A stretch of DNA of 64,000 nt, from positions 3,007,024-3,071,023 of the forward strand of contig OY761558.1 of assembly GCA_963664725.1 (NCBI GenBank), read 5' to 3'. The translations under genes and the position numbers were made by a program. This stretch comes from Dehalococcoidia bacterium. Its GTDB lineage: Bacteria > Chloroflexota > Dehalococcoidia > Lucifugimonadales > UBA3495. Positions 1 to 64,000 of the stretch are shown here, piece by piece. Position 1 is the first letter of the stretch. Each line of letters begins with the position of its first letter. The notes beneath the pieces are model-generated. The model was not told the origin of the DNA, ran no database searches, and was given only the letters and a program-made list of their open reading frames with translations.

Positions 1-1011
1 CAGGACGCTGCGTTTGCCCAGCAGCCCCGGGCCGGCGGGATGGAGGTTCACCAGGGGGACCACGGGACGCACCTTGCTCACCTTGAACCGGGCCCCGGCC
101 GGGTGGTCGAAGTGGCGGTAGGCGGCGGCCACCCCGCCCAGCAGTTCCTCGGCCCGCTGGGGCCGGGTCGCCTCCGGCAGCACGGCGATGACCTGGAGCT
201 CGGCGTCGAAGGCGATGCGGGAGACCTTCTCCCGGATCAGCAGGGGATCGTGGACCCGCCGTCGGGCCTGCTTCCAGCGCCACCAGCCCCAGCCCGCCAC
301 GGCGGCGGCGGCCAGGGAACCGGAGGCCAGGAGCGCCGCCTTCAGGTACTCCTCTTCCTGGACCCACAGGTAGCCCCGCAGGGCGGCCAGCGCGCCCGCG
401 CCCAGGACGGCCATGGTCACCCCGTCCAGCTTCAGGGGGCCGGTCTGGTAGGTGTAGGCGGGCTCCCGGTTCTCCGGCACGGCTGCCCGGTGGGCGCGGG
501 CCTGGTGGGCCTGGGACCAGTCGGGACCCAGGGAGCGCAGCAGCAGGCGGCACAGCACCCGCTCCCCCTCCTCCAGCTCCGAGAGGGCGCCCATCAGGGC
601 GATGAGGGGGTCGGAGCCCGGGTCCAGCAGGTCGTCGTCCCGGAAGGTGCGCAGGGGCACGTACTCGGGGCCGTCGGCCCGCAGCGTCATGTCCCACGCC
701 TGTTCGCCCTGGTGGACGAAGATGGGGTCCTGGTCCACGGGCACCTGCCGGATGCGGGCCTGGGGGTAGTGGGCGGAGAGCTGGCCCCGGACCACCTGGT
801 CGTCCTGGCAGCGGGCCAGCAGGGTCACGCCGTCCACGTCGGCGGCCAGTTCCAGGGAGAAGGGTTCGGGAACGGCGACGGACTGGAGCAGGTTCTCCAC
901 GCCCAGCATGGTGCGCTCGCCGGTGCGGGGCGGCGTCACCGCCAGCAGCACCGGGGCGCTGGGCTGGCGGTTGCCGAAGAGGATTTTGCCGGGGTTCAGT
1001 TGCAAATTCAT
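1..1011 (-). CDS. 5' part of a gene that runs off the left window edge (absent from the ORF track). Membrane protein at the distal end of the T4SS operon, possibly the N-terminal region of a coupling-protein-like ATPase.
   Basis: Own translation of the minus strand. ATG at 1011..1009 has GGAAGGA a few nt upstream, and the frame stays open to position 1: MNLQLNPGKILFGNRQPSAPVLLAVTPPRTGERTMLGVENLL... Two hydrophobic segments are present (VTMAVLGAGALAALRGYLW, LLASGSLAAAAVAGWGWWRW). The listed + ORF 40..1107 is its antisense shadow. The function is guessed from position after virB4. Confidence 0.55.
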   Translation of the reverse strand, partial: MNLQLNPGKILFGNRQPSAPVLLAVTPPRTGERTMLGVENLLQSVAVPEPFSLELAADVDGVTLLARCQDDQVVRGQLSAHYPQARIRQVPVDQDPIFVHQGEQAWDMTLRADGPEYVPLRTFRDDDLLDPGSDPLIALMGALSELEEGERVLCRLLLRSLGPDWSQAHQARAHRAAVPENREPAYTYQTGPLKLDGVTMAVLGAGALAALRGYLWVQEEEYLKAALLASGSLAAAAVAGWGWWRWKQARRRVHDPLLIREKVSRIAFDAELQVIAVLPEATRPQRAEELLGGVAAAYRHFDHPAGARFKVSKVRPVVPLVNLHPAGPGLLGKRSVL

Positions 1012-1075
1012 ATCGTCCTTCCTTTATATTGTTATGCGTGTTGGTGTTGGGAACGGAATTGCTCGCCCCTACCGG

Positions 1076-3328
1076 CTAGTGCCTGGGCCCGGGCCGCCAC
1101 TCGATGACCTCGGTCTCCTCGGGCGTGGCCTCGATGCGGACGGGAAAGCGGTTGCCCCTCGCCAGCAATAGGCCATCTCCGCGCGGGCAGGACAGCAGCC
1201 AGCGTTGCAGCTCTTCCGGCAGGTCGAAAGCCTCGCCCACGGTGCTGACGGCGGCGGCGTCCTGCTGGAGCAGCAGCTTGAAGGCGGCGTTCTGCAACAG
1301 GGCACGACCGGAGTGTCCGGTGATGGCCCTTGAAGAGTCCTCGCTGAGCAGGTCCTGCACGTCCTGGGTGATGAACTGCAAGCCCAGGCGGTGCTTCCTG
1401 GCCCGCTTCGCCATCGAGACCATGAAGGCCGCGCCCTCGGGGTGCTGCATGATGCTCCACACCTCGTCCACCACCAGCAGGCGGGGCCGGGGGTCCTGGG
1501 CGGCGGCGGCCCACACCGTCTCGGTGCAGACCATTGCCGCCGCCGGTCTCAGTTCCGGTTCCAAGAGGTGCAGGTCGAAGACGGTGACCAGGGCCTCACG
1601 GGCCAGCAGGTCGTCGCCCTCGTCGGAGAGCAGGTCCCGCAGGCTGCCGGTGGCGAAGGGACGCAGCAGGTGGGCGATCTCCGGCGTCTCCCCTTCCAGG
1701 TAGGCGTAGAAATCGCGGAATCCGGTGCGCTCCCTTCTCTCGGAGTAGTAGCCGGCCAAGGCGTGGTCCAGGGAGGAACGGCGCTCGGCGGACAGCCTCT
1801 CCCCCACCATCACCTCGATGAGGCGGCGCAGGCTGCCGATGCGCTGCAACAGTTCCTCGCTGTCGCCCCGGTCGATGACAAAGGGGTTCATGCCCTGGCC
1901 GGGGACGCCGGGGGACAGGACCCGCCCTCCGGCGGCTCTCGCCATGTCGGTGTACTCGCCCTCGGGGTCGATGATGTAGGCCCGCACGCCCCGGCACAGG
2001 CCCCGCAGCACGCCCAGCTTGGTGGCGAAACTCTTGCCGCTGCCGGAACGGGCCAACACCGCGGTGTTGGCATTGAGGTGGGTGCCGTCAAAAGGGTCGT
2101 AGACGATGGGAGCGCAGGCCCGCAGGTCGATGCCGTAGAGGGTGCCGCTCCTGGTGTCCAGGTCCGGCGGGGAGAAGGGGAACAGTCTCGCCAATGACGA
2201 CGTATCCAAAGTCCGCCACACCGCCACGGCGTTCAGGCCCAGGGGCAGGGTGGACAGCAGGCCCTCACGCTGGCGGAAGGCCAGGTTGTCCAGCTTGCCC
2301 AGGGTGGCGGCGAAGTGGGCCCGGGCCTTCTGCGTCAGGTCCTTGAGGGTGTCCTGGTCCCCGGCGTGGAGGGTGACGGACAGGGAGGCGTGAAAGAGCC
2401 GCTCCCGGCCCCGCTGCACCTCGTCCCTGAGCCTGGAAACGTCCTCCAGTGCGATCTCCGCCTCGGGGGACATGGAGCGACCTCGCTTGAAGGACAGGCT
2501 CTGGGCCGACTCGAACCTCACCTTCTGCCACTCCAGGGTGCGGGCCGCCTGGTCCGTGGGGATGGCGCCCAGATGCACCGACAGGTCCATGGGCGCTCCG
2601 GCGGCCATCAACCCCTGCAGGAAGCCGGGGACCAGGGAGCGGGGCCACTTGCCCAGGTGCAACGAGCGGACCAGCCGGTCGCCGATGCGGATGTCCCGGC
2701 GGTTGACCTCCACGTCCATCTCGGCGTCGTCGTCGCGGTCCTGGGGCGAGCCGCCCAGGGCGCAGGCCAGGAGCAGCAGCTTGAGAGAGTTGCCGTTCAG
2801 GGGAAAAACCCCGAGACCGGCCCGCACCAGCAGGGAGCGCAGCTCGTCGGCCCGGGCGTGCTCGCACACGGCGTAGAAGCGCCGGTCCAGGATGCCCTCC
2901 CGGTTTTCAAGGGTGGTCAAGAGCCGCCCCAGGCTGTCGGCGGCGTCCCTGGTCTGTTGGGGCAGGTCCTCGGGCTGAGCCTCGGTCAACCTGTCCCTCA
3001 ATGCCTGCAACACCGGCGGGTGTTGGCGCACCAGCAGTTGCACCGGGAAGTCCACGGCGTTCAGGGAACCGGCGAAGGCGCCCAGCTTGGGCTCGTCCAG
3101 CTCCAGCCCCATCACCTCCATGACCGCCAGCTTCACACCGTCCAGGCGCACCGGGCCGTCCTCCTCCAGGTGGGACAGCATGAAGAACAGGGGCAACGGG
3201 GGCGGGGGCTTGGGTTCGACGGCGGGTTCCTCCCCGCCGTCGAACTCCTGGGGCTGGGACCGGCCCGGCGGCCACCGCCGGGCCAGGTCCCTCAGGTTGC
3301 TGGGGTTGGGTAACGTCAATCTCACCAT
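1076..3328 (-). CDS. virB4: VirB4/TrsE-family type IV secretion ATPase
   Basis: 750-aa ORF with ATG at 3328 and an AAAGGAG RBS. Walker A is ARSGSGKSFATK and Walker B is LLVVDEVWSIM. Size and layout match conjugation VirB4/TraE ATPases. It is embedded in an operon of small membrane proteins. Confidence 0.88.
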   Translation of the reverse strand: MVRLTLPNPSNLRDLARRWPPGRSQPQEFDGGEEPAVEPKPPPPLPLFFMLSHLEEDGPVRLDGVKLAVMEVMGLELDEPKLGAFAGSLNAVDFPVQLLVRQHPPVLQALRDRLTEAQPEDLPQQTRDAADSLGRLLTTLENREGILDRRFYAVCEHARADELRSLLVRAGLGVFPLNGNSLKLLLLACALGGSPQDRDDDAEMDVEVNRRDIRIGDRLVRSLHLGKWPRSLVPGFLQGLMAAGAPMDLSVHLGAIPTDQAARTLEWQKVRFESAQSLSFKRGRSMSPEAEIALEDVSRLRDEVQRGRERLFHASLSVTLHAGDQDTLKDLTQKARAHFAATLGKLDNLAFRQREGLLSTLPLGLNAVAVWRTLDTSSLARLFPFSPPDLDTRSGTLYGIDLRACAPIVYDPFDGTHLNANTAVLARSGSGKSFATKLGVLRGLCRGVRAYIIDPEGEYTDMARAAGGRVLSPGVPGQGMNPFVIDRGDSEELLQRIGSLRRLIEVMVGERLSAERRSSLDHALAGYYSERRERTGFRDFYAYLEGETPEIAHLLRPFATGSLRDLLSDEGDDLLAREALVTVFDLHLLEPELRPAAAMVCTETVWAAAAQDPRPRLLVVDEVWSIMQHPEGAAFMVSMAKRARKHRLGLQFITQDVQDLLSEDSSRAITGHSGRALLQNAAFKLLLQQDAAAVSTVGEAFDLPEELQRWLLSCPRGDGLLLARGNRFPVRIEATPEETEVIEWRPGPRH

Positions 3329-3347
3329 TCAAAACTCCTTTCTGGTT

Positions 3348-3677
3348 TTAGATTTCGGGCAGGACCTCGATGATCCTGCCGACGATGCCGGCAGCGATGC
3401 CCTTGGCCAGCAGCACCACCACCAGGCCGACGATGGCCATGAAGACGGCGCTCCTGGCCTTGCCCCGGTTCTCCCCCTCGGCGCCCTCGGCCATCAGCAG
3501 GAACCCGGCCCACACGATGGCGAAGAAGCACAGCCCCGCCCCCAGGTAGGCCATGCCGGTGAGCGCCGCGTCGAAGGCGGCGGTCAGGTTGTCCATCTCG
3601 TCCTGCCTCGAGGTGGCGGCGATGGACGCCAACGCCGCCACACCCGACAGCAGGAAGGGGGTCAGCCGCCGGGCCAT
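3348..3677 (-). CDS. Small two-TM membrane protein, VirB2/TrbC-like pilin candidate
   Basis: Internal ATG at 3677 of the 326-aa track ORF gives 109 aa: MARRLTPFLLSGVAALASIAA... It has a signal-like N-terminus followed by two hydrophobic helices separated by a charged loop (EGAEGENRGKARS). It overlaps the stop of the upstream gene, which suggests translational coupling. Confidence 0.6.
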   Translation of the reverse strand: MARRLTPFLLSGVAALASIAATSRQDEMDNLTAAFDAALTGMAYLGAGLCFFAIVWAGFLLMAEGAEGENRGKARSAVFMAIVGLVVVLLAKGIAAGIVGRIIEVLPEI

Positions 3678-5308
3678 AGCCAGCTCCACCAGTTGGAACC
3701 GCCCACCGGCGTCTGCTCCGCCTTCGGCGGCTCCGGGGTGGGCGGCGGCACGTACAGGGCCCGGTAGGGGGCGTCGGCGCCCAGCCCGGTTGTCACCGGC
3801 TGCGCCGTACCAGACACGAGGGGCACGGTCTCGGACCTGGTGCGGGTGACGGGACCGCGCTGGTGCTCCGTCGCCCGCACGTGCTCCGGGTGGTGGACGT
3901 AGATGCGCACCGTCTTGACCGTGGTGCTTTCCCCGCAGCGGCAGGTCACCCGGCGGGTGTACACGTCGGTGCGGGCCGGGTGGTGGACGGTCTGCAACAT
4001 GGGCGGACGGGGGACGTTCAGCGTCGCCGTCAGTTCCGCCGTGATTTCCAGCTCTTCGGTGGCCCGCGCGTTGGCGACGGGCAGGGTGAAGGCGGTCTCG
4101 CCGTCGGCGACAAAGGTTGCCGTGGCGGAGTGGCCGCCCCACTCGACGCCGACCGTTCCCGTGATGCCGGTTACGTCGGCGTCCAGCATTGCCGGGACCG
4201 ACTGGCTGAAGTGGCCGCCGTAGACCGGCAGGTCCTCCTCGTGGCGGGTCTCGGCGACGCACTGCGAGGCGACGACGCCCCTGATGCTGCCGGGCGTCCA
4301 CTCCAGGGCGGTGACCTCCAGGTCGCACAGCTCTCCGTCAACGGACGGCAGGGGGTAGGGGATCTGGTGGTTCTTCAATGACGTGGCTCCGCTGCGGCCC
4401 AACGCGTCCTGCCAGGAGAAGGTGGAGGACGGCGACGGGCCGTCCAGGGTCAGGTTGTAGCTCTTGCTATGGCCCGCCGTGAGGCTGGTGTTGAAGCCCA
4501 TCTTCAGGGTCCTGCCCGACCTGCCGCCGAAGACCCGGCCCTTCAGGTCCAGGTCGTGGGCGGCGCGCAGGGTGACGGCGGCGGTGTCGCCGGAGACGGC
4601 CAGCCGCTCCACGTAGACGCGGCGGCCCGGCACCGGGTCCGGCGGCTCAAAGTAGATTTCGCCCAGCCGCCAGGCGTCGCCGTAGGGGTTGTCGTCCGGG
4701 TCGTCGGCCAGGGCGCTGCTGGGCAGCAGGACCACCGTCAGCAGCGCCAGGATGCCCACCGGCAGGAAGCGACTCCAGGGCCGACCCCGTGTCTGACGCG
4801 GGGTCTTCTCCTGCTGGCTCTCCTGGGGCCGGTACTGCTGGTTGCCCGCGTCCTTGCGGCGGCCCCGCCCGAACCAGCTGTGGGGCCGGAAGGGACGGCG
4901 GCCCTTCCGCCTCACCGCCTTCACCGCCCGGCCCACGCCGGAGGCGGCCTTCTTCGCCAGCAGCCGCAGGGGGTCGGGCCTGGCCTCGGGCTGGGGCGGC
5001 GGCTCGCTGGCGGCGAGCTGGGTGGGTGAGCCGACATAGCGCCGGGCCCCCAGCTTGAACTTGAGCAGGTCGGCGGCCACCAGGGGCAGCCCCCGGCCGC
5101 CCACCTTGCCCACGGTCATGGCGATGCCGATGATGCCCAGGACGATGGCGAAGGCCAGCTTCAGCCCCGTGGGGCCGAAGGGGAAGTAGCGGTAGACGCC
5201 GTAGGCCACGGCGCAGGTCGCCACCACCGCCACGATCTGGGGGAAGGTGAACCACAGCAGGGCCTTGTCCTCGGCCTGCACGTGGGTGGGTACTTCATGC
5301 TCTCTCAT
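3662..5308 (-). CDS. PrgI/VirB3-like membrane protein fused to a large extracytoplasmic domain
   Basis: The N-terminus EDKALLWFTFPQIVAVVATCAVAYGVYRYFPFGPTGLKLAFAIVLGIIGIAMTV matches the two-TM PrgI/VirB3-type module of Gram-positive-type T4SS. A third TM segment and a ~330-aa beta-rich domain follow. ATG 5308 is preferred over the track GTG 5314 because AGGAGG lies 8 nt upstream of it. Confidence 0.7.
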   Translation of the reverse strand: MREHEVPTHVQAEDKALLWFTFPQIVAVVATCAVAYGVYRYFPFGPTGLKLAFAIVLGIIGIAMTVGKVGGRGLPLVAADLLKFKLGARRYVGSPTQLAASEPPPQPEARPDPLRLLAKKAASGVGRAVKAVRRKGRRPFRPHSWFGRGRRKDAGNQQYRPQESQQEKTPRQTRGRPWSRFLPVGILALLTVVLLPSSALADDPDDNPYGDAWRLGEIYFEPPDPVPGRRVYVERLAVSGDTAAVTLRAAHDLDLKGRVFGGRSGRTLKMGFNTSLTAGHSKSYNLTLDGPSPSSTFSWQDALGRSGATSLKNHQIPYPLPSVDGELCDLEVTALEWTPGSIRGVVASQCVAETRHEEDLPVYGGHFSQSVPAMLDADVTGITGTVGVEWGGHSATATFVADGETAFTLPVANARATEELEITAELTATLNVPRPPMLQTVHHPARTDVYTRRVTCRCGESTTVKTVRIYVHHPEHVRATEHQRGPVTRTRSETVPLVSGTAQPVTTGLGADAPYRALYVPPPTPEPPKAEQTPVGGSNWWSWLWPGG

Positions 5309-5320
5309 GTTCACCTCCTC

Positions 5321-5629
5321 CTAGCCGCCGCCGCCGGTGGTGTCCCCACCACCGCCGCCGCTGTTGCCGGGGTCGGGCACGTCCAGGTCCACCGGGCTGC
5401 CCACCACGGCGTTGATCACCAGTTCCACCACGCCGTAGGCCACCAGGGCCAGCACGATGCCGGCCAGGGCGGTCATCATGGCCGTCTTGCCCCGTTCCAT
5501 CTGGTTGGGCGCGCCCGAGGCGGTCAGGTACAGGTAGGCGCCGTAGATGAAGTAGCCGACGCCCACGACCCCCACCAGCCCCAGGAGGATGCCCACCAGG
5601 TTCGATATGGTCTGTGTCAGGTCGTCCAT
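5321..5629 (-). CDS. VirB2/TrbC-like pilin candidate (second copy)
   Basis: 102 aa, with ATG at 5629 and an AAGGAGA RBS. Two hydrophobic helices are separated by the loop ASGAPNQMERGKT, and the tail is Gly-rich. The layout parallels 3348..3677. Confidence 0.62.
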   Translation of the reverse strand: MDDLTQTISNLVGILLGLVGVVGVGYFIYGAYLYLTASGAPNQMERGKTAMMTALAGIVLALVAYGVVELVINAVVGSPVDLDVPDPGNSGGGGGDTTGGGG

Positions 5630-5784
5630 AAAGTCTTTCTCCTTTTCGCTTGCTCGGTGGTTGAGTTGCTATCGTTCGGACTGATTCCTCACCTCTACTG
5701 GCACATGGCGCACCTCCAGAATGGCCGGACGGAGCGGACCGGTTCCGCTCCGCTGCTGGTCGTGGTTGTCGCAATTGCCGGTCG

Positions 5785-6762
5785 CTACGGCCCTTGACTG
5801 CGGGGAGTGGGACCGCTCTGACCGGTTGGGGTCGAGTTCTGCGCCGCCGAGTTCACCGCGTTGGCGGCGGTGTTGGCGGTCGTAGTTGTCGCCGCGGCAG
5901 CCGCTCCCGCTCCCACTCCCACGGGACCCCCGGCGGCTCCCCCGGCGATCAGCCCGATGGAGCGGGCGGAGCGCATCATGGAGCCGGGCAGGGACATGCC
6001 GAAGTAGAGGGTGTGGAGCCAGGCGTCGAAGGTGCCCTGCTGCCCCAGCATCGAGGGGACCCGGGTGGCCAGGTACATGAAGGCGATGGCCAGCAGCAGC
6101 TTCCAGACCAGGTCCTGCACCGGCTCGAACTGGCCGATGGCGGCGAACTCCCCCAGGAAGGCGAAGCCCAGGGCCACGGCGACGAGCTGCACCGCCTGCT
6201 GGAACACCGTGGTCATGAACATCCGCAGCCAGTGGCGGCCCCAGTTGGCGGTGTGGGGCAGGATCCACAGCCCCAGGGCGATGGGGGCCAGCGCCAGCAG
6301 GATGTCGATGAGGGCCAGGCGCAGGATCATCTGCACCAGCAGGTAGAGCAGGATGCAGCCGAAGACCAGGTAGAGCAGGGCGATGAAGATGGCCACCCCC
6401 ACCTCGCCGGTCTCCACGGCGGCTAGGAGCGCGAACAGGGGCGCCCGCAGCAGGTCGCCGGGGGTGACGCTCAGGGTGGCGGCGATGAACTGGGAAACGG
6501 CGTGGGCCACGTCGATGACCAGGGCGCACCACCACAAAGACGACGCGGCGGCCACCAGGCCCAGCACCAGCCGGGGCACCATCTCCCGCCAGCCCGATTG
6601 GTGCCTGCCGAGATGCTCCTGGACGATGAAGCTCAGGCCCATCCAGCCCAGGATCACGGTCAGGGCGGCGGTGGTGACGGCCCAGACCGCCCACCACGCA
6701 GCCTGCACGAAGGGGTGCAGGTAGGTGAGGTTTGGAGGGGTTCCGGTGAGGATGTCTCCCAT
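5785..6762 (-). CDS. VirB6/TrbL-like polytopic membrane protein
   Basis: Internal ATG at 6762 with a GGGGAGGG RBS, inside the 542-aa track ORF. About 6 hydrophobic helices are present (e.g. GVAIFIALLYLVFGCILLYLLVQMILRLALIDILLALAPIALGLWIL), and the tail is low-complexity Ala/Thr/Gly. The N-terminal 216 aa of the track ORF is Arg/Pro-rich junk that overlaps the next gene. Confidence 0.7.
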   Translation of the reverse strand: MGDILTGTPPNLTYLHPFVQAAWWAVWAVTTAALTVILGWMGLSFIVQEHLGRHQSGWREMVPRLVLGLVAAASSLWWCALVIDVAHAVSQFIAATLSVTPGDLLRAPLFALLAAVETGEVGVAIFIALLYLVFGCILLYLLVQMILRLALIDILLALAPIALGLWILPHTANWGRHWLRMFMTTVFQQAVQLVAVALGFAFLGEFAAIGQFEPVQDLVWKLLLAIAFMYLATRVPSMLGQQGTFDAWLHTLYFGMSLPGSMMRSARSIGLIAGGAAGGPVGVGAGAAAAATTTTANTAANAVNSAAQNSTPTGQSGPTPRSQGP

Positions 6763-6767
6763 ACTGG

Positions 6768-7379
6768 CTACCCTCCCCCGCAGTCGTCGATGTCCGTCTG
6801 GAACACTCCCTGAAACACGCCGCACAGGGTCCCGTGAACTCCCTGGATCACCCACTTGGCGGCGGCCCGCGCCCAGCGGTCCGGGTCCAGGGCGCCCAGC
6901 ACCCGGTCCCACAGACCCTTGGGCTGGTGGACGGGAATCAGGGCGTAGAAGACGTGGCGCTCGCCGCCGCCCTGGCGGGGCACGGCCAGCATCAGCAGGA
7001 GGGGCTGTTCGGGGTGGAGCTCGGGCTGCTCGCCCAGGGCCGGGTACTCGAAGGTGTATTCCCAGCCCTCGGCCAGGCGCTTCTCGCCGCCGCGGACCTG
7101 GTAGGTGTTGGTCAGCCAGTCGCCGGTGTCCGGGTGGCGGATGGCGTAGTGGAGGACACTGACCTGGCGGCTGAAGATGGGGCGGGCCACGAAGTCGCCG
7201 TCCTTCTTGCGCTCCACCAGCTGCCGGTCGCGGTTGACCAGGCTGACGTCGTCGGAGGGGGGAGGGGATTGGGCCAGGGCCAGGCCGCTGGCGGGGATGG
7301 CGGCGATGGCGGTAAGCAGCAGCGCCGCCGTGAGCAGCGCGGCCCGGCGCCGGACCCTGGGTCTGAGTTGGAGCGTCAT
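6768..7379 (-). CDS. Secreted protein of unknown function, first gene of the T4SS operon
   Basis: MTLQLRPRVRRRAALLTAALLLTAIAAIPASGLALAQ is an RR-containing signal peptide. The body is globular. ATG 7379 is preferred over the track GTG 7388 on the spacing to GAGAGG. Confidence 0.65.
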   Translation of the reverse strand: MTLQLRPRVRRRAALLTAALLLTAIAAIPASGLALAQSPPPSDDVSLVNRDRQLVERKKDGDFVARPIFSRQVSVLHYAIRHPDTGDWLTNTYQVRGGEKRLAEGWEYTFEYPALGEQPELHPEQPLLLMLAVPRQGGGERHVFYALIPVHQPKGLWDRVLGALDPDRWARAAAKWVIQGVHGTLCGVFQGVFQTDIDDCGGG

Positions 7380-7716
7380 CTCGTTCACCTCTCTGGGTTC
7401 TGCTGCGCCTCAAGGGGCCGCAGCGCCGCCGGAAAGTGTGGACAAAATCGGCTCCGGAAAAGACCCCTTATGGGGGGCCGCATCCGTGCGGGGTCTTACA
7501 GGGCCTCTTTTTTTCCGGCGCCGTCTTGCATCATTGGGGGTGTACAGGAATTTGGTTTTCGTGGTGATGCGGAAAAGAGGGCCGTCTCAAAGCTGAAACA
7601 GGCACGAATCGGGCCTGAATTCGCCCCCAACCCGTTAACACTTTGGTGAAAGGCCCCAGTCCGGCGGCCCGTGGCAAAACCGGGTTGGGGGGCCAACAAA
7701 AAAATCGAACGCCCCG

Positions 7717-7730
7717 GCGCGAATTCGCGC
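7717..7730. promoter_or_regulatory. Perfect 14-bp palindrome GCGCGAATTCGCGC in the divergent intergenic region
   Basis: Read directly from the sequence. It lies between the T4SS operon start (7379) and gene 7920..8780. Its role as an operator is only a guess. Confidence 0.25.
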
Positions 7731-7800
7731 ATTTCTCCCTATAGGGGTCGGCATGAAACGGCCCGTGTCGGGCCGGGCCGGGCCGGGAGTCCTGGCGAGG

Positions 7801-7891
7801 ATGGCCGGGGTCGATGGCCGGGGTCGATGGCCGGAGCCGATGGCCGGGGTCGATGGCCGGGGTCGATGGTCGGGGTGTATGGCCGGGGTGA
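7801..7891. repeat. Tandem direct repeat, 7 copies of a 13-bp unit ATGGCCGGGGTCG
   Basis: ATGGCCGGGGTCG occurs at 7801, 7814, 7827 (variant GGAGCCG), 7840 and 7853, and as degenerate copies at 7866 and 7879. The array ends 28 nt before ATG 7920. The 13-bp period is not a codon multiple. Confidence 0.9.
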
Positions 7892-7919
7892 AGGTGTCCG
7901 GCGACAAAGAGGAGAGATC

Positions 7920-8780
7920 ATGGAAAAGGAACCGGGCGGCATCGACGGCAGCAGGAGCGTGCGGGACATGCACCACCTGCGGCTGATGGCGCTGTTGCAG
8001 GAGCAGGTGCGGAACCACGGGCGAAGGCGGGCGGCGGAGAAGCTGGGAGTGGACCGCCGGACATTGGACGCCGCCCTGGACCAGGGGGCGCTGAACCGGC
8101 GCATCCGGGGGGCTTTGGAGCGGGCGCTGCAGTCCGGGGCAGGCTCCGCCGCCGCGAAGCAGCGGGACCGCAACCAGGTGCTGGAGGACCGGCTGGGGGA
8201 CCTGGAGGGCGTGGTGGAGGAGCAGGGCCGGGAACTGCGCGCCGGGCGCCGGGCCGCCGAGGACGAGATCAGGAAGCTGCGGGAGGAGCAGGCCCAGGCA
8301 TTTCGCCAGGTGGAACGGGCGCTGGCCGGGCTGGACGCTGGGGGTAATTCAGCGGGAGAGGCGCACCGACAGACGCAGGGACCGGCGTCCGTATCGCCAA
8401 CCGGCGGCAGGCAGTCCCCGCCCAGGCGGGAATACCCTGAACTGGTGACCCTGGATACCGCCGTAGACGACCCGGACGTATTCGGCGACGCCTGGGAATT
8501 GATCCAGGAATGGCGGGAATTGAAGGAGACCCACCCTAACGCGGGCCGGGGGCTGGACTGGCTGCTGACGGAGGAACGGTTCCTGGCGGTGGAGCTGGCC
8601 CTTTTGGAGGATCACGGCCTGACCCTGCCCCCGGCCCGTTTTCCCCTGCGGGGCTTCGACCGCAGCGGCCAGACGGGCTGGCGCCGCAAGGCCCTGGAGG
8701 ACACCCGGCGCAAGCTGCGCCGGCGGATGCTCCCGGCTTGGGTCCGGCGGTTGCTCACCCTCGAACGGTGGCGGAAATAG
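7920..8780 (+). CDS. HTH plus coiled-coil protein, putative regulator of the conjugative module
   Basis: ATG at 7920 follows AAAGAGGAGAG. AAEKLGVDRRTLDAALDQG resembles an HTH. A long Glu/Arg/Leu coiled-coil segment is present (LEDRLGDLEGVVEEQGRELRAGRRAAEDEIRKLREEQAQ). The track ORF start at 7671 would translate the 13-bp repeats and is rejected. Confidence 0.65.
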   Translation: MEKEPGGIDGSRSVRDMHHLRLMALLQEQVRNHGRRRAAEKLGVDRRTLDAALDQGALNRRIRGALERALQSGAGSAAAKQRDRNQVLEDRLGDLEGVVEEQGRELRAGRRAAEDEIRKLREEQAQAFRQVERALAGLDAGGNSAGEAHRQTQGPASVSPTGGRQSPPRREYPELVTLDTAVDDPDVFGDAWELIQEWRELKETHPNAGRGLDWLLTEERFLAVELALLEDHGLTLPPARFPLRGFDRSGQTGWRRKALEDTRRKLRRRMLPAWVRRLLTLERWRK

Positions 8781-9020
8781 AACGATGGCGGGAATAGAAG
8801 GGCTGGATGCAGGGGTTCCGGTCAACAGTTTGGGCGGAATCTCCGGGGGGTGTTGGAAGGGGTCTTTTCCCGCCCCGGCGCCTGTGATAATGGCCGTGTT
8901 GTCTGGATTTGCCAGGATTTCCAGCCATAGAAATCCTGGGGGCACGATTCCCTGTTGCCCGGGTTGACCGTAGGTATGATTCGCTCTCCCGAAAGTCCCC
9001 AAGAGGGAAGGCTGCCGCCG

Positions 9021-9084
9021 CGGATTTGACCCAGCTCTCCGCAGGCAGCGCGGACCGGATCGACGGATTTGACCCAGGTCTCCG
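9021..9084. repeat. Two 21-bp direct repeats CGGATTTGACCCAG(C/G)TCTCCG
   Basis: Copies at 9021..9041 and 9064..9084 share 20/21 positions. They lie inside the ORF-free stretch. Confidence 0.8.
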
Positions 9085-9096
9085 TCCCCGGTCCAG

Positions 9097-9203
9097 TCCG
9101 GCAGTTGGAGTCTGACGCAGGTCCTCCGGCTGCCGGGCGCCCGCTCCGCGGTTCGGGGTTGCCCCCGGGTCGCTGGGCACCCGTCCGGCAGGTTGGAGTT
9201 GAC
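9097..9203. repeat. Imperfect direct repeat pair TCCGGCAG(G)TTGGAG(TC)TGAC
   Basis: Copies at 9097..9116 and 9184..9203. The first is part of the hairpin CCGGCAG...CTGCCGG (about 9098..9136). Confidence 0.6.
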
Positions 9204-10018
9204 CACTCCACTCGCTGGGCGGCGGAGACGTAGCGGTTGGTCCCGCTCCGTTTCCACCCTGGCCGAGGCGTTCGTGGGTTTCCCCCGCGGCGCCCCGGCC
9301 AGGACCCTCAACCCACCGAGGCGCACGGCGGCGTCTTACCAGGAACCCCTATCCCAGGCGCGGAATCCCGACCCAGCGGCGCACCATAATCCCAAGGAGG
9401 TAGCCTACAGAAACAGCACGGCGTCCCGGATTTCCTCACCCACTGAGTGCACCCGGCGGAGCGGTTCGACCCGCTGCGCTGGTTTCTCACGACGCGGCTG
9501 GAACCAACAACCGGCTCCGGCTGCTTCCCCACGCCTGCGGCGTAGCTGCTGAACACGGACAGCGGCGCCGCAGGTTCCGCACGCTCCGGTCGGCGGCCTT
9601 ACGGTCGCGGGGCGGACGCTTGACGTTGCAACGCGGTTGCCACCGGGCAGGCCAGTGACCAAGTAGCCCGTTGCCGCGCCGCATTCCCCTTCACTCACCC
9701 ACGCAACATCAGCCCCGGAATGACTCCCTGGGCGAGCTGCGCCCTGCGCCAACCCACGTCCGTCCTTTGGTTGGATTGCCCGACCCTGGGAGACGTGCGC
9801 CTTGCGCCGGACGCCTGCTCCGAGCGGCTGACTCTCGCCGTGGGCCAACTGCGCCCGTCGCCAATCCCATCGCGGCGTCTTCCATCCGTTGGCTCACCGT
9901 GGGTGGAGCGTGTCCGGCGCCGGGAGGCAGGTCCGGCTTCAAACAGCCTTCGCAAATCCAAGGCGGCCGGATGAGCCGCCACCGACAAACAAACATCCAA
10001 CAAGTACAAGTTTGCACA

Positions 10019-10064
10019 CGAGCGGGGCCGTCCCTTTCCCACGGAAAGGAGGCGGCCCCGCTCG
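10019..10064 (+). promoter_or_regulatory. Long GC hairpin immediately upstream of the RBS of gene 10086..11090
   Basis: CGAGCGGGGCCG (10019..10030) pairs perfectly with CGGCCCCGCTCG (10053..10064). An inner CCTTTCC/GGAAAGG stem closes a 3-nt loop. GGAGGA lies 10 nt downstream. No U-tract follows, so this is not a classical terminator. Confidence 0.45.
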
Positions 10065-10085
10065 CTGCGTTTCGGAGGAATGAAC

Positions 10086-11090
10086 ATGTTCACTAACACC
10101 AACACCACCAGCACCGGCACTGGCACCGGCATCGGCATCGGCATCGACGCCAACCACAACCACAACAGCAGCGGACACCCCGTCGCCAAAACCCGCGGGC
10201 AGGCGCTCGACTCCGGCGCCGCCACCGACGAAACCACCGCCAGGGCTGGCCGGGCCGAGAGCGCCCTGGCCGCAGCCGCCCGGCAGCGCGGCCTCACCAT
10301 CGGGGAACTGGCCGCCCTGATGGGCGTAACTCCCTCCCACCTGTCCCAGGTCGCCCGGGGCAACAAGCCTCTCACCACCAACATGGCCGCCAAAATCGAG
10401 GCGGTCCTGGGCGAGATCCCGCCCCAGGGCATCGTCTACCGCCAGGGCGGCGTGGTTCACGGCGGACGGACCACCTACGTCCGGGAGCGGGCCCGGGAGC
10501 AGGGCCTGACCCTGCGGCAGGTGGCGGACCGGGCCGGAATCAGCTACGGCTACCTGGTCCAGGCCTCCCGGGGACATCGCAACCTGAGCCCCAAAGTGGA
10601 GAAGCAGGTGGAGGCGGTGTTGCAGGCCCCGGTGAAGGTGGAAACGGCCGATGTCGCCGACATTGACCCCCGGGTCCTGTGGGAGCGCATGGACGCCCAC
10701 GGAATATCGCAGAACGAGGTGGCCCGGCGGGTGGGCATCAGCACCGGGTACCTGTCCCAGGTGATGAACGGCCAGAGGAAGCCTTCAGCGAAGGTGCTCC
10801 GGGGCCTGCACGACGTGCTGTTCGCGCCGTCGCCGGCCGAGTTGGTGGCGCCGGTGGAAATGAAGGTGATGGCCTGGAAGAAGGGCGGACGCAACGGGGT
10901 AGTGGTCAAGGGCGCCGGCGGGCCGGGCGGCGATACGATTCGCACCGGCGGTCGGATACCCTGGGGCGCCCAGGTGGAATTCGCCTACACCACCGGCTAC
11001 GACAGCCGGGGCCGGGTGTCGGTGAACCACGTCGTGGACCAGCGGAGTTGTTCGGCCATGCTGAAGCGGCCGGAGCGGCGCGGGGCGTAA
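10086..11090 (+). CDS. DNA-binding protein with three tandem XRE/Cro-type HTH domains
   Basis: Three copies of the XRE pattern are present: GLTIGELAALMGVTPSHLSQVARGNKPL, GLTLRQVADRAGISYGYLVQASRGHRNL and GISQNEVARRVGISTGYLSQVMNGQRKP. The N-terminus is low-complexity Thr/Gly/Asn/His. The second ATG (10086) is preferred because GGAGGA directly abuts ATG 10080. Confidence 0.8.
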   Translation: MFTNTNTTSTGTGTGIGIGIDANHNHNSSGHPVAKTRGQALDSGAATDETTARAGRAESALAAAARQRGLTIGELAALMGVTPSHLSQVARGNKPLTTNMAAKIEAVLGEIPPQGIVYRQGGVVHGGRTTYVRERAREQGLTLRQVADRAGISYGYLVQASRGHRNLSPKVEKQVEAVLQAPVKVETADVADIDPRVLWERMDAHGISQNEVARRVGISTGYLSQVMNGQRKPSAKVLRGLHDVLFAPSPAELVAPVEMKVMAWKKGGRNGVVVKGAGGPGGDTIRTGGRIPWGAQVEFAYTTGYDSRGRVSVNHVVDQRSCSAMLKRPERRGA

Positions 11091-11206
11091 CCAGGGCGCG
11101 GGAGCGTCACGCGGCGTCGAACCGCAACGGCGGTTGTCCGTCGGGGAGGGGGGTGAGTTGAATGGTACGGCGCCCCCCTCTCTCCGTGCTGGCGGCTCCT
11201 GGTGCG

Positions 11207-11263
11207 GCACGGATAGGCACGGATAGGCACGGATAGGTACGGATAGGTACGGATAGGGCACGG
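11207..11263. repeat. Tandem repeat, 5 full copies plus one partial copy of the 10-bp unit GCACGGATAG
   Basis: GCACGGATAG x3, then GTACGGATAG x2, then GGCACGG. The array sits between convergent genes and abuts the stop codon of the minus-strand gene at 11264. Confidence 0.9.
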
Positions 11264-11917
11264 CTAAAGGGCGGACGCAGCGTCTGCCCTTGGCTGCCAG
11301 GGCTGCCACTTCACGGAAATCTCCAGCTCGCCGCCCAGGGTGCGGGCCGCCTCGCCGCGCGACACCCAGGAACCCCCGCTACAGCGTCGTTCACCTGACC
11401 AGGACTCATGGCTGCTCCATCCATCCCCTCCAGGTTGGCGGCGCATGGCTTCCCGAAACCGCCCGGCCACCACGTCATCCAACAGTTCCGTGAACCTCAC
11501 GAACTCATCCTCCGGCTGCTCGCCGCAGGCGTCGCAGTGACAGGAGGGGAAGCCGTCGGTGAACCAGCGGCCGGCACGGACCTCAAGGCCGGGGGAGGCG
11601 GTGAAGGCGATGGTGATGGGCGCGCCGGTGTCCCGGAGCGGCGTCAGCCTAATCGTTGGCCTGCCCAGCGGGGCGCGTTCCAGCCGGTCGTCCATTCCCT
11701 CCCCTTCGTCCCGGACCACCTCGTACTCCCTTTGCAGCTGCGCCGCGGCCTCCAGGGCCCAGTCGTGCAGCGGGAGGAAGCGCTCCGAGTCGGTGAAGCG
11801 CGAGTAGGCGTCGTCCAGCGGTTCCTCTCCCCCGGCGCCGCCGGTGAGGGCCGCGTAGCTGAACCAGCCCTCGCTCCGCTCTCCTGAATGGTCCCGTTCC
11901 ATCCATCGCGATTCCAC
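11264..11917 (-). CDS. Hypothetical protein with a CHCDACG motif (resembles an actinobacterial DUF family from memory)
   Basis: Coding-like composition, with the motif FPSCHCDACGEQPEDEF. GTG 11917 lies 7 nt after GGAGG. The track start at 11986 is a TTG without an RBS. Confidence 0.6.
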   Translation of the reverse strand: MESRWMERDHSGERSEGWFSYAALTGGAGGEEPLDDAYSRFTDSERFLPLHDWALEAAAQLQREYEVVRDEGEGMDDRLERAPLGRPTIRLTPLRDTGAPITIAFTASPGLEVRAGRWFTDGFPSCHCDACGEQPEDEFVRFTELLDDVVAGRFREAMRRQPGGDGWSSHESWSGERRCSGGSWVSRGEAARTLGGELEISVKWQPWQPRADAASAL

Positions 11918-12045
11918 GGCGCTACCTCCCCTGAAGGAAATCTCGGTGTGGTCGCCACCGCCCCGGTGGGACTTGCTCCATTCCAAGTTGGCAAAGGCAT
12001 TTTCACCCGGGCCGGGGAGGGTACGCTTCGGTAGTCCCCGCCGGT

Positions 12046-13479
12046 TCAGCCTTCTTCCGCCTCCGCCCCGGCCTGCTCCAGGGCCAGCCGCCTCTCCTCT
12101 ATAATGGACGGGTCGCCGGGGAACCGGCGCAGGATCTCGCCGTAGTCCGCCACCGCCTTCTCCGGTTCCCCCAGGCCGAGGTACACCAACGCCCGGTGGC
12201 GCCGGGCCTCCACGTTGGCGGGGTCCAGGTCGATGGCCCGCCCCAGGTCCTCCACCGCCCGGCGTCCCTGCCCCAGGTGGGCCAGGGCGTACCCCCTCAT
12301 GTGGTACGCCACCGACTCTTCGGGCATCAGCTCCACCAGCCGATCGTAGTCCTGGAACGCCCCCTGGTGATCTCCCAGGGCGGTGCGGGCCATTCCCCGG
12401 GACAGGTAGGCGCCCACGTTGTCCGGGTCCATCTCGACGACCGCGCTGAAGTCCTCCATCGCCTTATCGTGCCGGCCCAGGTTCACGTACTCCGTGCCCC
12501 GGCTGTAGAGGACGAGGGTATTGCCCGGGTCCTGCTCGATGACCCGGCTGTAGTCCTCTATGGCCCGCTCGTGCCGCCCCAGGTCGGCGTGGGCCAGCCC
12601 CCGGGCTGCCAGGGTCTCGGCGTTGCCCGGGTCCAGCTCCAGGGAGCGGTCCAGTTCCGCCATCGCCTCGTCGTGGCGGCCCATGGCGCCCAGGGCCACG
12701 CCCCGGCCCCGCCGCGCCGGGGCATTGTCCGGGTCCAGGGCGAGAACGGCGTCGAAGTCGTCCAGCGCCTTCTCGTACTCTTCCAGGTTCACGTGGGTGA
12801 TTGCCCGGGCGTAGAAGGCCAACCCGTATTCCGGTTCCAGTTCTATGGCGGCGTCCAGGTCCTCCAGGGCCTTCTCTATCTCCCCCAGGTCGCGGTATGC
12901 GTGGGCCCGGTGATAGTGGGCCTCCGGTTCCTCCGGGTCCAGTTCCGTGGCCCGGCCCAGGTCCTCCAGCGCCAGCAGGAGCTCGCCCATCTCGGCGTGG
13001 GTCACCCCCCGGTTGTAGTATGCCTCGGGATCCTCCGGGTCCAGCAGGATGGCCACGTCGAAGTCGCTCATCGCCCCGGCCAGGTCGCCCAACTCGGCGC
13101 GGCACCCGCCCCGGCTGGAGTGGGCGGCGGCGTTGCCGGGGGACAGCCGGATGGCGGTGTCGTAGTCCGCCACCGCCAGGCGGTGCTCCTCCAGTTCGCC
13201 GTAGACCCGGGCCCTATCCAGGTGGGCGCCCGCGTTGCCGGGTTCCAGGGCGATTACCCGGCCGTAGTCCTCGGCGGCGCGGCGGTAGTCCCCCACCTGC
13301 TCGTGGGCCAGCCCGCGCGCGGACAGGGACTCGGTGTCCTGGGGGTTGGCCTCGATCACTCCGTCCAGGTGCTCGATTATCCGGCCCAGCCCATCTTGTC
13401 CCAGGGCGTTCATCATCCGCAGGAACTCAGCGTAGTCCACCTGCGGCTCCATCCCGTCGTGTTCATGTTCTTCCGTCAT
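12046..13479 (-). CDS. Tetratricopeptide (TPR) repeat protein
   Basis: About 12 consecutive 34-aa repeats of the form A..Y.RG.A...LG....A..D...AI.LDP....A. ATG 13479 (MTEEHEHDG) follows GGGGAAG. The longer track ORF adds an Arg/Pro-rich leader. Confidence 0.85.
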   Translation of the reverse strand: MTEEHEHDGMEPQVDYAEFLRMMNALGQDGLGRIIEHLDGVIEANPQDTESLSARGLAHEQVGDYRRAAEDYGRVIALEPGNAGAHLDRARVYGELEEHRLAVADYDTAIRLSPGNAAAHSSRGGCRAELGDLAGAMSDFDVAILLDPEDPEAYYNRGVTHAEMGELLLALEDLGRATELDPEEPEAHYHRAHAYRDLGEIEKALEDLDAAIELEPEYGLAFYARAITHVNLEEYEKALDDFDAVLALDPDNAPARRGRGVALGAMGRHDEAMAELDRSLELDPGNAETLAARGLAHADLGRHERAIEDYSRVIEQDPGNTLVLYSRGTEYVNLGRHDKAMEDFSAVVEMDPDNVGAYLSRGMARTALGDHQGAFQDYDRLVELMPEESVAYHMRGYALAHLGQGRRAVEDLGRAIDLDPANVEARRHRALVYLGLGEPEKAVADYGEILRRFPGDPSIIEERRLALEQAGAEAEEG

Positions 13480-13966
13480 TGCGATCTTCCCCTGCGTAAT
13501 AATGTCTCTCCATCGGGCCGGTTTCCCGGGGCATAGCCGGGCGCTCCTGGATGGAATGACCCCCAGGCCACCGTACGGAACAACCGCCGCTGCCGGCCGG
13601 AGTCCGGCCCGCAGGCCGCATTGATGTGTTGTCAATGTGTCCGTCGCGGTCTCCGCCGGTTCCTGGCGGGACCGCCGCCAGCGGCAGGTCTATGATGGGA
13701 CAGACGTCACTTCAATGCAACGGCCTTCCGTCATAGGGCGCTATGCCCCCATGCGGCTGCTGTGAACGGGCGGCGGGCGAGCGGTGAGAGGGTACCCTTG
13801 CCTCTGCCATAGCCGGAACCGGAGGAGTCGGATGTTCTGGATTGCGCCTGCTGCCGGGCGCTGCCGATTCGGTTGGCGGCGGTGAACACTCCAAACTGTT
13901 ACGCCTGCGACTTGCCGTCGTCGGGCGGGATGGCTATGTAGGCCTCCCTTTTCGCGTTCCAAGCCC

Positions 13967-14212
13967 TCAGTCGGTGAACAGGTGTCCCAGGCCGAAGGAG
14001 TCGGCCAGGGCCAGCAGCGCCATCAGGTGCTCCCCGTTGGGCCGCACCCCCTGGTCCCGCCAGCGCCTCAAGGTCTCGGGGTCGACCCCCAGGCGGCGGT
14101 AAATCTCCGCCCAGGGAAGCTCCGACTCCCGCTGGAATCGCTTGAGCCGCTCCCCGAAGTCGCTGGGGAATTGGTAGGTGATCCTGCTGTGGTGGGTGCG
14201 CTGTCTCGGCAT
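13967..14212 (-). CDS. Small HTH-domain protein
   Basis: 81 aa from ATG 14212, with a GAAGGA RBS. LPWAEIYRRLGVDPETLRRWRDQGVRPN is HTH-like. The track start at 14254 is a TTG. Confidence 0.55.
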   Translation of the reverse strand: MPRQRTHHSRITYQFPSDFGERLKRFQRESELPWAEIYRRLGVDPETLRRWRDQGVRPNGEHLMALLALADSFGLGHLFTD

Positions 14213-14440
14213 CGGCAGCGTCCTTCGGTAATGTGGCAACTCCAATGGGGCCAAATGAATACGAGCGTCCAGCCGCAGGCGGACTCCCGCGTTCGTGAGC
14301 CTATGGTACGGCGGATAACGCCCACTCTAGCCGCTCTCCAACTCCCTAAGCGCGTTGGCTGGGGTGGAATCCATTATTTGGACAGGGTCAGGCCACAAAT
14401 CAGTGGGACTCCTGCACCGCTCCGTATGATACCAAAACTA

Positions 14441-14476
14441 TGGTGGGGAATTAGCTTGGCTCGCTAATCCCCACCA
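14441..14476. terminator. Long hairpin at the G+C transition, possible bidirectional terminator
   Basis: TGGTGGGGAATTAGC (14441..14455) pairs with GCTAATCCCCACCA (14463..14476) with one bulge. Flanks on both sides are T-rich. Confidence 0.3.
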
Positions 14477-14535
14477 TTATTAGAACATATGAGCACAACA
14501 TTGTGCTACTCTGGACCTTAATAAGGATTAAAACT

Positions 14536-14739
14536 ATGGCTAGCGAAAGCCTGAACAACGCGGGTTTCCCTCCAAATGGGCGCTGCTACGATTGCGGCCA
14601 ACTGGCCAACCGGGGCCGGCACTATTGCTCGGGAGGTGACAGCCAAATCGTTGGCACTCTGCTCGCCAACCCCGTAACGGCGGCTAATATGCGCCGGATT
14701 ATCCAGGATCACCTAGACAGCTTGCCGGAAGCAGCATAA
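14536..14739 (+). CDS. Small hypothetical Cys-containing protein
   Basis: ATG at 14536 (MASESLNNAGFPPNGRCYDCGQLANRGRHYCSGG...). A clean intrinsic terminator follows directly. The RBS is weak. Confidence 0.45.
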   Translation: MASESLNNAGFPPNGRCYDCGQLANRGRHYCSGGDSQIVGTLLANPVTAANMRRIIQDHLDSLPEAA

Positions 14740-14752
14740 CCAATAGGAACCA

Positions 14753-14779
14753 GGGGGCGGGAATGCCCGCCCCTTCTTA
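14753..14779 (+). terminator. Rho-independent terminator
   Basis: GGGGCGGG-AATG-CCCGCCCC followed by TTCTT. Confidence 0.7.
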
Positions 14780-14870
14780 CATAATGCCCAAAATTCGCTC
14801 CCGCTCCCGTAAGACTTCAGTAATGCAAATGCCTATAGTGTATGCGAAGCAATTATGCAAGGAGGATGAT

Positions 14871-14921
14871 ATGGAACGTCGGACCCGGGCCGGGACCGGG
14901 AACAAGAATCACAAATGTTAA
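14871..14921 (+). CDS. 16-codon upstream mini-ORF (MERRTRAGTGNKNHKC) in the leader of the surface-protein gene
   Basis: A strong AAGGAGG lies 7 nt before ATG 14871. The stop is 12 nt before the main ATG 14934. There is no evidence beyond the RBS. Confidence 0.25.
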   Translation: MERRTRAGTGNKNHKC

Positions 14922-14933
14922 GGGAGATATCAT

Positions 14934-17900
14934 ATGAGAAAATTAATCAATCCGATTCTTAGCTCGGCCGTGGTAATGGCCCTGGCTCTGGCCGCCGTCT
15001 TTGGCGCAATGAGCCTGGCTAATCCCGCCTACGCCGCAACGCCTTCTGGCCTAACGGCAACGGGTGCCGACAATTCGGTAGTTCTGAAGTTCCGGGATCA
15101 GACAGGCATCAACGCTGACAACTGGGAGGTTCAGCACAGAGAAGATGAGGTTGGTGTAGCTTATTCTGACTGGGCAGATGCTGATGAGGCTCCCTATGCG
15201 GTGACGGCAGAACCTATCACCGGCACGGAGCCAGTAACATCGTCCAGCATGGTAACTGTTACCGTGAGTGGTCTGGCAAATGAATCGGAATACTGCTTTA
15301 GGGTTCGTGAGCAGGCCACAGACGGTAGCCCCAGCGGCGCCGCAGGTCCGGTCTGTGCCGTCCCGAACGAACCGCCGGACATCACTGCTTACAGTGAATT
15401 TACGGTGGAGCCGGGCGATGATGGTGGCTCCCTGGACGTTGAATGGGAAGCGGCTGAAAGCAAACAGGATGCGTGGCAGTATCGGGTTGATGTTGATGCC
15501 GATTATGACAGCTCAACTGATGCCAAGATGGGCAATTGGAGAATGGTGCCGGGCGTCACGAACGACGACGAAGGCGAATTTACAATCTCCAATTTGGAGT
15601 CATTGCCAACCACGGTAATGATTAGGCCGGTGGCCCTATACGATACCGGAAATATTACCGGTTTCGAAGGCGGTGGCACCGACACCGCTAACCCCGTCGT
15701 CGCAGTCCCGGTCCCCGCCAAGCCCACGGTTACGGCAAAGGCGGGCAATGGAATGGTTACTCTCAGTTGGAAGCCAGCCTACATGGACAGTGGCATAAAG
15801 GGCTGGGAGTACAGGCACGATACGACTGCGGACTTTACCGATGACGGCGAAGGCTGGACTTCAGTCCCTGCATTGAGTAGTGACGGTACGGAAATAGCTT
15901 CTGGAAATTCTGGCTTTACCGATGCTTGGAAGGCCATGCGTATGGTGGAAGTTCCGGATTTGGACAACGATACCGAATATACCTTCGTGGTGCGGGCTGT
16001 GTCAGAAGGACCTGCAATTGGAACCGCTGACACTAGCGAGGCTGATGACGAGGGCGGCGACGCCTCAGACCAGGAAATGGCGACGCCGGTTGAGCCGACA
16101 CAGTCCACCTTGAAGGAAGGCGGCATACCCAACCCGCCCATGCTCGGCATCGGGGATGCAGAAGTCAAAGATCTGAGCATGTATTTCAACCAGGGCGCAG
16201 GCTCTGGAGCTATTGAGCGCTACGACGTAATCGTAGCTGGCACGGACAACGTTGCAGTAACGGGCACCAGGGCCGCAATGGATGGTACAAGGTACACCGA
16301 AACTGGCGTTATCACCGTTACCGGTCTCCGGGAGGGCATTGCGGTGGTTACCGTGATCGCCGTTGCCGAAGACAGCGATAATTTTGACGATGTTTCTGCG
16401 TCCTTCACGGTTACCGTCGGTGACGTTGCAGAGGCGGTCAACACCGCCGCCGCTCGGAGCGGCTTCATAACGGACCGGACCCTGACTGTAGGAGCCAGTC
16501 AGACGCTGGACGTAAGCAACTATTTCACTGACGGCGAAGGGAACGGCCAGATCACCAACTACACCTTTATGTCCGACGACGCAGCGGTAACGGTCAACGC
16601 CGAGTCTGCTGTTGGACGGCTGGACATCACTGCCGCCGCCGTGGGTGAAGCGACCATAACCGTCTATGCCGTCGACGGGAACACCGCCGATAACCCCATG
16701 CAGACCTTCAACGTCACGGTGGAGGCAACTCCGGTTGACCCCGACGAAGGCTCCACTGCTGCCAGCGTATCGGGGACGGGCATTCCTACCCAGAGCGTAA
16801 CTATTGGCACGGCCACGGTAGTTGATGAAGCCACAGTCATGGCCGCATTCACTGCAGGTACCGGTACCGGTATGATCGCCAGCTACTCCGTGAGCAGCAC
16901 CGGCGGCTCAAGCCTGATTGCCCAGTACGTTACGGGTCATGGCGTTCTGCTGAATGGCTACAACGCAGGGGGCGCGCTGGTAACGGTAACCGCCCACGAC
17001 GGCCATGGCGCTGCCGACCCCTCGGTAACGTTCCTGGTCAATATCGTGGAGCCGGACGCTGTTGTAGTGGACGCTCCGTACACTCCCCGGACTCCCATGG
17101 GTTCCATGGTGGATCCGATGAGCGACGCGTACACCTTCACCGCTTCCAGCGATGAGCCGGGTGACGGCGCTCGCTACGACATCAAGATCGCCGTAATGGG
17201 TGCGATCGACACCCTGAACGACGAGCTGGAAATCAAGCTGGAAGACTTCGGCTTCCCCTCCAGCGTGTCGCCCAGCGACATCGGTATCACCGTTAACGAA
17301 GAGGACGGCGCCGGACAGGACCGCCGGTTCAGCCCGGACACGGTGACGGCGGGCAGCGACAAGCTGACCATCACCCTGGGCGACATGCTGACCCGCGACG
17401 ATGACCGCGAGGACTTTGAGATTAGCGCGGGGAGCAACATTGACATCGTAATCCGCCAGAGCGCGGGGATAACCAACCCGACCGAGGCCAAGGGTGACGA
17501 CTACGGTCCGAAGGTAACCATTGGTACCGAGGTCATCGACGGCTTCGAAAACAACGCCGATTATCCCATGATGCAGCTGCGCGTCCCCCACGTGGTGAAG
17601 CTCAGTGAAGAGGACGGCGGAGTCGGCGACATTCTTACGGTCGAGGGCCTCGGCTTCAAGAACGGCACGACCATCCACTTCTTCGTGGACAAGGACGAGG
17701 ACATGTTCCTGGATCCTGACGAAGACGTATTATGCTCGGATCCCATCGTTGGCGGTGACGACGTGGGCAGTTGCGAGTTCACCGTCACCACCCCGACCTT
17801 TAGCGGCGGCAGGAACGTCGTCAACGCGGTGGACGGTCGCGACAACTACGACATCGACCCGGACGGCGACCAGGAGTTCGTGTTGAAGCCTTCGCTGACG

Positions 17901-19292
17901 GCCACGCCTGAAGGCGGCAGTCCCGGCGAACTGATCCTGATTCAGCTCTCAACCTTCCCGCAGGGAGCGGTGACCAGGGTTACCATTGGCGGCGTGGACC
18001 TGGATAAGAATGCCTTCTCCGGTTCCGTGAATTCCCAGGGCAGCGGCAGCTTCTCGATTACCGTACCCAACTGGGCCAAGGCCGGCCAGCAGCAACTCAA
18101 GGTTTGGGCCGGTGGCGAGAGCGCCGACACCAACATCGTCATCAGTGGTCCTGCCATCCAGGTGACGCCTGGGTCGGTCCTGGCTAACCAGCGCATCAGT
18201 CTGGTGGGAACGGGCTTCAGCAGCAACGCCTCCATCGCCAGGGTTGGCGCGGGGCTTAGGCAGGTATCCAAGATTTCCATCAGCGGCGAGGACATCGCCT
18301 GGGCCCGCATAAACGGCGGTGAGCCGGTGGACGTTGACAGCGGCGGAAACTGGTCCGCCTCCGTTGACCTGCCCTTCACCGACGCCACCATCGGTTCTGG
18401 TGACCGCATTGTAAGGGTAACCGACTCAGGCGGTCGCACCGGATCGGTGGATGTAACCATCCCGGAGCGCACGATAACGATCACCCCGGACGCGGGTCGC
18501 GTGGGCACCCTGGCCGTGGTGCGCGGTGAGAACTTCCCCAGCAAGAACGACGAAGGATCCAGCTTCAATATTGAGATCGTCTACGACGCCGGCAACGACA
18601 AGACCACCACGGTCTCGGCGGTACCCGACGCCAGCGGACGGTTCGAAGCACAGATAAGGATTCCCAGCACGGCGGCCATCCCGTCCTCCAACCAGATCAC
18701 GGTGACCTTCGAAGACGACGATGACCGCGCAGTACCCACCTCGGTCACCCACGAGGTGCCGGAAGCTGAAATACAGCTTTCTGCCAGCAGCGGTGGCCCC
18801 GGTACGCAGCTGACCATCAACGGCATAGGGTTCAAGGCTTTCGTACCGGTCAACGTGGTGAAGATCGGAACCGTGGACATCACCCCCGCGCCGAAGCCAA
18901 CTACCGATGGCAACGGAATGGTGTCCTTCAGCGTGATTATTCCCGGCCTGGACGTGGGCATCCAGACCCTTGAGATGGAAGTGGGTCGCACCACGGCCAG
19001 CATCGGTTTCACGGTGACGGAGTCCGGCATCAACCCCGGCGACATAGTCGAGATTGCTGCGGGTCTGGAGGAACTGGGCGACAACATCGTCAGCGCCTGG
19101 CACTTCAACAACGACTCCAAGGTCTGGTCCTTCTACGACCCGACCCTGGAAGAGGGCAACACCCTGACCCACATGATCAGCGGCGAGACCTATCTCATCC
19201 GGGTCAAGTCGACCGTGGAGGTCATCCTGAACCACGACACCAGGAGCCTGACCTGCGTGGGCGACAACTGCTGGAACCAGATAGTCTGGTAA
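14934..19292 (+). CDS. Giant secreted surface protein with FN3-, Big/Ig- and IPT/TIG-like repeats
   Basis: 1452 aa. The signal peptide is MRKLINPILSSAVVMALALAAVFGAMSLANPAYA. The body has repeated ~90-100-aa beta-rich modules such as ...TVTVTGLREGIAVVTVIA... and ...GEATITVYAVDG.... The C-terminal part repeats GxxxxVxGxGF (IPT-like). It is acidic and Thr/Val/Gly-rich. Confidence 0.85.
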   Translation: MRKLINPILSSAVVMALALAAVFGAMSLANPAYAATPSGLTATGADNSVVLKFRDQTGINADNWEVQHREDEVGVAYSDWADADEAPYAVTAEPITGTEPVTSSSMVTVTVSGLANESEYCFRVREQATDGSPSGAAGPVCAVPNEPPDITAYSEFTVEPGDDGGSLDVEWEAAESKQDAWQYRVDVDADYDSSTDAKMGNWRMVPGVTNDDEGEFTISNLESLPTTVMIRPVALYDTGNITGFEGGGTDTANPVVAVPVPAKPTVTAKAGNGMVTLSWKPAYMDSGIKGWEYRHDTTADFTDDGEGWTSVPALSSDGTEIASGNSGFTDAWKAMRMVEVPDLDNDTEYTFVVRAVSEGPAIGTADTSEADDEGGDASDQEMATPVEPTQSTLKEGGIPNPPMLGIGDAEVKDLSMYFNQGAGSGAIERYDVIVAGTDNVAVTGTRAAMDGTRYTETGVITVTGLREGIAVVTVIAVAEDSDNFDDVSASFTVTVGDVAEAVNTAAARSGFITDRTLTVGASQTLDVSNYFTDGEGNGQITNYTFMSDDAAVTVNAESAVGRLDITAAAVGEATITVYAVDGNTADNPMQTFNVTVEATPVDPDEGSTAASVSGTGIPTQSVTIGTATVVDEATVMAAFTAGTGTGMIASYSVSSTGGSSLIAQYVTGHGVLLNGYNAGGALVTVTAHDGHGAADPSVTFLVNIVEPDAVVVDAPYTPRTPMGSMVDPMSDAYTFTASSDEPGDGARYDIKIAVMGAIDTLNDELEIKLEDFGFPSSVSPSDIGITVNEEDGAGQDRRFSPDTVTAGSDKLTITLGDMLTRDDDREDFEISAGSNIDIVIRQSAGITNPTEAKGDDYGPKVTIGTEVIDGFENNADYPMMQLRVPHVVKLSEEDGGVGDILTVEGLGFKNGTTIHFFVDKDEDMFLDPDEDVLCSDPIVGGDDVGSCEFTVTTPTFSGGRNVVNAVDGRDNYDIDPDGDQEFVLKPSLTATPEGGSPGELILIQLSTFPQGAVTRVTIGGVDLDKNAFSGSVNSQGSGSFSITVPNWAKAGQQQLKVWAGGESADTNIVISGPAIQVTPGSVLANQRISLVGTGFSSNASIARVGAGLRQVSKISISGEDIAWARINGGEPVDVDSGGNWSASVDLPFTDATIGSGDRIVRVTDSGGRTGSVDVTIPERTITITPDAGRVGTLAVVRGENFPSKNDEGSSFNIEIVYDAGNDKTTTVSAVPDASGRFEAQIRIPSTAAIPSSNQITVTFEDDDDRAVPTSVTHEVPEAEIQLSASSGGPGTQLTINGIGFKAFVPVNVVKIGTVDITPAPKPTTDGNGMVSFSVIIPGLDVGIQTLEMEVGRTTASIGFTVTESGINPGDIVEIAAGLEELGDNIVSAWHFNNDSKVWSFYDPTLEEGNTLTHMISGETYLIRVKSTVEVILNHDTRSLTCVGDNCWNQIVW

Positions 19293-19367
19293 GTCAAGGC
19301 CAGGAAGTAGTTTCTTAGGGGCGGGCAGCCGTCCGCCCCTAACCCCCTAGTTTACAAGGAGGAATCA

Positions 19368-20105
19368 ATGGCAAAAGTCAGTAGAATCCTGGCCCTGCTA
19401 GCGATAGTGGCGATGCTGTCTGCGCTGCCCTTGACGGCATTTGCGCAGCAGGACGTTCCCCACGTACTGCTTGGCACGGCCATGTTGAACGGCGCAACGC
19501 CGCCAGTTGACACTGAAGTCGTCGCCATGGAGGGCAACACCAAGCTCGGCTCGACCATGACCATGGCCGGCGGCAAGTTCTCACTCCAGGTGATGCGGCC
19601 TCCCGGCGGTGGTGCAGTGACCTTCATGGTTGCTGGCGTAAATGCCAGCGAGAGGCTTACCAGTTGGGAGTTCGGCAAGATTCAGCCCGACTTCAACATC
19701 AGCGCCCAGGCTTCCGGCACCGTTGGCCGCGTCGGACCTCCGGGCCCCGCAGGTCCCCCAGGCGCCGCTGGCGCCGCTGGCCCCGCCGGTCCTGCCGGCC
19801 CCCGCGGCGCTGCTGGCGCTGACGGCGCCCAGGGTCCCGCCGGCGCCGATGGTCCTGCCGGCCCCGCCGGCGCTGATGGCGCTCGCGGCCCCGTAGGCCC
19901 CCAGGGCGACCCCGGCGCGCCCGGTGTTGCGGGCCCCGCTGGCGCTGATGGCGCAGCTGGTCCCCAGGGCCCGGCTGGCCCCGCAGGCCCCGCTGGTTCA
20001 AATGGGCAGGACGCTTCCGGAACCATTGGCATAGTCGCCATCGTTATTGCAATTGTGGCGGCGATCATCGCCATAGCCATGCCCTTCGTGATGCCCAGGC
20101 GGTAG
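19368..20105 (+). CDS. Collagen-like triple-helix repeat protein with signal peptide and C-terminal TM anchor
   Basis: AAGGAGG RBS and signal peptide [26 protein letters not shown]. About 30 uninterrupted G-X-Y triplets are present ([25 protein letters not shown]...). The C-terminus [26 protein letters not shown] is a TM anchor. Confidence 0.85.
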
Positions 20106-20130
20106 AGCGGAGGAACGGGTAAACAGAGTA

Positions 20131-20169
20131 AGGCCCCTTCGCCGGATTGGTGGAGGGGCCTCTTCTTTG
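20131..20169 (+). terminator. Rho-independent terminator after the collagen-like gene
   Basis: AGGCCCCT...AGGGGCCT stem followed by CTTCTTTG. Confidence 0.7.
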
Positions 20170-20289
20170 AAAAGGAAGGGGATACAGTAGATAATGGTCT
20201 GAATACAATTGAGGGCCGCACCAGCGACTCCCCAGTCAGCTGCTGCCCTCTCCAACCCAGAATCCCCACCTCGTTTAAGGAGCAGGACA

Positions 20290-20466
20290 ATGGATATATG
20301 GGAAAATGCAAAACCCGGAGATAAGGACCTGTCAAATTGGGTATTACTTCTTGAGGCAGTAAGCGCCTACAATAAGGCGATGGAGGACGAGTCCATCCGC
20401 CAGGAGATGGCTACCAACGAACAGAGGGCAAACCGCCGGTCTGTGGATCCGGGCTATCACCGGTAA
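20290..20466 (+). CDS. 58-aa hypothetical helical protein
   Basis: ATG at 20290 lies 7 nt after AAGGAG: MDIWENAKPGDKDLSNWVLLLEAVSAYNKAMEDESIRQEMATNEQRANRR... The track ORF start at 20209 is less likely. Confidence 0.5.
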   Translation: MDIWENAKPGDKDLSNWVLLLEAVSAYNKAMEDESIRQEMATNEQRANRRSVDPGYHR

Positions 20467-20492
20467 CATCATCCGGCGTTTCCTGCTATAAT
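20463..20492 (+). promoter_or_regulatory. Candidate sigma70-type promoter (GTAACA - 18 nt - TATAAT) firing into the GG-phased repeat leader
   Basis: A perfect TATAAT lies at 20487..20492 and a 4/6 match to the -35 box at 20463..20468. The predicted start near 20500 is just before repeat unit 1 (20503). Confidence 0.4.
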
Positions 20493-20502
20493 CTAAAATC
20501 CC

Positions 20503-20946
20503 AGGCGGGGTGGGGTACGGTCGGGCATGGAGGACCAAGGCCAGGTAAGGCAAGGTTTAAATCAACATTCAGGCGAACATTTACTAGGCGGGGCGATGCG
20601 CGGTATGGCTGGGGGCGACAAGGTCAGGCAAGGCAGGGACTCCTAGAAAGGCACTATTACGGGTACCTTCATACTCAAGGCGGGGCGAGGTCAGGTTTGG
20701 TTGGGGGAGACAAGGTCTGGTTAGGCAGGGTTTTTTGGAAAACATCCATTCAGCTAGGCGGGGCGAGGTACTGCGAGGCTGGGGGAGTTAAGGCAAGGTG
20801 TGGCAAGGAGAGGAATTTAGGAAATAAACTTTTGACAAGGCGGGGTGAGGTAAGGCCCGGCATGGAAGCACAAGGTACGGCAGGGCAAGGTTTTACATTA
20901 ACATTCCAGCCGGGCTGGGGGAGTTAAGGCGAGGCGAGGTAAGGAC
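20503..20946 (+). repeat. Five full copies plus one partial copy of a 75-92-nt unit. Each unit is a 53-nt core of eleven 5-nt-phased NGGNN pentamers plus an A/T-rich spacer.
   Basis: Cores start at 20503, 20586, 20678, 20756 and 20838, with a partial core from 20912. They align without gaps: AGGCG GGGYG AGGTA NGGYN NGGYW KGGRR NNNCA AGGYN NGGYN NGGCA RGG. The last unit supplies the SD (AGGTAAGGAC) of gene 20951. Confidence 0.85.
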
Positions 20947-20950
20947 TTTT

Positions 20951-21553
20951 ATGATCTACGAAGTAACCATCAGGGGAATACGACCGCTACTTATGCACTC
21001 GGGCGAAGGAGTTAACCCGGATCATCCGGCAAATATCGAGAAGGATGAAATCCTACGCAAAAGGACGACGAGCCGCACGGAGTCTGAGACCGAGCGCCTG
21101 CACGAGCTTGAGTGCAGGGTGTCCTTGTGGTTGACGGAGGATGGGCGCCCAACCATACCATCTATGGCAATAAGGGCCTGCCTGGAAGTCGCATCAAGAA
21201 GGCTTCGCCAGGGGCCACAAGTCAGGGAGGGTCTGAGTGTACTTCCCGAGACCACCTTTGAATATGATGAAGAAAAGTACGGCACCACCCTGGATGAAAT
21301 TGTGCAGAATGCCCAATTTCGTACCGGTGTCGTGGTCCAGCGCCAGAGGATTCTCCGGACCCGGGCCCGCTTCGATCTCCCTTGGTCATGTACCTTCCAG
21401 GCCGACTGCGACGATGCTGTGGTGGACCAGCGCCAGCTCGAATCTTGGCTGGAGATCGCCGGCAGACGCATTGGCCTTGGGGACTGGAGGCCGGAGAAGA
21501 GCGGTGATTACGGTCGGTTTGAGTTTACGAAGCTGGAAGGTATCGAGGACTAA
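20951..21553 (+). CDS. 200-aa protein with RAMP-like sequence features (hypothetical)
   Basis: The ATG follows GAGGTAAGGA. There is an N-terminal strand plus PLLMHSGEG. TIPSMAIRACLEVASRRL recalls the IPGSS(I/L)KGxLR helix of Cas7/Csm3-type RAMPs. The C-terminal IGLGDWRPEKSGDYGRFEF recalls the glycine-rich loop plus final strand. This is pattern-level resemblance only. Confidence 0.7.
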   Translation: MIYEVTIRGIRPLLMHSGEGVNPDHPANIEKDEILRKRTTSRTESETERLHELECRVSLWLTEDGRPTIPSMAIRACLEVASRRLRQGPQVREGLSVLPETTFEYDEEKYGTTLDEIVQNAQFRTGVVVQRQRILRTRARFDLPWSCTFQADCDDAVVDQRQLESWLEIAGRRIGLGDWRPEKSGDYGRFEFTKLEGIED

Positions 21554-21567
21554 GTGAGGAGAAGGCC

Positions 21568-22047
21568 ATGGCTGTTTGGATCATTCTAGGCGGCAATGGC
21601 CCGGGTAATGCGGAGAGGGAGTTCTTAGCGACTGGGCCAATAGGAATAGGGTTCTACATAGAGGGCGACATCAGAGGGCTCAGCCGAGAGAGAGTGCGCC
21701 TTAGAACCCAGGCCGGATATTTGCGGTACTTGCGAGACGAAGGAATTGACGCGCGTGTATGGCGGCTTCAAGGGACCGTTACATGGTTCCTACACCAGGT
21801 GCTTAACTTCAGGGACACAGTCAGAATTGGCGACACCATAATTATGCCCAGGAAGGCATCGGGCGGACGCCGCATTGCTCATGACACCGTAGCAGGTAGA
21901 TACAGATTTACCCCTAGGGCCAGGTATCCACACCGCCGCCGGATAAACTGGATAGACCAAGACCTGCGACCACACGAGATCGCGACCCTGTACCCGTTTT
22001 ATGAGCCGCAAAGCGACAATCGAACCGTAATAAGAATTGAGCGATAA
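21568..22047 (+). CDS. 159-aa protein resembling the small N-terminal PUA/EVE-like sensor module found on McrB-type defence ATPases (hypothetical)
   Basis: GAGGAGAAGG RBS, 14 nt after the upstream stop. The pattern is VWIILGG...EREFLATGPIGIGF...D...LSRE, then IGDTIIMPR......IAHDTVAGRYRF.....YPHRRRINWI. The fold assignment is a guess. Confidence 0.65.
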   Translation: MAVWIILGGNGPGNAEREFLATGPIGIGFYIEGDIRGLSRERVRLRTQAGYLRYLRDEGIDARVWRLQGTVTWFLHQVLNFRDTVRIGDTIIMPRKASGGRRIAHDTVAGRYRFTPRARYPHRRRINWIDQDLRPHEIATLYPFYEPQSDNRTVIRIER

Positions 22048-22081
22048 ATGCCGGCTGTTGTGGCTTGAAAACGCCGGCAGG

Positions 22082-22438
22082 CTATACTCCTCTCCTTGAT
22101 TTCCTCTTTGTTGTAGTCCTTGCAGGTACGTAGTGCCGTTGCCTTCTTCGCCTTATAGCAGGACCGCCAACCCCTTCCCCGCGCGCTGGCGGCGGCATTT
22201 GCCGGTCACTGTAGCAAATTTTGCAAAGCTCGATGTCATACCCGTGTTTGTCGGCCAGGTCATAAGCGACCTGTTCTGCCCGTTCTTTGGTCAGGAATGG
22301 TTCCCGCCAATACCCACTCTTGGAGCCGAGTCCCTGGGGCCGATGCTGCCAGTTCTCTGTCGGCGCATGAATGATGATGGCCGTTGAGGGGGATTTGCGG
22401 ACCCGTATATGATAGCCGATTTTAATCTCTTCGGTCAT
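22082..22438 (-). CDS. 118-aa hypothetical protein with a basic tail
   Basis: ATG at 22438 (MTEEIKIGYHIRVRK...) follows GGGAGA. It is convergent with 21568..22047. A GCCGGC...GCCGGC hairpin lies between them. Confidence 0.5.
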   Translation of the reverse strand: MTEEIKIGYHIRVRKSPSTAIIIHAPTENWQHRPQGLGSKSGYWREPFLTKERAEQVAYDLADKHGYDIELCKICYSDRQMPPPARGEGVGGPAIRRRRQRHYVPARTTTKRKSRRGV

Positions 22439-22728
22439 AGCCTGAGTCTCCCTCTGCCCCGTCAAGGCGGCAACTGCCGGTGCGGAGGCGGGTAGCTGGC
22501 AACTGGCGCTTTGTTCCGGCTCTTGTATGGCTCCTTCGCTTCGGTAGATTGTTTCCGTTTCTGTTCAGCCAGGACATATTCCTCCGCTGCTGTCCTGAGT
22601 GATTCAGGCGCGGTCTTAGGTTAGGTCCAGGCTTCCGCTTGACGGGTTCAACCGTGATGTTTTTGGGTTCAGCAACTACCCCGCCCATGCGGGCCATGCC
22701 CTCCCAGCTATCGCCCCAGGGCACCTGT

Positions 22729-24430
22729 TTAGCCTCAATCCACCGAAGAGATGAGTCTTGCGGGGTGGTGAAGGGGTAAGAAAGTGCTCCTTTGCATCTG
22801 GGATAATGGTTTTCGAGAGAGAAAACCGACCAGAAACAAGGAGCACCCAAGAGATGCTACCACTTGAGCACCCCGATCGCATTCAAATCGCCTTCGACGA
22901 CACCCGCCTGGTCAACAATGCTGGGCTGCTCTTTCCGGCCACCCTGGCCCTGCACCTCGGCCTTTCCCAACTGGTACAGGAGCACCTGGACCTGGGAGAT
23001 GCGCCGGGTCGGGCCAACACAGGAGACAAGATGCTGACCCTGGTGGCCTCCGCGCTGGCTGGCGGCGGCTGCCTCGACGACGCCGATGCGCTGCGTTCCG
23101 GCAGAACCGCTGCGGTGCTGGGTTGCACCGTGATGGCCCCTTCCACCCTGGGTACCTTCCTGCGCAGCTTCCGGTGGGGCCATGTCCGCCAGTTGGACCG
23201 GGTGAGCCGGGAACTGCTGGCGCGGGGCTGGGCCGCTGGAGCCGGACCCGGCGACGGGCCGCTGACCATCGACCTGGACTCCACCATCTGCGAGACCTAT
23301 GGCCTGGCCAAGGAGGGAGCCCGCCACCACGGCTACACCGGCCAGCGGGGCTATCACCCGCTGCTCGCCGTGGCCGCTGGCACCGGCGACGTTCTGATGG
23401 CCCGACTGCGCGAAGGACGCTCCAACACCGCTCGGGGCGCCGCCCACTTCCTGCGGGAGACGGTGGGTCGAATGCGTCACGCCGGGGCCAAAGGACAACT
23501 CACCGTGCGGGCCGACAGCGGCTTCTACACTCATGGGGTGGTATCCGTCTGCCGCAAGACAAAGGTGCGCTTCTCCATCACCATCCGCCAACGTGCCAGC
23601 CTGCGCAAACTCATTGAGGCCATACCCGATGATGCCTGGACGCCCATCCCTTATTGGATGGAGGGTGCCGCCGATGTGTCCGAGACCGTTTACACTTCCT
23701 TCAGAAGCAAGCCCGATGCCGCGCCGGTGCGGCTCATCGTCCGCAGGGTCAAGCCCACGCCCTGCTCCCAACTGGTTCTGTTCGCCAACTACAGCTATCA
23801 CGCCTTCATCACCGACCGCGGCGGCAACACGCTGGACCTGGAGGCCGACCACCGCCGCCACGCCGAGATCGAAAACGCCATCCGAGACCTGAAGTACGGT
23901 GCAGGGCTCAACCATCTCCCCTCGGGCCGCTTCGCAGCCAACGCTGCCTGGCTGGCGGTGCAGGTCATGGCACACAACCTGGCCCGCTGGACCACGCGCA
24001 TCGGTCTGGGCGAGCAGATAGTGACCACCAAGACCCTGCGGCGACGCTTCTTCTCCCTGGCCTGACGGCTCACCCGCTCGGCCCGCCGCCTCACTTTGCA
24101 TCTTCCCAGGCGCTGGCCCTGGGAAGCCCAGTTCAGTCGCGCCCTGGCAAGGCTCCGATCCTTACCACTCCCTGCCTGACGCCGCTATCCGCAACCAGCC
24201 CAACGCCTCCAAACTCGCGTCCGCCCGGTCCGCGAGTGCATCTTGTTGCGTCCGATCTCAACTATCACGCGGTTCCCCACGTCCATAGACCGCTCTCGGG
24301 GATCTGCGCGGCTACCGAAAACCCGCTGCCGTGACACATCGGTCCCAATGGAGGCCAGGTTTCTCCCTTGTAGGCTCCCTCATCCCAACTTGCCCAGCCT
24401 TCACGTCTCCCTTCGGTGGATTCGGGCTAA
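22729..24430 (+). mobile_element. IS1380-family insertion sequence (~1.7 kb)
   Basis: The terminal inverted repeats are TTAGCCTCAATCCACCGAAG (22729..22748) and CTTCGGTGGATTCGGGCTAA (24411..24430), matching at 18/20 positions. They enclose one transposase gene. Confidence 0.8.
22854..24179 (+). pseudogene. IS1380-family DDE transposase with an in-frame TGA at 24063..24065
   Basis: MLPLEHPDRIQIAFDDTRLVNNAGLL...DSGFY...HRRHAEIENAIRDLK... is typical of IS1380 transposases. After the TGA the same frame continues RLTRSARRLTLHLPRRWPWEAQFSRALARLRSLPLPA. That is the conserved C-terminus of the family as I remember it. Confidence 0.8.
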
Positions 24431-24781
24431 GGGCAATGCAGAAGCAATTGAACCGGGAAATCACTGAACAGTGGCTACGAAGGATCGGCAGTGGTTGTTG
24501 ACCTGTCTCCTGCGACCCTGGTTAATCGAGAAACGTTGCCCAGGGAACTCAATTGCTGTTGCAGGAAGTGGGGCATTCTTATCTCGGTCACACTCTGTAC
24601 CTAGAGATACTCTGAACAAGGCCCATCGCGGCCTGAATGGCGGCTGACCGATGGGCAAGGGCCGAAATTCACCGTCCCTGACTGGTCCTATTTCTTCCAA
24701 CCTCAGCATTTCGCTCCCTTTTCGGGGCAGTTGGCGGCTTGTCACGAGGTAGAATGCCGGTGAATCTGGCCCCGGGGCCCA

Positions 24782-25760
24782 CTACCCCCTCAGTCTCCTC
24801 AGTTTACCCTCTGCAATCAACAGGTTGCCCAGCCCGAACAGCAGGGCCGTCCGTTCCGTGTTCTTTGCCAGTCCCCGGGCCAGCCCCCGGTAGCGTATTT
24901 TCCAATACCCGAACTGCCGCTTCAACCTCTGGAAGGGGTGTTCCACCTTGGCCTGCTCCGTCCGTGCCTCTTCGCTCTCCGGCTCCAGCTTCCGCCGTTT
25001 CCCAGGCCGCATCGCCACCCGCCATTCCACCGCCAATTCTAGATTCTCCTCTCGCTTGTGAACTCCCTGATACCCAGCATCTCCCCACACCACCGTCTCG
25101 CCCCCGTGCAGCAGATTGTGGGCCTCCGTGACATCGTGAGCGTTGGCCGCCGTGGTGCTCATTCTGTGGACTATTCCGGTCTCAGAGTCCACCCCAATAT
25201 GCGCCTTCATCCCGAAGTGCCACTGGTTCCCCTTCTTGGTCTGGTGCATCTCTGGGTCCCGCTCCTGGTTCCGGTTCTTGGTGGATGACGGCGCCTCGAT
25301 GATGGTGGCGTCCACAATGGTTCCTTCCCTGAGCTTCAGTCCCTGTGACTCCAGGTGGGTTGATCTCCTCCAGGAGACCCTGCCCCAGATGGTGCTGCTC
25401 CAATAGGTGGCGGAAGTGGAGGATGGTGGTCTCGCCGGGCAGCGGGCCGGTGAGCTTCAAGCCCACGAACCGCCGCACCGGATCGGACTCGTAGAGCAGA
25501 TCCTCCATGCCAGGATCACTCAGATTGTAGGAGATCTGGACGCAGTGGACTCGCAGCATAACTGGAAGGGGATAGGGATGGCGGCCCCGACCGGCCTTGG
25601 GATAGAAGGTATGGATGCGGCCTTCCAGCTTCTGCCAGGGAATCAGGCTTTCCATCCGCTCCAGGAACAACTCCCGTCTAGTCTTGCGCTTCTTCCCCCG
25701 TATTCCAAGTCGGAAAAGAGCCTGCCCTCGTGAAGACGAGGGTGGGTTGCTCCATCCCAA
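24782..25760 (-). pseudogene. IS5-family (IS5/ISL2-type) DDE transposase, frameshifted near 25320-25360
   Basis: The N-terminal ORF contains KRKTRRELFLERMESLIPWQ...YPLPVMLRVHCVQISYNLSD. The second frame contains IVDATIIEAPSSTKN...WHFGMKAHIGVD...GDAGYQG...AKVEHPFQRLKRQFGYWKIRYRGL. Confidence 0.8.
25719..25742 (-). repeat. Hairpin mini-insertion copy 1 (in IS5 tnp): CCCTCG-TCTTCA-CGAGGG-CAGGCT on the coding strand
   Basis: Read directly from the sequence. It is 24 nt and in frame, and it adds PSSSRGQA near the N-terminus. Confidence 0.7.
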
Positions 25761-25870
25761 TTCACCTCTCTACTGGTCTGGCCTGCCTCCCCTTACTATG
25801 CCATAATTACGCCAGACTTGTTCAGAGTATCCCTAACATTCTCCAAAACTTGGGAGTGGAGGTGTGCGGA

Positions 25871-26326
25871 ATGACTACTACCCTGGTGGAACTGATTGAA
25901 CGCGCCCCGTGGCGGGAAGCGGTAACCTATCGGGAGACGTGGCCCCATGAGTACGTACTGTCGGAGAGGGACGGGCAGAAAGAATTGCTGGCGGCGGTAG
26001 TGGAGCGTTTCAAAGCAGGCGAGGGGGTGGCCTGCCACTTCTTTAGCATGTACAACACCTACCTGTTCGTCGGCGACCACAAGTATTGGTTGATGGTGAA
26101 CTACAACGAGGTGGATGCCCTTGGAACAGCAGGCGACTACGTGCTGAACCGGGCCCGATTGTACCGGGACCGACGGGATTTTGTGATACAACCCGGGGAT
26201 ACGGGGATGCGGGAGGATTACAGGGGGAACGGGCGCGGGAGTGGTAGGTTACCTTGTACGCTAAGAGCGTATGGAGAAGCATACGAGCCATTTACCGAAC
26301 CCTGCCCGAATCCGGAAAATTCATAA
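25871..26326 (+). CDS. Conserved hypothetical protein (W..A.TY..TWPHEYV family)
   Basis: ATG at 25871 follows GGAGGTG: MTTTLVELIERAPWREAVTYRETWPHEYVLSE...YKYWLM... I recognise the pattern but know no function for it. Confidence 0.6.
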   Translation: MTTTLVELIERAPWREAVTYRETWPHEYVLSERDGQKELLAAVVERFKAGEGVACHFFSMYNTYLFVGDHKYWLMVNYNEVDALGTAGDYVLNRARLYRDRRDFVIQPGDTGMREDYRGNGRGSGRLPCTLRAYGEAYEPFTEPCPNPENS

Positions 26327-26339
26327 AGGAGAGAAGCAC

Positions 26340-27311
26340 ATGTCGTCTCGAGATTTGGGAACTCTGCAGCCAGTGCCGTTAAGGAACATATGGGGCCACG
26401 AAGCTCATAACTTCACTCCATGGTTAGCTGAGAATATCTCCCAATTAGCAGAGGTTATAAACATAAAGCTGGAAGCCAGCCAAAGAGAACATTGGAAGTC
26501 CGGAGAGGGTTTTGTCGATATTTTGGCCAGGGAGACCGAGTCCGACCGAACCGTCGTCATAGAGAACCAGCTTGAGATTTCCGACAACGACCATTTTCTA
26601 CGGTTGATGAGCTACGCTGCAAGTCGGAAAGCGAGCACCCTGATCTGGATAGCTTCGGAGTTTACGGAATCGCACCGTAGTATATTGTCTTGGTTGAGTG
26701 GGAGCGGAGTGGAAATTTATGCTGTTAAGGTAAGTGCCTATCGGATCGAAGATGCTTACGCTCCTTGGTTTGAAATAATTGTCAGCCCAGAAGGCGCCAC
26801 AGAAATTGCGGATGCACGCCCATACGGTGACAGTCTTTATGCGCGTTTCTACCGTCCGCTGACTGCCCTGTTGAGAATTGAAGGACTCTACGCCATTGGT
26901 GGGCGCCAAGGCGGATGGACAGGGAGGTATCGCAGGTTCCGGTCCAAGGCGCTACTGGAGACAGCCGGGATAACCTATTACACTGTCCTGGGACGAAAAA
27001 CCGAGAATTGTTCTGCAGGGCTCATGTTCCTCGGGGACCAACAACAAACCGACTTTCACGATGCCATCTTCGAATCTAAGAGTGACTTAGAAAAGGATAT
27101 GGTAGGTTTTACGGTGCAATGGGATAGAGACCCAGTACGATCCTACGTGCACTATGTGAACGTTAACAAAGTTGGTATTACCGAAGAAGGAGAAAATGCC
27201 TTGGAAGCAACAAGACATTGGATGAGGGACTCATTGCTGCGTCTTCGACAAGTATTTGAGCCTAAACTGGAAGAAATAGTCGAGTCTAGGGAGAACCCGC
27301 TTTCGGATTGA
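26340..27311 (+). CDS. PD-(D/E)XK-like nuclease N-domain plus DUF4268-like C-domain protein (paralog A)
   Basis: AAAGGAGAG RBS. Motifs: FVDILARE...VVIENQLEISDNDHFLRLMSYAA...LIWIASEFTESHRSILSWL. It is clearly homologous to 52819..53769. Confidence 0.75.
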   Translation: MSSRDLGTLQPVPLRNIWGHEAHNFTPWLAENISQLAEVINIKLEASQREHWKSGEGFVDILARETESDRTVVIENQLEISDNDHFLRLMSYAASRKASTLIWIASEFTESHRSILSWLSGSGVEIYAVKVSAYRIEDAYAPWFEIIVSPEGATEIADARPYGDSLYARFYRPLTALLRIEGLYAIGGRQGGWTGRYRRFRSKALLETAGITYYTVLGRKTENCSAGLMFLGDQQQTDFHDAIFESKSDLEKDMVGFTVQWDRDPVRSYVHYVNVNKVGITEEGENALEATRHWMRDSLLRLRQVFEPKLEEIVESRENPLSD

Positions 27312-27334
27312 ACAAGGAAGGGACTGAAACATCC

Positions 27335-27487
27335 CTAATACTACAGTCGCACATCGCATTCTTCAGGTTCAGTTGGTTCCCAGCGAATCCCGTTCGGACA
27401 GTACTTCCCGCTGGTGAGCAAAGCTGAATTCACCTGCCTTGATACACCGGAAAAGGTGAGCCCAAAATTGTGCGACTGTAGTATTAG
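27335..27487. mobile_element. 153-bp MITE-like element with 19-bp terminal inverted repeats CTAATACTACAGTCGCACA
   Basis: The left TIR is at 27335..27353 and its exact reverse complement is at 27469..27487. The internal 27361..27484 recurs inverted at 29531..29654. Confidence 0.8.
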
Positions 27488-27508
27488 CGCTTCAGCTATA
27501 CTTTACCC

Positions 27509-29398
27509 ATGGGCCTGCTTTCCAAATCCGTTACCATCTCTATGGCGTGTGTGGCCGGGGTACTTGGCGTCCTCTTCCTGTTCTCGAATGTGGTGGTTCC
27601 CCTGCTGCCTGAACAGGAGCAAAAGACCGAAACTCCCTGGAATCCTGCGGCAACCCCGGTTGCCGTTTCTTCTCAACCCACACTATTGCCTGCGCAGGCC
27701 TCCAGGCCAACGGCAACGTTACCGACTTTGCCGCCGTCTACGCAGTCCCGCGAGTCCATAGGCTTTTATTCCCTGCGAAATGCCCAGGAACTTGAGGAAG
27801 TTTCACCCGCGGCCGTCCGAGTAATCCGGGAGCTTCCATGGATTGCAGATGGTATCAGCCGGGAGGAACAATACGGAGCCGAAGCCTTGACCCATCTGTC
27901 AGCCACGCTGCCGGCAACTTTTGGGTACTTGATCGAAAAACCCTGGGTATCAACCGGAAGCCATCAAGAATTGGGCAAGGCCTTACTCGCCTTGGAAAGT
28001 ATTGGCAATGATGATCCCATTCTTGTTCAAAAGATAGTTTCTATGCCCTTTCTGGAGGAACTGGACTCGCAAGATGTGATTGCCCTGGATTCTCTGGCCT
28101 ATCTGGCCTATTCGGACTTCATCGCTTTCAGGAACATTATCAATCACCAAAGGCTTGGGGACGGTATCGATAGTGAAGAGGCAAAGATAGTGGCCGTTCT
28201 CGGGGAAGTGAACGAAATAAATCCGGACTTGACTGACATTCTGCTCGACCCCCAGCAGACTACTATCGAAGAAAGGCCAATTGGCTTGCCGTTGGCTGGG
28301 AACATCACCTTGGCTATCATCCGTACGAGGCCGGGCGCTATTCGCAGCATGGACTTGCTGGAAAGTGCCGTAAGGGGGGCAGAGTCCTTCATTGGCGAAC
28401 CATTCCCCAGCCGTTACATAGCCCTCCTGTTTGAGGAAGCCGTCCCAGGCAGTTTTGCCGGGAGCAACAACGGGGCACACATGACCATATTGCCACAATA
28501 CGACGTCGATGATCAAAGCTACGAGTCTGCCCTGGCAAACCGGGCCATAGCCCACGAGGTAGCGCATTACTATTGGCACGGAGGAGAACCCTGGCTCGAC
28601 GAGGGAGCGGCAGAATTCACCGCGACCTACGTAGAGTACCTAGCCGAGGGCAGGCCGCTTGAACCGGTCAATTACCCGTGCAGTCCCGCCAGCACAATTC
28701 GCTACCTTGAGAACAAGGGCTTTGCGGAGTCGGACCCCGCTTTTGCGTGCAACTACGCCGTTGGCGAAAGGTTCTTCCTGGACCTGTACGGAAACCTGGG
28801 AGAGGAGCAATTTCGGCGGGGTTTCCGTGACCTCTACCGGTTCGTGAAAGAAACTGATCCCTTTGGGAATAATGCAACCGGAATGGAGGAGGTCCGTACG
28901 GCCTTCGGTGACTTTCAGTCAAAAGGACCAGCCAATTCCTTTAACCCTGTGTCGCATGCGGCCGAGAGGTGGTACGAAGGGAAATTGCCAGACAGGGAGA
29001 ACCACTATGACCCTCGTCCGGCGGTGGCCGAATTGCCCACTATAAACGGTTGGATTAACCGCGCTTACGTTTCAATGACTGAAGGAGGAACGTCGGTCGA
29101 GGAAGTATCGGCATCGCATCCAGGAGCCTGGCTGTGGCTGACCTTACAGTATTCGCACGGCTATGCGGGACCTCCCCAGGAGTTGAGCTTCGAAATAGTG
29201 GAATACTACGAAGACGGCTTTCCCTACCGCCGCGATACCTTGACCATCCAGGTAGACCGCAGGTATTCCGGTGGTGTGCAGTGGATTTCCGTGGGGCCGG
29301 GGCCAGGCCAGGAATGGGCAGACGGCCGCCACTGGGTCTACGTGTACCACGAGGGCCGTAAGGTGGCCCAGGTGGAGTTTGAGGTAACGCCCCGATGA
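27509..29398 (+). CDS. Membrane-anchored gluzincin (M1-like) zinc metalloprotease
   Basis: N-terminal TM segment MACVAGVLGVLFLFSNVVVPLL, then a Pro/Thr linker. HEVAHYYWH is followed 18 aa later by WLDEGAAEF, which gives the HExxH+E signature. Confidence 0.75.
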   Translation: MGLLSKSVTISMACVAGVLGVLFLFSNVVVPLLPEQEQKTETPWNPAATPVAVSSQPTLLPAQASRPTATLPTLPPSTQSRESIGFYSLRNAQELEEVSPAAVRVIRELPWIADGISREEQYGAEALTHLSATLPATFGYLIEKPWVSTGSHQELGKALLALESIGNDDPILVQKIVSMPFLEELDSQDVIALDSLAYLAYSDFIAFRNIINHQRLGDGIDSEEAKIVAVLGEVNEINPDLTDILLDPQQTTIEERPIGLPLAGNITLAIIRTRPGAIRSMDLLESAVRGAESFIGEPFPSRYIALLFEEAVPGSFAGSNNGAHMTILPQYDVDDQSYESALANRAIAHEVAHYYWHGGEPWLDEGAAEFTATYVEYLAEGRPLEPVNYPCSPASTIRYLENKGFAESDPAFACNYAVGERFFLDLYGNLGEEQFRRGFRDLYRFVKETDPFGNNATGMEEVRTAFGDFQSKGPANSFNPVSHAAERWYEGKLPDRENHYDPRPAVAELPTINGWINRAYVSMTEGGTSVEEVSASHPGAWLWLTLQYSHGYAGPPQELSFEIVEYYEDGFPYRRDTLTIQVDRRYSGGVQWISVGPGPGQEWADGRHWVYVYHEGRKVAQVEFEVTPR

Positions 29399-29534
29399 CT
29401 TTTGACCGATGCGCCTGTGACCAAACAACCGGTACTGCGCGAGAAAGTTCAGGCCCTGGACAAGGCCGACGTAAAGACAGTAGCCGGTTGAAAGCTCCCG
29501 GGTAACAGATCCTTTAATGGACATCTTAGTACTA

Positions 29535-29654
29535 CAGTCGCACAATTTTGGGCTCACCTTTTCCGGTGTATCAAGGCAGGTGAATTCAGCTTTGCTCACC
29601 AGCGGGAAGTACTGTCCGAACGGGATTCGCTGGGAACCAACTGAACCTGAAGAA
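29535..29654. mobile_element. Second, inverted and one-end-truncated copy of the MITE
   Basis: It starts CTTAGTACTACAGTCGCACAATTTTGGG. 29531..29654 is the exact reverse complement of 27361..27484. Similarity ends after GAACCTGAAGAA, so the second TIR is missing. Confidence 0.8.
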
Positions 29655-29710
29655 AATGAAAAGGCCCTGCGGCTCGCTGGCCTACGCCGCCTGAATGTAC
29701 AAAGTCCAGC

Positions 29711-30109
29711 TTAGTAGTAGATGTACTTACTCCTGCCGTACTTGATGTACCGGCGCCTGCCGTTCCCCTTGACGACTCCTAACAATCCGATGACGGCCAT
29801 TATTATCCCCATGACCAACATCACCATTCCGCCAAACCCGATGAGCCAGTGCACGAACCACAAGTGAAGGACGAACTTCATCACGATCCCCATCACAGAG
29901 ACGGCAACGCCCGCAATCAGCAACGCCACTCCAATGATCTTGCCCACCAGGTCTCCAAAGATCACGGACGAGCCGCCGATCACCGCTGCGGCAATTCCAC
30001 CGAAGATGAACAGGTTCCCCGTCCGGTCGATGAGGGACTGCATAAGGCCCGACATGATAGATAGGCCCATCAGGGCTAGTATGACGCCCATCACCATCAA
30101 TCCGAGCAT
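29711..30109 (-). CDS. 132-aa polytopic membrane protein, unknown function
   Basis: GAGGGAG RBS. There are four Gly/Ile/Met-rich hydrophobic helices, and the C-terminus is basic (GNGRRRYIKYGRSKYIYY). Confidence 0.6.
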   Translation of the reverse strand: MLGLMVMGVILALMGLSIMSGLMQSLIDRTGNLFIFGGIAAAVIGGSSVIFGDLVGKIIGVALLIAGVAVSVMGIVMKFVLHLWFVHWLIGFGGMVMLVMGIIMAVIGLLGVVKGNGRRRYIKYGRSKYIYY

Positions 30110-30910
30110 AGTCGAACTCCCTCACAATATCGAAAAAGATTCACTCTAGTAGATCAACACAGATGTAGCGATGGGTAAAGGGACTTTAGCTTGATTCGTG
30201 CATCCTCAGTGGTGAAGCGCCATTCGACTTGGATTGCGTCTTGGTTCCGCCCTCTTTGCCAGGCTGCGGTCTCTGCCCTCAGGGTTTCTCGGTCGGGAAT
30301 GCGGCGGTCCAGGCATTGGCGTCCCAGCACCCCCAATTCTATTTCGGCCATGTTCAGCCAACTGCCGTGCTTGGGGGTATAGTGAATCTCCAGCCGCTGG
30401 GCGATGCGCTGGGCCTCGGCGGGTGCAAAGGCCTCATATAATGAACTGGGGTGATGCGTGTTCAGATTGTCCATCACCAGCACGATCCGGTCCTTGTCGG
30501 GATAGTCCTGGTCCACCAGTTGCTGGACCTGGCGCGCCCAATCGACTTTAGTCCGGCGCTCGGTCACCTCCACCCTCCGCCAGCCCTCCAGGGGCGCGAA
30601 CACCATGAACAGGTTGCTCACCCCGTTGCGCTGGTATTCGTGGTCATAGGCTTGGACCGCCCCGGGTTTCGGCGGCCGAGGCGGGCGGGTCTCCCGCACC
30701 TGCTGCTTGCTGGTCTCGTCCAGGCAGACCAGCACTTCGTTGTCCTCATATCGGCGATGATAGACCTCCAGCACGTCCTCCATGGCGCACACGAAGGCCG
30801 CGTTGCCCTGGGGCGGGATGCACCAGCATTCCTTCAGCCAGGGCTTGAGTTCGTTTTTTTTAAGGTCCGCCGCACCGTCTCGGAACTGACCCTATGGACT
30901 AACAAAACTG

Positions 30911-32299
30911 TCATGTTGCCGCGGCCTCTGATCCTTGGTGCAGTCCCGAAGTTGGAGCATCGGGGAGAGGCACCAGCTGATAGCCCAGTTGCGCCGCCCG
31001 GCGCTTGGCCGCGTGCAGCGCCCGGTCCTGATACTGCTTCTCGTAGTACTCCGCTCCGGCATCCACGTACTCCTGACCGTAACGCAGCATGGTGTAGATG
31101 AGCCTGGCCAGCTTGTGGGCGGTGGCGGTGATGGCCTTGGGCGCTCCCAGCTGCGCTTTCTTGCGGCGCAGGAAGGCGCCCAGGGCGCTGTCGGAGCGGT
31201 GCAGGGCGTTGGCCGCCAGACGCAGGGCCGCCGCCGCCCGGCTGGCACTGGGCTTGGTCTTTGAGCTGATCACCTTCCCGCCGGTGATGCGGTTGTTGGG
31301 GCTCAGCCCCAGCCAGGATGCGAAGTGCTTGGCGCTGGGCCATTTGGTCATGTCCGTGCCGACTTCGCTGACCACTTTCAAGGCCGTGAATCCGTCCACT
31401 CCGTCGATCCGGGTCAGGTCCACTCCCGTCATCCGGTATAGTTGGCCCTGGACGTCGAAGCGGGGCGCGTTCTTCTGGTTACGCTTTTTGCCGTTGGGAG
31501 CCGGAGGTTGGCCGTCGCTGTGGTCTTCAAATAGCTCCAGCTGGGCTTCAATTTCCCGGTCGCACTCGGCAATCTTATCCTGATAGAGCCGGTACAGTTC
31601 CAGGGCCTGGCTCAGCTCGAAAATGTGCTCTTCCCGCCAGTGCCCTCGCAGCGACTTGGCGATGGTCGCCTCGTCGGCCTTGATCCGTCGGTCGCGCAGT
31701 CGGGCCAGCTTTCGGGGATCCCGCTGGCCGCCCACGATGGCCTCCATGATGTCCATGCCGGTCTTGCCTGTGATGTCCCTGATCACGTGATGGAGCTTCA
31801 CGTTCATCTGGGTCAGGGCCTTCTGCATATGCTGTATATGCTGGGCTGCGTACCCCACCAGCATGGCCCGTTGCCGTAGGTAGCTGCGCAGCCGCCGGAT
31901 CTCCCCGTCGGGCCGGAAGGCTCCGGAGAGCAGTCCGTAGGTGTGCAGTTGCTGCAGCCACTGGCAATCCCGCACGTCGGTTTTGCGGCCCGGCACGTTC
32001 TTGATGCGCCGTGGGTCCACCAGCATCACCTGGAAGCCCCGCTCCTCCAGCACCCCGAACAGAGGTATCCAGTACACGCCGGTGGACTCCATGACTACCG
32101 TCTCCACCCCACACTCCTCCAGCCAGTCCGCCAAACGGTACAGGTCCGCCGTGAAAGCCTCAAACTCCTGCACCGGCTGCTCCGACCGCTCGGCGGGAAC
32201 CGCCACATAGTGGCTGCTGGCGCCCACGTCGATGCCCGCCGCGTTCAGGTTCAATGGGGACATACCTTCCGGTTTCTTGCCGCTCTTGCTGCTGCTCAT
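30911..32299 (-). CDS. IS110-family DEDD transposase/recombinase
   Basis: ATG at 32299 follows GGAGGCAACA. Motifs: LNAAGIDVGASSHYVAV...VVMESTGVYW...C-terminal GLSPNNRITGGKVISSKT...AAHKLARLIY. It appears intact at 462 aa. Confidence 0.85.
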   Translation of the reverse strand: MSSSKSGKKPEGMSPLNLNAAGIDVGASSHYVAVPAERSEQPVQEFEAFTADLYRLADWLEECGVETVVMESTGVYWIPLFGVLEERGFQVMLVDPRRIKNVPGRKTDVRDCQWLQQLHTYGLLSGAFRPDGEIRRLRSYLRQRAMLVGYAAQHIQHMQKALTQMNVKLHHVIRDITGKTGMDIMEAIVGGQRDPRKLARLRDRRIKADEATIAKSLRGHWREEHIFELSQALELYRLYQDKIAECDREIEAQLELFEDHSDGQPPAPNGKKRNQKNAPRFDVQGQLYRMTGVDLTRIDGVDGFTALKVVSEVGTDMTKWPSAKHFASWLGLSPNNRITGGKVISSKTKPSASRAAAALRLAANALHRSDSALGAFLRRKKAQLGAPKAITATAHKLARLIYTMLRYGQEYVDAGAEYYEKQYQDRALHAAKRRAAQLGYQLVPLPDAPTSGLHQGSEAAAT

Positions 32300-32558
32300 T
32301 GTTGCCTCCGCGCCTGCAAGGTGGAGGTGTCGCCGGAGGGAGACGCTAATATCGAACAATCTATGGAACGGGATCGCTCCGCTTGGAGTGTCACCAATGA
32401 TGCAGTCGCAAGTCTCCCAGACCATGCTCTCCAACGGGCAATTAGCACCAATGTCAGCTCGGTCTTGATCCGGACGGCACCCCTTATCATAAGCATACAT
32501 CCTTGGGCGGACTCACCAGTTAGTCGCCTCTGCACGGCCCGGATACGGGCATAACTCT
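32300..32558 (-). ncRNA. Candidate bridge (guide) RNA region in the 5' non-coding end of the IS110 element
   Basis: The call is by position only. IS110-group elements carry their structured guide RNA between the left end and the recombinase start. I did not fold or align the sequence. Confidence 0.3.
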
Positions 32559-33055
32559 GCTCTCCACTATCTCGCACGCAACCATCCGGTCCGCCAGCAG
32601 CTTAAGCGTCCAACTGGTCCGGCCCTCCGGTGGTTCGCTGCAGGCCAGCGCCACCAGATAGGCCTCTCCCTGACCATCCAGTCGCTTCTGCGGCCGGTTC
32701 AGTTGCTCCTTGCGCCCCAGGGCACGCTCCAGACCCTCTTCCACGCAACGCCGCCGCACCCGCTCCACCGTCGCCCTCCCCACCTTCAGGGACCGGGCTA
32801 TCTCCTCGTCCTTCATCGCCCCTTCAGCCCCGTTCTCATCGCTTAACAGCAGAATCCGGGCATGGGTCTGCCGGTAGGCTGTCGCCTTCCCCTTCGATAC
32901 CAGAGCCTTTAGTCCCTGCCGCTCCTCCTCCCCCAACTCCACCCGGTACTTCTTTACCATCACTCCCACCTCACTCCTCCAGCTTCTCTCTACTAAACCA
33001 TTCTACCCTATCCCCCATCATTGCATCTGTGTTGATCTACTAGTACCCGGTCAAG

Positions 33056-34193
33056 TTAGGAATTGATGGGATAGAGTCGATGGAGCTTGGTGCGGGCATC
33101 AAGAATGTTGAAGCGCCAGTTGATGCAGGCTTTAGCTTCGTTCCGTTCCAGTTCCAGGGCATGAATCTCCCGGCAGAGGGATTCCTCGTCGGGGAGACGC
33201 TGTCTGAGACAACTGCGGGAGAAGACGCTGAACTCGATCTCCGCCATATTCAGCCAGCTACCGTGCTTGGGCGTGTGGTGAAACTCCAGCCGTTTGGCGA
33301 TGCGTCTTGCCTCCGCTGGCGGGAAGGTCTCATAGAGGGACGCCACCCGATGGGTATTCAGGTTGTCCAAGACCAAGCGAACCACCGGCACCTCAGGGTA
33401 AGCCTGGTCTACCAGCCAGCGCATCTGGCAGGCAAAGTCCTCGGTGGTACGCCGCTGGGTCACTGCCACGTGGCGCCAACCCGCCTTGGGCTCGCAGAAC
33501 AGGAACAGGTTGCGGGTCCCCTCTCGCCGGTACTCATAATCCTCCCGCTTCGGCCTGCCAGGCTTGGTGGGAATCGGTTCTCTGACGTCCGCCAGCAACC
33601 GGGTGGAACTCTAGTCGAAACAGACCACCGGCCGCTGGGGGTCGTAGGGCTCGGCATACAGAGCCTGCCCCGTACTGGATACGGGGTCCAGCACATCCTC
33701 CATGTGGGCAACGAAGTCAGGGCTCACTTTGGGGATACACCACTCTTTCTTCTGCCACGGCTTAAGGGAGTTTTTTCAGATGCAGCCGCACCGCCTCGTG
33801 GGACAAGGACTCCACCACTCCCAACTCCACCATCCGGTCCGCCAGCAGCCGCAGATTCCAGTGGTCGTGGCCCTCTGGGGCTGGGCTGCAGGCCAGGGCG
33901 ATGAGATGGGCCTCCTCCAGGTGGTCCAGCTTCCGGTACCGGTGGGCCTGGACTCGGTCCTTCAGCGTCCCCTCCAACCCATCTTCGGCGAAACGCCGCT
34001 TGAGCCGGAACACCGTGCCTTCAGATACGTCCAAGGCCTGGGCCACCCGGGGCGCCGACCAGCCCTCGTCGATCTTGAGCAAAATGCGGGCCCGAGTGGC
34101 AACCCGGACGGAACTCTTCCCAGCCCGGACCATGTGCTCCAGTTGGTCGCGCTGCTCCGGCGTCAGCCGAACCGCAAATTTCTCCCTGACCAC
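33056..34193 (-). pseudogene. IS630-family transposase with a frameshift at an A6 run, an in-frame TAG (33611..33613) and a hairpin mini-insertion
   Basis: The HTH part is MVREKFAVRLTPEQRDQLEHMVRAGK... The DDE part contains LVLDNLNTHR...HHTPKHGSWLNMAEIEF. PVVCFD*SS stands where relatives have E. Confidence 0.8.
33662..33686 (-). repeat. Hairpin mini-insertion copy 2 (in IS630 no.2): CCCCGTA-TCCAG-TACGGGG-CAGGCT
   Basis: Removing 24 nt restores MEDVLD|LYAEPYDP, the expected IS630 sequence. Confidence 0.75.
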
Positions 34194-34282
34194 ACCATCA
34201 CCTCACAACAACACGTTCTATCAACAGATTAGCACTACCAGTCAACCACCCTTGGAACACTCAAAACAAGCTTGACAAGGTA

Positions 34283-35477
34283 CTAAACCAAAGCCAAGGT
34301 GGGATGTGCATTTGCCTGAGGTGAGGAATCGTGCTGGGAATTTAGCTGGAGTGCTTGGGCCCTTGACTGCAATACTGTCCGGCAGCGCTGTCTCACCGCG
34401 TCCTTCCGGTTGGACAGACCAGACAGGAAGTTGCCGACCCTCTCCTGCACCGCTTCCCTGGTCCCCAGGCAGAGGTTGCCGGTGGCCTCCTCTCTCGCCC
34501 AGCCCCAGATGGCCTCATCGGCATTGAAGTCCGGGCTGTAGCCCGGTAGATTCACCAACCGCAGGTCAAGTCCGGGTGTCCGCAGATATTCCCGCACCGC
34601 CTCGCCACGGTGGGCTGGCGCGTTGTCCCAGATGATCCTGAGCGGGCCAGGGTGTTTTCTCCGCAGTGGTTCTAGGAAAGTGACCGAGGTCCCGCTGTTG
34701 CTGTTGCCCTCCAGTTCCATCCATTCCACATCTCCCGTCTCCAGGCACACCGCCGAATAGTAGCTGGCCTTCTCCCCGTACCTCGGACTGTTGGAGTTCA
34801 CCAACGCCGGCTGGCCCTTCAACACGCACTTGCCCCGAAGCTCCGCGTCCGACCGGAAGTGGGCCTCATCAGCGAAGAATATCCTGGCTTCAGCCTGACC
34901 AGAATCCTCCCTCAGTGCGGCATACTCCGCCACGAAGGCCTCCCGCTTGGCTTCATCCGCCTTGAGCAACCGCTTCTTGGGCCGCTTGAAAGCAAACCCC
35001 AAGCGGTGCAGAGCCTGCCCCCGTGGAGACGGGGGTAGTTCAGGCAACTGCTGCGGCACAGGCTGATGCCGTATCGGTCCGCCGCAAACTGGTGGACCAC
35101 TTTCCAATTCCAATTGGCCAAGCCGATGCCCACGGCCTCAGGCAATTCTTGCACCGCCCCTTTCAGCGCCGCTTGTTGCGCTTCACCGAGGGTGGGGGGG
35201 AACCACCGGTCTGCTCGAAGATCAGAGCCGCGGGGCCACCGTCACCGAAGGCCGCCGCCCATCTCCCGATGGTGTGTGGGTCCCGCTCCAGCGCCCTGGC
35301 CACCGCCGAGGCGGTCCACCCCTGGGCCAGCAGCCAAACGGCATGCCAGCGTTCCCGCTCCCGAGGCGTCGGCGCCAGAATCAGCCTCCTGTGCACTTCC
35401 TTAGCACCCATTTCCCATTGTTCAAGAAACCCCTCAATCCCCCTCACACCCTTCACCATCCCTTCTCTCACCCCCAA
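34283..35477 (-). pseudogene. IS630-family transposase, multiply frameshifted
   Basis: Recognisable pieces: RERWHAVWLLAQGWTASAVARALERDPHTIGRW (HTH), LHRLGFAFKRPKK, IFFADEAHF and WDNAPAHRG...LPGYSPDFNADEAIW (DDE). Confidence 0.8.
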
Positions 35478-35544
35478 TGCTATCCCCAGTCTCTCCTCCT
35501 AATCTACCTCATCTTTCTGCACATTTCACCGTGGCTTTGGTTTA
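34284..35544 (-). mobile_element. IS630-family element no.3 (1261 bp), abutting no.2 at a shared TA
   Basis: TIRs are CTAAACCAAAGCCAAGGTGGGATGTGC (34283..34309) and GCACATTTCACCGTGGCTTTGGTTTAG (35519..35545), matching at 24/27 positions. Confidence 0.75.
35022..35045 (-). repeat. Hairpin mini-insertion copy 3 (in IS630 no.3): CCCCCG-TCTCCA-CGGGGG-CAGGCT
   Basis: Removing 23 nt joins ...SSCLNY to LHRLGFAFKRPKK in frame. Confidence 0.75.
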
Positions 35545-35602
35545 GGCTTTTATCACGGCGGTTCTGGTGGTTATTCGGGCAGCCGGCCAGGGCAACCCCA
35601 TT

Positions 35603-36854
35603 CTAATTTGCGAGGATGGAGGGCAGGTAGTCGTTGTCCTATGCGGCCAGCTTTCGCCTGGCTTTGATCGAGATTTTGGAATGCCGGTCTTGCCGGAGCA
35701 GGTTCAAGGCGGCAGGTTCAGGGCGGCGTGCCGCATTATCGCCATGTTCTCCGGTGCGTTTCCGGTCCTCACCCGGCTTTCGTCCTCCCGGAAGGACACG
35801 TCCAATACCCAATGCACCGAATACTCAATGCCCCTATGTCTTCGCGTCGCCTCCAGGAATCGCTGGGCCTCCGCTGCCAGGCTGGAGATGTAGTAACGGG
35901 ACTGCTCCGTAGTGCCGCTGTCCGTCTCACGCCGGCCCACCACCCGAATCACTGACCGCAACCCAGGCCAGTCCTGCCCAGTGCTCAGATACTCCAGGCA
36001 GGACGGGTTGCTGATCACCTGGCATTCTCTTCTTTCTATGCGCCCGTGCCCCTTGTTCAGGGTGGTGGAGTAGTCGTGGGGAACTCCCTCGTAGTCAGCT
36101 TCCTCCGCCCCCTCGAACAGGTCCCGGATGTCCTCGTACAGCCTCCCCTGGTTCTCCTTGACCGCCAGCAGATAGTTGGCCCCCCGGTCCAGGATCGTCC
36201 GGGCGATCTCTTTCTGGCAGCCCATGGCGTCGATGGTGACGATGCAACCTGACACGTCCAGTAGCTGGAGCAACTCTGGAATAGCGGTGATTTCGTTGGA
36301 CTTGGTATCGGTCCGGGTCTGGCCCAGCACCAGAGAGTTTTCCGAGGCCCAGGCACTGACCATGCGGATGGCCTCCTTACCCGACCTCCGGTCGTGGGAG
36401 CGGCACAGGGTCTTGCCGTCCACGGCAATCACCTGCCCCTGGGTCAGCCGGTGGACGCCGCTTACCCATTCCATGAAGCAGTCTCGGAAGCAGTCTCGGA
36501 AGCGGTCCGGGTCTATGCGGGCGAATACCCGGGCGAAGAGCCTGCCCCCGCGAAGGCGGGGGTGTCAGAGCAGGGGATGCCATTGGGCAACTCCAGGAAC
36601 CGGCTGAACCAGTGGACCTTGCACCGGGCGAACAACTCCACATCGTCCCATCCCTCGGCGCCTGGCACCACGGCGCAGATGGTCATGGCTATGATGTCCA
36701 GCAGATTGTGCCGCCTGCCCTGCGGCCTCCTGGGGTTCTCCAACCTGCCGAAATGCTCCACCAAGCTGATTCCCTCGTTGCCCCAGTTCCTCCCCACCCT
36801 CCCCAAACTGAATATACCCCTTGCCTCGCCCCCAGATTCTATCAGCCCCTTCAA
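35603..36854 (-). pseudogene. ISAs1-family transposase carrying a hairpin mini-insertion, a 14-nt duplication (TGAACCTG-CCGCCT-TGAACCTG near 35690..35715) and an in-frame TAG (35639..35641)
   Basis: Motifs: LENPRRPQGRRHNLLDIIAMTICAV, LPNGIPCSDT, VIAVDGKTL, TIDAMGCQKEIA, LLAVKENQ, VHWVLDVSFREDESR, then AA*DNDYL where relatives have W. Confidence 0.8.
36539..36562 (-). repeat. Hairpin mini-insertion copy 4 (in ISAs1): CCCCCGC-CTTC-GCGGGGG-CAGGCT
   Basis: Removing 23 nt restores GIPCSDT|FARVFARIDPDRF in frame. Confidence 0.75.
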
Positions 36855-37032
36855 TTTAGAATGCGTTTGCCCTGGGCAGCCGGCTTTCTAGAGCAAGCCT
36901 TTTTCCGATACAATCTTGCATAACGGATGGAAGTTGGACAACTTAAGGAGGTGTCTCAGGTATGGAGAGTGCGGTCGTTTGCAAGGAAATCGGCTATTTT
37001 AGTTAGGAGACTTATACGGCTTCGGGGCCTTC

Positions 37033-37305
37033 ATGGTTCTCTTGTTGCTAATGATGGCCGGGGACAAATTCGAATGGCTGCCACTGAGAACGAACTCCGC
37101 TATGCTGGTGGCAATTCTTCCTTACTCCGTGGTGGCCTGGGTTTTGATGGGGTGGAGGTTGATATTGCTTTGCTCCCTGTTGATGGGACTGGCAGTAATG
37201 ATGGTCTATTGGCTCAAGGCGATGGATGGCGCCAACGCTCCACTCGAATTATTATTGGTGCCGATACCTGCATTTGTCTTGGCAAGTATAGACTGGGCCC
37301 GATAG
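37033..37305 (+). CDS. Possible 90-aa membrane protein (uncertain)
   Basis: Hydrophobic ORF (MVLLLLMMAGDKFEWLPL...AILPYSVVAWVLMGWRLILLCSLLMGLAVMMVYW) in a lower-G+C patch. No clear RBS. Confidence 0.3.
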   Translation: MVLLLLMMAGDKFEWLPLRTNSAMLVAILPYSVVAWVLMGWRLILLCSLLMGLAVMMVYWLKAMDGANAPLELLLVPIPAFVLASIDWAR

Positions 37306-37349
37306 CGCGTTTCGCTTTGAAATGTGCTCTGAGCCACAAGAACTGTCCG

Positions 37350-37571
37350 ATGGCTGGGCCTGGGGCTCAAGTCTTGGCAATGCTCTCCCTGTTCCTGCCA
37401 ATGATTCTGATAGCCACATTCGTCCCTGGAATGCTGGACCTCAGCGAAATTTGGTCGGCGGCGTCCCTTACCATAATCGGTGTCCTGTTGAGTGCCGTAG
37501 TTGCGCAACCATTACGGTGTTTCTTTTTGGAATGGGTGGAGTTGAATCTGAATAAGAACGGCGATCGGTAA
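37350..37571 (+). CDS. Possible 73-aa membrane protein (uncertain; may be a frameshifted continuation of the previous ORF)
   Basis: MAGPGAQVLAMLSLFLPMILIATFVPGMLDLSEIWSAASLTIIGVLLSAVVAQ contains two hydrophobic helices. Confidence 0.3.
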   Translation: MAGPGAQVLAMLSLFLPMILIATFVPGMLDLSEIWSAASLTIIGVLLSAVVAQPLRCFFLEWVELNLNKNGDR

Positions 37572-37749
37572 CGGGCCGGGAGGTGGCGCCTAGAAAAACG
37601 GTGTAGCCAAAGGCTGACCGGAAGCCAGTATCTCGTGGGGAGTCACTGGTATGATACCTATCCAAGTCAGCCCAGGCGCAGGTATAATGCTTCGAAGAGA
37701 CCAGTCCATCGCCCACCGCAATCCCACGCTAGACCCACCGAGGTTCGGC

Positions 37750-38511
37750 ATGACCACCGCCAACACCACCGGCGAGACGCCCAAAGTCGGGCCACGTTTC
37801 CGGCTGCCGGACATACCAGACCGTGAGCCAGATGAAGTGACCCAGTACGACCAGATTACCAAGACCGGCAGCGCCCACTACCTGGCCCTACACTTGGGCA
37901 ACCCGGAGACCACTTTGGTGGAGGCTGACCGCTGGGTCGTTCCCACTACTGATTTCGACAAGCGCCGGGCCCGCTACCCCGATCTGCTGGTGGCCTTCGG
38001 CGTGGACCCGGCGTCTTACAAGGCCAGCAACGGGTACATCGTGTCGGAGCAGGGGAAACCGCCGGACTTGGTGCTGGAGGTGGCGTCGGAGAGCACGGGG
38101 GAAATGGACGTGGGTCCCAAGAGGGACTACTACGCGGCCCTGGGGATAGGGGAATACTGGCGGTTTGACGAGACGGGGGAGTACCACGGGACGAAGCTGG
38201 CCGGGGACGTGCTGGTGGGAGGTCGGTACGAGCCGGTGGAGATAGAGGAACTGGCCGGCGGGGTGTTGCAGGGGTACAGCCGGGCGTTGAACCTGAACCT
38301 GCGGTGGGAAGATGGTCGGCTGGTGTGGCACGACCCGGCCACGGGGCGGCCCATCGCAACCCTGGAGGAGGAGCGGCAAGCGCGCCTGCGCGAACAGGAA
38401 GGCCGCATTCAGGCCGAAGCCCGTGCTGACAACGAACGAGAATCCCGCATTCAGGCCGAGGCGCGCAACCGGGAGTTGGAGGAAGAACTCCGCCGGTTGC
38501 GGGGGAACTGA
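37750..38511 (+). CDS. Uma2-family (DUF820) endonuclease with a coiled-coil tail
   Basis: ATG at 37750 follows GAGG. Motifs: YPDLLVAF, PPDLVLEVASESTGEMDVGPKRDYYAALGIGEYWRFD. The C-terminal repeats RIQAEAR are typical of this family. Confidence 0.8.
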   Translation: MTTANTTGETPKVGPRFRLPDIPDREPDEVTQYDQITKTGSAHYLALHLGNPETTLVEADRWVVPTTDFDKRRARYPDLLVAFGVDPASYKASNGYIVSEQGKPPDLVLEVASESTGEMDVGPKRDYYAALGIGEYWRFDETGEYHGTKLAGDVLVGGRYEPVEIEELAGGVLQGYSRALNLNLRWEDGRLVWHDPATGRPIATLEEERQARLREQEGRIQAEARADNERESRIQAEARNRELEEELRRLRGN

Positions 38512-38865
38512 AGGTCGTGCCACAGGGGAAGACAGGCCAACCAGCTATGATCTATACTCGCGGCCTATAGACTCGCCTGCCACAATTCGAAAACGGTTCT
38601 GTCTACCGTCAGGATAGGCCTACCCCGAGAACCTGGAACTCTCCGCCAGGGCGGCTTTGTCAAAACTTACAGAGCCCCCAACCACATCTCGAAGATAGTT
38701 CCACCTACCGTGCACTCAGGCCCACCACACTGGACAAAATCAAGAACTTTTCAGATCAGGTTCGTTCTGGACCTGTAGGCGCCTCTGGAAAAGACGCATC
38801 GTGTTTTATCCATTGCGAGGCCGCGATCTCCACCCCCATCTTCATCTTCCTTGTACAACAAATTC

Positions 38866-38891
38866 ACATCCCACCTTGGCTTTGGTTTAGG
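38866..38891. repeat. Solo terminal inverted repeat of the IS630 no.3 type
   Basis: CACATCCCACCTTGGCTTTGGTTTAG is the exact reverse complement of 34283..34308. The nearer partner at 35519..35545 is less similar. Confidence 0.8.
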
Positions 38892-38908
38892 TGGGAGTCT
38901 GCAGGTAA

Positions 38909-40015
38909 TCAGAAATACTTGCGGTGAATCAGTTCGTTTATCGTTCGCTGTAGGTCTGCCAAGAAATTCTCGTCAATCGTGTCCGTCCACCAATGAGCGA
39001 TATCATCCCTGTACTCAGTTAGCTCCAATAGGGTCTTGTTGCCTGCCACAGCTTTGTTGTCGTACCTAATGCTGTCCCCTTGGTAGTCCAGATATTTCCG
39101 TCCTGCGTCTACCAAAGATTGCCACAGCCCCAAGTACTGGAGTCGCCGGTAAGTATCGTCTTTGTGCTCATCGCTGTATAGCGAGTTGACGAGCAACGCC
39201 AAGTGCGGGGCACCTATGTCCTGTTGCATAGCGGCAATCGCTCCAGTTATCTCGGATACCCTACCTCTGTAGGCTGCGGTGTCCATCGGCGTGGCTGTGC
39301 TTCCTCTCGCAGACATTGTAGGTCGAATCATCCCAACGAACCTGCCGTCGTCCGTCACAAGACCACTTTGATCCAGGTACTTGCGTATCGGACCGGACAT
39401 CCGTTGGCCGGCACGGATGCAGGCCAGTACCATGTTGACCTGTTGTTGATTATTGGGCAACTCTGGCCACGATCCATCAACGGTAGCCCAGGCAGTAATG
39501 AACTCCTCGCCCTCCCTACCACCGACCAGAATCGGTACATTCTCGCCATCTCGCTCAGCCACCTCGGCCGTAATACCGCATTCACCCTTGACCATCTCTA
39601 CTGGCGTCAGCTGATTGAATTCCTCAATTACTAGGTACACCGGTACTTGCCCTTTCTGCTGAGATTTGATCTTGTCATCGGTCTCAATGACCGAATGTCG
39701 CAAGCTGGGGCTGATGGCGTAATGCTTGCTACTCGTGGAGTTCACGAAGTAGTCCTCCAGATCTGAGGAGACGCACGCTTGCACCGAGGGAGAGGTATAG
39801 ATCGCGTGGTGGGGTTCGTCGCCGTCGGGTTTGAAATCAATCCCCGGAAACTCGAAAATTTGTGTCCGACAATAGCCGTTGACTATGCAATGAAACTCTT
39901 TGCCTCCCATGCCTTCGTACAAACGCCGCACTTCGGCCAGCGTAAAGTTCGCTTTCGGAGGAATTGGTTCGAGAGACTTCTGCCGATCAGCTACCGGACG
40001 ATACTTTCTTGTCAT
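38909..40015 (-). CDS. 368-aa protein with a C-terminal HEPN-like Rx4H motif (candidate abortive-infection/RNase effector)
   Basis: ATG at 40015 follows GGAGTAAAG. The patch is lower in G+C. The C-terminus is ...KTLLELTEYRDDIAHWWTDTIDENFLADL, in which RDDIAH gives the Rx4H motif. I do not recognise the N-terminal ~300 aa. Confidence 0.6.
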   Translation of the reverse strand: MTRKYRPVADRQKSLEPIPPKANFTLAEVRRLYEGMGGKEFHCIVNGYCRTQIFEFPGIDFKPDGDEPHHAIYTSPSVQACVSSDLEDYFVNSTSSKHYAISPSLRHSVIETDDKIKSQQKGQVPVYLVIEEFNQLTPVEMVKGECGITAEVAERDGENVPILVGGREGEEFITAWATVDGSWPELPNNQQQVNMVLACIRAGQRMSGPIRKYLDQSGLVTDDGRFVGMIRPTMSARGSTATPMDTAAYRGRVSEITGAIAAMQQDIGAPHLALLVNSLYSDEHKDDTYRRLQYLGLWQSLVDAGRKYLDYQGDSIRYDNKAVAGNKTLLELTEYRDDIAHWWTDTIDENFLADLQRTINELIHRKYF

Positions 40016-40082
40016 TGCGACTTTACTCCGACAGGAAGGGTTGGCAGCCGGCCAACAGCGCCCGCTCCAACTGCCCTAGGGC

Positions 40083-41040
40083 CTACCGGCGTTGCTGCGC
40101 CCCGGGGTGGGTGAAGTCCTGGGCCGTGCTCCATAGCCGATGGACCTCCCCAGCCCACCGGGCCAGTTCCTGATCCTTGGGGTAGAGGGACTTCAGGTCG
40201 TGAATGTCCCGCAGCAGATGGACCCACCAACGCTGCTTTGGGCCGTCGTAGCGGTGGTAGGCGGCGTAGAAGTCGCTGACCACCAATCCGGCGAAGGATT
40301 CGCCCAAGGCCTCATCCACCACTTCCTTGTTGCAGCCCCGCCGCAGGAAGCAGCGCTGGGTGGGGGTGCTGAAAGTCCGGACGTAGCCGTTGCGCACGTC
40401 CTGGCGCCAATCAGTCTCATCGGCGCGGACCACTGGACTGGCCCGGATGCGGCCCACAATGCACGCCAACTCCGGTTGACCCCTTCGGGCCACCCGTTGC
40501 ACCGCTCCGACGATGGCCCCAGGCTGAGGCGCAGTTGATGTACAGTGTGCAGATACTACTGGATGGTGCGCAACGGCGGCCGGCTCTCTTCCCGCAAGGC
40601 CGTAATCAAGCTGAGCAGATTCACACCCAACCGCTGCTTCCCCAAGGCCGCCCCCGCCAGGTCCCGCAGGGGCGCCCGGCGTTGCTCACACATTGGGCAA
40701 GTCAGGGAGATATAGACGTGCTCCACGACTTCCGCCGGAGCTACGGGCAGGGCGATGACCTCCCGGGTCCGCTGCACCCAACTGCCAGTAAGGCCGGTAC
40801 CGCACTCCGGACAGGACTCCAGCACGTGTTCCACCCGTCGGGTGGGCGTCATCCGCTGACGGGCGTAGCCGGACGGCCGGGGATTCCTGGGACTATTCTC
40901 AGCACCCTTCTCCGGCCCCGGTCCTTGGAGGGCCGCTGGCTCGATTTGGGCTTGATGCCAGGCATTCCCCTCGGACCGCCAGGCTTGGCCTTTCCTTCCA
41001 GGATCTCAATCCGCCGCTGCAACTGGGCGATTATATCCAA
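40083..41040 (-). pseudogene. IS66-family transposase remnant (N-terminal ~300 aa, in-frame TAG at 40556..40558, frameshift, 3' truncation)
   Basis: Recognisable pieces: leucine-zipper start IIAQLQRRIEILEGK, zinc finger CPECGTGL...CPMCEQ, RTIQ*YL, RADETDWRQD, VVSDFYAAYHRY. Confidence 0.75.
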
Positions 41041-41170
41041 TCAGACTTCCCGAGGGCCGACTTCCAGGTCGAGGCTCGTTTTCAAGTAGTAGGTTTACCA
41101 TAACTGACCAACTCTTGCCCTCTGCTCTTTCGACGACTTTCCGTCCATTTACCTCCCCAACGTTGAACTG

Positions 41171-41720
41171 TTACAGCGCCCGCAGCAGCTTGACGATCCC
41201 GTCGGCCAGCAGGTTGAAGGTGTCCTTCACCGCGCCCCAGCCCAGGATGTTGGTCGTGTCAAGCGCCACCTTCATGCTCCGCTTTTTCAGGTAGCCCGAC
41301 TCCCGGGCCAGCCGCAGGCTGGACTCGAATACCTCCCGCACCTTCTCGTGCAGGATCAGATGGGCGCGGAACACCTGCAGCGTGCTCTTGGCGAAGGGCC
41401 AGTTTTCCACCTCTATCCCCAGGGCTACCCCCGGTCGTGGCCGAGGGCAGGTCCTTCCAGCGGAGGTCGAAGTCGGTCCGGGCCTTGGCCTGGGCGTCGC
41501 TGACTTTGTCGTGGGTCTGCTGCGGCAGCGCCGTCGCCAGCAGGGTGGGCGGCGCACTGTCCCGCCCGTTGTCGGCGCAGTAGAACTCGGCGTCCAGGAA
41601 CAGGCGGCCCCGTAGCGAGACCAGCAGGCCATAAAAGGCCTCCCGCCCCACATGGTCCAGGTACAACCGGTCCGCTTCCGACAGACCCCTCTGATCCGAA
41701 CGCTCTCCCAGCATTCTCAA
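41171..41720 (-). pseudogene. N-terminal fragment of a DUF772-containing (IS5/IS1182-superfamily) transposase, frameshifted and truncated
   Basis: Recognisable pieces: FYGLLVSLRGRLFLDAEFY...GRDSAPPTLLATALPQQTHDKVSDAQAKARTDFDLRWK and ...VALDTTNILGWGAVKDTFNLLADGI. Confidence 0.65.
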
Positions 41721-41864
41721 CCCTCGCTATACTCCTTGACCCCAAGTATAAACCTCAGCCAACTCATGCCACTTTCCGGCCAGAATTCTAGTGTGGTGTA
41801 ACTGAAGTTAGTTGTAATAGTGTTGGCTATGAGGTATCCTTTCGATCACCGATTGAGGAGAGGG

Positions 41865-42959
41865 ATGATCATGGTGATGGGAAGGCCAATGCCGCCGCTG
41901 ATATTGGACGACACCGAAAGGGAAACGCTGGAACGGTGGGTTCGCCGTCCCAAGACGGCCCAGGCGTTGGCGCTGCGGGCCAGGATGATTCTGGGGTGTG
42001 CCGAAGGCCGCAGCAATACCGTGGTGGGCGCCGACCTGGGAGTGTCCGATGAGACGGTGGGGAAGTGGCGTTCCCGCTTCCTGGAACGGAGGCTGGACGG
42101 ACTGTCGGACGAACCGCGCAGCGGCCGACCGCGAGCGGTCACCGATGACCACGTGGAGCGTGTGATTACGCTGACGCTGGAGACCACCCCCAGGGACGCG
42201 ACCCACTGGAGCACCCGATCCATGGCCCAGCGCAGCGGGCTGAGCCACAACACGGTCAGCCGCATCTGGCGGGCCTTCGGATTGCAGCCCCACCGCACCG
42301 AGACCTTCAAGTTGTCGGCAGACCCCTTCTTCATCGAGAAGGTCAGGGACGTGGTGGGACTCTACCTGAATCCACCGGACCGGGCGTTGGTCCTGTGCGT
42401 GGACGAGAAGTCCCAGATCCAGGCCCTGGACCGCACCCGTCCGCTATTGCCCATGCGCCCGGGACAGGTGGAACGGCGCAGCCATGATTACCTGCGCCAC
42501 GGCACCACCTCGCTGTTCGCCGCCCTGGACGCCAGGACCGGCCAGGTGATTGGCCAGTGCCACCGGCGCCACCGGGCCGTGGAGTTCCGCAAATTCCTCG
42601 ATGCCATCGAGGCCGCGGTGCCCGCCGACCTCGACATCCACCTGATTGCCGACAACTACGCCACCCACAAGACGGCGCTGATCCGGAACTGGTTGGCCAA
42701 GCGGCCCCGCTTCCATATGCACTTCACACCCACCAGCGCCTCCTGGCTGAACCTGGTGGAGCGCTGGTTCGGTCTGCTCACCGAAAAGCAGTTGCGCCGC
42801 GGCGTGCATCAGAGCAGCGCCGAACTGGAGGCTGCCATCTACCGCTACCTGGAGGTCACCAACCAGGATCCAAAACCTTTTGTCTGGACCCAGACCGCCG
42901 ACCAAATCCTGGCCAACGTCGCCCGCTTTTGCCGGCGTACTTTGGATACAGGACACTAG
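41865..42959 (+). CDS. IS630-family transposase, apparently intact (element ends not resolved)
   Basis: Uninterrupted frame from the HTH region (ETLERWVRRPKTAQALALRARMIL) to the DDE region (VLCVDEKSQIQAL...LIADNYATHK...HFTPTSASWLNLVERWF). GAGGAG lies upstream. Confidence 0.85.
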   Translation: MIMVMGRPMPPLILDDTERETLERWVRRPKTAQALALRARMILGCAEGRSNTVVGADLGVSDETVGKWRSRFLERRLDGLSDEPRSGRPRAVTDDHVERVITLTLETTPRDATHWSTRSMAQRSGLSHNTVSRIWRAFGLQPHRTETFKLSADPFFIEKVRDVVGLYLNPPDRALVLCVDEKSQIQALDRTRPLLPMRPGQVERRSHDYLRHGTTSLFAALDARTGQVIGQCHRRHRAVEFRKFLDAIEAAVPADLDIHLIADNYATHKTALIRNWLAKRPRFHMHFTPTSASWLNLVERWFGLLTEKQLRRGVHQSSAELEAAIYRYLEVTNQDPKPFVWTQTADQILANVARFCRRTLDTGH

Positions 42960-43200
42960 CCGAGATTCCCCGGTCGCGAAGTAGCTGGGCCAACTGGACT
43001 TTGACACCCTCTTACCGGATCGTGTCGGAAACATTTTGCTGACTGGTCATATCCACGATTACACACCTGCAAGATTTGTGCGTTAGCGATCCGGGCACAA
43101 TACTCGCCCGGGTGAGGTGTTCAGACGTTCCCTGAAGTCTGGTTGTATCTCTTACCGAACGACGTGGTCTGTGCTCGAGATCGGCCAGCCTCGCATTTGG

Positions 43201-43563
43201 CTATTCGGCCGAAAGCATTGCAACGCCTCGATGAAATGCCCTCTGTGCGGCTGACCGTCGGCTGTCCAGTTCTGCAGGACGTAGCATCCGATTGTAGAAG
43301 TGTCGGTGCAATTGGTCCGCTGCCGCGATGTCCGACTGCCACGTTACATTGGGCTGTTGCTCTGCCAAGTGTCTGGCTATTTGGAAATAACCGCCGTGCC
43401 AAGGGCACGGCCAGTTGTTGACCTCCGCTATCGCGAGCAGGGCTTGTGCGACCGCTCCCCACAGCAGTTCGGCCGCAATCATGGTATTGCCGCCCTGGTC
43501 GAATTCTTGGTCTGAACGTCGGGCAAACTCCCTGCTGGCCGCCTGTCGTTCAGCCGGTGTCAT
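43201..43563 (-). CDS. PaREP1/HEPN-superfamily-like small helical protein
   Basis: 120 aa. AAELLWGAVAQALLAIAEVNNW...H...ARHL...AADQLHRHFY follows the PaREP1-type pattern (E..WGA....L.A.A......H.......LH..FY) as I remember it. Its start overlaps the upstream stop by 4 bp (ATGA). Confidence 0.55.
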   Translation of the reverse strand: MTPAERQAASREFARRSDQEFDQGGNTMIAAELLWGAVAQALLAIAEVNNWPCPWHGGYFQIARHLAEQQPNVTWQSDIAAADQLHRHFYNRMLRPAELDSRRSAAQRAFHRGVAMLSAE

Positions 43564-44291
43564 AATTGCTTCCGGGCGAGTTGGTCAGCCAGATTGACAA
43601 CGGTTTTGGCGAACAGCATGGCCTCGTCCTGGGTTCGTCCGGCTTCGTCATAAGCTCCACTGCGGACATCTGTTGGCTGTCCTATTGCAGCCGCGAACGC
43701 ACTGTTAAGGTCTTGACCCTCCCGGGATGCGGACTTCAACAGCTTGTAGATGCTCTCGCCCTCGGCAGGCAATGCGCCAGTGGCTAGGCCGACCACAACT
43801 CTGAGGTCGTCGTCCTGGTCACGGTGGGGCCATCCCATCAGTGCGGCGGTGGCGGCTATGGAGCAGACAATGCCACTGCAAAGGTGCTCGGTGGCTTGGG
43901 CTCGTTGGCCTTTCTCGAAGAGGGCGGTTGCAGTGTTGAAATGGTTCTCGGTTGCTTCCGCCGCACTCTCGTGGATGGCTTGACGCCATTGGTCGCTGAC
44001 TGGTGTCGTGAATCTAGCCAGGCCCTCGTCCCAACCCAGATGCGGTTCCCCCTCTTGTTCCGCTATTGCAGTGTTAGTGGCCACTGTGCCAGCATGTCCG
44101 GCATCTGCTGCGGCATCGAACTGACCCAGCAACCCCAAAATGGGGTAGCGACCAGTGTATACAGGAATCCGTCCCTGGATGTTAGTGCACAGTCTCTGCG
44201 CTTCCGCCGGGGAGAGTTCGCCTCTGGATGTTTCAAGAACCCTGCAGGCAGCGCGTATGATCACGTCCTGGATCTCGTCACGTACTGTCAT
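43560..44291 (-). CDS. 243-aa hypothetical protein, operon partner of the PaREP1-like gene
   Basis: Good coding composition. The central part ATALFEKGQRAQATEHLCSGIVCSIAATAALMGWPHRDQDD resembles the same helical module. Confidence 0.55.
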   Translation of the reverse strand: MTVRDEIQDVIIRAACRVLETSRGELSPAEAQRLCTNIQGRIPVYTGRYPILGLLGQFDAAADAGHAGTVATNTAIAEQEGEPHLGWDEGLARFTTPVSDQWRQAIHESAAEATENHFNTATALFEKGQRAQATEHLCSGIVCSIAATAALMGWPHRDQDDDLRVVVGLATGALPAEGESIYKLLKSASREGQDLNSAFAAAIGQPTDVRSGAYDEAGRTQDEAMLFAKTVVNLADQLARKQL

Positions 44292-44480
44292 TAGTTCACT
44301 CCTGATCCGCTGGCCGTTGCGTGGTGGCCACTTTGAATACCAGGATGGTTGTTTGACTAAAGCCCCAAGGACAGCCTAAAGCCGGGCACATCTCCCTGGA
44401 TTGTTGTCGTCGCGTTTCCAGACAGTAATATTCATCAAGCTCCAACTACCGGGACCTCGGGGATTGAGCCCATCTCATCG

Positions 44481-47400
44481 CTATGCCAGCTCCATGCATT
44501 GGTCAAGGAACTCGTTCACTTTCTTCGTGAGGCGCACCCAGTTCAGTGTTTCAAGCAACTGCCGCTTGAGGATTTCGGGGTCCGTTGTACGAGTCTCTGC
44601 CCCAATGAGTGCCAGCATTGCGGCGACTTCATCGGGTGGAAGCTCTTCCAACTCCCGGGGGCCGCGTTCTCGGAGGAAGACCTCGGGAGTGCCAGGCTCT
44701 CTCAGCACAAGCTGCTGTTGCCCTTCCTTCTTGAGTGGATTCGTAGCAATCAGCAACCCCTTTCTAATTGCTTCTGCGCAGGCTTGATTCAGCGCCTTAC
44801 GAGCCGGGGCCGTCAATCGCTGACTTCCGGATGCCCGGTTGATCAAGCGATAGGCGCGAATGGCAACCACAGGTCCTTCACGCACGGCAACGTCCGCCAA
44901 TAGAGAAACCAAGTGGTCCCTTTCAGCAATTCTTGGGTCAGGAACCAAGTCAGCCGGTTCCCATTCTACGTATCGTGCCAGGCGACCAGCACCGTCCGAA
45001 TCCGAGGGTATTGGCACCAGATGCGGCGGCGCAGATTGCGGATAGGGAGAGACCAGTTCTCCATCGTAATGAGGTCTGAATGGGCTGGAAGGGTCTCCCT
45101 GCTGCCATAGCATTTCTGACTCGATGGATTGCTGGTCGGCTTCATCATTGACAGGCGGTTCTGTCCGACTTGCCCCGTTTCGGCGCATCTCTTCTTCACT
45201 GTTGGGAAAGACCTGGCGGCGTTCAAGAGTCTTCCAAAGATCGGTCAGCGCCTCGTGGGGGTCGAGGCGGAATACTCCTTCACGGACCCGCCAGAATTCC
45301 CAGCCGCAGCGTTCCAGGTCGCGCTGGCGTGCGGCGTCCGCCTCGTAGCGGTCCGGGCCGTGCCAGGCATCACCATCACATTCCACGGCCAGGCTTCCGT
45401 CCAAACCCTGCACGACCAGATCGATTCTATAGTCCCCTACCTCCACCTGTGGGATTACCCGATACCCCCGGCGGGCGATGGCCAGAAAGATGTCCAACTC
45501 GAACCAGCTATCGAACGGCGCCGGAGGACTTACGAACTGGCGGTCAGCTTGCAAGGCCATCGCTTCAAGCTGGGGCACGTCCAGTCCTGACACATCTGAA
45601 ATCGCCACCCTGGGGTTGGAGCAGTACTCAAGGAGTTGATACCGTACGCATCTTGGATTCAGGTCTCCGAGAGTGGCGGTGTGGAAGAGATACATCTGGT
45701 CCCTGGCACGGCTTGCTGCCACATTGAATCGCCTCTGGGCCTCGTCGTCGGTCATCGCCGGGATGCGACGGTTCTCCTGGGGAGCCGAAACCAGGCTCAG
45801 GAACATGACATCGCGTTCGTCGCCCTGGAAGGCGTAGGCGTCCCCGCAAACGATCTGGCGGCGCTCCATTTCTTCGGGACCAAGCCGATTTATCAATAGC
45901 CTCTCGATCTCCCTGGCTTGAGCTTCACCCACCAGGCTGATGACGCCAAACGTCTTGTCTGCGTATGCCGAGTCTTCCTGAATTCGGGCAACCTCCGCGA
46001 TTATAGCTTCCGCTTCAGGCGGGTTCACCTGTCGCGAGCCAATTCCCCTCAGATAACCGTCGCTTACATGTCGGGTCAGGACCGTTGGCTCAAGACGCCC
46101 GGCTCCGTATTGCCGAAGCGGAACAAGCGGCTCGCCCTGATATGCCAGGTTGTTCGAAAACTGGATGATCTCGGGCATACATCTGAAATGCTCGCGCAGC
46201 CGGATCCGGCCACTGTACCGGATTTCCGCGAGATCAAAGAAACTCTGATTCACGCCGTATGCGTCGGCGTGTGGGAGGGCCGAGATATAACGTTCCCGGA
46301 GTTGGTTTACGTCCGCGAAGTTGACCCCGGCGTAGGTCGGCTGGATCTGCTTGTCGTCGCCAACAACCACGAGTTTCTTGGCCAGATAGGCAAGCAACAG
46401 TGCCTCGGGACCGGACTGGCTGGCCTCATCGATGATGGCGATGTCGAAGAGTTCAGACCCGGGTCTGATGGTCTCAGCCACACGGTGCAGCGGCATTACC
46501 CAGGCGGGTATCGCCGACCTGCTCTCGTTCATATGCTTTCGCGCATTGGCCCGATGTATCGGTGCATACTTCCCGGTGCCCCTTCCAATTGCACGCACCG
46601 CCTTTGACCAAGCGACCAAACTCTGGCGCTCTTGCTCCGTCATTCGATTGAAGCAGTGAGTCCAGGCTTTCTCAGCAGCCAGTTGTTCAAGCGCGCCGGC
46701 GATCCGGGCCCGGATATTCTCAAGTTCCATCCGCAACTGTTCCTCGGAACCAGGGGCGGATAGTCTCACCACCCAACTGTGCGCCCGGGAGCAGTTCCAA
46801 GCCCGCTCGAAATTCGATGCCCTTTCATCCCATATGGGGTCGCCAAATGTCTGTATGAGCCCTTGCGCCAGTTCCGGCGCGCCGTCCTGCAACCGGCGGA
46901 GCAGTGCTAACTTTCGGCTCAGCTGCGCATCGAGTTCGCGGTTTTCCACAGCCCGTCGCCTTGCGTCCCGGTATTTGGACGGGTCGCGCTCAATTACCGC
47001 GGCTCTCAGGTCCGCTGCGGACGCATCGATTCGCCCTCGAAGACTCTGCGTCCGTAGTTCTTCGAGGGTCCCATCAATCTCATTCCTTTCGAACTCGTAG
47101 AGGTGCGTGAATTCAATGGCGGCGACGGCATCGAATAGGTGGTCCAATGTTTTGGGGTCGGACCAGTCTGGTTCAATGCTTGTAGATGCGCGCCGGAGAA
47201 TCACGGACAATCTCCGGACCATAGCCAGCGCCGCGAATGCCTCATTTAGGGGCTCGCACAGGTCCCTGAGTTCGGCAACCTGATCCGCGAGGGTCAATGA
47301 CGCTATGCCATGATGGGGTGCCCAGCGTTCACGAATCCGCGTAAACTCTATCTCGGCCCGGAGCCGCGTCAGCAGGTCGCTCAAGGCATCGGGCGTCTCG

Positions 47401-49676
47401 CACAAACGTCCGCCGATCCGTAGACTTCGCACATAAGATGCTCGCTTAACGACGGGGGCGCGGAAGGGGCCGAATCCCCAACCTCCTCCGGCCCGGAGAT
47501 GACTGAGCAGGTCCCTGGCATCTCCTTCAAGTTGCTGAGGATCAACGGGTGGCTCGGGGCTGATCTGGTTCCTGTCGAGCCATTCCACATATTGTGCCGT
47601 GGATTCCACAACCCTCTTCGTATCTTCGTGCAAAAGGCGCCACGCACGCTCCAGGTCTCCTAGAACTTGCTGGGTTGCAGTCTTCGTCCAATTCAGCGGC
47701 CTGCGCTGTATTCGCTCGATAATCTGGACGACTTCACCTAACCCGTGAATGAAATCCTGGCGCTCTTGCTCAGACAGGTCCTGTAGAGCGCGATACTCTG
47801 GCCGCTGCCGGATCGACGCCTCCTCATCGTATTTACCGCGTGTCCACTCCTCGGACTGCACAGCACGATCGAACCACTCGGCGGTGGGCAAGGCATCAAT
47901 ATCAACGCTCATACATCCGTTGATTTCCCACTCCGTGATTCGCTCATTCCTGAGCAAAAACAGCAACTCCGCTAGCTCAGAAGCCGTCAAAGGAGGCTCG
48001 GCGTCTTCCGCTGCAACGGCGGGCAACCAAGACAGCTGGTCTCGCTCGCCCCGCAGACTTTCCGCGATGCGAGCCAGCGTTCCCGAGTACCCAAACTTTG
48101 CGTCGTGCTTCAGGGTCTCCCGCTCCCGCATCGAGCGGAGATCTTTGAACACTTCAGCTTGACGCCTCCGTGCTTGATCCAGGTCGTCTTCGAGCCGTTT
48201 GATCTCTCGCTCGCTGGCTCCGGGGTCCCATGTGTTTTGCCGGGTGGTGATTCCCTGGACGGACTCTTCCATTGCGAGCAACGCTTCCCGGTCGTCGCCA
48301 AGCAGTACAACGGAGAGCGGAGCAAGGTCCGGTGCCCTTTCGACGATCATGTTCCGGAGTACCTTCAGCGCGCGTACCGCGTGGCTGGTCACCAGTATGC
48401 GTTCACCTGTGGCGAGTGCGTGGCAGATCAGGTTGACGATGGTATGCGATTTACCCGTGCCCGGCGGACCCTGGACCAACACGCCCTGGTTAGTGGTCAA
48501 ACGCTCTACAATCTGCCGCTGCGCCTCATTGGCTGGGAGCGGGAAGAAAGTTTCTATGGGACCATGCCCGTTGACACTCCCGTTTGGAAAGCCGGTGGGC
48601 CGTAGATCGTCGGACACACTGATGAAGCGCGATACGCCTTCCGGAACAGGCTCGCCAGAGACAAGCTGTGCGATGATCTCCTCGAAGGCCCGGATATATG
48701 ACCGTTCCGTTCTTTGCCGCAATATGAGCGCCGGAGCCAGATGTACGTTCGGTTTTCGGTCCGCGCGCTCTGGTGGGTCGAGTGCGGCGCTGTACTCGCC
48801 TATGGCAGCTACGGAATTCACCCAACTGTTGAGCAGGTCGTCAAGCGGACCTGCATCCCACAGCGAATCGCCAAGCCCCTCCAAGTCCCCTTCTATAGAG
48901 TTCAGAACCTGCGGGTCGGGACGGTTCTGGGGGTCCAGCATGTCCTGCTCCAATGAAGGACGTGCGCCTTCACCCGCAGGAACGACCGTCAGCGTTCCAC
49001 TCGTGCTGTCGAACACGACGCTGACACGGGCGCTTACCAGGTGGCGGCGTACCGCGTGACCGTCAGGTGTTTTCCAGTTCAGGAAGCCAAGCCCGAAAAC
49101 GACCTCGAAGCTCTCTCCGAGGCGTTGCTGCCTCTGGAACATGGAGAAGACTGACGTGTAGGCCTTTTCGACCTGCTGCTCGCGCCGGTCGCGGTCTGCC
49201 CAATGCCACCACTGGTTCTCGATGTACGCGTCCCACGCCTTCTTTACGTCAGGGTAGTCTTCCAGGCTGCGGGGCGGGTCGTCATCAGCTTCACCCGGCA
49301 GGGTTTCGTACAATCCCGGAGAGTCAAGGGATGAATCGCCTAGTTGGTCGCGCCGAACCCAGGGGTCCACTAGTTCGGGCGGTTCCGGTGGTTGCGACGG
49401 GCGTGGCTTCCGAATTTCCACCCACACTTCGTCGGACGAGGAGGAGGAGAGTCTGTCCCATGCAATGCAATAGCAGCCGCCCTCCCTCGGAATTTCAGAT
49501 GCCCACAGGACCTGTCCTTCCCGCTCATATTGTGAAACATCGCGGGTGATCTTGGTACGGAGCTGCGCAAATTCCTTTAGGAAGGAATACAGGGCGATTG
49601 CGTTTTCACGCTCGGTCAAGGCAGTCCTCGGTGGTCTGGCCAGAGGGCAACGGGAGAGTCGTGTTGTCGCTTCCAC
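44481..49676 (-). CDS. 1731-aa Upf1/DNA2-like SF1 helicase fused to a DUF559/Vsr-like endonuclease and a DUF3320-like tail
   Basis: Motif I is VQGPPGTGKSHTIVNLI, motif II is AIIDEASQSGPE, and late motifs are FQGDERDVMFLSLV and FNVAASRARDQMYLF. The nuclease core is SWFELDIFLAIARRGYRVIPQVEVGDYRIDLVV...LAVECDGDAWHG...ARQRDLERCGWEFWRV. Confidence 0.85.
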   Translation of the reverse strand: MEATTRLSRCPLARPPRTALTERENAIALYSFLKEFAQLRTKITRDVSQYEREGQVLWASEIPREGGCYCIAWDRLSSSSSDEVWVEIRKPRPSQPPEPPELVDPWVRRDQLGDSSLDSPGLYETLPGEADDDPPRSLEDYPDVKKAWDAYIENQWWHWADRDRREQQVEKAYTSVFSMFQRQQRLGESFEVVFGLGFLNWKTPDGHAVRRHLVSARVSVVFDSTSGTLTVVPAGEGARPSLEQDMLDPQNRPDPQVLNSIEGDLEGLGDSLWDAGPLDDLLNSWVNSVAAIGEYSAALDPPERADRKPNVHLAPALILRQRTERSYIRAFEEIIAQLVSGEPVPEGVSRFISVSDDLRPTGFPNGSVNGHGPIETFFPLPANEAQRQIVERLTTNQGVLVQGPPGTGKSHTIVNLICHALATGERILVTSHAVRALKVLRNMIVERAPDLAPLSVVLLGDDREALLAMEESVQGITTRQNTWDPGASEREIKRLEDDLDQARRRQAEVFKDLRSMRERETLKHDAKFGYSGTLARIAESLRGERDQLSWLPAVAAEDAEPPLTASELAELLFLLRNERITEWEINGCMSVDIDALPTAEWFDRAVQSEEWTRGKYDEEASIRQRPEYRALQDLSEQERQDFIHGLGEVVQIIERIQRRPLNWTKTATQQVLGDLERAWRLLHEDTKRVVESTAQYVEWLDRNQISPEPPVDPQQLEGDARDLLSHLRAGGGWGFGPFRAPVVKRASYVRSLRIGGRLCETPDALSDLLTRLRAEIEFTRIRERWAPHHGIASLTLADQVAELRDLCEPLNEAFAALAMVRRLSVILRRASTSIEPDWSDPKTLDHLFDAVAAIEFTHLYEFERNEIDGTLEELRTQSLRGRIDASAADLRAAVIERDPSKYRDARRRAVENRELDAQLSRKLALLRRLQDGAPELAQGLIQTFGDPIWDERASNFERAWNCSRAHSWVVRLSAPGSEEQLRMELENIRARIAGALEQLAAEKAWTHCFNRMTEQERQSLVAWSKAVRAIGRGTGKYAPIHRANARKHMNESRSAIPAWVMPLHRVAETIRPGSELFDIAIIDEASQSGPEALLLAYLAKKLVVVGDDKQIQPTYAGVNFADVNQLRERYISALPHADAYGVNQSFFDLAEIRYSGRIRLREHFRCMPEIIQFSNNLAYQGEPLVPLRQYGAGRLEPTVLTRHVSDGYLRGIGSRQVNPPEAEAIIAEVARIQEDSAYADKTFGVISLVGEAQAREIERLLINRLGPEEMERRQIVCGDAYAFQGDERDVMFLSLVSAPQENRRIPAMTDDEAQRRFNVAASRARDQMYLFHTATLGDLNPRCVRYQLLEYCSNPRVAISDVSGLDVPQLEAMALQADRQFVSPPAPFDSWFELDIFLAIARRGYRVIPQVEVGDYRIDLVVQGLDGSLAVECDGDAWHGPDRYEADAARQRDLERCGWEFWRVREGVFRLDPHEALTDLWKTLERRQVFPNSEEEMRRNGASRTEPPVNDEADQQSIESEMLWQQGDPSSPFRPHYDGELVSPYPQSAPPHLVPIPSDSDGAGRLARYVEWEPADLVPDPRIAERDHLVSLLADVAVREGPVVAIRAYRLINRASGSQRLTAPARKALNQACAEAIRKGLLIATNPLKKEGQQQLVLREPGTPEVFLRERGPRELEELPPDEVAAMLALIGAETRTTDPEILKRQLLETLNWVRLTKKVNEFLDQCMELA

Positions 49677-49693
49677 GAATGGAAACCACTTGG

Positions 49694-49849
49694 CTAATTT
49701 CTGATGACGGTTTCCTTCCCATCCAGTCGCTTCAATTCGCGGGTCAAGGCCTGAACCACCAACTGAGTAAGGGAAATGCGAAGCCTGGCCGCTTCTGCCT
49801 TGGCCTCAGCATGGAGAGCTTCTGGGAGATTTAAGGTCGTCTTCTGCAT
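49694..49849 (-). CDS. Ribbon-helix-helix (CopG/Arc-like) protein immediately upstream of the giant helicase
   Basis: MQKTTLNLPEALHAEAKAEAARLRISLTQLVVQALTRELKRL follows the strand-helix-helix pattern. Its stop is 17 nt before the helicase start. Confidence 0.55.
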   Translation of the reverse strand: MQKTTLNLPEALHAEAKAEAARLRISLTQLVVQALTRELKRLDGKETVIRN

Positions 49850-50108
49850 TTCCAAGGGTCCGCTCCTAACTGGCAACAACAGTTACAGATTACCATATCG
49901 CTGTTTTTCTGTCGTCATCACTTGGAAGGGGAGGCCGGGGCAGCAGTTGAGTGCCCTCAAGCCCTTCGGCGAGTTACGGTTCTTTGCTTGTCGCTGATGT
50001 TAATGACGGCTACGCCTACGTGGCAACCGGGCCGTAGTTGCTACGCGCCGCGCCTGTACTGACACTTGCCGGCTGACGGCGGCGGCCCCCGGCTGATACG
50101 CTGGAGGC

Positions 50109-51814
50109 ATGGCATTCTCACGCGAGCGCATCCTGGACGCCCTGGCCCTGCTGCCCTTCATAGACGCGGGGGAACTGGTGATGATCCTGGGCGAAGCCCA
50201 CATTGCCATCCACCGGGGGCTTACCGCCCTGCTGGACTACGGCACCGTGGAGCGCGTCAGCCACGGCACCGCCCACCTGCCGTCGAGCAAACGGTACTAC
50301 TTGACGAGGAAAGGGATCCCCGAGGCTGCCGATGCCCTCGGCTACGACACGCCCTCGGACTTCGTGCGGCCTACCCGGCGTCCAGGGAGTGGCTCACTTT
50401 GCTCATCCGCCGGATGGACGCCGTGGCCACGGTCTACCGCGTGGCCGCGTCCCTGTCTCCCGGGACCGACGGGCTGCGGACGCAGGTGGATTTCCACCGC
50501 CGGGGCCGGTTCTACGCGGTTATCACTCTCCATAATGGCCGCAGCTTCGGGGTGGTGCGCCAGGGTCCGGCGCTCAGGCGCCGCTCCCTCTACGACCGGC
50601 TGAGGGGCATCGCCGAGTACGGGTACCGGCGCCGCCCCGGCACGGTCCTGGTGCTGACCCCCAGCGTCTGGGAACAGAAGCTGACAACCCGGTTCTGCGA
50701 GCGGCTGAACATCGACGACTGCTACGTGGCGGTGGAGTCCCGGGATGCGTTGGAGGACCGGAACCGCAACGTCTGGCGCTACACATCGTGGCTCTTTGGC
50801 AGCCTGCCCTACTCGCTGGAGTTCATCAGCACTCGCGGCCGCCCGAACCGGGGGCGTGTCACGGAAGCGCCGGAGCGCAAGCGGGCCTCGCTGCCCGACC
50901 CGCAGCGGATGGTATCGTCGGCGCCGGCCTTCGCCCTGACCCCGTCGGAAAAGCGGACGCTGGACCTGATCACCGACCACCCGATGCTTCCCCGGGAGCA
51001 CCTGGCCCGCTGGCTGGGAGTGTCCGAGGGGAGGGTCAGCCAGATGCTGCACAACCTGGTGAACGCCTGCGGCCTCGTGGAACGCCGGGGCAAGCGCGGC
51101 GACGTGCGCTACACACTGTCGGAGGAGGGCATACGCTACGTCACCCGCCGGGACCGGGCGGAACTGCCGACGACGCGGGGCATCTGGAGCACGGAGCTAA
51201 CCACGGACAAACGCGGGCGCACACGGCACCTGGGCCACCGCATCGAGACCTTGGCGCGGCAGACCAGGCACGCCGACGGTGTTACCTGGTTCCTGGCGGA
51301 GCTGGCTGCCGAAGCGCGGGCTACAACATACTCCGAGCTTACGTGGTCCATCCCCACGGCCAAGACCGACCGGGCCTTCGACTGGGGGGAGTCGGCCATC
51401 GCCCCCGACGCCGTGGGCCATCTCATTGTTGACGGTCTGCACGTTCCCTTCTACCTGGAGCACGAGCTGCGCGCCCGCCATCCCAAGGGAGTGCTGGCCC
51501 GGCTGCGGCCCTACACCCGCTACTACCACTCCAACGCTCCCGGGGAGGACATGGCCCCGTTCCCCACCACGCTATTCGTGGTAGACAACGAGGAAGTGGA
51601 GGAGACCTACGCGAGGACGGCGGCCCAGATGAACCTGATGACGCTGCCCATCCTGGTGTCATCCGCAGACACCTTGACCCGGCGCGGGCTGCTGGGGCGG
51701 TCCTGGCGTCCCCTGTGGGAGTCGCGCTCCCCGAGGCTGGCGCTGTCGGGACTGCGGGCCTACCAGTGGGACTCCCTGCGGCACCGGATGCGTCCAATAG
51801 AGGGGGTTACGTGA
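50109..51814 (+). pseudogene. Replication-relaxation family protein (two wHTH modules), frameshifted near 50365..50372
   Basis: Frame A reads MAFSRERILDALALLPFIDAGELVMILGEAHIAIHRGLTALLDYGTVERV...SDFVR. The sense then continues in the frame of ORF 50066 with AYPASREWLTLLIRRMDAVATVYRVAAS...PDAVGHLIVDGLHVPFYLEHELRARHP. There is no start codon at the junction. Confidence 0.65.
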
Positions 51815-52074
51815 TGGGGCAACTGACGCAGCCCCATCCGCCCTCTACGCCCGCTGGGTGTCCAAGATTGTCCCGGGAGGCCCAAAACCAGTGGTTAGGG
51901 GAGGCCGAAAAGGCCTGAAATGGGCTGGTTTCAGCTACGAAATGGGGTTGACGCATCGCCTGAACAGTCAGTAGCAAAAATGAAAAGCGGGACTAAAATA
52001 CCCGGGGTAAAATGTACCGGAATTGGACAACTTGCAACCCCCCGACGTGTCAGCCCATAGCGAGGTGAAAGGCG

Positions 52075-52539
52075 ATGGCAGAGCAAGTCCGCTGGGTGTC
52101 CAAGATGGAGGCATCGGAGGAGTTGGAGGTCTCCATGTCCACCCTGGACCGGATGATCCGGCGTGGCGAGGTCGAGGTTCGGCGGGAGGGGCGGCGGGTG
52201 TACGTGCGGATGGAGGGGCCGGAGTACCCAAGCGATGAGGAACTGCTGTACCGGTCCCTCGCCAGGGAGGAGGAGCTCCAACGAACTGTGCGGGAGTTGG
52301 AGCAGAGCGTATCCGAGTGGCAGTTCCGAGCGTCCGAGTTGGAGCGAGAGCGGGACGAGGCCCGGGAGTCCGCCGCCAACGCCAACCGGCCTTACCACGA
52401 GCTTGAGATGGAGCACCGGAAGGAGGTCAATGCGCACAAGGATACGAAAGAGGCACTCAGCGCAGCCCGCGTAGGCGCCCTGGTGCTGCTTGTGCTGCTG
52501 GTCGGCCTCGTTCTCCTGTGGTGGTTTGTGCTGAGGTAG
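52075..52539 (+). CDS. Excisionase/MerR-type HTH protein with a coiled coil and a C-terminal TM helix
   Basis: GAGGTG RBS. ASEELEVSMSTLDRMIRRGEVEV is an Xis-type HTH. The Glu/Arg coiled coil ends in VGALVLLVLLVGLVLLWWFVL. Confidence 0.65.
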   Translation: MAEQVRWVSKMEASEELEVSMSTLDRMIRRGEVEVRREGRRVYVRMEGPEYPSDEELLYRSLAREEELQRTVRELEQSVSEWQFRASELERERDEARESAANANRPYHELEMEHRKEVNAHKDTKEALSAARVGALVLLVLLVGLVLLWWFVLR

Positions 52540-52818
52540 GGACCCTGGCGCCGGGTTGCCGCCGGATGGTGAATGGAAACGGGCGACTGGCAGGACAGAA
52601 GTATCGGTGGAAAACCCAGCCACGTGGGAAGAGATGACGGTTGCCCTTGGCACCGTCCTTGAAACGGGCGACCTGGGTTGCGTCATGGGTATAATTGGGT
52701 AGACGGCCCGTTCCCACCTGCGGCGGGAGTCGGGCGGTTTACGCAGACGCTGGTATAGTTGATTTTGGTCTAATAGTCCCTGATCTCTCGGACAAGCGAG
52801 CTGCCAGAAAGGAGAAAA

Positions 52819-53769
52819 ATGCCGCAAATAAGTGCGCTGGAACCCGTGAGCTTGAGGCAGGTATGGAGCGACGAAGCCCGTGACTTCACACCCTGGCTGA
52901 AAGACCATCTGCAAATGCTGGGGACCAAACTAAACCTCACATTGGAACTTGTGGCGGCGGAAGCCGCTTTGCCCGGAGCCGGGCGAGTGGACATCATTGT
53001 GGAACAGGCTAGCACCAAGGCCAGGGTGGTGATTGAAAACCAGTTGGAAGTATCCGACGACTCCCACTGCCTTAGGCTGTTGGGATACGCGGCCAACGCT
53101 GACGCCAACATCCTGGTTTGGGTGGCACAGGACTTCACTGACTACCACCGCAGCATCCTGTCCTGGCTCAACGAAAGTGACAACATCGCGGTGTATGCCG
53201 TGGCGGTGAGGGCTTACCGGGTGGGGGACGCCATAGCCGCCGACTTCCAGCTGGTGGTCGAACCACCGCAATCGCAACCGGGAGCAGCATCCACATTTAA
53301 CAGAGTTACCACGAACACATACTACGCCGACTTCTATCGCCCGGTGGTAGCGCAACTACGGAGGTCGGGAATGGTCCCGGTAAGCCGGGGCGGATGGAGG
53401 GGCCGGTGGCGGTCCTTCGAAACCGGACATCCCCAAGTGGTCTACGGCGCCGGGTTGAGCGAGGACAAGGCGTGGGCCTTCCTGTCCGTAAACGGTGTCC
53501 ATAACCAGTATATCTATCACACGTTGACCCAACACTGCGGCCAGATAGGTGCCGAATTGGAAGGCTGTGTAGAGTGGGTACAGGGAGAGAACGAATCCTG
53601 GGTAGGGCTGCAAACGCCAGCGGCGCTCAGCGATCCAATGATAAACCTTGAAGCCCTAGGAGAATGGATCACTGAGAATCTGTTACGCCTGAAGTCGGTA
53701 ACACAATCTTACTTGGATCAAGTGATGAACGACGGAACCTCCTCGCCCGACGACGAGGAGGCAGAATGA
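52819..53769 (+). CDS. PD-(D/E)XK-like nuclease N-domain plus DUF4268-like C-domain protein (paralog B)
   Basis: AAAGGAG RBS. Motifs: RVDIIVEQ...VVIENQLEVSDDSHCLRLLGYAA...LVWVAQDFTDYHRSILSWLN. It is colinear with 26340..27311. Confidence 0.75.
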   Translation: MPQISALEPVSLRQVWSDEARDFTPWLKDHLQMLGTKLNLTLELVAAEAALPGAGRVDIIVEQASTKARVVIENQLEVSDDSHCLRLLGYAANADANILVWVAQDFTDYHRSILSWLNESDNIAVYAVAVRAYRVGDAIAADFQLVVEPPQSQPGAASTFNRVTTNTYYADFYRPVVAQLRRSGMVPVSRGGWRGRWRSFETGHPQVVYGAGLSEDKAWAFLSVNGVHNQYIYHTLTQHCGQIGAELEGCVEWVQGENESWVGLQTPAALSDPMINLEALGEWITENLLRLKSVTQSYLDQVMNDGTSSPDDEEAE

Positions 53770-54133
53770 AGTTGACGGTACTGATGGCCGTGGCGCGACC
53801 CGGTCACCTGCCGAACTTCGTGGCTTCTCGTATGTGTGCTGCTATACAGGGACGGACAGCGTACGTTGCTGGAGGCCGTGTGTCGCTGGATATGTGATGG
53901 GGGGCATTTGCGGGATCATTCTTTGGCCGACGGACGCAGTACCTGTTCATTGGGTTTTACAAATATTGGTTTCCGAGGCATTGCGACCAGATAGACCGGG
54001 TAATGCAGATACCGAACATATCCTCAGCCGGGGGGGCCCAGCTCCAAGACCGAATTCATGAGGGCGACACGGTACTTCTTACAAATGATCCCGGCCCTAC
54101 AATGGTCTGACAGGTAGCTATCACCTGAAGCCC

Positions 54134-55441
54134 ATGGAATTGACCAGTCTTCGTCCGCAACGGGATCAAGATGGGGGAAAGGTCGTACTGTTAAAGCAGA
54201 CCGTCTCGATCACTCTAACTACTAATCTTGAAAGGATGATCCTCTATGAGAGTCAGCTTGCCGACTTTCAGGTACAGGTGCCGGCGGCCTGGGAGGAAAT
54301 GTGGCCCGACGAACAGGACTCAGCCACGGCTTTCCAAGCGGTAAATCAGGAACAAGAAGCGTTCCTGTTCATTCAGGAATTCGATCTGTGGGCATCAAAT
54401 GAGAGGCAACCCTTGGCGGATCTCGTGGCCTCTGTACTAGTGGAGTTCTCCGAGGATGGGTTTACGATCCAAGATCAAAAAGAGTACTTCACGTCTTCGG
54501 GGGACCCGTTAGTAGTACTTGACCTCGGACATAAGCATTTGACAGGGACTGTTGTAAAGGTGCTGGTCAGTATTCAGGACGATCGCTTCGCTTTCATGAT
54601 GTACTACGTGTTCCTGGACGCCGAGTCTTCAAAGGAGTTGGCCGAATACTCCTTTGAAACATTTGACTCTTCAAAGCCGGGGCGGTATTACCGGGGCCCG
54701 ATACTGCATGTGAGCGTTGTCAGCCTAGAACGGACGCCGGAGTTCCGTTACTCCACTGTTGATCCCAGTGATGCAATCCATCACTGGGCCCTTTTCCCGT
54801 CCCATCCCGGCAATGAATTGGTGCTGGCACGTCTCAAGGTGGAAAACCACACCGTACCCAGTGTCAACTTCACAGTTGACCGATTCGCCGCTGAGTTGCG
54901 TAGCCTGGACAACTCGCTACACCAGCCTATATCCATCGGGGACTCGGTGTGGAAGGACTTGCATGGTAGGCCGGAGGCCCTGGTGAGGATAGACCGGGGA
55001 GGATGCTTCGACGGAGGTCGCGCCCTGATTGAGCCAGGGACGACGGTCCGCTGGCAGAGTGAGGCCGATACGGTTCAATATCTGGCCTTCGAAGACGCCT
55101 CGCGGTCGCCGTTTAGATTGCATGGGAAGGCTGAACTCGGCCCCAGAGAGTCCGTATCGCATGTTTTCGAGGTAGCCGGTACTTATCACTATGTCTGCGG
55201 AAGCTCCGATGGGCCGGAGCGGCCAGCAGAGGTACGGGTAATAAGGGACGCCGACCGGAGCGATACTCCCATGCGTTCGCTGCTTTTCCTGGAGGGACCC
55301 TTTGAGTTGCCGGAAGGGCATGGGTTGGACGGCTACATGGTCTTTGAAGTTCCCAAAGGGGGCACGTTCAGAGATCTGCGCTGGCTGGCCGGTGATTCCG
55401 TCACCATTCCCGCGAGAGGATTGTCTATTCCGGCTGATTAG
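54134..55441 (+). CDS. 435-aa hypothetical protein with a cupredoxin-like segment lacking copper ligands. The same frame continues into LRRs after its TAG.
   Basis: GTTVRWQSEADTVQYLAFED...VSHVFEVAGTYHYVCGSSDG resembles plastocyanin-type strands but has no His/Met ligands. No clear RBS. Confidence 0.5.
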   Translation: MELTSLRPQRDQDGGKVVLLKQTVSITLTTNLERMILYESQLADFQVQVPAAWEEMWPDEQDSATAFQAVNQEQEAFLFIQEFDLWASNERQPLADLVASVLVEFSEDGFTIQDQKEYFTSSGDPLVVLDLGHKHLTGTVVKVLVSIQDDRFAFMMYYVFLDAESSKELAEYSFETFDSSKPGRYYRGPILHVSVVSLERTPEFRYSTVDPSDAIHHWALFPSHPGNELVLARLKVENHTVPSVNFTVDRFAAELRSLDNSLHQPISIGDSVWKDLHGRPEALVRIDRGGCFDGGRALIEPGTTVRWQSEADTVQYLAFEDASRSPFRLHGKAELGPRESVSHVFEVAGTYHYVCGSSDGPERPAEVRVIRDADRSDTPMRSLLFLEGPFELPEGHGLDGYMVFEVPKGGTFRDLRWLAGDSVTIPARGLSIPAD

Positions 55442-55965
55442 TCTGCAACTAGTGCCTCTTATCCTGACTGCGCGGGGCAGGGGAACGCGCTGGCAGCGTT
55501 GTACAACTCTACTGATGGCGCTGAATGGTTGCACAATCATAACTGGTTGAGCAACGAACCGGTTAACAATTGGTCTGGCATTGCCGCTGATAGGGACGGT
55601 TGCGTCACCGAATTGCATCTGTTAGGGAACGGCTTGAGCGGCACAATTCCGGCGGAGTTGGGGGACCGGTCAACGCTGAAAGAGCTCTCCCTGTCCATGA
55701 ACCGATTGAGTGGAGAGATACCACAGGAACTGGGGAATCTCTCCAAGGTGGAGGAACTGTTCCTCTACGACAACTAACTTTCCGGGGAGATTCCGGTGGA
55801 GTTGGGGGACCTGTCAACGCTGAAAGAGATCTCCCTGTCCATGAACCAGTTGAGGGGGGAGATACCACAGGAACTGGGAAGTCTCACCAACCTGGAATTG
55901 TTGTATCTTCACGAGAATCAATTGAGCGGAAAGATACCAGAGGCGCTAGGCAACCAAACTGGATA
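55442..55965 (+). pseudogene. Leucine-rich-repeat (plant-type 24-aa LRR) gene remnant with an in-frame TAA (55775..55777) and a terminal frameshift
   Basis: The LRR N-cap is ALAALYNSTDGAEWLHNHNWLSNEPVNNWSGIAADRDGCVTELHL. Repeats follow: LxxNxLSGxIPxELGxLSxLKELSLSMNRLSGEIPQELGNLSKVEELFLYDN*LSGEIPVELG... There is no start codon of its own. Confidence 0.7.
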
Positions 55966-56199
55966 AAATCAAGAACTTTCCTAATGCGGTTCAGGCTCGA
56001 TTTCTAGATTTGACCTATACACGGCTCACTTGGATGTCTGGTTGCTCAGGGAGCCGCCTCTTGGATTGGTCAAGATTGCGTGACCCGGCTGGTCAGATGC
56101 CTGTGTCGAAAAACAGACCGTCAAAGCGATTCCTGCGGACGCAACATCTGACAGGTCTCGGGATATTCGGAGCATATCCGTTAACCCACGTCGCCCTAC

Positions 56200-56760
56200 C
56201 TAATGGATGGTGCTACGCTTCAATACCAAGAGAACGTGGAGCGGCACAGCAATTGTGCCTTGCCCTGGTACCGATTGGTAGTTTCCAAACGCAAAAGTCG
56301 AATACCTGCGAAAATGGTTCTTACCGGCGGTTAGCTCCTGCTCCGTCCACATTTGCAATGTACCATTGTCGTCCAAGAACAAAATCCGATACTCTGCCGG
56401 AACTTCAACTACGTGATGTGCGACTTCACCTGGGAACGTAAGGGTCCCTATTCTGTTTAACCTGAAATGATTGATCTTCCAGTTGTTGGGATCGTCATTT
56501 GGACCTCCGTCATCGGTCTCGACTATGCCGAATCGGACCTGTACGCCGAACATTCTTGCCCAAGTAAAAGGCAGCCTTTCATACGGTGCACCTAACATGA
56601 GAAATAAGATCATTAAGCCGGCCAGTGTTTCACGCTCCTCTAGACCTACGAAGGACTCCAACAACAGGGCCGCTGTGACAGCGGCTCCAAAGTGCCATAG
56701 CCGCCGTGGCCGTTGAAGAACCCATGCCACGGTGTTCTTAATCGTTTCCATTTCGCTCAC
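56200..56760 (-). CDS. Membrane protein of unknown function
   Basis: Two N-terminal hydrophobic helices (WHFGAAVTAALLLESFVGL, LAGLMILFLMLGAPY) precede a soluble domain. GTG 56760 or ATG 56751 is coupled to the upstream stop. Confidence 0.55.
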   Translation of the reverse strand: MSEMETIKNTVAWVLQRPRRLWHFGAAVTAALLLESFVGLEERETLAGLMILFLMLGAPYERLPFTWARMFGVQVRFGIVETDDGGPNDDPNNWKINHFRLNRIGTLTFPGEVAHHVVEVPAEYRILFLDDNGTLQMWTEQELTAGKNHFRRYSTFAFGNYQSVPGQGTIAVPLHVLLVLKRSTIH

Positions 56761-56761
56761 C

Positions 56762-56962
56762 CTAACACAAGTCGGCTTCGTTCAGTGTTTGCAGTATTCG
56801 CTCCGCAATGGACGGTTTTGTGCATTCCATTCTTCTTATTCGTTTCAGCAGGAAATAGTGGATCGCCCTATCGGGAATGGTGGGTAGTACCATGTCATCC
56901 TCTTCCGTCAGTGCGCGGTGGGTTCTCCACCAGCATTGATCGTAGAGACACAGGACTGTCAT
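56762..56962 (-). CDS. 66-aa hypothetical protein, coupled to 56200..56760
   Basis: ATG at 56962. Its stop is 1 nt from the next start. No domain recognised. Confidence 0.4.
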   Translation of the reverse strand: MTVLCLYDQCWWRTHRALTEEDDMVLPTIPDRAIHYFLLKRIRRMECTKPSIAERILQTLNEADLC

Positions 56963-57118
56963 GGCATCAACTTGGATTGCCCGATTAAGGCGTCACGAAG
57001 CTCTGTATCATGACCGGATCGTATTTCATGGATTCTCCGTGAAAGGAGAACGTCCCCTCGCTCTGGCTCGCCTTCTCCCCCGCAGAGATTTTATCACCAT
57101 TTATGCTATACTGCATTT

Positions 57119-58956
<1,838 letters not shown>

Positions 58957-58960
<4 letters not shown>

Positions 58961-60201
58961 CGCTATCCGTTGTATCAGCAAAGCTCGGCGATCCAGGGGT
59001 GGCCTCGTTGATTCTTGGCCAGTCGCCCCCATCATCAACCTACAATGAGATTGGGGATGGCCTCCCGTTCTTTCAAGGCAAGGTGGATTTTCGGCTGCTC
59101 CACCCAATCCCACGGGTTTGGTGCACGGATGCTCGGAAATTCGCAGAACCTGGAGACATACTGGTTTCCGTCCGTGCTCCAGTCGGTGATGCCAATGTAG
59201 CTACGGTGCGTTGTGCAATTGGAAGAGGCCTTGTAGCAGTTCGCCCAGGCCCGGATAGTGACCCGTGGTTCCTCTACTTTGCCTTACTCTACTGCAAGCC
59301 GATCCTAGAGGCTAGAGCCACAGGATCAACCTTTGCCAGTGTCAATAGGAACACTCTGAACGACCTGGATATACCAATTTTCGATAGGCTGACGCAGACT
59401 GCAATTGGACGATTTTTCCGCTCACTCGTTCGCCAGATCGAACTGGAAGATCAAGCCCTTCATTCGACGCAAACCCTCAAGCACGCCGCGATGCGAACTC
59501 TGTTCACACGCGGGTTGCGGGGCGAGCCGCAGAAGGAAACGGAGATCGGGCCAGTGCCGGAAAGTTGGAGAGCCGTCAGCTTCGAGTTCGTGCGGCAGAA
59601 ACTCCAATATGGCACGTCAGTTCGGTGCACATACGATGTATCTAAGCGCCCGGTGATTCGTATCCCAAACATCGAGCCACAGCGTGTGACTGCGGACGAT
59701 CTCAAATACTGTGCGCTCACGGATGATGATGCCGCAAGATACCGACTTGAAGACGGAGACCTACTCTTCATCCGGACGAACGGAGTACTGGATCGTCTTG
59801 GATCGTGCGCTGTCTATGCCGGCTATCCTGCCGATGCTCTGTTCGCATCGTATCTGATACGCGCTAAAGTGAAGTCGGACTACGTGGTCCCACACTACGT
59901 AGCGTCCTTCTTCGGCTCTGAACTGGGAACTAGTATCGTGGCCGGGAGAGCCATTTCAGCCTCTGATGGGAAGTTCAACCTCAACACGGCCGCAATTGAC
60001 AGCCTGCTGCTCCCGTTGCCGCCTACACTCAGTGAGCAACACGAGATCATCGCCGTCCTCGATGCCATTGACCGCAAGATAGACCTGCACCGCCGCAAGC
60101 GCGCCGTGCTGGAGGAGCTGTTCAGGGCCCTGCTGCACAAGTTGATGACGGGGGAAATGCGGGTGAGGGAGTTGGAGCCCATACACGCGAAAGATATTTG
60201 A
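58957..60201 (+). CDS. hsdS: Type I R-M specificity subunit (two target-recognition domains)
   Basis: The GTG start overlaps the hsdM stop. The central and C-terminal conserved helices are [41 protein letters not shown] and [41 protein letters not shown]. Confidence 0.88.
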
Positions 60202-60213
60202 GGAGGCGGCCAA

Positions 60214-61476
60214 ATGAACCGACAAAGCACCAACTTTCTAGATATTAAGGAATGCCTAGAGCGGATTGATCAAGTGGTTAGCTTTAGTTCTAGTGTTTTG
60301 GGAAGTAGCACGGCATCACATCTAAAGCTGATACATCAGACAAGGCCCGACCTACGTATGTTTGTAGGCCTAGCTGAGCCACAAACAAACTCCACCCAAT
60401 TGGAATACTTGAATGGGTACCTGAGAATCGCACTCGCTGATCATTTGACCCCAGATCAGGACACGGTTCCAAACAGATTGGTAAGACTAGCTGGAGGGCT
60501 ATCGCACCTGTCTATCCCTGACTTTGCCAAGGGTCTTATTCGCGTAACAGCTTTGTTTGGTGCTGATCATGCAATACAAATGCTCACCGGATGGGTCGCA
60601 AACAAGCCCATACGATATTGGCAACACATTGTGCTGGATGGACTCTCTGTTGAGCAAACATTGGAGGTAAATCCGGCTCTACGGGCAATGAATCTCCCTG
60701 CCTCCTCTGACCAGCTCTCTCGTCATATCCCGCATCTTTTGCGAGGCTTCCTGCATGGAGAAGCCGTCTTTATGAACAGAGCCAAATTGCTGGTTGAGCA
60801 TGAATTTTCAATTACAGCCAAAGACGGTTCGTTGGATGAGGCCAAGCATACTTGCCTTGGCATTCCAGATTTCGCCATTGAAGAGTTTTGCCAATGCTTG
60901 GCACTGGCAAGCAATCAGTACGTTTCGTGGTTAGCGATTTGGTACGAATTAGACGTATGGGATGTGTTCGGTGGGCATGGCAGTGGTATGTCGCACCGTG
61001 ACAGTTCAAATAATGGACCGTCAGTCTTAAGCCCTGATCAACTAACTCACGCATGTAACTTGTTCGCGCTTAGTCGACCATCCGGACCATCGGGGAAACG
61101 CCTTAATATAGCCATCGCCCGTTGGCTTAATTCCAAGCGACAAAGGGCCACTCTAGTTGACCAGTGGATTGATCTTCGGATAGGACTTGAAGCACTCTAT
61201 CTGACCGACGCAAGTGGTGAGGCCCGCTTTCGTGTTTCAACTCATGGGGCATGGTATTTGGGTAAAGACTTCAGCAGTCGAAACCATTACCAAAGGACCT
61301 TGCGTGATGCGTATGACCTTGCATCGCGGGCCGTGCATTTAGGTGAAGTCAATCCTACGGAGGCTAACCGAAAGTTGCTGAGCGAAGCTCAAGACCTGTG
61401 CCGGGCGGCCATTCTCAAGCGACTAAGAGATAACGAAGAACCCAAATGGAATGAATTGATATTGGGCGGTGAATAG
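60214..61476 (+). CDS. 420-aa unknown protein embedded in the R-M operon, with a degenerate HEPN-like C-terminus
   Basis: GAGGAGG RBS, and noticeably A+T-richer than its neighbours. The C-terminus IGLEALYL...FRVSTHGAWYLG...LRDAYDLASRAVHLG resembles Apea-type HEPN helices. The usual Arg of RSxxxHG is replaced (ASRAVH). Confidence 0.6.
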   Translation: MNRQSTNFLDIKECLERIDQVVSFSSSVLGSSTASHLKLIHQTRPDLRMFVGLAEPQTNSTQLEYLNGYLRIALADHLTPDQDTVPNRLVRLAGGLSHLSIPDFAKGLIRVTALFGADHAIQMLTGWVANKPIRYWQHIVLDGLSVEQTLEVNPALRAMNLPASSDQLSRHIPHLLRGFLHGEAVFMNRAKLLVEHEFSITAKDGSLDEAKHTCLGIPDFAIEEFCQCLALASNQYVSWLAIWYELDVWDVFGGHGSGMSHRDSSNNGPSVLSPDQLTHACNLFALSRPSGPSGKRLNIAIARWLNSKRQRATLVDQWIDLRIGLEALYLTDASGEARFRVSTHGAWYLGKDFSSRNHYQRTLRDAYDLASRAVHLGEVNPTEANRKLLSEAQDLCRAAILKRLRDNEEPKWNELILGGE

Positions 61477-61486
61477 ACGGCATCTT

Positions 61487-62899
61487 ATGAAGTCCGAGCA
61501 TGTAGCAAGGCTCGCCGCCTTTGGCGAGTCCGAGACGCTGGAGTTCAAGGCCACGACCGGCACGCGCCGGGAGGCGGTCATGACGGTCTGCGCGTTTCTG
61601 AACCAGGGCGGCGGGCAGGTGTTGTTCGGTGTCACGCAGGCCGGGGCGGTCGTCGGGCAGCAGGTCAGCGACCGCACCATCGAGGAGTTGAGCGCCGAGC
61701 TTCGGCAGATCGACCCTCCGGCGTCCCCGACGGTCGAGAGGGTCCCGGTGGACGGTGGCCGTGAAGTCATCATCGTCAGCACGGGCCAGGGAGCGTCGAG
61801 GCCGTACTCCTACCGCGGCACCGCCTACCGTCGCGTCGGGAATACCACGCTGGTAATGTCCGCCGATGAGTACAATCGAATGCTCTTCGAGCGGATGCAC
61901 AGCGAGCAGCGCTGGGAGAACCAGCCCGCCGCCGGATGGTCAGTAGAGGATCTGGACGAGGCTGAGATTCGACGGACGGTTGCTGAAGCGGTCCGACGTG
62001 GACGGCTGGAGGAGCCTGTAAATAGAGATCCAACCGACCTACTGCGCGGACTCGGCCTTCTGCGTGACGGTGTGCTGCTTCGGGCGGCGGCAGTGCTGTT
62101 CGGCAGCACGGAGCGGCTGGAGTTCGAGATGCCGCAGTGCCTGCTGCGCGTCGCCCGTTTCCGGGGAATCGACCGGATGGAGTTCCTGGACAATCGCCAG
62201 TTCAACGGCAACGCCTTCACCCTCTTGGCGAACGCGGAGCGCTTTCTGCGCGACACCCTGCCCATCGCGGGGCGGTTCGAGCAGGACCGATTCGAGCGGA
62301 TCGACGAGCCTCTGTACCCGCCCCTGGCCATACGCGAGGCGTTGGCCAATGCTCTGTGCCACCGTGACTACTCCATCGGCGGCGGCTCGGTAGGCATAGC
62401 CGTCTACGACGACCGCCTGGAGGTCACATCCTCCGGTTCCCTGCACTTCGGCTTGACGCCCGAGAAGCTGTTTGGCCCGCATGAGTCGCGCCCGTGGAAC
62501 CCGTTGATCGCCCGCACTTTCTATCGGCGCGGGATCATTGAGGAGTGGGGAAGTGGGACGTTGAAGATAGCCGAGCTGACGAGCAGCGCAGGGCTTCCGG
62601 TCCCGGATATCGAGGATGACGGCGGGGCCGTCACCGTGCGCTTCCGACATGGCAGGTTCGCTCCAAGACCTACAACCAGCGGCGTGAGCGGGCCTGAAGA
62701 ACGACGGGAGACGATACTCGCCCTGCTGGAAGGCGTGGAGGACGGCTTGACGCGCCTCGAGATTCACGCGCGTCTGGGTCCTGAGGTCAGCGAACGTCAG
62801 GTGCGAACGACACTGGAAGAGTTGCGAGACCACGGCCTGGTCACGTCCACGGCTCGCGGCCCATTGACGCGATGGAGACGTGTGGTGGGTGCGGGATAG
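61487..62899 (+). CDS. AlbA_2 (Schlafen-type) DNA-binding domain plus HATPase_c_4-like plus wHTH protein
   Basis: Motifs: ESETLEFKAT...AVMTVCAFLNQGGGQVLFGV (AlbA_2), PLAIREALANALCHRDYSIGGGSVGIAVYDDRLEVTSSG (ATPase-like), and a C-terminal wHTH. This is a frequent passenger in type I R-M loci. Confidence 0.75.
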   Translation: MKSEHVARLAAFGESETLEFKATTGTRREAVMTVCAFLNQGGGQVLFGVTQAGAVVGQQVSDRTIEELSAELRQIDPPASPTVERVPVDGGREVIIVSTGQGASRPYSYRGTAYRRVGNTTLVMSADEYNRMLFERMHSEQRWENQPAAGWSVEDLDEAEIRRTVAEAVRRGRLEEPVNRDPTDLLRGLGLLRDGVLLRAAAVLFGSTERLEFEMPQCLLRVARFRGIDRMEFLDNRQFNGNAFTLLANAERFLRDTLPIAGRFEQDRFERIDEPLYPPLAIREALANALCHRDYSIGGGSVGIAVYDDRLEVTSSGSLHFGLTPEKLFGPHESRPWNPLIARTFYRRGIIEEWGSGTLKIAELTSSAGLPVPDIEDDGGAVTVRFRHGRFAPRPTTSGVSGPEERRETILALLEGVEDGLTRLEIHARLGPEVSERQVRTTLEELRDHGLVTSTARGPLTRWRRVVGAG

Positions 62900-63020
62900 G
62901 TGCTCGATGGTGCGAGATCGGGTGCGAGATGATGCGAGATACAGGCGTCATCATGCAGGATTCAAGGGGTGAGATGGGGGCGTAATTACAGTCAGATAGG
63001 GGCGCGATAGGGGTCAGACC

Positions 63021-64000
63021 ATGACCGAGTCGAAGATCACAGAAGCAAGCAGCGTCCAGTTTCCGATGGTCCGTCACGCGGCGGAGATCGGCTGGATTCC
63101 TGTACGGCCAGCGGATGCCCTCGCAATGAGGGGTGGCGAGGCCGGGTTGCTGTTTCGCGGCGTGTTGGAAGAGGCGCTGCATCGCTTCAATTCCTGGATG
63201 ACGGACGACGCCGTCCGGTCAGTGGTCGAGAACATCCAGGCGCTTCCGCCGACCATCGAGGGAAACCGGCAGATGCTGGCCTGGCTGCGGGGAGAGCGGC
63301 AGTGGTACGACGAGACTGAGCAGCGTCACCGGCAGGTCAGGCTTGTCGACTTCGATGACCCAAGGGCCAACGTCCTGCACGTGACCTGGGAATGGCGGCT
63401 CAAGCCTCCGGCCCGCAAGGGCAACCGCGCTGACGTGATGTTCGTGATCAACGGCATACCGGTCGCCATCGTCGAGCACAAGAACCCGACGGACGCCGAC
63501 GCCATCGAGCGGGGCGTCACGCAGCTACGCCGCTACGAGATCGAGACACCCGAGTTGGTGGGCACAGCCCAACTTTTCAACGTGACCCACCTGCTCGACT
63601 ACTGGTACGGCGTCACCTGGAACCTGTCGCGCCGTTACATGGCACAGTGGAAGGAGACGCAAGAGGAGAGCTACCGCTTCGCCGTCCAGTCCTTCTTCGA
63701 GCCGACAGACTTCCTGCGCACCCTGCGTGACTGGATACTCTTCTACGTAGAGGACGGCGAGATGCGGAAGACTGTGTTGCGCCAGCACCAGCGTCGCGCA
63801 GTAGACCGCATCGTCAAACGCTGCGCCGAGACGTTGAGACATAGGGGCCTCGTCTGGCATACCCAGGGGGCAGGCAAGACCTTCACAATGCTCACCGCCG
63901 CCCGCCTGGTCCTGGAGGCCAAGGAGGAATTCCATAACCCAACGGTGGTCGTCGTGGTGGACCGCACCGAGTTGGAGGGCCAGCTTGCGGGTTGGGTCGA
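63021..64000 (+). CDS. hsdR: Type I restriction enzyme R subunit, 5' part (runs off the right window edge; not in the ORF track)
   Basis: Own translation from ATG 63021: [25 protein letters not shown]...[19 protein letters not shown] (nuclease domain)...LRQHQRRAV...[15 protein letters not shown] (helicase motif I). Confidence 0.85.

What the first reader, a model, noticed from the sequence alone, without database searches (positions are those of the whole stretch)
8781..10085. 1.3-kb ORF-free, repeat- and hairpin-rich GC stretch next to the conjugation module
No frame here has a credible ORF; only Arg/Pro-rich shadows lacking an RBS appear. Yet the segment is as G+C-rich as the coding DNA around it. 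It contains 21-bp direct repeats CGGATTTGACCCAG(C/G)TCTCCG (9021, 9064). It has a second repeat pair TCCGGCAG(G)TTGGAG..TGAC (9097, 9184) and related GGA(A/T)T(T/C)C..ACCC motifs (about 9361 and 9428). It has many nested GC helices, including CCAGGATTTC/GAAATCCTGG at 8911..8940, CCGGCAG/CTGCCGG at 9098..9136 and CTGGCCG/CGGCCAG at 9259..9301. It ends in a 12+7-bp hairpin at 10019..10064, 10 nt before the RBS of the triple-HTH gene. Candidate roles are an oriT or iteron field of the integrated conjugative element, or a large structured non-coding RNA or long regulatory leader.
Basis: seen in the sequence. Interest (0 to 1): 0.55.

Follow-up and report, generated by a model that had tools for sequence, protein, structure and literature searches.

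The report
Large structured RNA beside conjugation genes
The 1.3-kb gene-free stretch is probably a large, heavily folded non-coding RNA or mRNA leader that matches no family in the RNA library searched (Rfam). It sits next to the DNA-transfer genes of a mobile element found in dozens of Dehalococcoidia genomes, so it may be a new kind of large bacterial RNA.

Summary
Window 8781-10085 has no coding signal, and the listed repeats and hairpins are at the stated places. It is neither junk nor a dead gene. The same element lies directly downstream of a conserved 286-aa gene in every related locus fetched that has the type IV secretion (T4SS) operon upstream and an intact junction (about 55 Dehalococcoidia/Chloroflexota loci). 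It is absent where the T4SS is absent. Its 5' 245 nt are the best-conserved DNA of the whole locus. Consensus folding beats shuffled controls along the entire 1.2 kb and favours the + strand. Conservation starts at a -10-like box (TGTGATAAT, 8883-8891). It ends at a hairpin (10019-10064) that scores as an intrinsic terminator in relatives, 10 nt before the ribosome-binding site (RBS) of the helix-turn-helix (HTH) gene. Rfam 15 has no match. In the distant subfamily the element is a ~650-nt leader of an operon that looks like an establishment module (primase, Rad52, SSB, RadC, methylase). Best reading is a new large structured RNA, either a leader or a stand-alone ncRNA. The main rival is a strand-specific DNA element such as oriT or a single-strand initiation site. 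There are no expression data, and the function is inferred.

The parts
1..7388 (-). T4SS operon, transcribed away from the element. It holds a p832 homologue (1-1005, cut by the window edge), VirB4 (1076-3328), a pilin-like gene, a ~550-aa protein, TrbL/VirB6 and a ~200-aa protein (6768-7388).
   Evidence: Pfam hits; tblastn with the gene set of L076; the same order in 46 loci.
7920..8780 (+). p286: a conserved 286-aa all-helical protein of unknown function, always immediately upstream of the element.
   Evidence: P0001 is 100% identical over 286 aa and 934 homologues were found. No Pfam, NCBIfam or PDB match. AF2 model pLDDT 66.
8883..8891 (+). Promoter-like extended -10 box TGTGATAAT. Sequence conservation of the element begins here; the inferred transcription start is about 8896-8899.
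   Evidence: The same box occurs once at the same place in the close-subfamily loci. Distant loci have TTCACA-17-AATAAT ending 5 nt before the core; it is the only promoter-like site in 1.6 kb, with 0.2 expected. The spacer 8781-8883 is not conserved in distant loci.
8896..9008 (+). 5' domain, nearly invariant, including hairpin 8912-8921/8930-8939.
   Evidence: Alignment A2 of 47 sequences has 89% mean column identity and 99.2% of cells paired. Covariance model R1 gives full-length hits of 188-265 bits.
9010..9302 (+). Class I array of seven tandem stem-loop modules: M1 9010-9050, M2 9052-9094, M3 9096-9138, M4 9143-9178, M5 9183-9220, M6 9224-9255, M7 9258-9302. Loops are conserved (UUUGAC(G/C)YAGSUC or UUGAYC) and stems covary.
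   Evidence: On A3, 96.4% of cells are paired and 10 pairs have compensatory changes. Tandem Repeats Finder sees periods of 41-45 in L017.
9392..9415 (+). Block TCAAGGAGGT..ACAGAAACAG, essentially invariant in the close subfamily. It is a perfect Shine-Dalgarno sequence with no start codon, homologous to the RBS and first codons of the first small gene of distant loci.
   Evidence: Alignments A4; comparison with L017 and L015.
9456..9686 (+). Central conserved hairpins: 9456-9479, 9494-9524, 9535-9573, 9583-9619 and 9628-9686.
   Evidence: Hairpin 9535-9573 is shared with distant loci, and its inner stem changes sequence while keeping complementarity.
9706..9932 (+). Each unit has two copies of CCCTGG-GCGNA-(C/G)TGCG(T/C)C. 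Relative L062 has three units.
   Evidence: The short motif alone is not significant in the window (19 hits against 12.4 expected).
9962..9980 (+). Conserved hairpin GGCGGCC-GGAU-GAGCCGCC, followed by the conserved sequence ACTGACAAAC.
   Evidence: 7 pairs, nearly invariant. The simple scan also reads it as a weak terminator on the - strand.
10019..10064 (+). Terminal 22-bp G+C-rich hairpin followed by CUGCGUUUC. It looks like a terminator and ends 10 nt before the RBS GGAGGA (10074-10079).
   Evidence: C-G to A-U compensatory change. The homologous hairpin is scored as an intrinsic terminator in L003 and L072 but not in the window, where the T-run is shorter.
10086..11090 (+). Triple HTH_3 (XRE-type) regulator gene, present downstream of the element only in the close subfamily.
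   Evidence: Pfam; synteny.

Best explanation
The stretch encodes a large structured RNA on the + strand, about 1.17 kb long.

Inferred course of events: transcription starts about 8896-8899 from the extended -10 box at 8883-8891. The RNA folds into a near-invariant 5' domain, an array of seven hairpin modules with conserved loops, a central set of hairpins and a second repeat array. It ends at, or is attenuated by, the terminator-like hairpin 10019-10064 just before the RBS of the triple-HTH gene.

Shown: conservation, covarying structure, strand bias, boundary signals and strict linkage to the T4SS operon plus p286.

Proposed mechanism (inferred): the repeated hairpins present identical loops as multivalent binding sites for a protein encoded by the element; p286 is the only invariably linked candidate. 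Occupancy would decide how much transcription or translation passes the leader and its terminator into the genes downstream. Those genes are an establishment-type operon in most relatives and the HTH regulator here. In the window's subfamily the small genes that follow the leader elsewhere are gone. The RNA is bounded by its own promoter and terminator, so it may also act in trans.
For: 1. Conservation. The whole 1.3 kb aligns at 65-77% identity in 13 close loci (93% in L069), and element length is held at 1187-1262 nt with one exception of 1364. The 8896-9140 segment is the most conserved DNA of the locus: 88.9% against L006 (VirB4 86.5%, p286 79.3%) and 80.6% against L017 (VirB4 77.7%, p286 71.3%).

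2. Linkage. The element is present once, on the + strand, in every locus with the T4SS operon upstream except one cut by its contig end and one that lacks the 5' part. It is absent from all loci without a T4SS.

3. Structure. RNAalifold on 14 sequences gives 329 pairs. In four 300-column segments the column-shuffle z-scores are -8.0, -6.8, -7.0 and -6.1. On A2, 99.2% of cells are paired; on A3, 96.4% are paired with 10 compensatory pairs. Shuffles reach the observed covariation score in 0 of 500 trials, and slid controls pair only 35-52% of cells.

4. Strand. The + strand consensus energy is lower in all four segments. Among pairs predicted on both strands, G-U outnumbers A-C by 39:14, 55:21 and 44:10 in the 5' half. 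Single-sequence z for 9306-10075 is -5.1 on the + strand against -1.1 on the - strand.

5. Boundaries. A promoter-like site lies at the exact start of conservation. The homologous 3' hairpin is scored as a + strand terminator in relatives.

6. Not coding. No Rfam family matches.
Against: There are no transcript data of any kind.

The window's own promoter lacks a -35 box and was not called by the scan. Its terminal hairpin has only a short T-run and was not called as a terminator.

The best-conserved 5' domain varies too little to show much covariation: 5 compensatory pairs of 55. The sequences are related, so shuffle controls overstate significance.

In the 3' half, G-U against A-C among strand-independent pairs is unbiased (9:11 and 23:17). 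With DNA parameters the 5' part folds equally well on both strands.

One predicted long-range helix (8884-8906 with 9373-9393) would include the -10 box, which conflicts with the proposed start.

In relatives the element sits exactly where an oriT or single-strand initiation signals could be expected.

The protein-binding step is pure inference. p286 has no recognisable RNA-binding fold.
Confidence: 0.55

Rival explanations
1. The element acts as DNA in conjugation. It would contain the oriT and/or single-strand initiation or origin signals (ssi/sso type) that fold in the transferred + strand.
For: In the full element L076 the stretch lies between a T4SS operon that ends in a Replic_Relax-family gene and an operon encoding primase, Rad52, SSB, RadC, a DUF6094 methylase and a helicase. 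This is the gene set reported for plasmid leading regions (PMC11541004). Strand-specific hairpins that tolerate G.T also fit single-stranded DNA. With DNA parameters the fold is significant (z -4.4). From memory, the class II core (C/G)TGCG(T/C)CC resembles the MOBQ nick core GTGCGCC/CT.
Against: Conserved, covarying structure runs through 0.65-1.2 kb and more than 40 helices, far beyond any oriT, or the 50-350 bp regions searched for Frpo/ssi signals. Invariant and tandem G-U pairs are frequent. The relaxase-like gene is 10 kb away. If the + strand were the transferred strand, the downstream genes would lie on the wrong strand for early expression. The promoter, terminator and Shine-Dalgarno features are RNA-level signals. 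The 8-mer resemblance is at chance level in 69% G+C DNA, and the motif is not enriched. No plasmid match was found.
Confidence: 0.2
2. The stretch is a double-stranded DNA field of protein-binding sites (iterons, operators or a centromere) for p286 or the HTH proteins. It would control the divergent T4SS and downstream operons, or replication and partition.
For: Loop sequences are repeated 3-5 times at spacings of 41-45 bp, about four helical turns. HTH-type genes lie next to the element. The class I core GACGYAG and the class II core CTGCGTC are reverse complements, so the same site could be present in two orientations.
Against: Binding sites in duplex DNA do not explain flanking stems that change sequence but keep pairing. 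They also do not explain the + strand bias or structure outside the repeats. In the window lineage the two cores changed differently (GACCCAG and CTGCGCC), so they do not track each other. There is no A+T-rich unwinding region.
Confidence: 0.08
3. It is an Frpo-like single-stranded DNA promoter: the transferred template (-) strand folds into a duplex mimic that drives early expression of the downstream operon in the recipient cell.
For: The position is right, immediately upstream of leading-region-type genes. A predicted long-range pairing would put the -10 box in a duplex.
Against: The structure signal is on the sense strand, not the template strand. There is no long hairpin carrying -35 and -10 boxes, only many short hairpins. 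The size is 2-4 times the upper length (350 bp) of the regions searched for Frpo/ssi signals. The long-range pairing is not kept in the distant subfamily (read directly from the L017 sequence).
Confidence: 0.04
4. It is a decayed pseudogene, or a run of chance hairpins in G+C-rich DNA.
For: High-GC shadow ORFs cover it, and gene callers sometimes call a 217-220-aa ORF on the - strand here. A relic ribosome-binding site of a lost small gene is present at 9394-9401.
Against: It is more conserved than the neighbouring genes. Only 12% of indels are multiples of three. There is no codon periodicity. Length is maintained. Stems covary. No locus has a gene across 8896-9390.
Confidence: 0.02

Closest known systems
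Large 'ornate' bacterial non-coding RNAs (GOLLD, ROOL, OLE; Rfam; cryo-EM in PMC12286853)
   Same: Several hundred to over a thousand nucleotides, many conserved helices and no coding capacity. From memory, GOLLD and ROOL are carried by mobile elements and their function is unknown.
   Different: No sequence or structure match to any Rfam 15 model. The element is built largely from two arrays of tandemly duplicated hairpin modules. It is tied to a T4SS element of Dehalococcoidia. In most relatives it is the 5' leader of an operon rather than a free-standing gene.
Protein-sequestering RNAs with repeated hairpin loops (CsrB/RsmZ family, CrcZ)
   Same: Several stem-loops in a row that display the same short loop sequence, which suggests multivalent binding of one protein (established knowledge, from memory).
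   Different: The loop motif is UUUGACGYAGSUC/UUGAYC, not GGA or a CA-rich motif. The RNA is 3-4 times larger. It lies in cis to a gene cluster, and no partner protein has been identified.
Leader RNAs that control read-through of long operons (HK022 put, EAR, regulated leaders of conjugation operons such as prgQ of pCF10)
   Same: A structured leader precedes a long operon, with a terminator between the leader (plus small genes) and the rest of the operon.
   Different: Known antitermination RNAs are 70-130 nt, while this element is 650-1170 nt. No sequence similarity. Nothing was tested about termination.
oriT regions and Frpo/ssi single-strand signals of conjugative plasmids (PMC11541004; Masai and Arai 1997, cited there)
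   Same: Location at the junction between transfer genes and leading-region-type genes, inverted and direct repeats, and strand-specific folding.
   Different: Differs in size, the number of helices under selection, the strand (sense strand of the downstream genes) and the absence of a duplex-mimic promoter. No adjacent relaxase gene and no recognisable nick site.
Type III toxin-antitoxin RNA antitoxins (ToxI-type tandem repeats followed by a terminator and a toxin gene)
   Same: Tandem RNA repeats of about 36-45 nt upstream of a terminator hairpin and a protein gene (from memory).
   Different: The repeats here are divergent hairpins rather than near-identical units. About 800 nt separate the array from the terminator. 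The downstream gene is an HTH regulator, not an endoribonuclease.

Membership tests
Any Rfam 15 RNA family | Covariance-model score at or above the family's gathering threshold. | tested here: not met
   0 hits in the whole window at gathering thresholds. With permissive filters on 8700-10150 the only hit is group-II-D1D4-2 at 15.3 bits against a 36-bit threshold, E = 2.9.
Structured non-coding RNA (generic) | Conserved secondary structure supported by compensatory changes beyond controls. | tested here: met
   A3: 10 pairs with both-side changes and a covariation score of 0.270 against 0.211 shuffled (0/500). A2: 0/500. Slid controls pair 35-52% of cells. Alifold z-scores are -6.1 to -8.0. 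Caveat: the sequences are related and R-scape was not available.
Structured non-coding RNA (generic) | It is transcribed, with defined ends. | not testable with these tools
   Only sequence signals are available: a promoter-like box at the 5' edge of conservation and a terminator-like hairpin at the 3' edge.
oriT | A nick site recognised by the cognate relaxase, next to an inverted repeat. | not testable with these tools
   The only candidate is the class II core, which resembles the MOBQ nick core from memory. The motif is at chance level in the window.
oriT | Close linkage to the relaxase or relaxosome genes. | tested here: inconclusive
   The Replic_Relax-family gene is at the far end of the T4SS operon, about 10 kb away in L076. 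By synteny it lies beyond the left edge of the window. F-type plasmids also separate oriT and the relaxase gene (from memory).
Iteron field (replication or partition) | Near-identical direct repeats at regular spacing, acting as duplex binding sites, usually with an A+T-rich region. | tested here: not met
   Only the loops repeat. The stems differ and covary. There is no A+T-rich segment; G+C stays at 0.62 or higher.
Frpo/ssi single-stranded DNA promoter | The template (transferred) strand folds into a hairpin that carries -35 and -10 boxes as a duplex, within regulatory regions of 50-350 bp. | tested here: not met
   Folding and the G-U bias favour the sense strand. No such hairpin exists. 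Length is 650-1200 nt. Criteria taken from PMC11541004.
Intrinsic terminator (hairpin 10019-10064) | A G+C-rich stem followed directly by a U-run. | tested here: inconclusive
   Not called in the window, where the tail is CTGCGTTTC. The homologous hairpins are called in L003 (18 bp plus CTGTTTTCGG) and L072.
Protein-coding gene or pseudogene | Codon periodicity, indels in multiples of three, and an ORF kept in relatives. | tested here: not met
   No ORF is shared across the region in the 14 aligned copies.
CRISPR array | Near-identical 28-37-nt repeats separated by unique spacers. | tested here: not met
   Repeat units are divergent and abut one another. Tandem Repeats Finder reports no array here in the window.

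The most novel reading that the evidence does not exclude
This would be a new class of very large (0.65-1.2 kb) ornate RNA that is an integral working part of a conjugative element. It would be kept as a stand-alone gene, with its own promoter and terminator, in the window's subfamily after the downstream establishment operon was lost. It would act in trans as a multivalent scaffold or decoy for proteins of the element or the host, for example p286, or host defence or RNA-binding proteins. That would make it an RNA component of the transfer or establishment programme.
Probability: 0.25. Interest if true: 0.85.

Novelty: new variant of a known kind. Interest (0 to 1): 0.62.

Why it matters
Very few bacterial non-coding RNAs longer than 500 nt are known, and most of them have turned out to have unusual architectures or biochemistry. 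This candidate is up to 1.2 kb long and matches no Rfam family.

It is more conserved than the secretion genes beside it. It is strictly tied to a T4SS mobile element that occurs in one to several copies per genome in an uncultured lineage of Dehalococcoidia.

If it is an RNA, it points to RNA-level control, or an RNA component, in conjugative transfer or establishment outside the well-studied plasmids. It would also give structural biologists a modular, repeat-built large RNA to study.

If it proves to be a DNA signal instead, it would be an unusually large and elaborate one. It would also locate the transfer origin of a new family of conjugative elements.

Tried and rejected
1. Known RNA families: the Rfam gathering scan and the permissive scan found nothing, and there are no tRNA or tmRNA genes.

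2. Similar DNA elsewhere: no match in plasmid or phage collections or in IMG/VR viral contigs, and only 2 JGI metagenome contigs.

3. Exact look-up of the flanking proteins failed because the ORF starts I gave were wrong.

4. Function of p286: the AF2 model is mediocre (pLDDT 66). Foldseek against the PDB, a profile search of PDB sequences, Pfam and NCBIfam all gave nothing usable.

5. Loop-loop 'kissing' between class I loops (GACGYAG) and class II cores (CTGCGTC): the two are complementary in most copies. In the window lineage both changed without compensation (GACCCAG and CTGCGCC), so the idea is not supported.

6. Antisense target of the loops elsewhere in the window: none found.

7. Hidden small ORF after the Shine-Dalgarno-like block: there is no start codon at a usable distance in any copy.

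8. Homology of the window's 3' half to the small protein of distant loci: none.

9. CRISPR-like or type III antitoxin-like repeats: the units are too divergent, and there is no toxin gene.

10. The long-range helix 8884-8906/9373-9393 from RNAalifold is left unresolved. It clashes with the inferred transcription start and is not kept in distant loci.

11. The sponge origin of the genomes could not be verified in the paper I checked.
Full report
**Observation**

The window has about 69% G+C. Between the stop codon at 8780 and the RBS at 10074 there is no coding signal. The spread of G+C among the three codon positions stays at or below 0.22, against 0.33-0.52 in the genes on either side. The many ORFs listed there are the usual shadows of G+C-rich DNA.

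- The 21-mer at 9021 and 9064 gives 2 hits against 0.01 expected by chance.
- The pair at 9093/9180 is present.
- The helices 8912-8921/8930-8939, about 9098-9136 and 9258-9303 are present.
- The terminal hairpin 10019-10064 is present.

The + strand folds far better than dinucleotide shuffles, with z -6.9 for 8896-9305 and -5.1 for 9306-10075.

Two gene boundaries needed correction. The upstream gene is 7920-8780 (286 aa, 'p286'). The HTH gene most likely starts at ATG 10086.

**Relatives**

p286 has no Pfam domain but 934 homologues. A scan of one genome per species returned 66 loci, all in Dehalococcoidia/Chloroflexota metagenome-assembled genomes, with up to four loci per genome. Ten more loci came from other assemblies and metagenomes.

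The non-coding stretch is conserved:
- In a close subfamily the whole 1.3 kb aligns at 65-77% identity (93% in L069).
- Element length in that subfamily is held at 1187-1262 nt, with one exception of 1364 nt.
- In a distant subfamily, where p286 is only about 62% identical at the protein level, the first 280-350 nt and a central block are still 75-80% identical.
- Segment 8896-9140 is the best-conserved DNA of the entire locus, ahead of VirB4, TrbL and p286. The 103-nt spacer just upstream of it is not conserved at all in distant loci.
- Indels among copies are mostly not multiples of three, so no locus has a gene here.

**Linkage**

The element occurs once, on the + strand, in every fetched locus where the T4SS operon (VirB4, pilin-like genes, TrbL/VirB6 and others) lies divergently upstream of p286. 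There are three exceptions: one locus cut by its contig end, one that lacks the 5' part, and one whose junction holds a DDE_3 (IS630-type) transposase gene shortly after p286 (L075).

Loci in which p286 paralogues occur without a T4SS have no copy. A covariance model built from 47 copies finds full-length matches of 188-265 bits, including in the seven intact new loci not used to build it (L067-L074), and nothing on the opposite strand.

The element is absent from the plasmid, phage and viral collections searched and nearly absent from JGI metagenomes.

**Anatomy**

Conservation begins abruptly at TGTGATAAT (8883-8891), an extended -10 box kept in the close subfamily. In distant loci the same position holds TTCACA-17-AATAAT. 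That is the only promoter-like site in 1.6 kb, and it ends 5 nt before the conserved core.

The parts, in order:
1. A near-invariant 5' domain (8896-9008).
2. Seven tandem stem-loop modules (9010-9302).
3. A perfectly conserved AAGGAGGT..ACAGAAACAG block with no start codon (9392-9415).
4. Five central hairpins (9456-9686).
5. Two units of about 112 nt of a second repeat (9706-9932).
6. A small conserved hairpin (9962-9980).
7. The 22-bp terminal hairpin.

The loops are conserved (UUUGAC(G/C)YAGSUC or UUGAYC), while the stems differ between modules and covary between genomes. Whole modules are gained and lost between loci, and L062 has a third class II unit.

**Structure and strand**

- On 47 sequences (5' domain plus M1-M2), 99.2% of cells pair. 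Changes are almost all G-C to G-U to A-U.
- On 14 sequences (M3-M7), 96.4% of cells pair and 10 pairs show compensatory changes. The covariation score is 0.270 against 0.211 in shuffles (0/500). Slid controls pair only 38-52% of cells.
- Over the full length, RNAalifold predicts 329 pairs. Each of four segments is 6-8 standard deviations better than column-shuffled alignments, and each is more stable on the + strand than on the - strand.
- Among pairs predicted on both strands, G-U outnumbers A-C about three to one in the 5' half but not in the 3' half.
- For 9306-10075 the - strand is no better than shuffles (z -1.1), whereas the + strand gives z -5.1.
- With DNA energy parameters the 5' part shows no strand preference.
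- The terminal hairpin shows a C-G to A-U compensatory change. Its homologues in L003 and L072 are scored as + strand intrinsic terminators. The window's copy has a shorter T-run and was not called.

**Context in complete relatives**

In L076 the minus-strand operon runs from a ~200-aa gene through TrbL, pilin, VirB4 and an 832-aa protein to a Replic_Relax-family gene.

On the other side come, in order: p286; a 644-nt version of the element; two small genes; a DnaG-type primase; Rad52; a TSCPD protein; SSB; RadC; a DUF6094 methyltransferase-like protein; and a helicase. SSB and orphan methylases in this set are gene classes reported as typical of plasmid leading regions (PMC11541004).

In these loci the element is therefore a ~650-nt leader that runs into the RBS of the first small gene. 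A terminator follows the small genes.

In the window's subfamily the small genes and this operon are missing. Only the relic RBS remains, and the homologous terminator hairpin now sits 10 nt before a triple-HTH gene. The window's T4SS operon continues past the left edge, where the p832 homologue occupies 1-1005 on the - strand. By synteny the relaxase-like gene lies just outside the window.

**Interpretation**

The features fit a + strand RNA best: conservation that starts at a promoter-like box, one-strand structure under selection along 1.2 kb, frequent invariant G-U pairs, an RNA-level Shine-Dalgarno block and a terminator-like end. I put this at about 0.55.

How it works is inference. The arrays of hairpins with identical loops look like multivalent binding sites. 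The position of the leader ahead of a terminator and a long operon suggests control of read-through or translation. Retention with its own promoter and terminator after loss of the operon suggests an additional role in trans.

The main rival (about 0.2) is a DNA-level conjugation signal (oriT, ssi or sso) folding in the + strand, which the genomic position makes plausible. Its size, the number of helices, the strand relative to the downstream genes and the RNA-type boundary signals argue against it.

Three further readings were weighed:
- Duplex iterons or operators (0.08).
- An Frpo-like promoter on the template strand (0.04).
- A pseudogene or chance hairpins (0.02).

**Comparison and novelty**

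No Rfam 15 family matches, and I found no description in the literature searches. In size and complexity the element resembles the large ornate RNAs. In its repeated loops it resembles protein-sponge RNAs. In its position it resembles regulatory leaders of conjugation operons, or oriT/Frpo regions. It meets the membership criteria of none of these. I rate it a new variant of a known kind (large structured RNAs and leaders of mobile elements), pending expression data.

Noticed in passing
window 7800-7889: A tandem array of 6.9 copies of the 13-mer GATGGCCGGGGTC (89% matches) lies 30 nt upstream of the p286 start, inside the divergent T4SS/p286 intergenic region. It is not present at the same place in L006 or L017. 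It could be an operator or iteron-type site, or simple repeat expansion.
   Followed up: partly
window 7414-7919: The divergent intergenic region between the T4SS operon and p286 has lower G+C (0.59-0.61). It holds a + strand terminator-like hairpin with a T7 run (7490-7507) and a - strand one (7601-7582). It is another place where an oriT or divergent promoters could lie.
   Followed up: no
window 1-1107: The ORF 40-1107 (+) is a shadow. The real gene is on the - strand (1-1005, cut by the window edge) and is 70% identical to the first 337 residues of the 832-aa protein that follows VirB4 in L076. There the next gene is a Replic_Relax-family protein, so a relaxase-like gene is expected just left of the window.
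   Followed up: yes
window 50066-51814: A second Replic_Relax/MarR-type gene lies 40 kb from the T4SS. It is only 33% identical over 67 residues to the one linked to the T4SS in L076, so it is probably part of another element.
   Followed up: partly
window 30911-42959: A cluster of transposase genes: IS110-type (30911-32500, - strand), two DDE_3/IS630-type (34283-35113 on the - strand, 41820-42959 on the + strand) and DDE_Tnp_1 (35704-36474, - strand). A DDE_3 (IS630-type) transposase gene lies shortly after p286 in L075, which has no copy of the element.
   Followed up: partly
window 44481-49676 and 57119-60201: A 1731-aa SF1 helicase fused to an MTES_1575 restriction-endonuclease-like domain, and a type I restriction-modification methylase (with an N-terminal HTH) plus its specificity subunit. 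These are defence-type genes in the same window.
   Followed up: no
window 14934-20105: A 1452-aa protein with a fibronectin type III domain, followed by a collagen-repeat protein. A 529-aa TPR protein lies at 12046-13635 on the - strand. A survey of sponge-associated genomes mentions fibronectin III-containing genes as enriched in such genomes (PMC8163846). The sponge origin of these genomes was not verified.
   Followed up: no
L009, L033, L036, L039, L042, L055, L059, L060, L063 (about 6800-7400): In loci without a T4SS, the p286-family gene is followed directly by a second paralogue in tandem, and the structured element is absent. The family therefore also exists in a different, unexplored context.
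   Followed up: partly
L070 7084-8843: A group II intron reverse transcriptase/maturase gene follows a shortened (159-aa) HTH gene downstream of the element in this relative, probably an intron insertion.
   Followed up: no
L017 7615-8112 and homologues: A conserved 165-aa protein with a Cys/His-rich N-terminal part and hydrophobic C-terminal segments is the first gene after the leader in distant loci. In L015 it is preceded by an extra small gene. It has no Pfam match.
   Followed up: partly

Follow-up and report, generated by a model that had tools for sequence, protein, structure and literature searches.

Organization of the Locus

The locus lies in the window, by which we mean the whole 64-kb stretch of DNA that was analysed. 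A small ORF, a sigma-70-like promoter, an array of phased GG dinucleotides, the gene vipr and a second ORF follow one another on its forward strand (Table 1). The names vipr and vrRNA anticipate the assignment given below.

Table 1. Features of the array and its immediate surroundings (positions in the window).
Feature	Positions	Strand	Remarks
Small basic-tailed ORF	20290..20466	+	58 aa from ATG 20290; just 5′ of the array promoter
Sigma-70-like promoter	20463..20492	+	GTAACA, 18 nt, TG-TATAAT; ahead of array and vipr
vrRNA unit 1 and A/T-rich tail	20503..20585	+	11 GGY/NN repeats at 20504..20558; NN code GG GG AC CG AT GG AA CA AA AA TT
vrRNA unit 2 and tail	20586..20677	+	Repeat 3 degenerate (TGC); NN code GG GA GC AT TG GC AA CA AA AG CT
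vrRNA unit 3 and tail	20678..20755	+	NN code GG GA CA TT TG GA AA CT TA AG TT
vrRNA unit 4 and tail	20756..20837	+	Repeat 4 degenerate (TGC); NN code GG GA AC GA TG GA AA AA GT AA GA
vrRNA unit 5 and tail	20838..20911	+	NN code GG GA AA CC AT AG AA AC AG AA TT
Truncated sixth unit	20912..20950	+	Repeats 5-11; ends AGGTAAGGACTTTT directly before ATG 20951
vipr	20951..21553	+	200-aa Cas7-like RAMP; predicted binder of the repeats
159-aa ORF (DUF8426)	21568..22047	+	Starts 14 nt after vipr; membership in the system not supported

The promoter attains 10/12 in a consensus scan. Its −10 hexamer, the TATAAT at 20487..20492 to which an earlier note on this DNA had drawn attention, is perfect and has TG just before it. 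No other consensus promoter was found within 20200-20950, and the consensus/terminator scan revealed no terminator-like site between the promoter and the vipr ATG. The GCTATAATCT / GGTATACT promoter element also lies 10 nt ahead of the first unit in L004 and L005, which together with L002 are the loci of the closest relatives. A separate promoter for each unit was considered and rejected, as the consensus scan found none and the −10-like motifs are too close to the unit starts. Processing of one transcript is the preferred, if unproven, alternative to per-unit promoters.

The small upstream ORF has syntenic counterparts in L005 and L004 and a weaker one in L002. In this group of small ORFs, the C-termini read ...RRSVDPGYHR, ...LRSVDPRYKH and ...KRSINPRYRRRG. 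The ORF has its own promoter-like site at 20167..20195, behind a terminator-like hairpin at 20131..20161.

Anatomy of the Array

The array occupies 20503..20950 of the + strand and is made up of five units of 11 pentamers followed by a 5′-truncated sixth, with a strict 5-nt phase. The gapless alignment of the units as 11 NGGNN pentamers, together with the unit starts and the partial last unit, had been described in the earlier note and was reproduced on re-alignment. Units 1 to 5 carry the phased GG in 10, 9, 10, 9 and 10 of their 11 pentamers. Pentamer 7 is without GG in 5/5 units; pentamer 3 of unit 2 (ATGCG) and pentamer 4 of unit 4 (CTGCG) are likewise GG-less. Dinucleotide-preserving shuffling of 20500..20950 (2000 replicates) never placed more than 9 phased GG in the best 11-pentamer window, compared with the 10 observed. 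Nine were reached in 4/2000 shuffles, and the observed count of windows with at least 9/11 in 0/2000.

Elsewhere in the window, 8/11 phased GG were observed at one place, a simple 10-mer minisatellite at 11206..11263. It was rejected as an orphan guide, there being no (ACnTAn) target in the window and no copy in any locus.

Over the 56 pentamers of the array, the consensus is G (0.93), G (0.91) and Y (0.86), that is GGY/NN, while the two N positions hold only 0.17 and 0.16 bits. An A follows GG in 0.09 of the repeats, which makes GGA a minority, and most runs of G consist of just two residues. The unit alignment shows that NN is nearly constant within this clade in repeats 1, 2, 7, 10 and 11. 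With the first two and last two NN nearly constant, the variable part of a guide amounts to about six dinucleotides (~12 nt). Repeat 7, which is degenerate in every unit and only 4 nt long in L004, hints at six and four repeats (6+4) joined by a hinge.

The 3′ end of a unit, GGC-RR-GG followed by A/T-rich sequence, is conserved in the array and across the family. The A/T-rich tails themselves (21-39 nt) are poorly conserved. ACATTC, which the earlier note took to be shared by the spacers, is present in those of units 1 and 5, the others having only the related CATTC/YTTCA. RNA of the whole array folds no better than shuffled sequences (z = −1.2); an array RNA without significant structure fits a single strand coated by protein. 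The proposal that this tract is non-coding RNA is supported.

Compared with L004, the sixth unit has lost ~30 nt between CCGGG and CTGGG, where the opening repeats of the last L004 unit are located. The final GG repeats of the sixth unit overlap what we infer to be the likely Shine-Dalgarno sequence of vipr.

The Vipr Protein

The vipr product was matched by phmmer to PDB entry 36pp_D, "SUSP1 Vipr protein" (E = 8.9e-8, 25.7% identity), with residues 4-190 aligned to residues 5-185, i.e., over the full length. It also matches phrog_4652 (E = 8.7e-30). Neither this product nor the 159-aa ORF matched a Pfam or NCBIfam family. In the cryo-EM structure of SUSP1 Vipr, GG is contacted by H17, R138, D177, W178 and R179 (10.64898/2026.04.26.720927). 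The residues aligned to these, H16, R138, D178, W179 and R180, show no variation among 35 relatives, and the same is true of the whole segment G175-L-G-D-W-R-P181. Position-by-position conservation with respect to SUSP1 Vipr does not extend to the pyrimidine-pocket residues or to K33.

The AlphaFold2 model of the vipr product has a pLDDT of 91.1 and a pTM of 0.86. Its top 50 Foldseek PDB matches are Cas7-family subunits (Csm3, type VII Cas7, Csf2), with E from 2.6e-5, probabilities of 0.99-1.0 and a TM of ~0.5 for Csm3 and for the Cas7 of types VII and IV. The model thus confidently predicts a Cas7/Csm3-like RAMP fold with a minimal single RRM core. Together with the 36pp match, this agrees with the suggestion in the earlier note that the first downstream protein is RAMP-like. 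The closest relative of the protein, at 90% identity, comes from a SAR202 MAG, and the others are mostly from Dehalococcoidia; cultured phages of Mycobacterium, Gordonia and Pseudomonas encode distant homologues.

Linkage of Array and Gene

Phased arrays on the same strand were found within ~0.9 kb of the vipr homologue in 76/80 genome loci (46-90% identity) and beside it in 73/80 IMG/VR viral loci (23-53% identity). Three opposite-strand cases were seen among the viral loci. As background, the distal flanks contained 3 arrays per 675 kb of strand-nt. The evidence for the linkage covers 160 loci and extends down to ~25% protein identity. Two of the points on which the earlier note had staked its reading, conservation of the phasing in relatives and association of vipr homologues with arrays, are borne out by these loci. 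In Pseudomonas phage LESphi2, the positive control, the vipr homologue is immediately preceded by three such units.

The profile of 2556 pentamers from 80 related loci equals that of the window array, with Y at 0.90, and the arrays of relatives comprise 7-24 or more repeats. Unit 2, unit 1 of L004 and the unit of L005 are probably orthologous because the degenerate third repeat is common to all of them. In these units the GGY backbone is kept, including the degenerate repeat, and the NN differ. The array lies downstream of vipr in most relatives; in L004, L005 and L002, the last unit ends no more than ~30 nt before the vipr ATG.

The Second ORF and the Genomic Neighbourhood

The N-terminus of the 159-aa ORF matches the N-terminal domain of the PADLOC candidate PDC-S02 (E = 3e-10). 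Eleven homologues are known, all with PF28530/DUF8426. The structure model is unreliable (pLDDT 42), and the label "PUA-like" given earlier to this ORF could not be confirmed. The idea of a two-gene cassette fares no better: a homologue is found in 0/83 related vipr loci, and the three contexts of its own homologues contain neither vipr nor arrays. The DUF8426 ORF is not a conserved partner of vipr.

Upstream of the locus are genes for a 1452-aa fn3 protein and for a collagen-repeat protein with tail-fibre PHROG matches. On the downstream side, transposase genes start after ~0.7 kb and occupy 22.7-43 kb, and genes for a helicase-nuclease and a type I restriction system are present as well. The locus lies in an IS-rich island with restriction and defence genes. 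No tRNA was found in the neighbourhood and no clear prophage core was recognised there. An IS-rich island without a recognisable prophage makes decay or domestication possible.

Assignment and Proposed Mechanism

VIPR (Viral Interference Programmable Repeat) is an RNA-guided DNA silencing system of phage type, first described in two bioRxiv preprints (10.64898/2026.04.26.720920, 10.64898/2026.04.26.720927). By the published definition, a vrRNA consists of 9-16 tandem YNNGG repeats (10.64898/2026.04.26.720920, 10.64898/2026.04.26.720927). We consider it very probable that the present locus is a VIPR locus, i.e., a vrRNA array adjoining vipr. This assignment draws directly on the structure of the repeats, the protein's identity, the conservation of the GG-contact residues and the near-universal linkage of array and gene. 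Of the published VIPR loci, 25.5% are chromosomal, a viral or proviral setting being typical without being obligatory (10.64898/2026.04.26.720920, 10.64898/2026.04.26.720927). Pfam scans of the neighbourhood detected no cas families; the locus has no CRISPR array, and no conserved vap gene adjoining vipr was found. Scanned against Rfam, 19000..23000 had just two matches at E ≤ 10, both weak, unrelated and of chance level. The ribozyme-interspersed type of array was rejected, as the same scan showed no hammerhead ribozymes between the units.

In the cryo-EM structure of SUSP1, the complex is a helical filament with one Vipr protomer per GGYNN repeat (10.64898/2026.04.26.720927). This accords with the earlier reading of the 5-nt phase, in which an oligomeric protein encoded downstream binds the nucleic acid in register. 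In homologous VIPR systems, the guides have been found by experiment to be reprogrammable and to target DNA (10.64898/2026.04.26.720920, 10.64898/2026.04.26.720927). By extrapolation from the experiments with SUSP1 and Pseudomonas fulva, we infer filament assembly, a DNA code with 1-nt skips and repression as the output. The promoter would give rise to one transcript containing five complete vrRNAs, the truncated vrRNA and the vipr mRNA, each vrRNA comprising 11 GGY/NN pentamers and a short A/U-rich tail. Vipr protomers would polymerise on this RNA, one per pentamer, burying GGY and exposing NN. The exposed dinucleotides would pair with dsDNA read as NN-x-NN-x..., one base being skipped per repeat, and DNA binding would silence the transcription of a competing mobile element. 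By homology, then, the array RNA would guide DNA recognition of a gapped ("1-nt skip") kind, its NN dinucleotides specifying the DNA target, and would not be the sponge, decoy or autoregulator of the earlier note.

Search for Targets

Scans of the window and of 163 related loci gave best guide matches of 15-17/22, which is the level of shuffled guides. Exact 18-base patterns of the five guides, a kind of scan that is insensitive, yielded 0-4 matches per guide in IMG/VR. All of these were in contigs of 22-39% GC or giant-virus MAGs, and their number is about that expected by chance according to a rough estimate of our own, not computed by a tool. For one guide, a 20-base search of JGI metagenomes returned one unconvincing match; relevant viromes may be absent from the collections.

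Skip rules were also compared in 1.2 Mb of related loci. The 1-nt skip produced 1 exact and 12 one-mismatch matches and the controls 0-1 exact and 4-7 one-mismatch matches, an excess that is suggestive only. An excess obtained with a 3-nt skip was discarded as an artefact of arrays matching homologous arrays. The ~12 variable nt per guide are short for unique addressing. That the constant NN might represent conserved codons of one common target was rejected on our own reasoning, the codons implied by the five guides being too dissimilar.

Alternative Readings

Some chance, albeit a small one, is left to a variant of the mechanism particular to this clade. Here cleavage of the 5′ leader of the vipr mRNA would release the guides, the sixth unit would be a Vipr-responsive translational operator, and the guides would be bipartite, with six repeats, a 4-5-nt hinge and four repeats. 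If so, with ~12 nt programmable, the system might read two short half-sites, or might regulate genes of its own element or host and not destroy competitors.

It is improbable that the locus is a decaying, non-functional VIPR remnant in the transposase-rich island. The nearby transposases, the deletion that truncated the sixth unit, the degenerate repeats in units 2 and 4 and the zero targets found for the guides would be understandable in a remnant. Nevertheless, the vipr ORF is intact with every family-invariant residue present, the −10 element is perfect, and five units hold 9-10/11 GG in phase. Moreover, internal degeneracy of vrRNAs is common according to the discovery paper (10.64898/2026.04.26.720920, 10.64898/2026.04.26.720927).

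That the array is an autoregulatory leader or a Vipr sponge, which controls vipr translation or titrates Vipr, we regard as likewise improbable. Its position after the sole consensus promoter and ahead of the vipr ATG, the absence of a terminator-like site from this interval, the overlap of the truncated last unit with the probable Shine-Dalgarno sequence and the similarly short distance to the ATG in L004, L005 and L002 are all consistent with a leader. However, an array downstream of vipr, as in most relatives, cannot serve as one. Hypervariable NN within a fixed GGY backbone point to a guide that carries information and not to a sponge, and the guides of homologous systems are, as noted above, reprogrammable. 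Autoregulation through the truncated sixth unit over the Shine-Dalgarno sequence is at most a secondary role.

A structural DNA or RNA element without a dedicated protein (a G-quadruplex, iterons, CRISPR- or ToxI-like repeats, a CsrA/TRAP platform) would also be G-rich and periodic with tandem ~80-nt units ahead of a gene, but is almost certainly not the explanation: quadruplexes, an alternative raised in the earlier note, do not account for a conserved pyrimidine behind GG or for NN being free, with G runs mostly two long; the units differ too much from one another to be CRISPR or ToxI repeats, and in the output of Tandem Repeats Finder no array of score ≥ 30 has a period near 80; ToxN, CsrA and TRAP, which would be expected to match Pfam, did not turn up in the wider Pfam scans of the window, there is no Rfam match of CsrB/RsmZ type and GGA makes up 9% of the repeats; and the presence of the array co-varies with vipr over 160 loci.

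The VIPR assignment thus remains our preferred reading. Its biology is already published, in preprints dated April-June 2026 (10.64898/2026.04.26.720920, 10.64898/2026.04.26.720927), and the locus brings no new principle. Its value is mainly one of validation, as a reader of the raw sequence spotted the vrRNA array and rightly proposed in-register binding by the adjoining RAMP-like protein. It also adds a well-defined VIPR array of five guides in a GC-rich lineage related to Dehalococcoidia / SAR202 MAGs. The features specific to the clade, namely the hinge repeat, constant terminal NN, no evident structured tail and no conserved vap, may bear on guide processing and target length.

Comparison with Known Systems

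In the Cas7/Csm3 backbone of Class 1 CRISPR systems, subunits of the same fold class as Vipr oligomerise along a guide RNA, and a thumb breaks pairing at a fixed period. The CRISPR period is 6 nt with one base flipped, whereas in VIPR each 5-nt period hides three bases and leaves two exposed, so that the information of a VIPR guide is non-contiguous. Moreover, the present locus has no repeat-spacer array, Cas6/Cas5 handles, adaptation genes or effector nuclease. CRISPR and ToxI repeats are near-identical, in contrast to the diverged units of the array, and the adjoining protein is Vipr and not a nuclease like ToxN or Cas6. CsrA/RsmA sponges present GGA in hairpin loops, unlike an array in which A follows GG in 9% of repeats and which lacks significant structure.

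The earlier note drew a parallel with TRAP and the Bacillus trp leader, in which eleven trinucleotides with 2-nt spacers are read in register on a leader RNA by a homo-oligomer, like the array. The analogy is not supported, and the number eleven is coincidental: the repeat number in relatives varies from 7 to more than 20. The TRAP motif is (G/U)AG as opposed to GGY, and its 11-mer β-wheel differs from the filament, not an 11-mer ring, expected of a RAMP such as Vipr. In VIPR, furthermore, the spacers carry information and the output is DNA targeting, not attenuation.

The systems most similar to the present one are the type II VIPRs of Escherichia phage SUSP1 and of a Pseudomonas fulva prophage. 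The protein of SUSP1 shares only ~26% identity with that of the window. A pseudoknot 3′ tail has been described for one VIPR clade only, that of SUSP1 (10.64898/2026.04.26.720920, 10.64898/2026.04.26.720927), while the tails of the units described here are short, A/U-rich and devoid of any detectable conserved structure. Further differences from the SUSP1 and P. fulva systems are a seventh repeat that is always degenerate, near-constant first and last NN, the lack of a conserved vap and a host lineage that, judged from the closest relatives, is Dehalococcoidia/SAR202-like. Common to both sides are a RAMP of ~200 aa with a single RRM and a predicted G-loop (GDWRP motif), identical residues for contacting GG, vrRNAs of ~11 GGY/NN pentamers, and a locus reduced to a minimum, lacking cas genes and a CRISPR array. 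The array adjoins vipr on the same strand, as in these systems, and its upstream placement is also that of SUSP1 vrRNA1 and of LESphi2.

Phased GG Array and Its Probable vipr Gene

The array and the adjoining 200-aa ORF very probably represent the guide array and vipr gene of a Viral Interference Programmable Repeat (VIPR) system. VIPR was described as a ~20-kDa ancestral RAMP (Vipr) with guide RNAs (vrRNAs) of 9–16 YNNGG repeats, in which GGY is conserved and NN hypervariable (bioRxiv 10.64898/2026.04.26.720920). The literature search returned no VIPR papers besides this one and a cryo-EM paper of the same group (bioRxiv 10.64898/2026.04.26.720927).

The layout reported in the earlier note, a TATAAT followed by five gapless units (U1–U5) and a partial unit running to the ATG, was found as described. 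The array is real and highly non-random. In-phase GG occupies 10, 9, 10, 9 and 10 of the 11 pentamers in U1–U5, pentamer 7 being the exception in every unit. None of 2000 dinucleotide-preserving shuffles of the array region reached the observed count of windows in which 9/11 or more GG are phased; the best single window holds 10 phased GG, and the shuffle maximum of 9 was reached in only 4 of the 2000. Elsewhere in the 64 kb, 8/11 was attained at one place only, the minisatellite listed in the table. Shifted by one base, the pentamer becomes GGY/NN, with G 0.93, G 0.91 and pyrimidine 0.86, and 0.17 and 0.16 bits at the NN positions (n = 56 pentamers). The array RNA strand folds no better than shuffled sequence (z = −1.2), and Rfam holds no family for it.

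No Pfam or NCBIfam family was found for the 200-aa ORF. It matched PHROG 4652, of unknown function (E = 8.7e-30), and, over its full length, PDB 36pp chain D, "SUSP1 Vipr protein" (E = 8.9e-8). The AlphaFold2 model from 35 relatives was confident (pLDDT 91.1, pTM 0.86), and its best PDB folds were all Cas7-family backbone subunits (Csm3, type VII Cas7, Csf2; probability ~1.0), which bears out the earlier label "RAMP-like". The guanine-contacting residues of SUSP1 Vipr, H17, R138, D177, W178 and R179 (bioRxiv 10.64898/2026.04.26.720927), align with H16, R138, D178, W179 and R180 of the window protein, all five invariant in the alignment of 35 relatives.

Features of the probable VIPR locus and its surroundings
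Feature	Position	Strand	Remarks
Minisatellite (GGCACGGATA) x 5.7	11206..11263	+	GG in perfect 5-nt phase; simple 10-mer, not hypervariable
1452-aa fn3 and 245-aa collagen-repeat proteins	14934..20105	+	5′ of VIPR module; both syntenic in relatives
Small ORF, ~60 aa	20290..20466 (L004 3540..3727; L005 3677..3871)	+ (window)	conserved basic C-terminus; synteny
TATAAT	20487..20492	+	5′ of first unit
Five vrRNA units	starts 20503, 20586, 20678, 20756, 20838	+	gapless alignment as eleven NGGNN pentamers
Partial unit 6	20912..20950	+	leads straight into ATG 20951
vipr ORF, 200 aa	20951..21553	+	PHROG, PDB and fold matches
Second ORF, 159 aa	21568..22047	+	14 nt after vipr
Transposase field	22758..43000 and 44481..62899 (both ranges together cover the transposases and the defence-type genes further on)		dense; borders VIPR locus; DDE_Tnp_1_4, DUF772, DDE_3 x3, IS110, DDE_Tnp_1
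Helicase-nuclease, 1731 aa	downstream of VIPR locus		AAA_11/AAA_12 helicase with MTES_1575 nuclease domain
Other defence-type genes	downstream		Uma2 endonuclease; type I restriction HsdM/HsdS; Schlafen/AlbA_2 ATPase
Replic_Relax protein	downstream of VIPR locus

Array–vipr Linkage in Relatives

The linkage is near universal. A same-strand phased array lies within ~0.9 kb of vipr in 76 of 80 genome loci (46–90% identity; mostly MAGs labelled Dehalococcoidia, SAR202, Caldilineaceae, Binatia and Acidimicrobiia), and a same-strand array is present in 73 of 80 IMG/VR loci (23–53% identity), against three opposite-strand cases; distal flanks show 3 arrays per 675 kb strand-nt. The earlier note had considered that phasing might prove unconserved in relatives, or that downstream homologues might never accompany such arrays; the results decide both points the other way and show the system to be conserved. 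Pooled genome-locus repeats (n = 2556 pentamers) gave G 0.93, G 0.94 and Y 0.90, with 0.12 and 0.01 bits at NN. The positive control, Pseudomonas phage LESphi2, showed three phased units directly 5′ of its vipr homologue.

A phased GG array was also seen just 3′ of the vipr homologue (gene 41) of the cultured Gordonia phage Trine (MH271318.1; L089 2119..2208). It falls within the annotated CDS of gene 40, "hypothetical protein", which may be a mis-annotation over a vrRNA.

Units of the window's clade start with (A/T)GGCGGGGYG and close with GGC-RR-GG, after which the sequence is A/T-rich. In these units repeat 7 is degenerate (just 4 nt in the related locus L004), a dip peculiar to the clade and not shared family-wide. 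The NN of repeats 1, 2, 7, 10 and 11 are almost constant, leaving therefore ~six variable dinucleotides per guide. Window U2, L004 U1 and the single unit of the related locus L005, apparent orthologues, have a common backbone including a degenerate third repeat and differ in NN.

Transcription and Array Variation

The consensus scan gave one promoter 5′ of the array (GTAACA, 18 nt, TG-TATAAT) and no terminator-like site between it and vipr; in both L004 and L005 the same element precedes the first unit by 10 nt. On these grounds, we infer that array and vipr are co-transcribed and the transcript then processed. Among close relatives, L005 and L002 have one unit and L004 three, the window having five and a remnant; most family members have the array downstream of vipr. 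To judge from L004, partial unit 6 seems to have lost its first repeats through a deletion of ~30 nt. This unit, which lies over the probable Shine-Dalgarno sequence, may have a secondary operator role.

Neighbouring ORFs and Genomic Context

The second ORF appears to be no conserved partner of vipr, since no homologue occurs in 83 vipr loci and three homologue contexts were without vipr and without arrays. Only 11 homologues are known, all with PF28530/DUF8426. At its N-terminus the second ORF is similar to the N-terminal domain of the PADLOC candidate PDC-S02 (E = 3e-10), and its structure model is unusable (pLDDT 42), so the description "PUA-like" is unconfirmed. The small ORF adjoins the vrRNA promoter on the upstream side in the closest relatives, has its own promoter-like site and ends in RRSVDPGYHR, LRSVDPRYKH or KRSINPRYRRRG; it could be an accessory protein of the clade.

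The GC content drops at ~14 kb from about 69% to 52–62%. The region forms an island of mobile and defence genes, not demonstrably a prophage; no tRNA was found in the region searched. The fn3 and collagen-repeat proteins may be phage tail fibres or cell-surface proteins. A hydrophobic C-terminal tail, ...AMPFVMP(R/S)R, was observed in the collagen-repeat protein of L001, L002 and L004. Inverted repeats GTCGCACAATTTTGGGCTCACCTTTTCCGGTG at 27476 (−) and 29537 (+) bracket a 629-aa ORF (27509..29398) without a Pfam match and resemble the termini of an uncharacterised insertion element.

The minisatellite stands in the 69% GC part, in the intergenic stretch that separates the genes for an HTH_3 protein and a DUF6226 protein; a GC-rich hairpin (11268..11292) comes after it. 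No vipr lies near it; read as a guide, its (ACnTAn) target is absent from the window, and no copy occurs in any fetched locus.

Targets

In the cryo-EM study, Vipr protomers polymerise on the vrRNA, one per repeat, into a right-handed filament that sequesters GGY and presents NN; these dinucleotides pair with double-stranded DNA, one target base being skipped per repeat, to give a triplex R-loop (bioRxiv 10.64898/2026.04.26.720927). This 1-nt-skip rule was applied to the five window guides. Against the window and 163 fetched loci, the best matches (15–17 of 22) were no better than those of shuffled guides. Exact 18-base patterns gave 0–4 IMG/VR matches per guide, all in 22–39% GC contigs or giant-virus MAGs, and one 20-base pattern gave a single, unconvincing match in JGI metagenomes; both scans are of low sensitivity because exact matches were required, and the collections may lack relevant viromes. 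All-against-all comparison of the family guides under the 1-nt skip revealed a modest excess, with 1 exact and 12 one-mismatch matches versus 0–1 and 4–7 in controls.

Two of these matches are suggestive. Over ten repeats, the vrRNA of the Dehalococcoidia locus L022 (4746..4835) matches the IMG/VR viral contigs L139 at ~38 (−) and L141 at ~256 (−), with 19/20 NN in the first and about 18/20 in the second. The two targets have different skipped bases, a wobble-like pattern of the kind that a genuine coding target would leave. Separately, an exact match over 9 repeats links a guide of viral contig L152 with Caldilineaceae locus L064. Acidimicrobiia-group guides match an intergenic site 1.7 kb off within their own locus (L068 4624..4700 and 6272..6297 (−); likewise L059, L069, L070 and L071), statistically one independent event; guide and site co-vary from genome to genome (CA/CA in L068, TA/TA in L059). 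This is suggestive and may reflect regulatory targeting of the own locus, unreported in the preprint.

Comparison with Known VIPR Systems

Known VIPR systems silence transcription, are reprogrammable by changing NN only, and have competing phages, satellites and prophages as their natural targets (bioRxiv 10.64898/2026.04.26.720920). The structural intuition of the earlier note, in-register binding by an oligomeric protein encoded downstream, was right; its guess of a sponge, decoy or autoregulator was not, apart from the possible secondary operator role of unit 6, and neither was the TRAP analogy. The repeat profile of the window agrees with the published vrRNA definition, and the locus would be a further member of a class published in 2026.

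Follow-up and report, generated by a model that had tools for sequence, protein, structure and literature searches.

Hairpin insertions of 23 or 24 nt in transposase genes of a Dehalococcoidia bacterium and in loci of many bacterial phyla

Four transposase genes in a 64,000-nucleotide stretch of a Dehalococcoidia bacterium genome (GCA_963664725.1, OY761558.1:3007024-3071023; hereafter the window) each carry a 23- or 24-nt insert consisting of a GC-rich hairpin and the tail CAGGCT. These copies sample, at one place, a family of ultra-small DNA insertions that is very widespread, occurring in many bacterial phyla, and apparently undescribed.

The window copies and their host genes

A preliminary description of the window had reported hairpin-plus-CAGGCT inserts in four transposase genes, and all four are present, on the minus strand (Table 1). 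Chance is excluded: CAGGCTCT occurs 8 times in the window against 2.9 expected, none of 100 shuffles reaches 8, and a perfect 7-bp hairpin precedes it only at the four minus-strand occurrences. Relaxing the window scan to at most one stem and one tail mismatch returned two imperfect extra matches against 0-4 in Markov simulations; nothing beyond the four copies resembles the element above chance. Folded as single-stranded DNA the hairpins give -7.6 to -9.7 kcal/mol (z = -3.0 to -5.0). No Rfam family reached its gathering score anywhere in the window, where a 25-nt hairpin would score low regardless. The stems, given earlier as 6-7 bp, are perfect and 7 bp long in all four copies, each with an A directly before and CT directly after it, and the third copy, earlier placed at 35045..35022, is relocated in Table 1. 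Two frame-breaking inserts and two of about 8 codons had been described; by length three are 23 nt and break the frame (IS5, IS630 no.3, ISAs1) and one is 24 nt and keeps it (IS630 no.2). The IS5 copy reads as PSSSRGQA only because translation uses a different start and another 1-nt indel follows about 10 codons further downstream.

Table 1. Inserts, host genes and insert-free IS genes of the window; copy coordinates span the first stem C through the final T of CAGGCT
Feature	Coordinates	Strand	Description	Inserted DNA	Junction
Copy 1	25742..25719	-	CCCTCGT-cttc-ACGAGGG-CAGGCT, type B, 4-nt loop, in IS5	25741..25719 (23 nt); C at 25742 is target	CCCAC|CTTTTCC
Copy 2	33686..33662	-	CCCCGTA-tccag-TACGGGG-CAGGCT, type A, 5-nt loop, in IS630 no.2	33685..33662 (24 nt, in frame, PVSSTGQA)	GAC|CTG (D|L)
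Copy 3	35035..35012	-	CCCCCGT-ctcc-ACGGGGG-CAGGCT, type B, in IS630 no.3	35034..35012 (23 nt, frame-breaking)	TAC|CTG (Y|L)
Copy 4	36562..36539	-	CCCCCGC-cttc-GCGGGGG-CAGGCT, type B, in ISAs1	36561..36539 (23 nt, frame-breaking)	GACAC|CTTC (HDT|F motif)
Host 1	24782..25790	-	IS5-family transposase pseudogene, carries copy 1		
Host 2	33056..34193	-	IS630-family transposase pseudogene (IS630 no.2), carries copy 2		
Host 3	34283..35477	-	IS630 no.3 transposase gene (HTH_33 + DDE_3), carries copy 3		
Host 4	35704..36854	-	ISAs1-family transposase gene, carries copy 4; C-terminus region also disrupted		
Comparison	41820..42959	+	intact IS630-family transposase, 379 aa	none	
Comparison	30154-30792	-	partial IS630 no.1	none	
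Comparison	30911-32500	-	IS110	none	

The IS5 gene was assigned from DUF772 on its reconstructed N-terminal part, DDE_Tnp_1 among the window ORFs and plasmid BLAST matches annotated as IS5. In translation it is damaged further by the indel already mentioned and by a frameshift near EEINPP/HLESQG. Deleting copy 1, whose junction lies outside Pfam domain coverage, yields an IS5-like N-terminus starting MEQPTFSDLEY, in agreement with what we take to be the N-terminus of E. coli IS5. This start also matches that of related IS5 copies at another locus (L032), which in translation have an insert at the site of copy 1 too. Host 2 is broken by a 6-A run at LKK/NSLKPW and by an in-frame TAG at VVCFD*SS, and its homologues are single ORFs of 371-374 aa. 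At the copy-2 site a recognisable 8-residue insert is present in 3 of 120 homologues (P0012, P0117, P0092) and two others (P0019, P0096) seem to carry it in frame-shifted form, while the remainder read VLD|LY without insert; the identical insert occupies the same site in loci L001 and L003. Host 3, a second IS630-family gene unrelated to host 2, has an extra frame change near GGSPP. With copy 3 deleted, Pfam HTH_33 runs continuously over the junction, and the empty site obtained in this way gives a gapless alignment with an IS630 homologue in L106 (81.9% over 204 nt). DDE_Tnp_1_assoc is likewise continuous in ISAs1 once copy 4 is deleted, a site that is empty in about 105 homologues (HDT|FSRVF) and filled in five other ISAs1 lineages. 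The unbroken HTH_33 and DDE_Tnp_1_assoc domains and the VLD|LY and HDT|F homologues bear out the earlier proposal that deletion restores family-typical proteins, and homologue alignments together with Pfam support the AC|CT junctions and the exact 23-24-nt boundaries in the window.

Structure and gain of copies beyond the window

In a scan of a genome collection 115 of the 128 listed matches were perfectly paired at three stem positions that the search pattern left free (chance 1/16, p about 1e-122), with pair types GC/CG, GC/TA and AT/CG/TA/GC. A metagenome scan without flank constraints gave perfect pairing at the unforced stem positions in 109 of 131 listed matches. The hosts among the listed matches include Chloroflexota, Alpha-, Gamma- and Deltaproteobacteria, Bacteroidota, Planctomycetota, Acidobacteriota, Binatia and Entotheonella. 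The element has the form 5'-CCC..(stem)..loop..(stem)..GGG(G)-CAGGCT-3' with a CCCC/GGGG foot and a 7-bp stem, and comes in two subtypes, one of 24 nt whose 5-nt loop is of the TCRRG type and one of 23 nt whose 4-nt loop is of the YTNC type. CAGGCT lies 3' of the hairpin (AGCCTG 5' of it on the other strand) in all of the at least 270 copies. These occupy at least 236 loci, almost all as singletons and with no fixed-spacing doublets among them. The compensated stems and invariant tail first noticed in the window extend to the wider set: this is a real, evolving family held by its hairpin structure and an invariant unpaired tag.

Alignment to uninterrupted IS copies, the check put forward in the preliminary description, showed that the segment is absent from the majority of IS630 and ISAs1 homologues. 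Altogether 72 reconstructed empty sites, made by removing exactly 23 or 24 nt, align gaplessly to insert-free homologues at 80-95% identity, and at the junctions target bases are neither duplicated nor deleted. The outermost stem C is part of the target, which reads C|YT and often AC|CT; this 5' C forms a base pair with the foot G in 260 of the 263 copies that bear a hairpin, and in unbiased flanks +1 is Y in 95/102 and +2 is T in 67/102. Compared with matched controls, empty sites have somewhat more secondary structure, in which the AC is unpaired and the sequence on either side of it is paired. A Rhizobiales hairpin repeat is empty 12 times and filled 30 times at CCAC|TTTT, and IS630 no.3 of the window and its homologue in L106 differ at two sites, each being filled where the other is empty. 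Copies have been gained at exact positions of otherwise colinear homologues. A few sites are occupied repeatedly, by near-identical inserts, in IS lineages that are only 47-75% identical, which calls either for a target specificity stronger than C|YT or for long survival of insert-bearing IS.

Genomic context, translation and hitch-hiking

A preference for IS genes, suggested by the window, stands in part. Of 38 copies in loci of Chloroflexota and sponge-type MAGs, about half lie in transposase ORFs, a share inflated by inserts that hitch-hike on multiplying IS, and some IS genes hold three to five copies (L032, L016, L203). But copies also lie in the Rhizobiales repeat, in the loops of CGTC-REP hairpins (L008, L024, L065, L068), within the loops of opposite-strand copies of the element itself (L016, L039), and in frame in TrmB, two DnaG-like genes and a 1331-aa histidine kinase; all 5 copies examined in ordinary genes are 24 nt long and in frame. 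The earlier statement that every copy points the same way relative to its transposase fails as a general rule. All four window hosts lie on one strand, so the window cannot test it, and among IS genes we count roughly 16 distinct sense sites against 6 antisense. Antisense copies were seen twice in an IS66 gene of L034 and once in an IS630 gene of L032.

Long ORFs stay intact across the insert, which is read through in TrmB, the two DnaG-like genes, the kinase and a 356-aa IS630 ORF, and PVSSTGQA is in frame in 11 of 120 IS630 homologues at five or more sites. The intact 356-aa ORF, on a 14x contig (L245), contains a 23-nt copy offset by a change in a nearby 6-A run; here the insert restores the ORF and removing it would destroy the frame. 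Two loci carry a 1244-bp ISAs1 with a 23-nt insert in versions that are 99.84% identical, one of them nested in a 75%-identical paralogue that has the same insert and both half-ORFs intact, and three IS630 copies with a 24-nt insert are 99.4-99.6% identical. By this near-identity the insert-bearing ISAs1 has transposed recently. Continued transposition of insert-bearing IS and the translation of the insert leave two readings offered at the outset, removal of the insert from RNA and silencing of IS by the host, unsupported.

Proposed mechanism, alternatives and relation to known elements

With moderate confidence we regard the inserts as copies of an ultra-small, REP/RPE-like mobile element that is non-autonomous and is moved in trans at the level of single-stranded DNA. 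Insertion occurs immediately 3' of a C, which becomes the outermost base pair of the stem, with YT next. A trans-acting enzyme, most plausibly an HUH/Y1-type nuclease, would recognise the folded single strand as on IS200/IS605 ends or REPs and cut after the flanking C and after CAGGCT; the intermediate, possibly a 23-24-nt dumbbell circle, would be pasted into exposed single-stranded C|YT sites. Once inserted, the element rides along as its host IS multiplies. The single-strand hairpin recognition we infer is shared with IS200/IS605 ends and PATEs, as are seamless insertion 3' of a short target that is retained at the left end and needed for recognition, and the lack of terminal inverted repeats and of duplication. 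IS200/IS605 elements have two subterminal hairpins with guide sequences, require a minimum of about 90 nt and target a defined tetra- or pentanucleotide. Against the preferred reading, the element has a single hairpin whereas IS200/IS605 ends and REPINs use two, its copies are nearly always singletons, and a few sites are filled repeatedly in diverged IS lineages. Searching about 1 Mb around 148 copies by tblastn with approximate sequences of IS608 TnpA, ISDra2 TnpA and E. coli RAYT gave nothing below E = 0.6, and no locus has a candidate enzyme linked to its copies. With no Y1 or RAYT gene found near any copy, the ssDNA-hairpin element of the preliminary description stands as an inserted REP-like element, while its Y1/RAYT enzyme is only what we infer. 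Nor do copies show the lagging-strand bias of IS200/IS605 relative to local GC skew (92 vs 99, the 4-8-kb skew being a weak proxy), which counts against a strict IS608-like lagging-strand-template mechanism because that would predict a bias.

The lack of a Y1 gene in the flanks searched and of a strand bias also speaks for movement of the same mini-element by a DNA mechanism other than an HUH single-strand transposase, which we consider unlikely if still credible. Candidates are a folded-DNA recombinase (compare integron integrases on attC), a rolling-circle IS91/Helitron-like enzyme using a 3' subterminal hairpin, and the copying of an abundant small hairpin nucleic acid by templated repair or reverse transcription. 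Helitron/IS91 termini have a 3' subterminal hairpin and make no target duplication, which fits a single hairpin fixed 6 nt from the 3' end, and near-identical sequence across phyla could mean a widely shared host enzyme. However, this reading has no linked candidate gene either, an RVT_1 gene being near one locus only (L001), and rolling-circle elements vary in length and have a distinct 5' end, unlike this element with its two exact ends and its length fixed at 23 or 24 nt.

It is quite improbable that the insert is an old native segment of certain IS and repeat lineages, spread only by its hosts' transposition, horizontal transfer and gene conversion. Hitch-hiking is clear and site and subtype do agree within IS families (PVSSTGQA at VLD|L, PAFAGAGS at HDT|F, GTTCTGCAAC at KP|W), but the same 25-mer is found in unrelated settings (at least four IS families, but also REPs and housekeeping genes, and in many phyla), is scattered among close homologues without following clades, and is nested in copies of itself, and two homologous IS are reciprocally filled and empty.

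An RNA-level signal, with hairpin and CAGGCU excised or bypassed in mRNA (mini-intron or translational hop) so that transposases are still made, is very improbable. Such a signal would accommodate recent transposition of ISAs1 with a frame-breaking 23-nt insert, its paralogue with intact half-ORFs and the commoner sense orientation in IS genes. It is opposed by the antisense copies in IS66 and IS630 genes, by many copies in untranslated repeats, by the exclusive use of 24-nt in-frame copies in ordinary genes and by the L245 ORF; moreover no take-off/landing codon pairs were seen and Rfam gave no match. A host defence that deliberately writes hairpins into transposase genes has hardly any credibility: about 50% of copies in Chloroflexota-type loci do lie within transposase ORFs, at times three to five per gene, and 23-nt copies break the frame, but others sit in TrmB, DnaG-like and kinase genes and REP-type repeats, IS630 inserts mostly keep ORFs intact and in frame, insert-bearing IS keep multiplying, one insert restores an ORF, and the only recognisable feature common to the at least four unrelated transposase families is short C|YT sites.

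Returning to the REP/RPE-like element moved on single-stranded DNA, it resembles REPs (GTAG-tagged, RAYT/TnpA-REP Y1) in its short GC-rich palindrome with co-varying stem, its invariant unpaired tag at one hairpin foot, its high copy number, non-autonomy and lack of target duplication, and in the other mobile DNA nesting in or near it. Unlike REPs, its tag in REP orientation is AGCCTG instead of GTAG (or GTGG/GTAA), it is shorter (23-24 nt) with exact ends, many copies are intragenic and occur as singletons without REPIN/BIME dimers or clusters, and no RAYT gene flanked by copies was found in the roughly 1 Mb of flanks searched with the approximate queries. CGTC-tagged REPs/RPEs carry a CGTC (TGTC/CCTC) tag, an 8-9-bp stem starting AT and a CCA tail, CGTC REPs being mostly head-to-head dimers, and the Rickettsia palindromic elements RPE-4 and RPE-6 insert in frame into protein-coding genes (Di Nocera et al. 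2013, PMC3733652). Common to these and our element are 4- or 5-nt loops, in-frame insertion in protein genes, the lack of a known associated transposase and occurrence in Alphaproteobacteria and several phyla, and some members have an apical hairpin, CCGGA-CTTGA-TCCGG, identical to that of CGTC-REPs/RPEs (PMC3733652). In contrast, the CGTC tag, the AT-starting stem and the CCA tail are all absent from the element, CGTC-REPs serve here as its hosts, and its sequence does not appear in the text or supplements of PMC3733652. Yeast mitochondrial GC clusters and 'byp' elements are also tiny GC-rich palindromic mobile inserts within protein-coding genes, but they are eukaryotic organellar and byps are skipped by the ribosome, whereas the present insert is translated. 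A MITE, with terminal inverted repeats matching an IS and a target-site duplication, is not a match, as no junction has such a duplication and the arms co-vary as a hairpin without a single consensus.

Taken together, the element is tolerated where disruption is harmless, as in IS genes and REP-like repeats, or where 24 nt amount to eight extra in-frame residues, and the inserts of the window are no more than passengers among decayed IS copies.

Four hairpin inserts in the window

Exact and relaxed descriptor scans of the window located four sequences on the minus strand that share one arrangement, an A followed by a 7-bp stem, a 4-5-nt loop, the returning stem, the tail CAGGCT and CT. The third copy lies in IS630 no.3, which is unrelated to the other IS630-family host gene; the preliminary description had placed it 10 nt off. 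The octamer CAGGCTCT occurs 8 times in the window against 2.9 expected (0 shuffles reach 8), and a perfect hairpin precedes it only in these four copies; the two additional imperfect hits of the relaxed scan are at chance level. As single-stranded DNA the hairpins fold with -7.6 to -9.7 kcal/mol (z = -3 to -5), and no Rfam family was matched in the window.

Copies of the element in the window
Copy	Position	Strand	Host IS	Inserted length
1	25742..25719	minus	IS5	23 nt
2	33686..33662	minus	IS630 no.2	24 nt
3	35035..35012	minus	IS630 no.3	23 nt
4	36562..36539	minus	ISAs1	23 nt

All four host IS are degraded copies with further frameshifts or stops, and the element is absent from the window's partial IS630, its IS110 and its intact plus-strand IS630. 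The nearest DNA relatives of the window IS are found in Dehalococcoidia, Binatia and other long-read MAGs; plasmid and phage collections returned no close relative of the region. The reading frame of IS630 no.2 (33056-34193) is further interrupted by a TAG at VVCFD*SS, and its A-run has 6 A where single-ORF homologues (LKKNxLKPW) imply 8. A run at the same place shifts the frame in several IS630 copies, including one at positions 10320-10345 of L245 (L-numbers denote loci fetched from genome and metagenome collections), and may mark a place of hypermutation or slippage.

The surroundings contain a 1774-aa minus-strand ORF (44484-49805) with AAA_11/AAA_12 helicase and MTES_1575 restriction-endonuclease domains and, near it, type I restriction-modification genes (N6_Mtase, HsdM_N, HSDR_N), which puts the IS cluster in a defence-island-like region; the insert-bearing IS630 of L245 likewise lies within a type I restriction-modification locus. 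Five G-rich units of about 53 nt (AGGCGGGGCGAGG...AAGG) at 20503-20890, spaced 78-92 nt apart and 66-81% alike, do not form an exact repeat of the CRISPR kind. Positions 55646-55933 hold a tandem duplication of 144 nt (79% identity), and an adjoining 55-nt segment (55953-56007) recurs 17 kb off at 38724-38778 with 75% identity.

Exact ends and a cross-phylum family

Family-typical proteins return when the insert (24 nt in copy 2, 23 nt in the other three) is deleted with the first stem C kept; Pfam HTH_33 then crosses the IS630 no.3 junction unbroken, and DDE_Tnp_1_assoc crosses that of ISAs1. Over all DNA fetched, 72 reconstructed empty sites align gaplessly to insert-free homologues at 80-95% identity. 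The core idea of the preliminary description, an inserted mini-element, was right. At the VLD|LY site of IS630 no.2 (the bar marks the insertion point), 115 of 120 homologous proteins are insert-free, three (P0012, P0117, P0092) contain a recognisable eight-residue insert and two (P0019, P0096) resemble frame-shifted insert versions. About 105 ISAs1 homologues read HDT|FSRVF, and five lineages (47-57% identity) read HDT-PAFAGAGS. IS630 no.3 and its homologue in L106 form a reciprocal pair, the window copy carrying an insert at Y|L but none at N|L and the homologue the opposite. Two junctions that allow no sliding, AAC|...|ATG (L003) and GCC|...|GTGG (L002), define the inserted DNA as CCC...GGGG-CAGGCT, so that the outermost stem C belongs to the target and no target base is duplicated or lost. 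These data show a structure-defined insertion at the DNA level, with exact ends, no duplication and one target base taken into the hairpin.

A genome-collection scan with the pattern ACCCCSKN{6,7}MSGGGGCAGGCTNT returned at least 120 rows. Among the matches listed, 115 of 128 were perfectly paired at the three unforced stem positions (chance 1/16, p ~1e-122), with several pair types at each. A metagenome scan without flank constraints gave 109 perfect hairpins among the 131 matches listed. The 5' C pairs with the foot G in 260 of 263 copies. Loops are, for example, TCAAG, TCGAG or TCCAG in the 24-nt class (type A, 5-nt loop) and CTTC, CTGC or TTTC in the 23-nt class (type B, 4-nt loop). An A at -2, as in the window, is frequent among copies but is forced by the genome-scan pattern; in the unbiased flanks of the metagenome matches listed, A or C precedes the shared C, +1 is Y in 95/102 and +2 is T in 67/102.

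Hosts among the genome-scan matches listed include many Dehalococcoidia/Chloroflexota MAGs, Entotheonella, Binatia and Acidimicrobiales, as well as Bradyrhizobium, Xanthobacteraceae, Nitrobacter, Luteimonas, Stenotrophomonas, Dyella, Sphingomonas and Nitrosomonadales, and also Bacteroidota, Planctomycetota, Terracidiphilus and Fibrobacter. The element is rare in the plasmid collection, with one perfect type-A copy within a transposase fragment of S. meliloti and two Sphingomonas plasmids carrying type-B copies, one perfect and one near-perfect, and is absent from the phage collection. Copies occur as singletons; neither REPIN-like doublets nor tail-less 'left ends' that would point to a longer master element were found among them.

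A core CCCCG(T/G)ATCAAGT(A/C)CGGGG with another 3' tail (e.g. TGAC..) was observed in L090 (3200-3290) and in plasmid hits H29-H45 (Sphingobium, Novosphingobium), and other tag classes may thus use the same hairpin. Tandem duplications that include the element occur in L007 (80-153), L110 (430-480) and L094, as a 46-nt unit present twice and as partial 14-nt and 7-nt repeats of the 5' arm; they suggest slippage at the hairpin.

Landing sites and effects on host genes

In Chloroflexota and sponge-type MAG loci, some 19-20 of 38 copies lie in transposase ORFs (DDE_Tnp_1, DDE_3, DDE_5, IS66), and certain transposase genes carry three to five. The preference for IS genes first proposed is only partly supported; copies also occur in ordinary genes (TrmB, two DnaG-like primases and a 1331-aa kinase, each with a 24-nt copy and in-frame read-through) and in the loops of hairpin repeats. 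There is no single orientation relative to the transposase: IS genes have about 16 distinct sense sites against 6 antisense, with clear antisense copies in an IS66 gene (two, L034) and an IS630 gene (one, L032). Orientation bears no relation to local GC skew.

In a long hairpin repeat of Rhizobiales the element occupies a single point of the apical loop, CCAC|TTTT; over the loci fetched, this repeat occurs 12 times without and 30 times with the element. In L008, L024, L065 and L068 the element sits in the loop of hairpins fitting CGTC-tagged REPs (Di Nocera et al. 2013, PMC3733652), and in L016 and L039 one copy is nested in the loop of another that lies on the opposite strand. Compared with matched controls, empty sites have slightly more structure, and their AC is unpaired. 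These sites demonstrate a liking for hairpin loops.

A composite unit ..ACTGGATTC-[element]-TAGTCAAGCCCGGAAT.. is conserved across many soil and sediment metagenome samples (contigs L144, L160, L171, L176, L201, L205, L224, L229 and L232). Here a CGTC-type hairpin in reverse orientation seems to have its 5' arm broken by the element, and TAG apparently stands in place of some 3 nt (GGG), a misfit with the simple insertion rule.

Inserts are translated. PVSSTGQA is read in frame in 11 of 120 IS630 homologues; its sites number five or more, one of them immediately following the catalytic LDN motif. The 14x contig L245 has a 23-nt copy at KP|W which, combined with the 6-A run, yields one intact 356-aa ORF reading LKKRPQA-PVLQRGRL-WQKREW (canonical LKKNxLKPWQK), which suggests that selection kept the frame open with the insert present. 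The intact ORF argues against removal from RNA, and with the translated inserts it speaks against the bypass or excision signal once considered. A 1244-bp ISAs1 with a 23-nt insert is present at two loci of one MAG with 99.84% identity, one copy within a 75%-identical paralogue carrying the same insert; in MAG OZ240206.1 the junction of an insert-bearing ISAs1 reads GACAC-CCCCGCTTTCGCGGGGGCAGGCT-CTTC. Such near-identical copies indicate that interrupted IS still move, either in trans or through a putative recoding, and this is at odds with a role in IS silencing.

In an ISAs1 gene of L246 (1046-1090, 2x contig) the frame is regained through an extra C some 10 codons past the 23-nt insert (PAFAGAGSSVRFSPGWI, after which the canonical PERFQECF follows); this C is either a mutation that compensates for the insert or an assembly error due to low coverage. 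L081 (1823-4228) holds one ISAs1 copy nested in another and two inverted, 99% identical IS630 1.2 kb apart, an arrangement that indicates very recent IS activity in this Dehalococcoidia MAG.

Mobilisation and relation to known repeats

The element would be mobilised in trans by an enzyme reading folded single strands. An enzyme of the HUH/Y1 kind is the most plausible, because the co-varying hairpin, the invariant unpaired tag and the retained flanking target base match REP and IS200/IS605 substrates. Against it stand the lack of strand bias, the single hairpin, the singleton copies and the absence of an HUH/Y1-type gene near any copy in the flanks of the fetched loci. For the 23-nt class, with its C5 run and hairpin, we also considered a programmed -1 frameshift cassette, which is unproven; its slip site would lie inside the hairpin, which therefore cannot be a downstream stimulator. 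Site-specific subtypes are largely accounted for by inheritance with the host IS. The idea that the variable stem-loop acts as a guide resembling the right flank, e.g. CTTCGCGGGGG and CTTCGCCCGGG at ISAs1, is ruled out by the same sites carrying other stem types and the commonest types lying at unrelated sites.

The element works like REP and RPE repeats but departs from both the RAYT-linked GTAG REPs and the CGTC REPs in defining tags and architecture, and falls outside the definitions of MITEs and of IS200/IS605 derivatives. Literature searches by sequence, signature peptide and keyword, with most subscription journals outside their scope, returned no description of it. We place it among the tagged palindromic mini-repeats as a probably undescribed variant, and it has a fair chance of forming a separate superfamily served by an enzyme of its own. 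Our fullest reading, which we hold with more doubt than confidence, would make it an unrecognised cross-phylum superfamily, the smallest known mobile DNA (23-24 nt) and a third 'tag class' beside the GTAG and CGTC REPs, moving as single hairpins, perhaps via dumbbell-shaped single-stranded minicircles, by an enzyme that no repeat has so far been connected with. As a parasite of parasites in IS genes and REP loops, it would also, by way of by-products, write eight-residue PVSSTGQA/PGSSPGQA cassettes into proteins and occasionally patch broken transposase frames.

A 23-24-nt unit with exact ends would lower the known size limit for mobile DNA, and the minimal enzyme substrate would be one 7-bp hairpin with a flanking C and a 6-nt tag; oligonucleotides would then allow a direct test of how tagged palindromic repeats spread, a long-standing question. 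Being abundant, the element splits or pads gene calls across many genomes; PVSSTGQA, PAFAGAGS, ACPGLDPG and PAPDLIRG in predicted proteins derive from it. It marks IS pseudogenes, causes false 'frameshifted transposase' annotations and could be a marker of insertion history. It represents a selfish element that dwells mainly within other selfish elements and sometimes changes the reading frames of their transposases.
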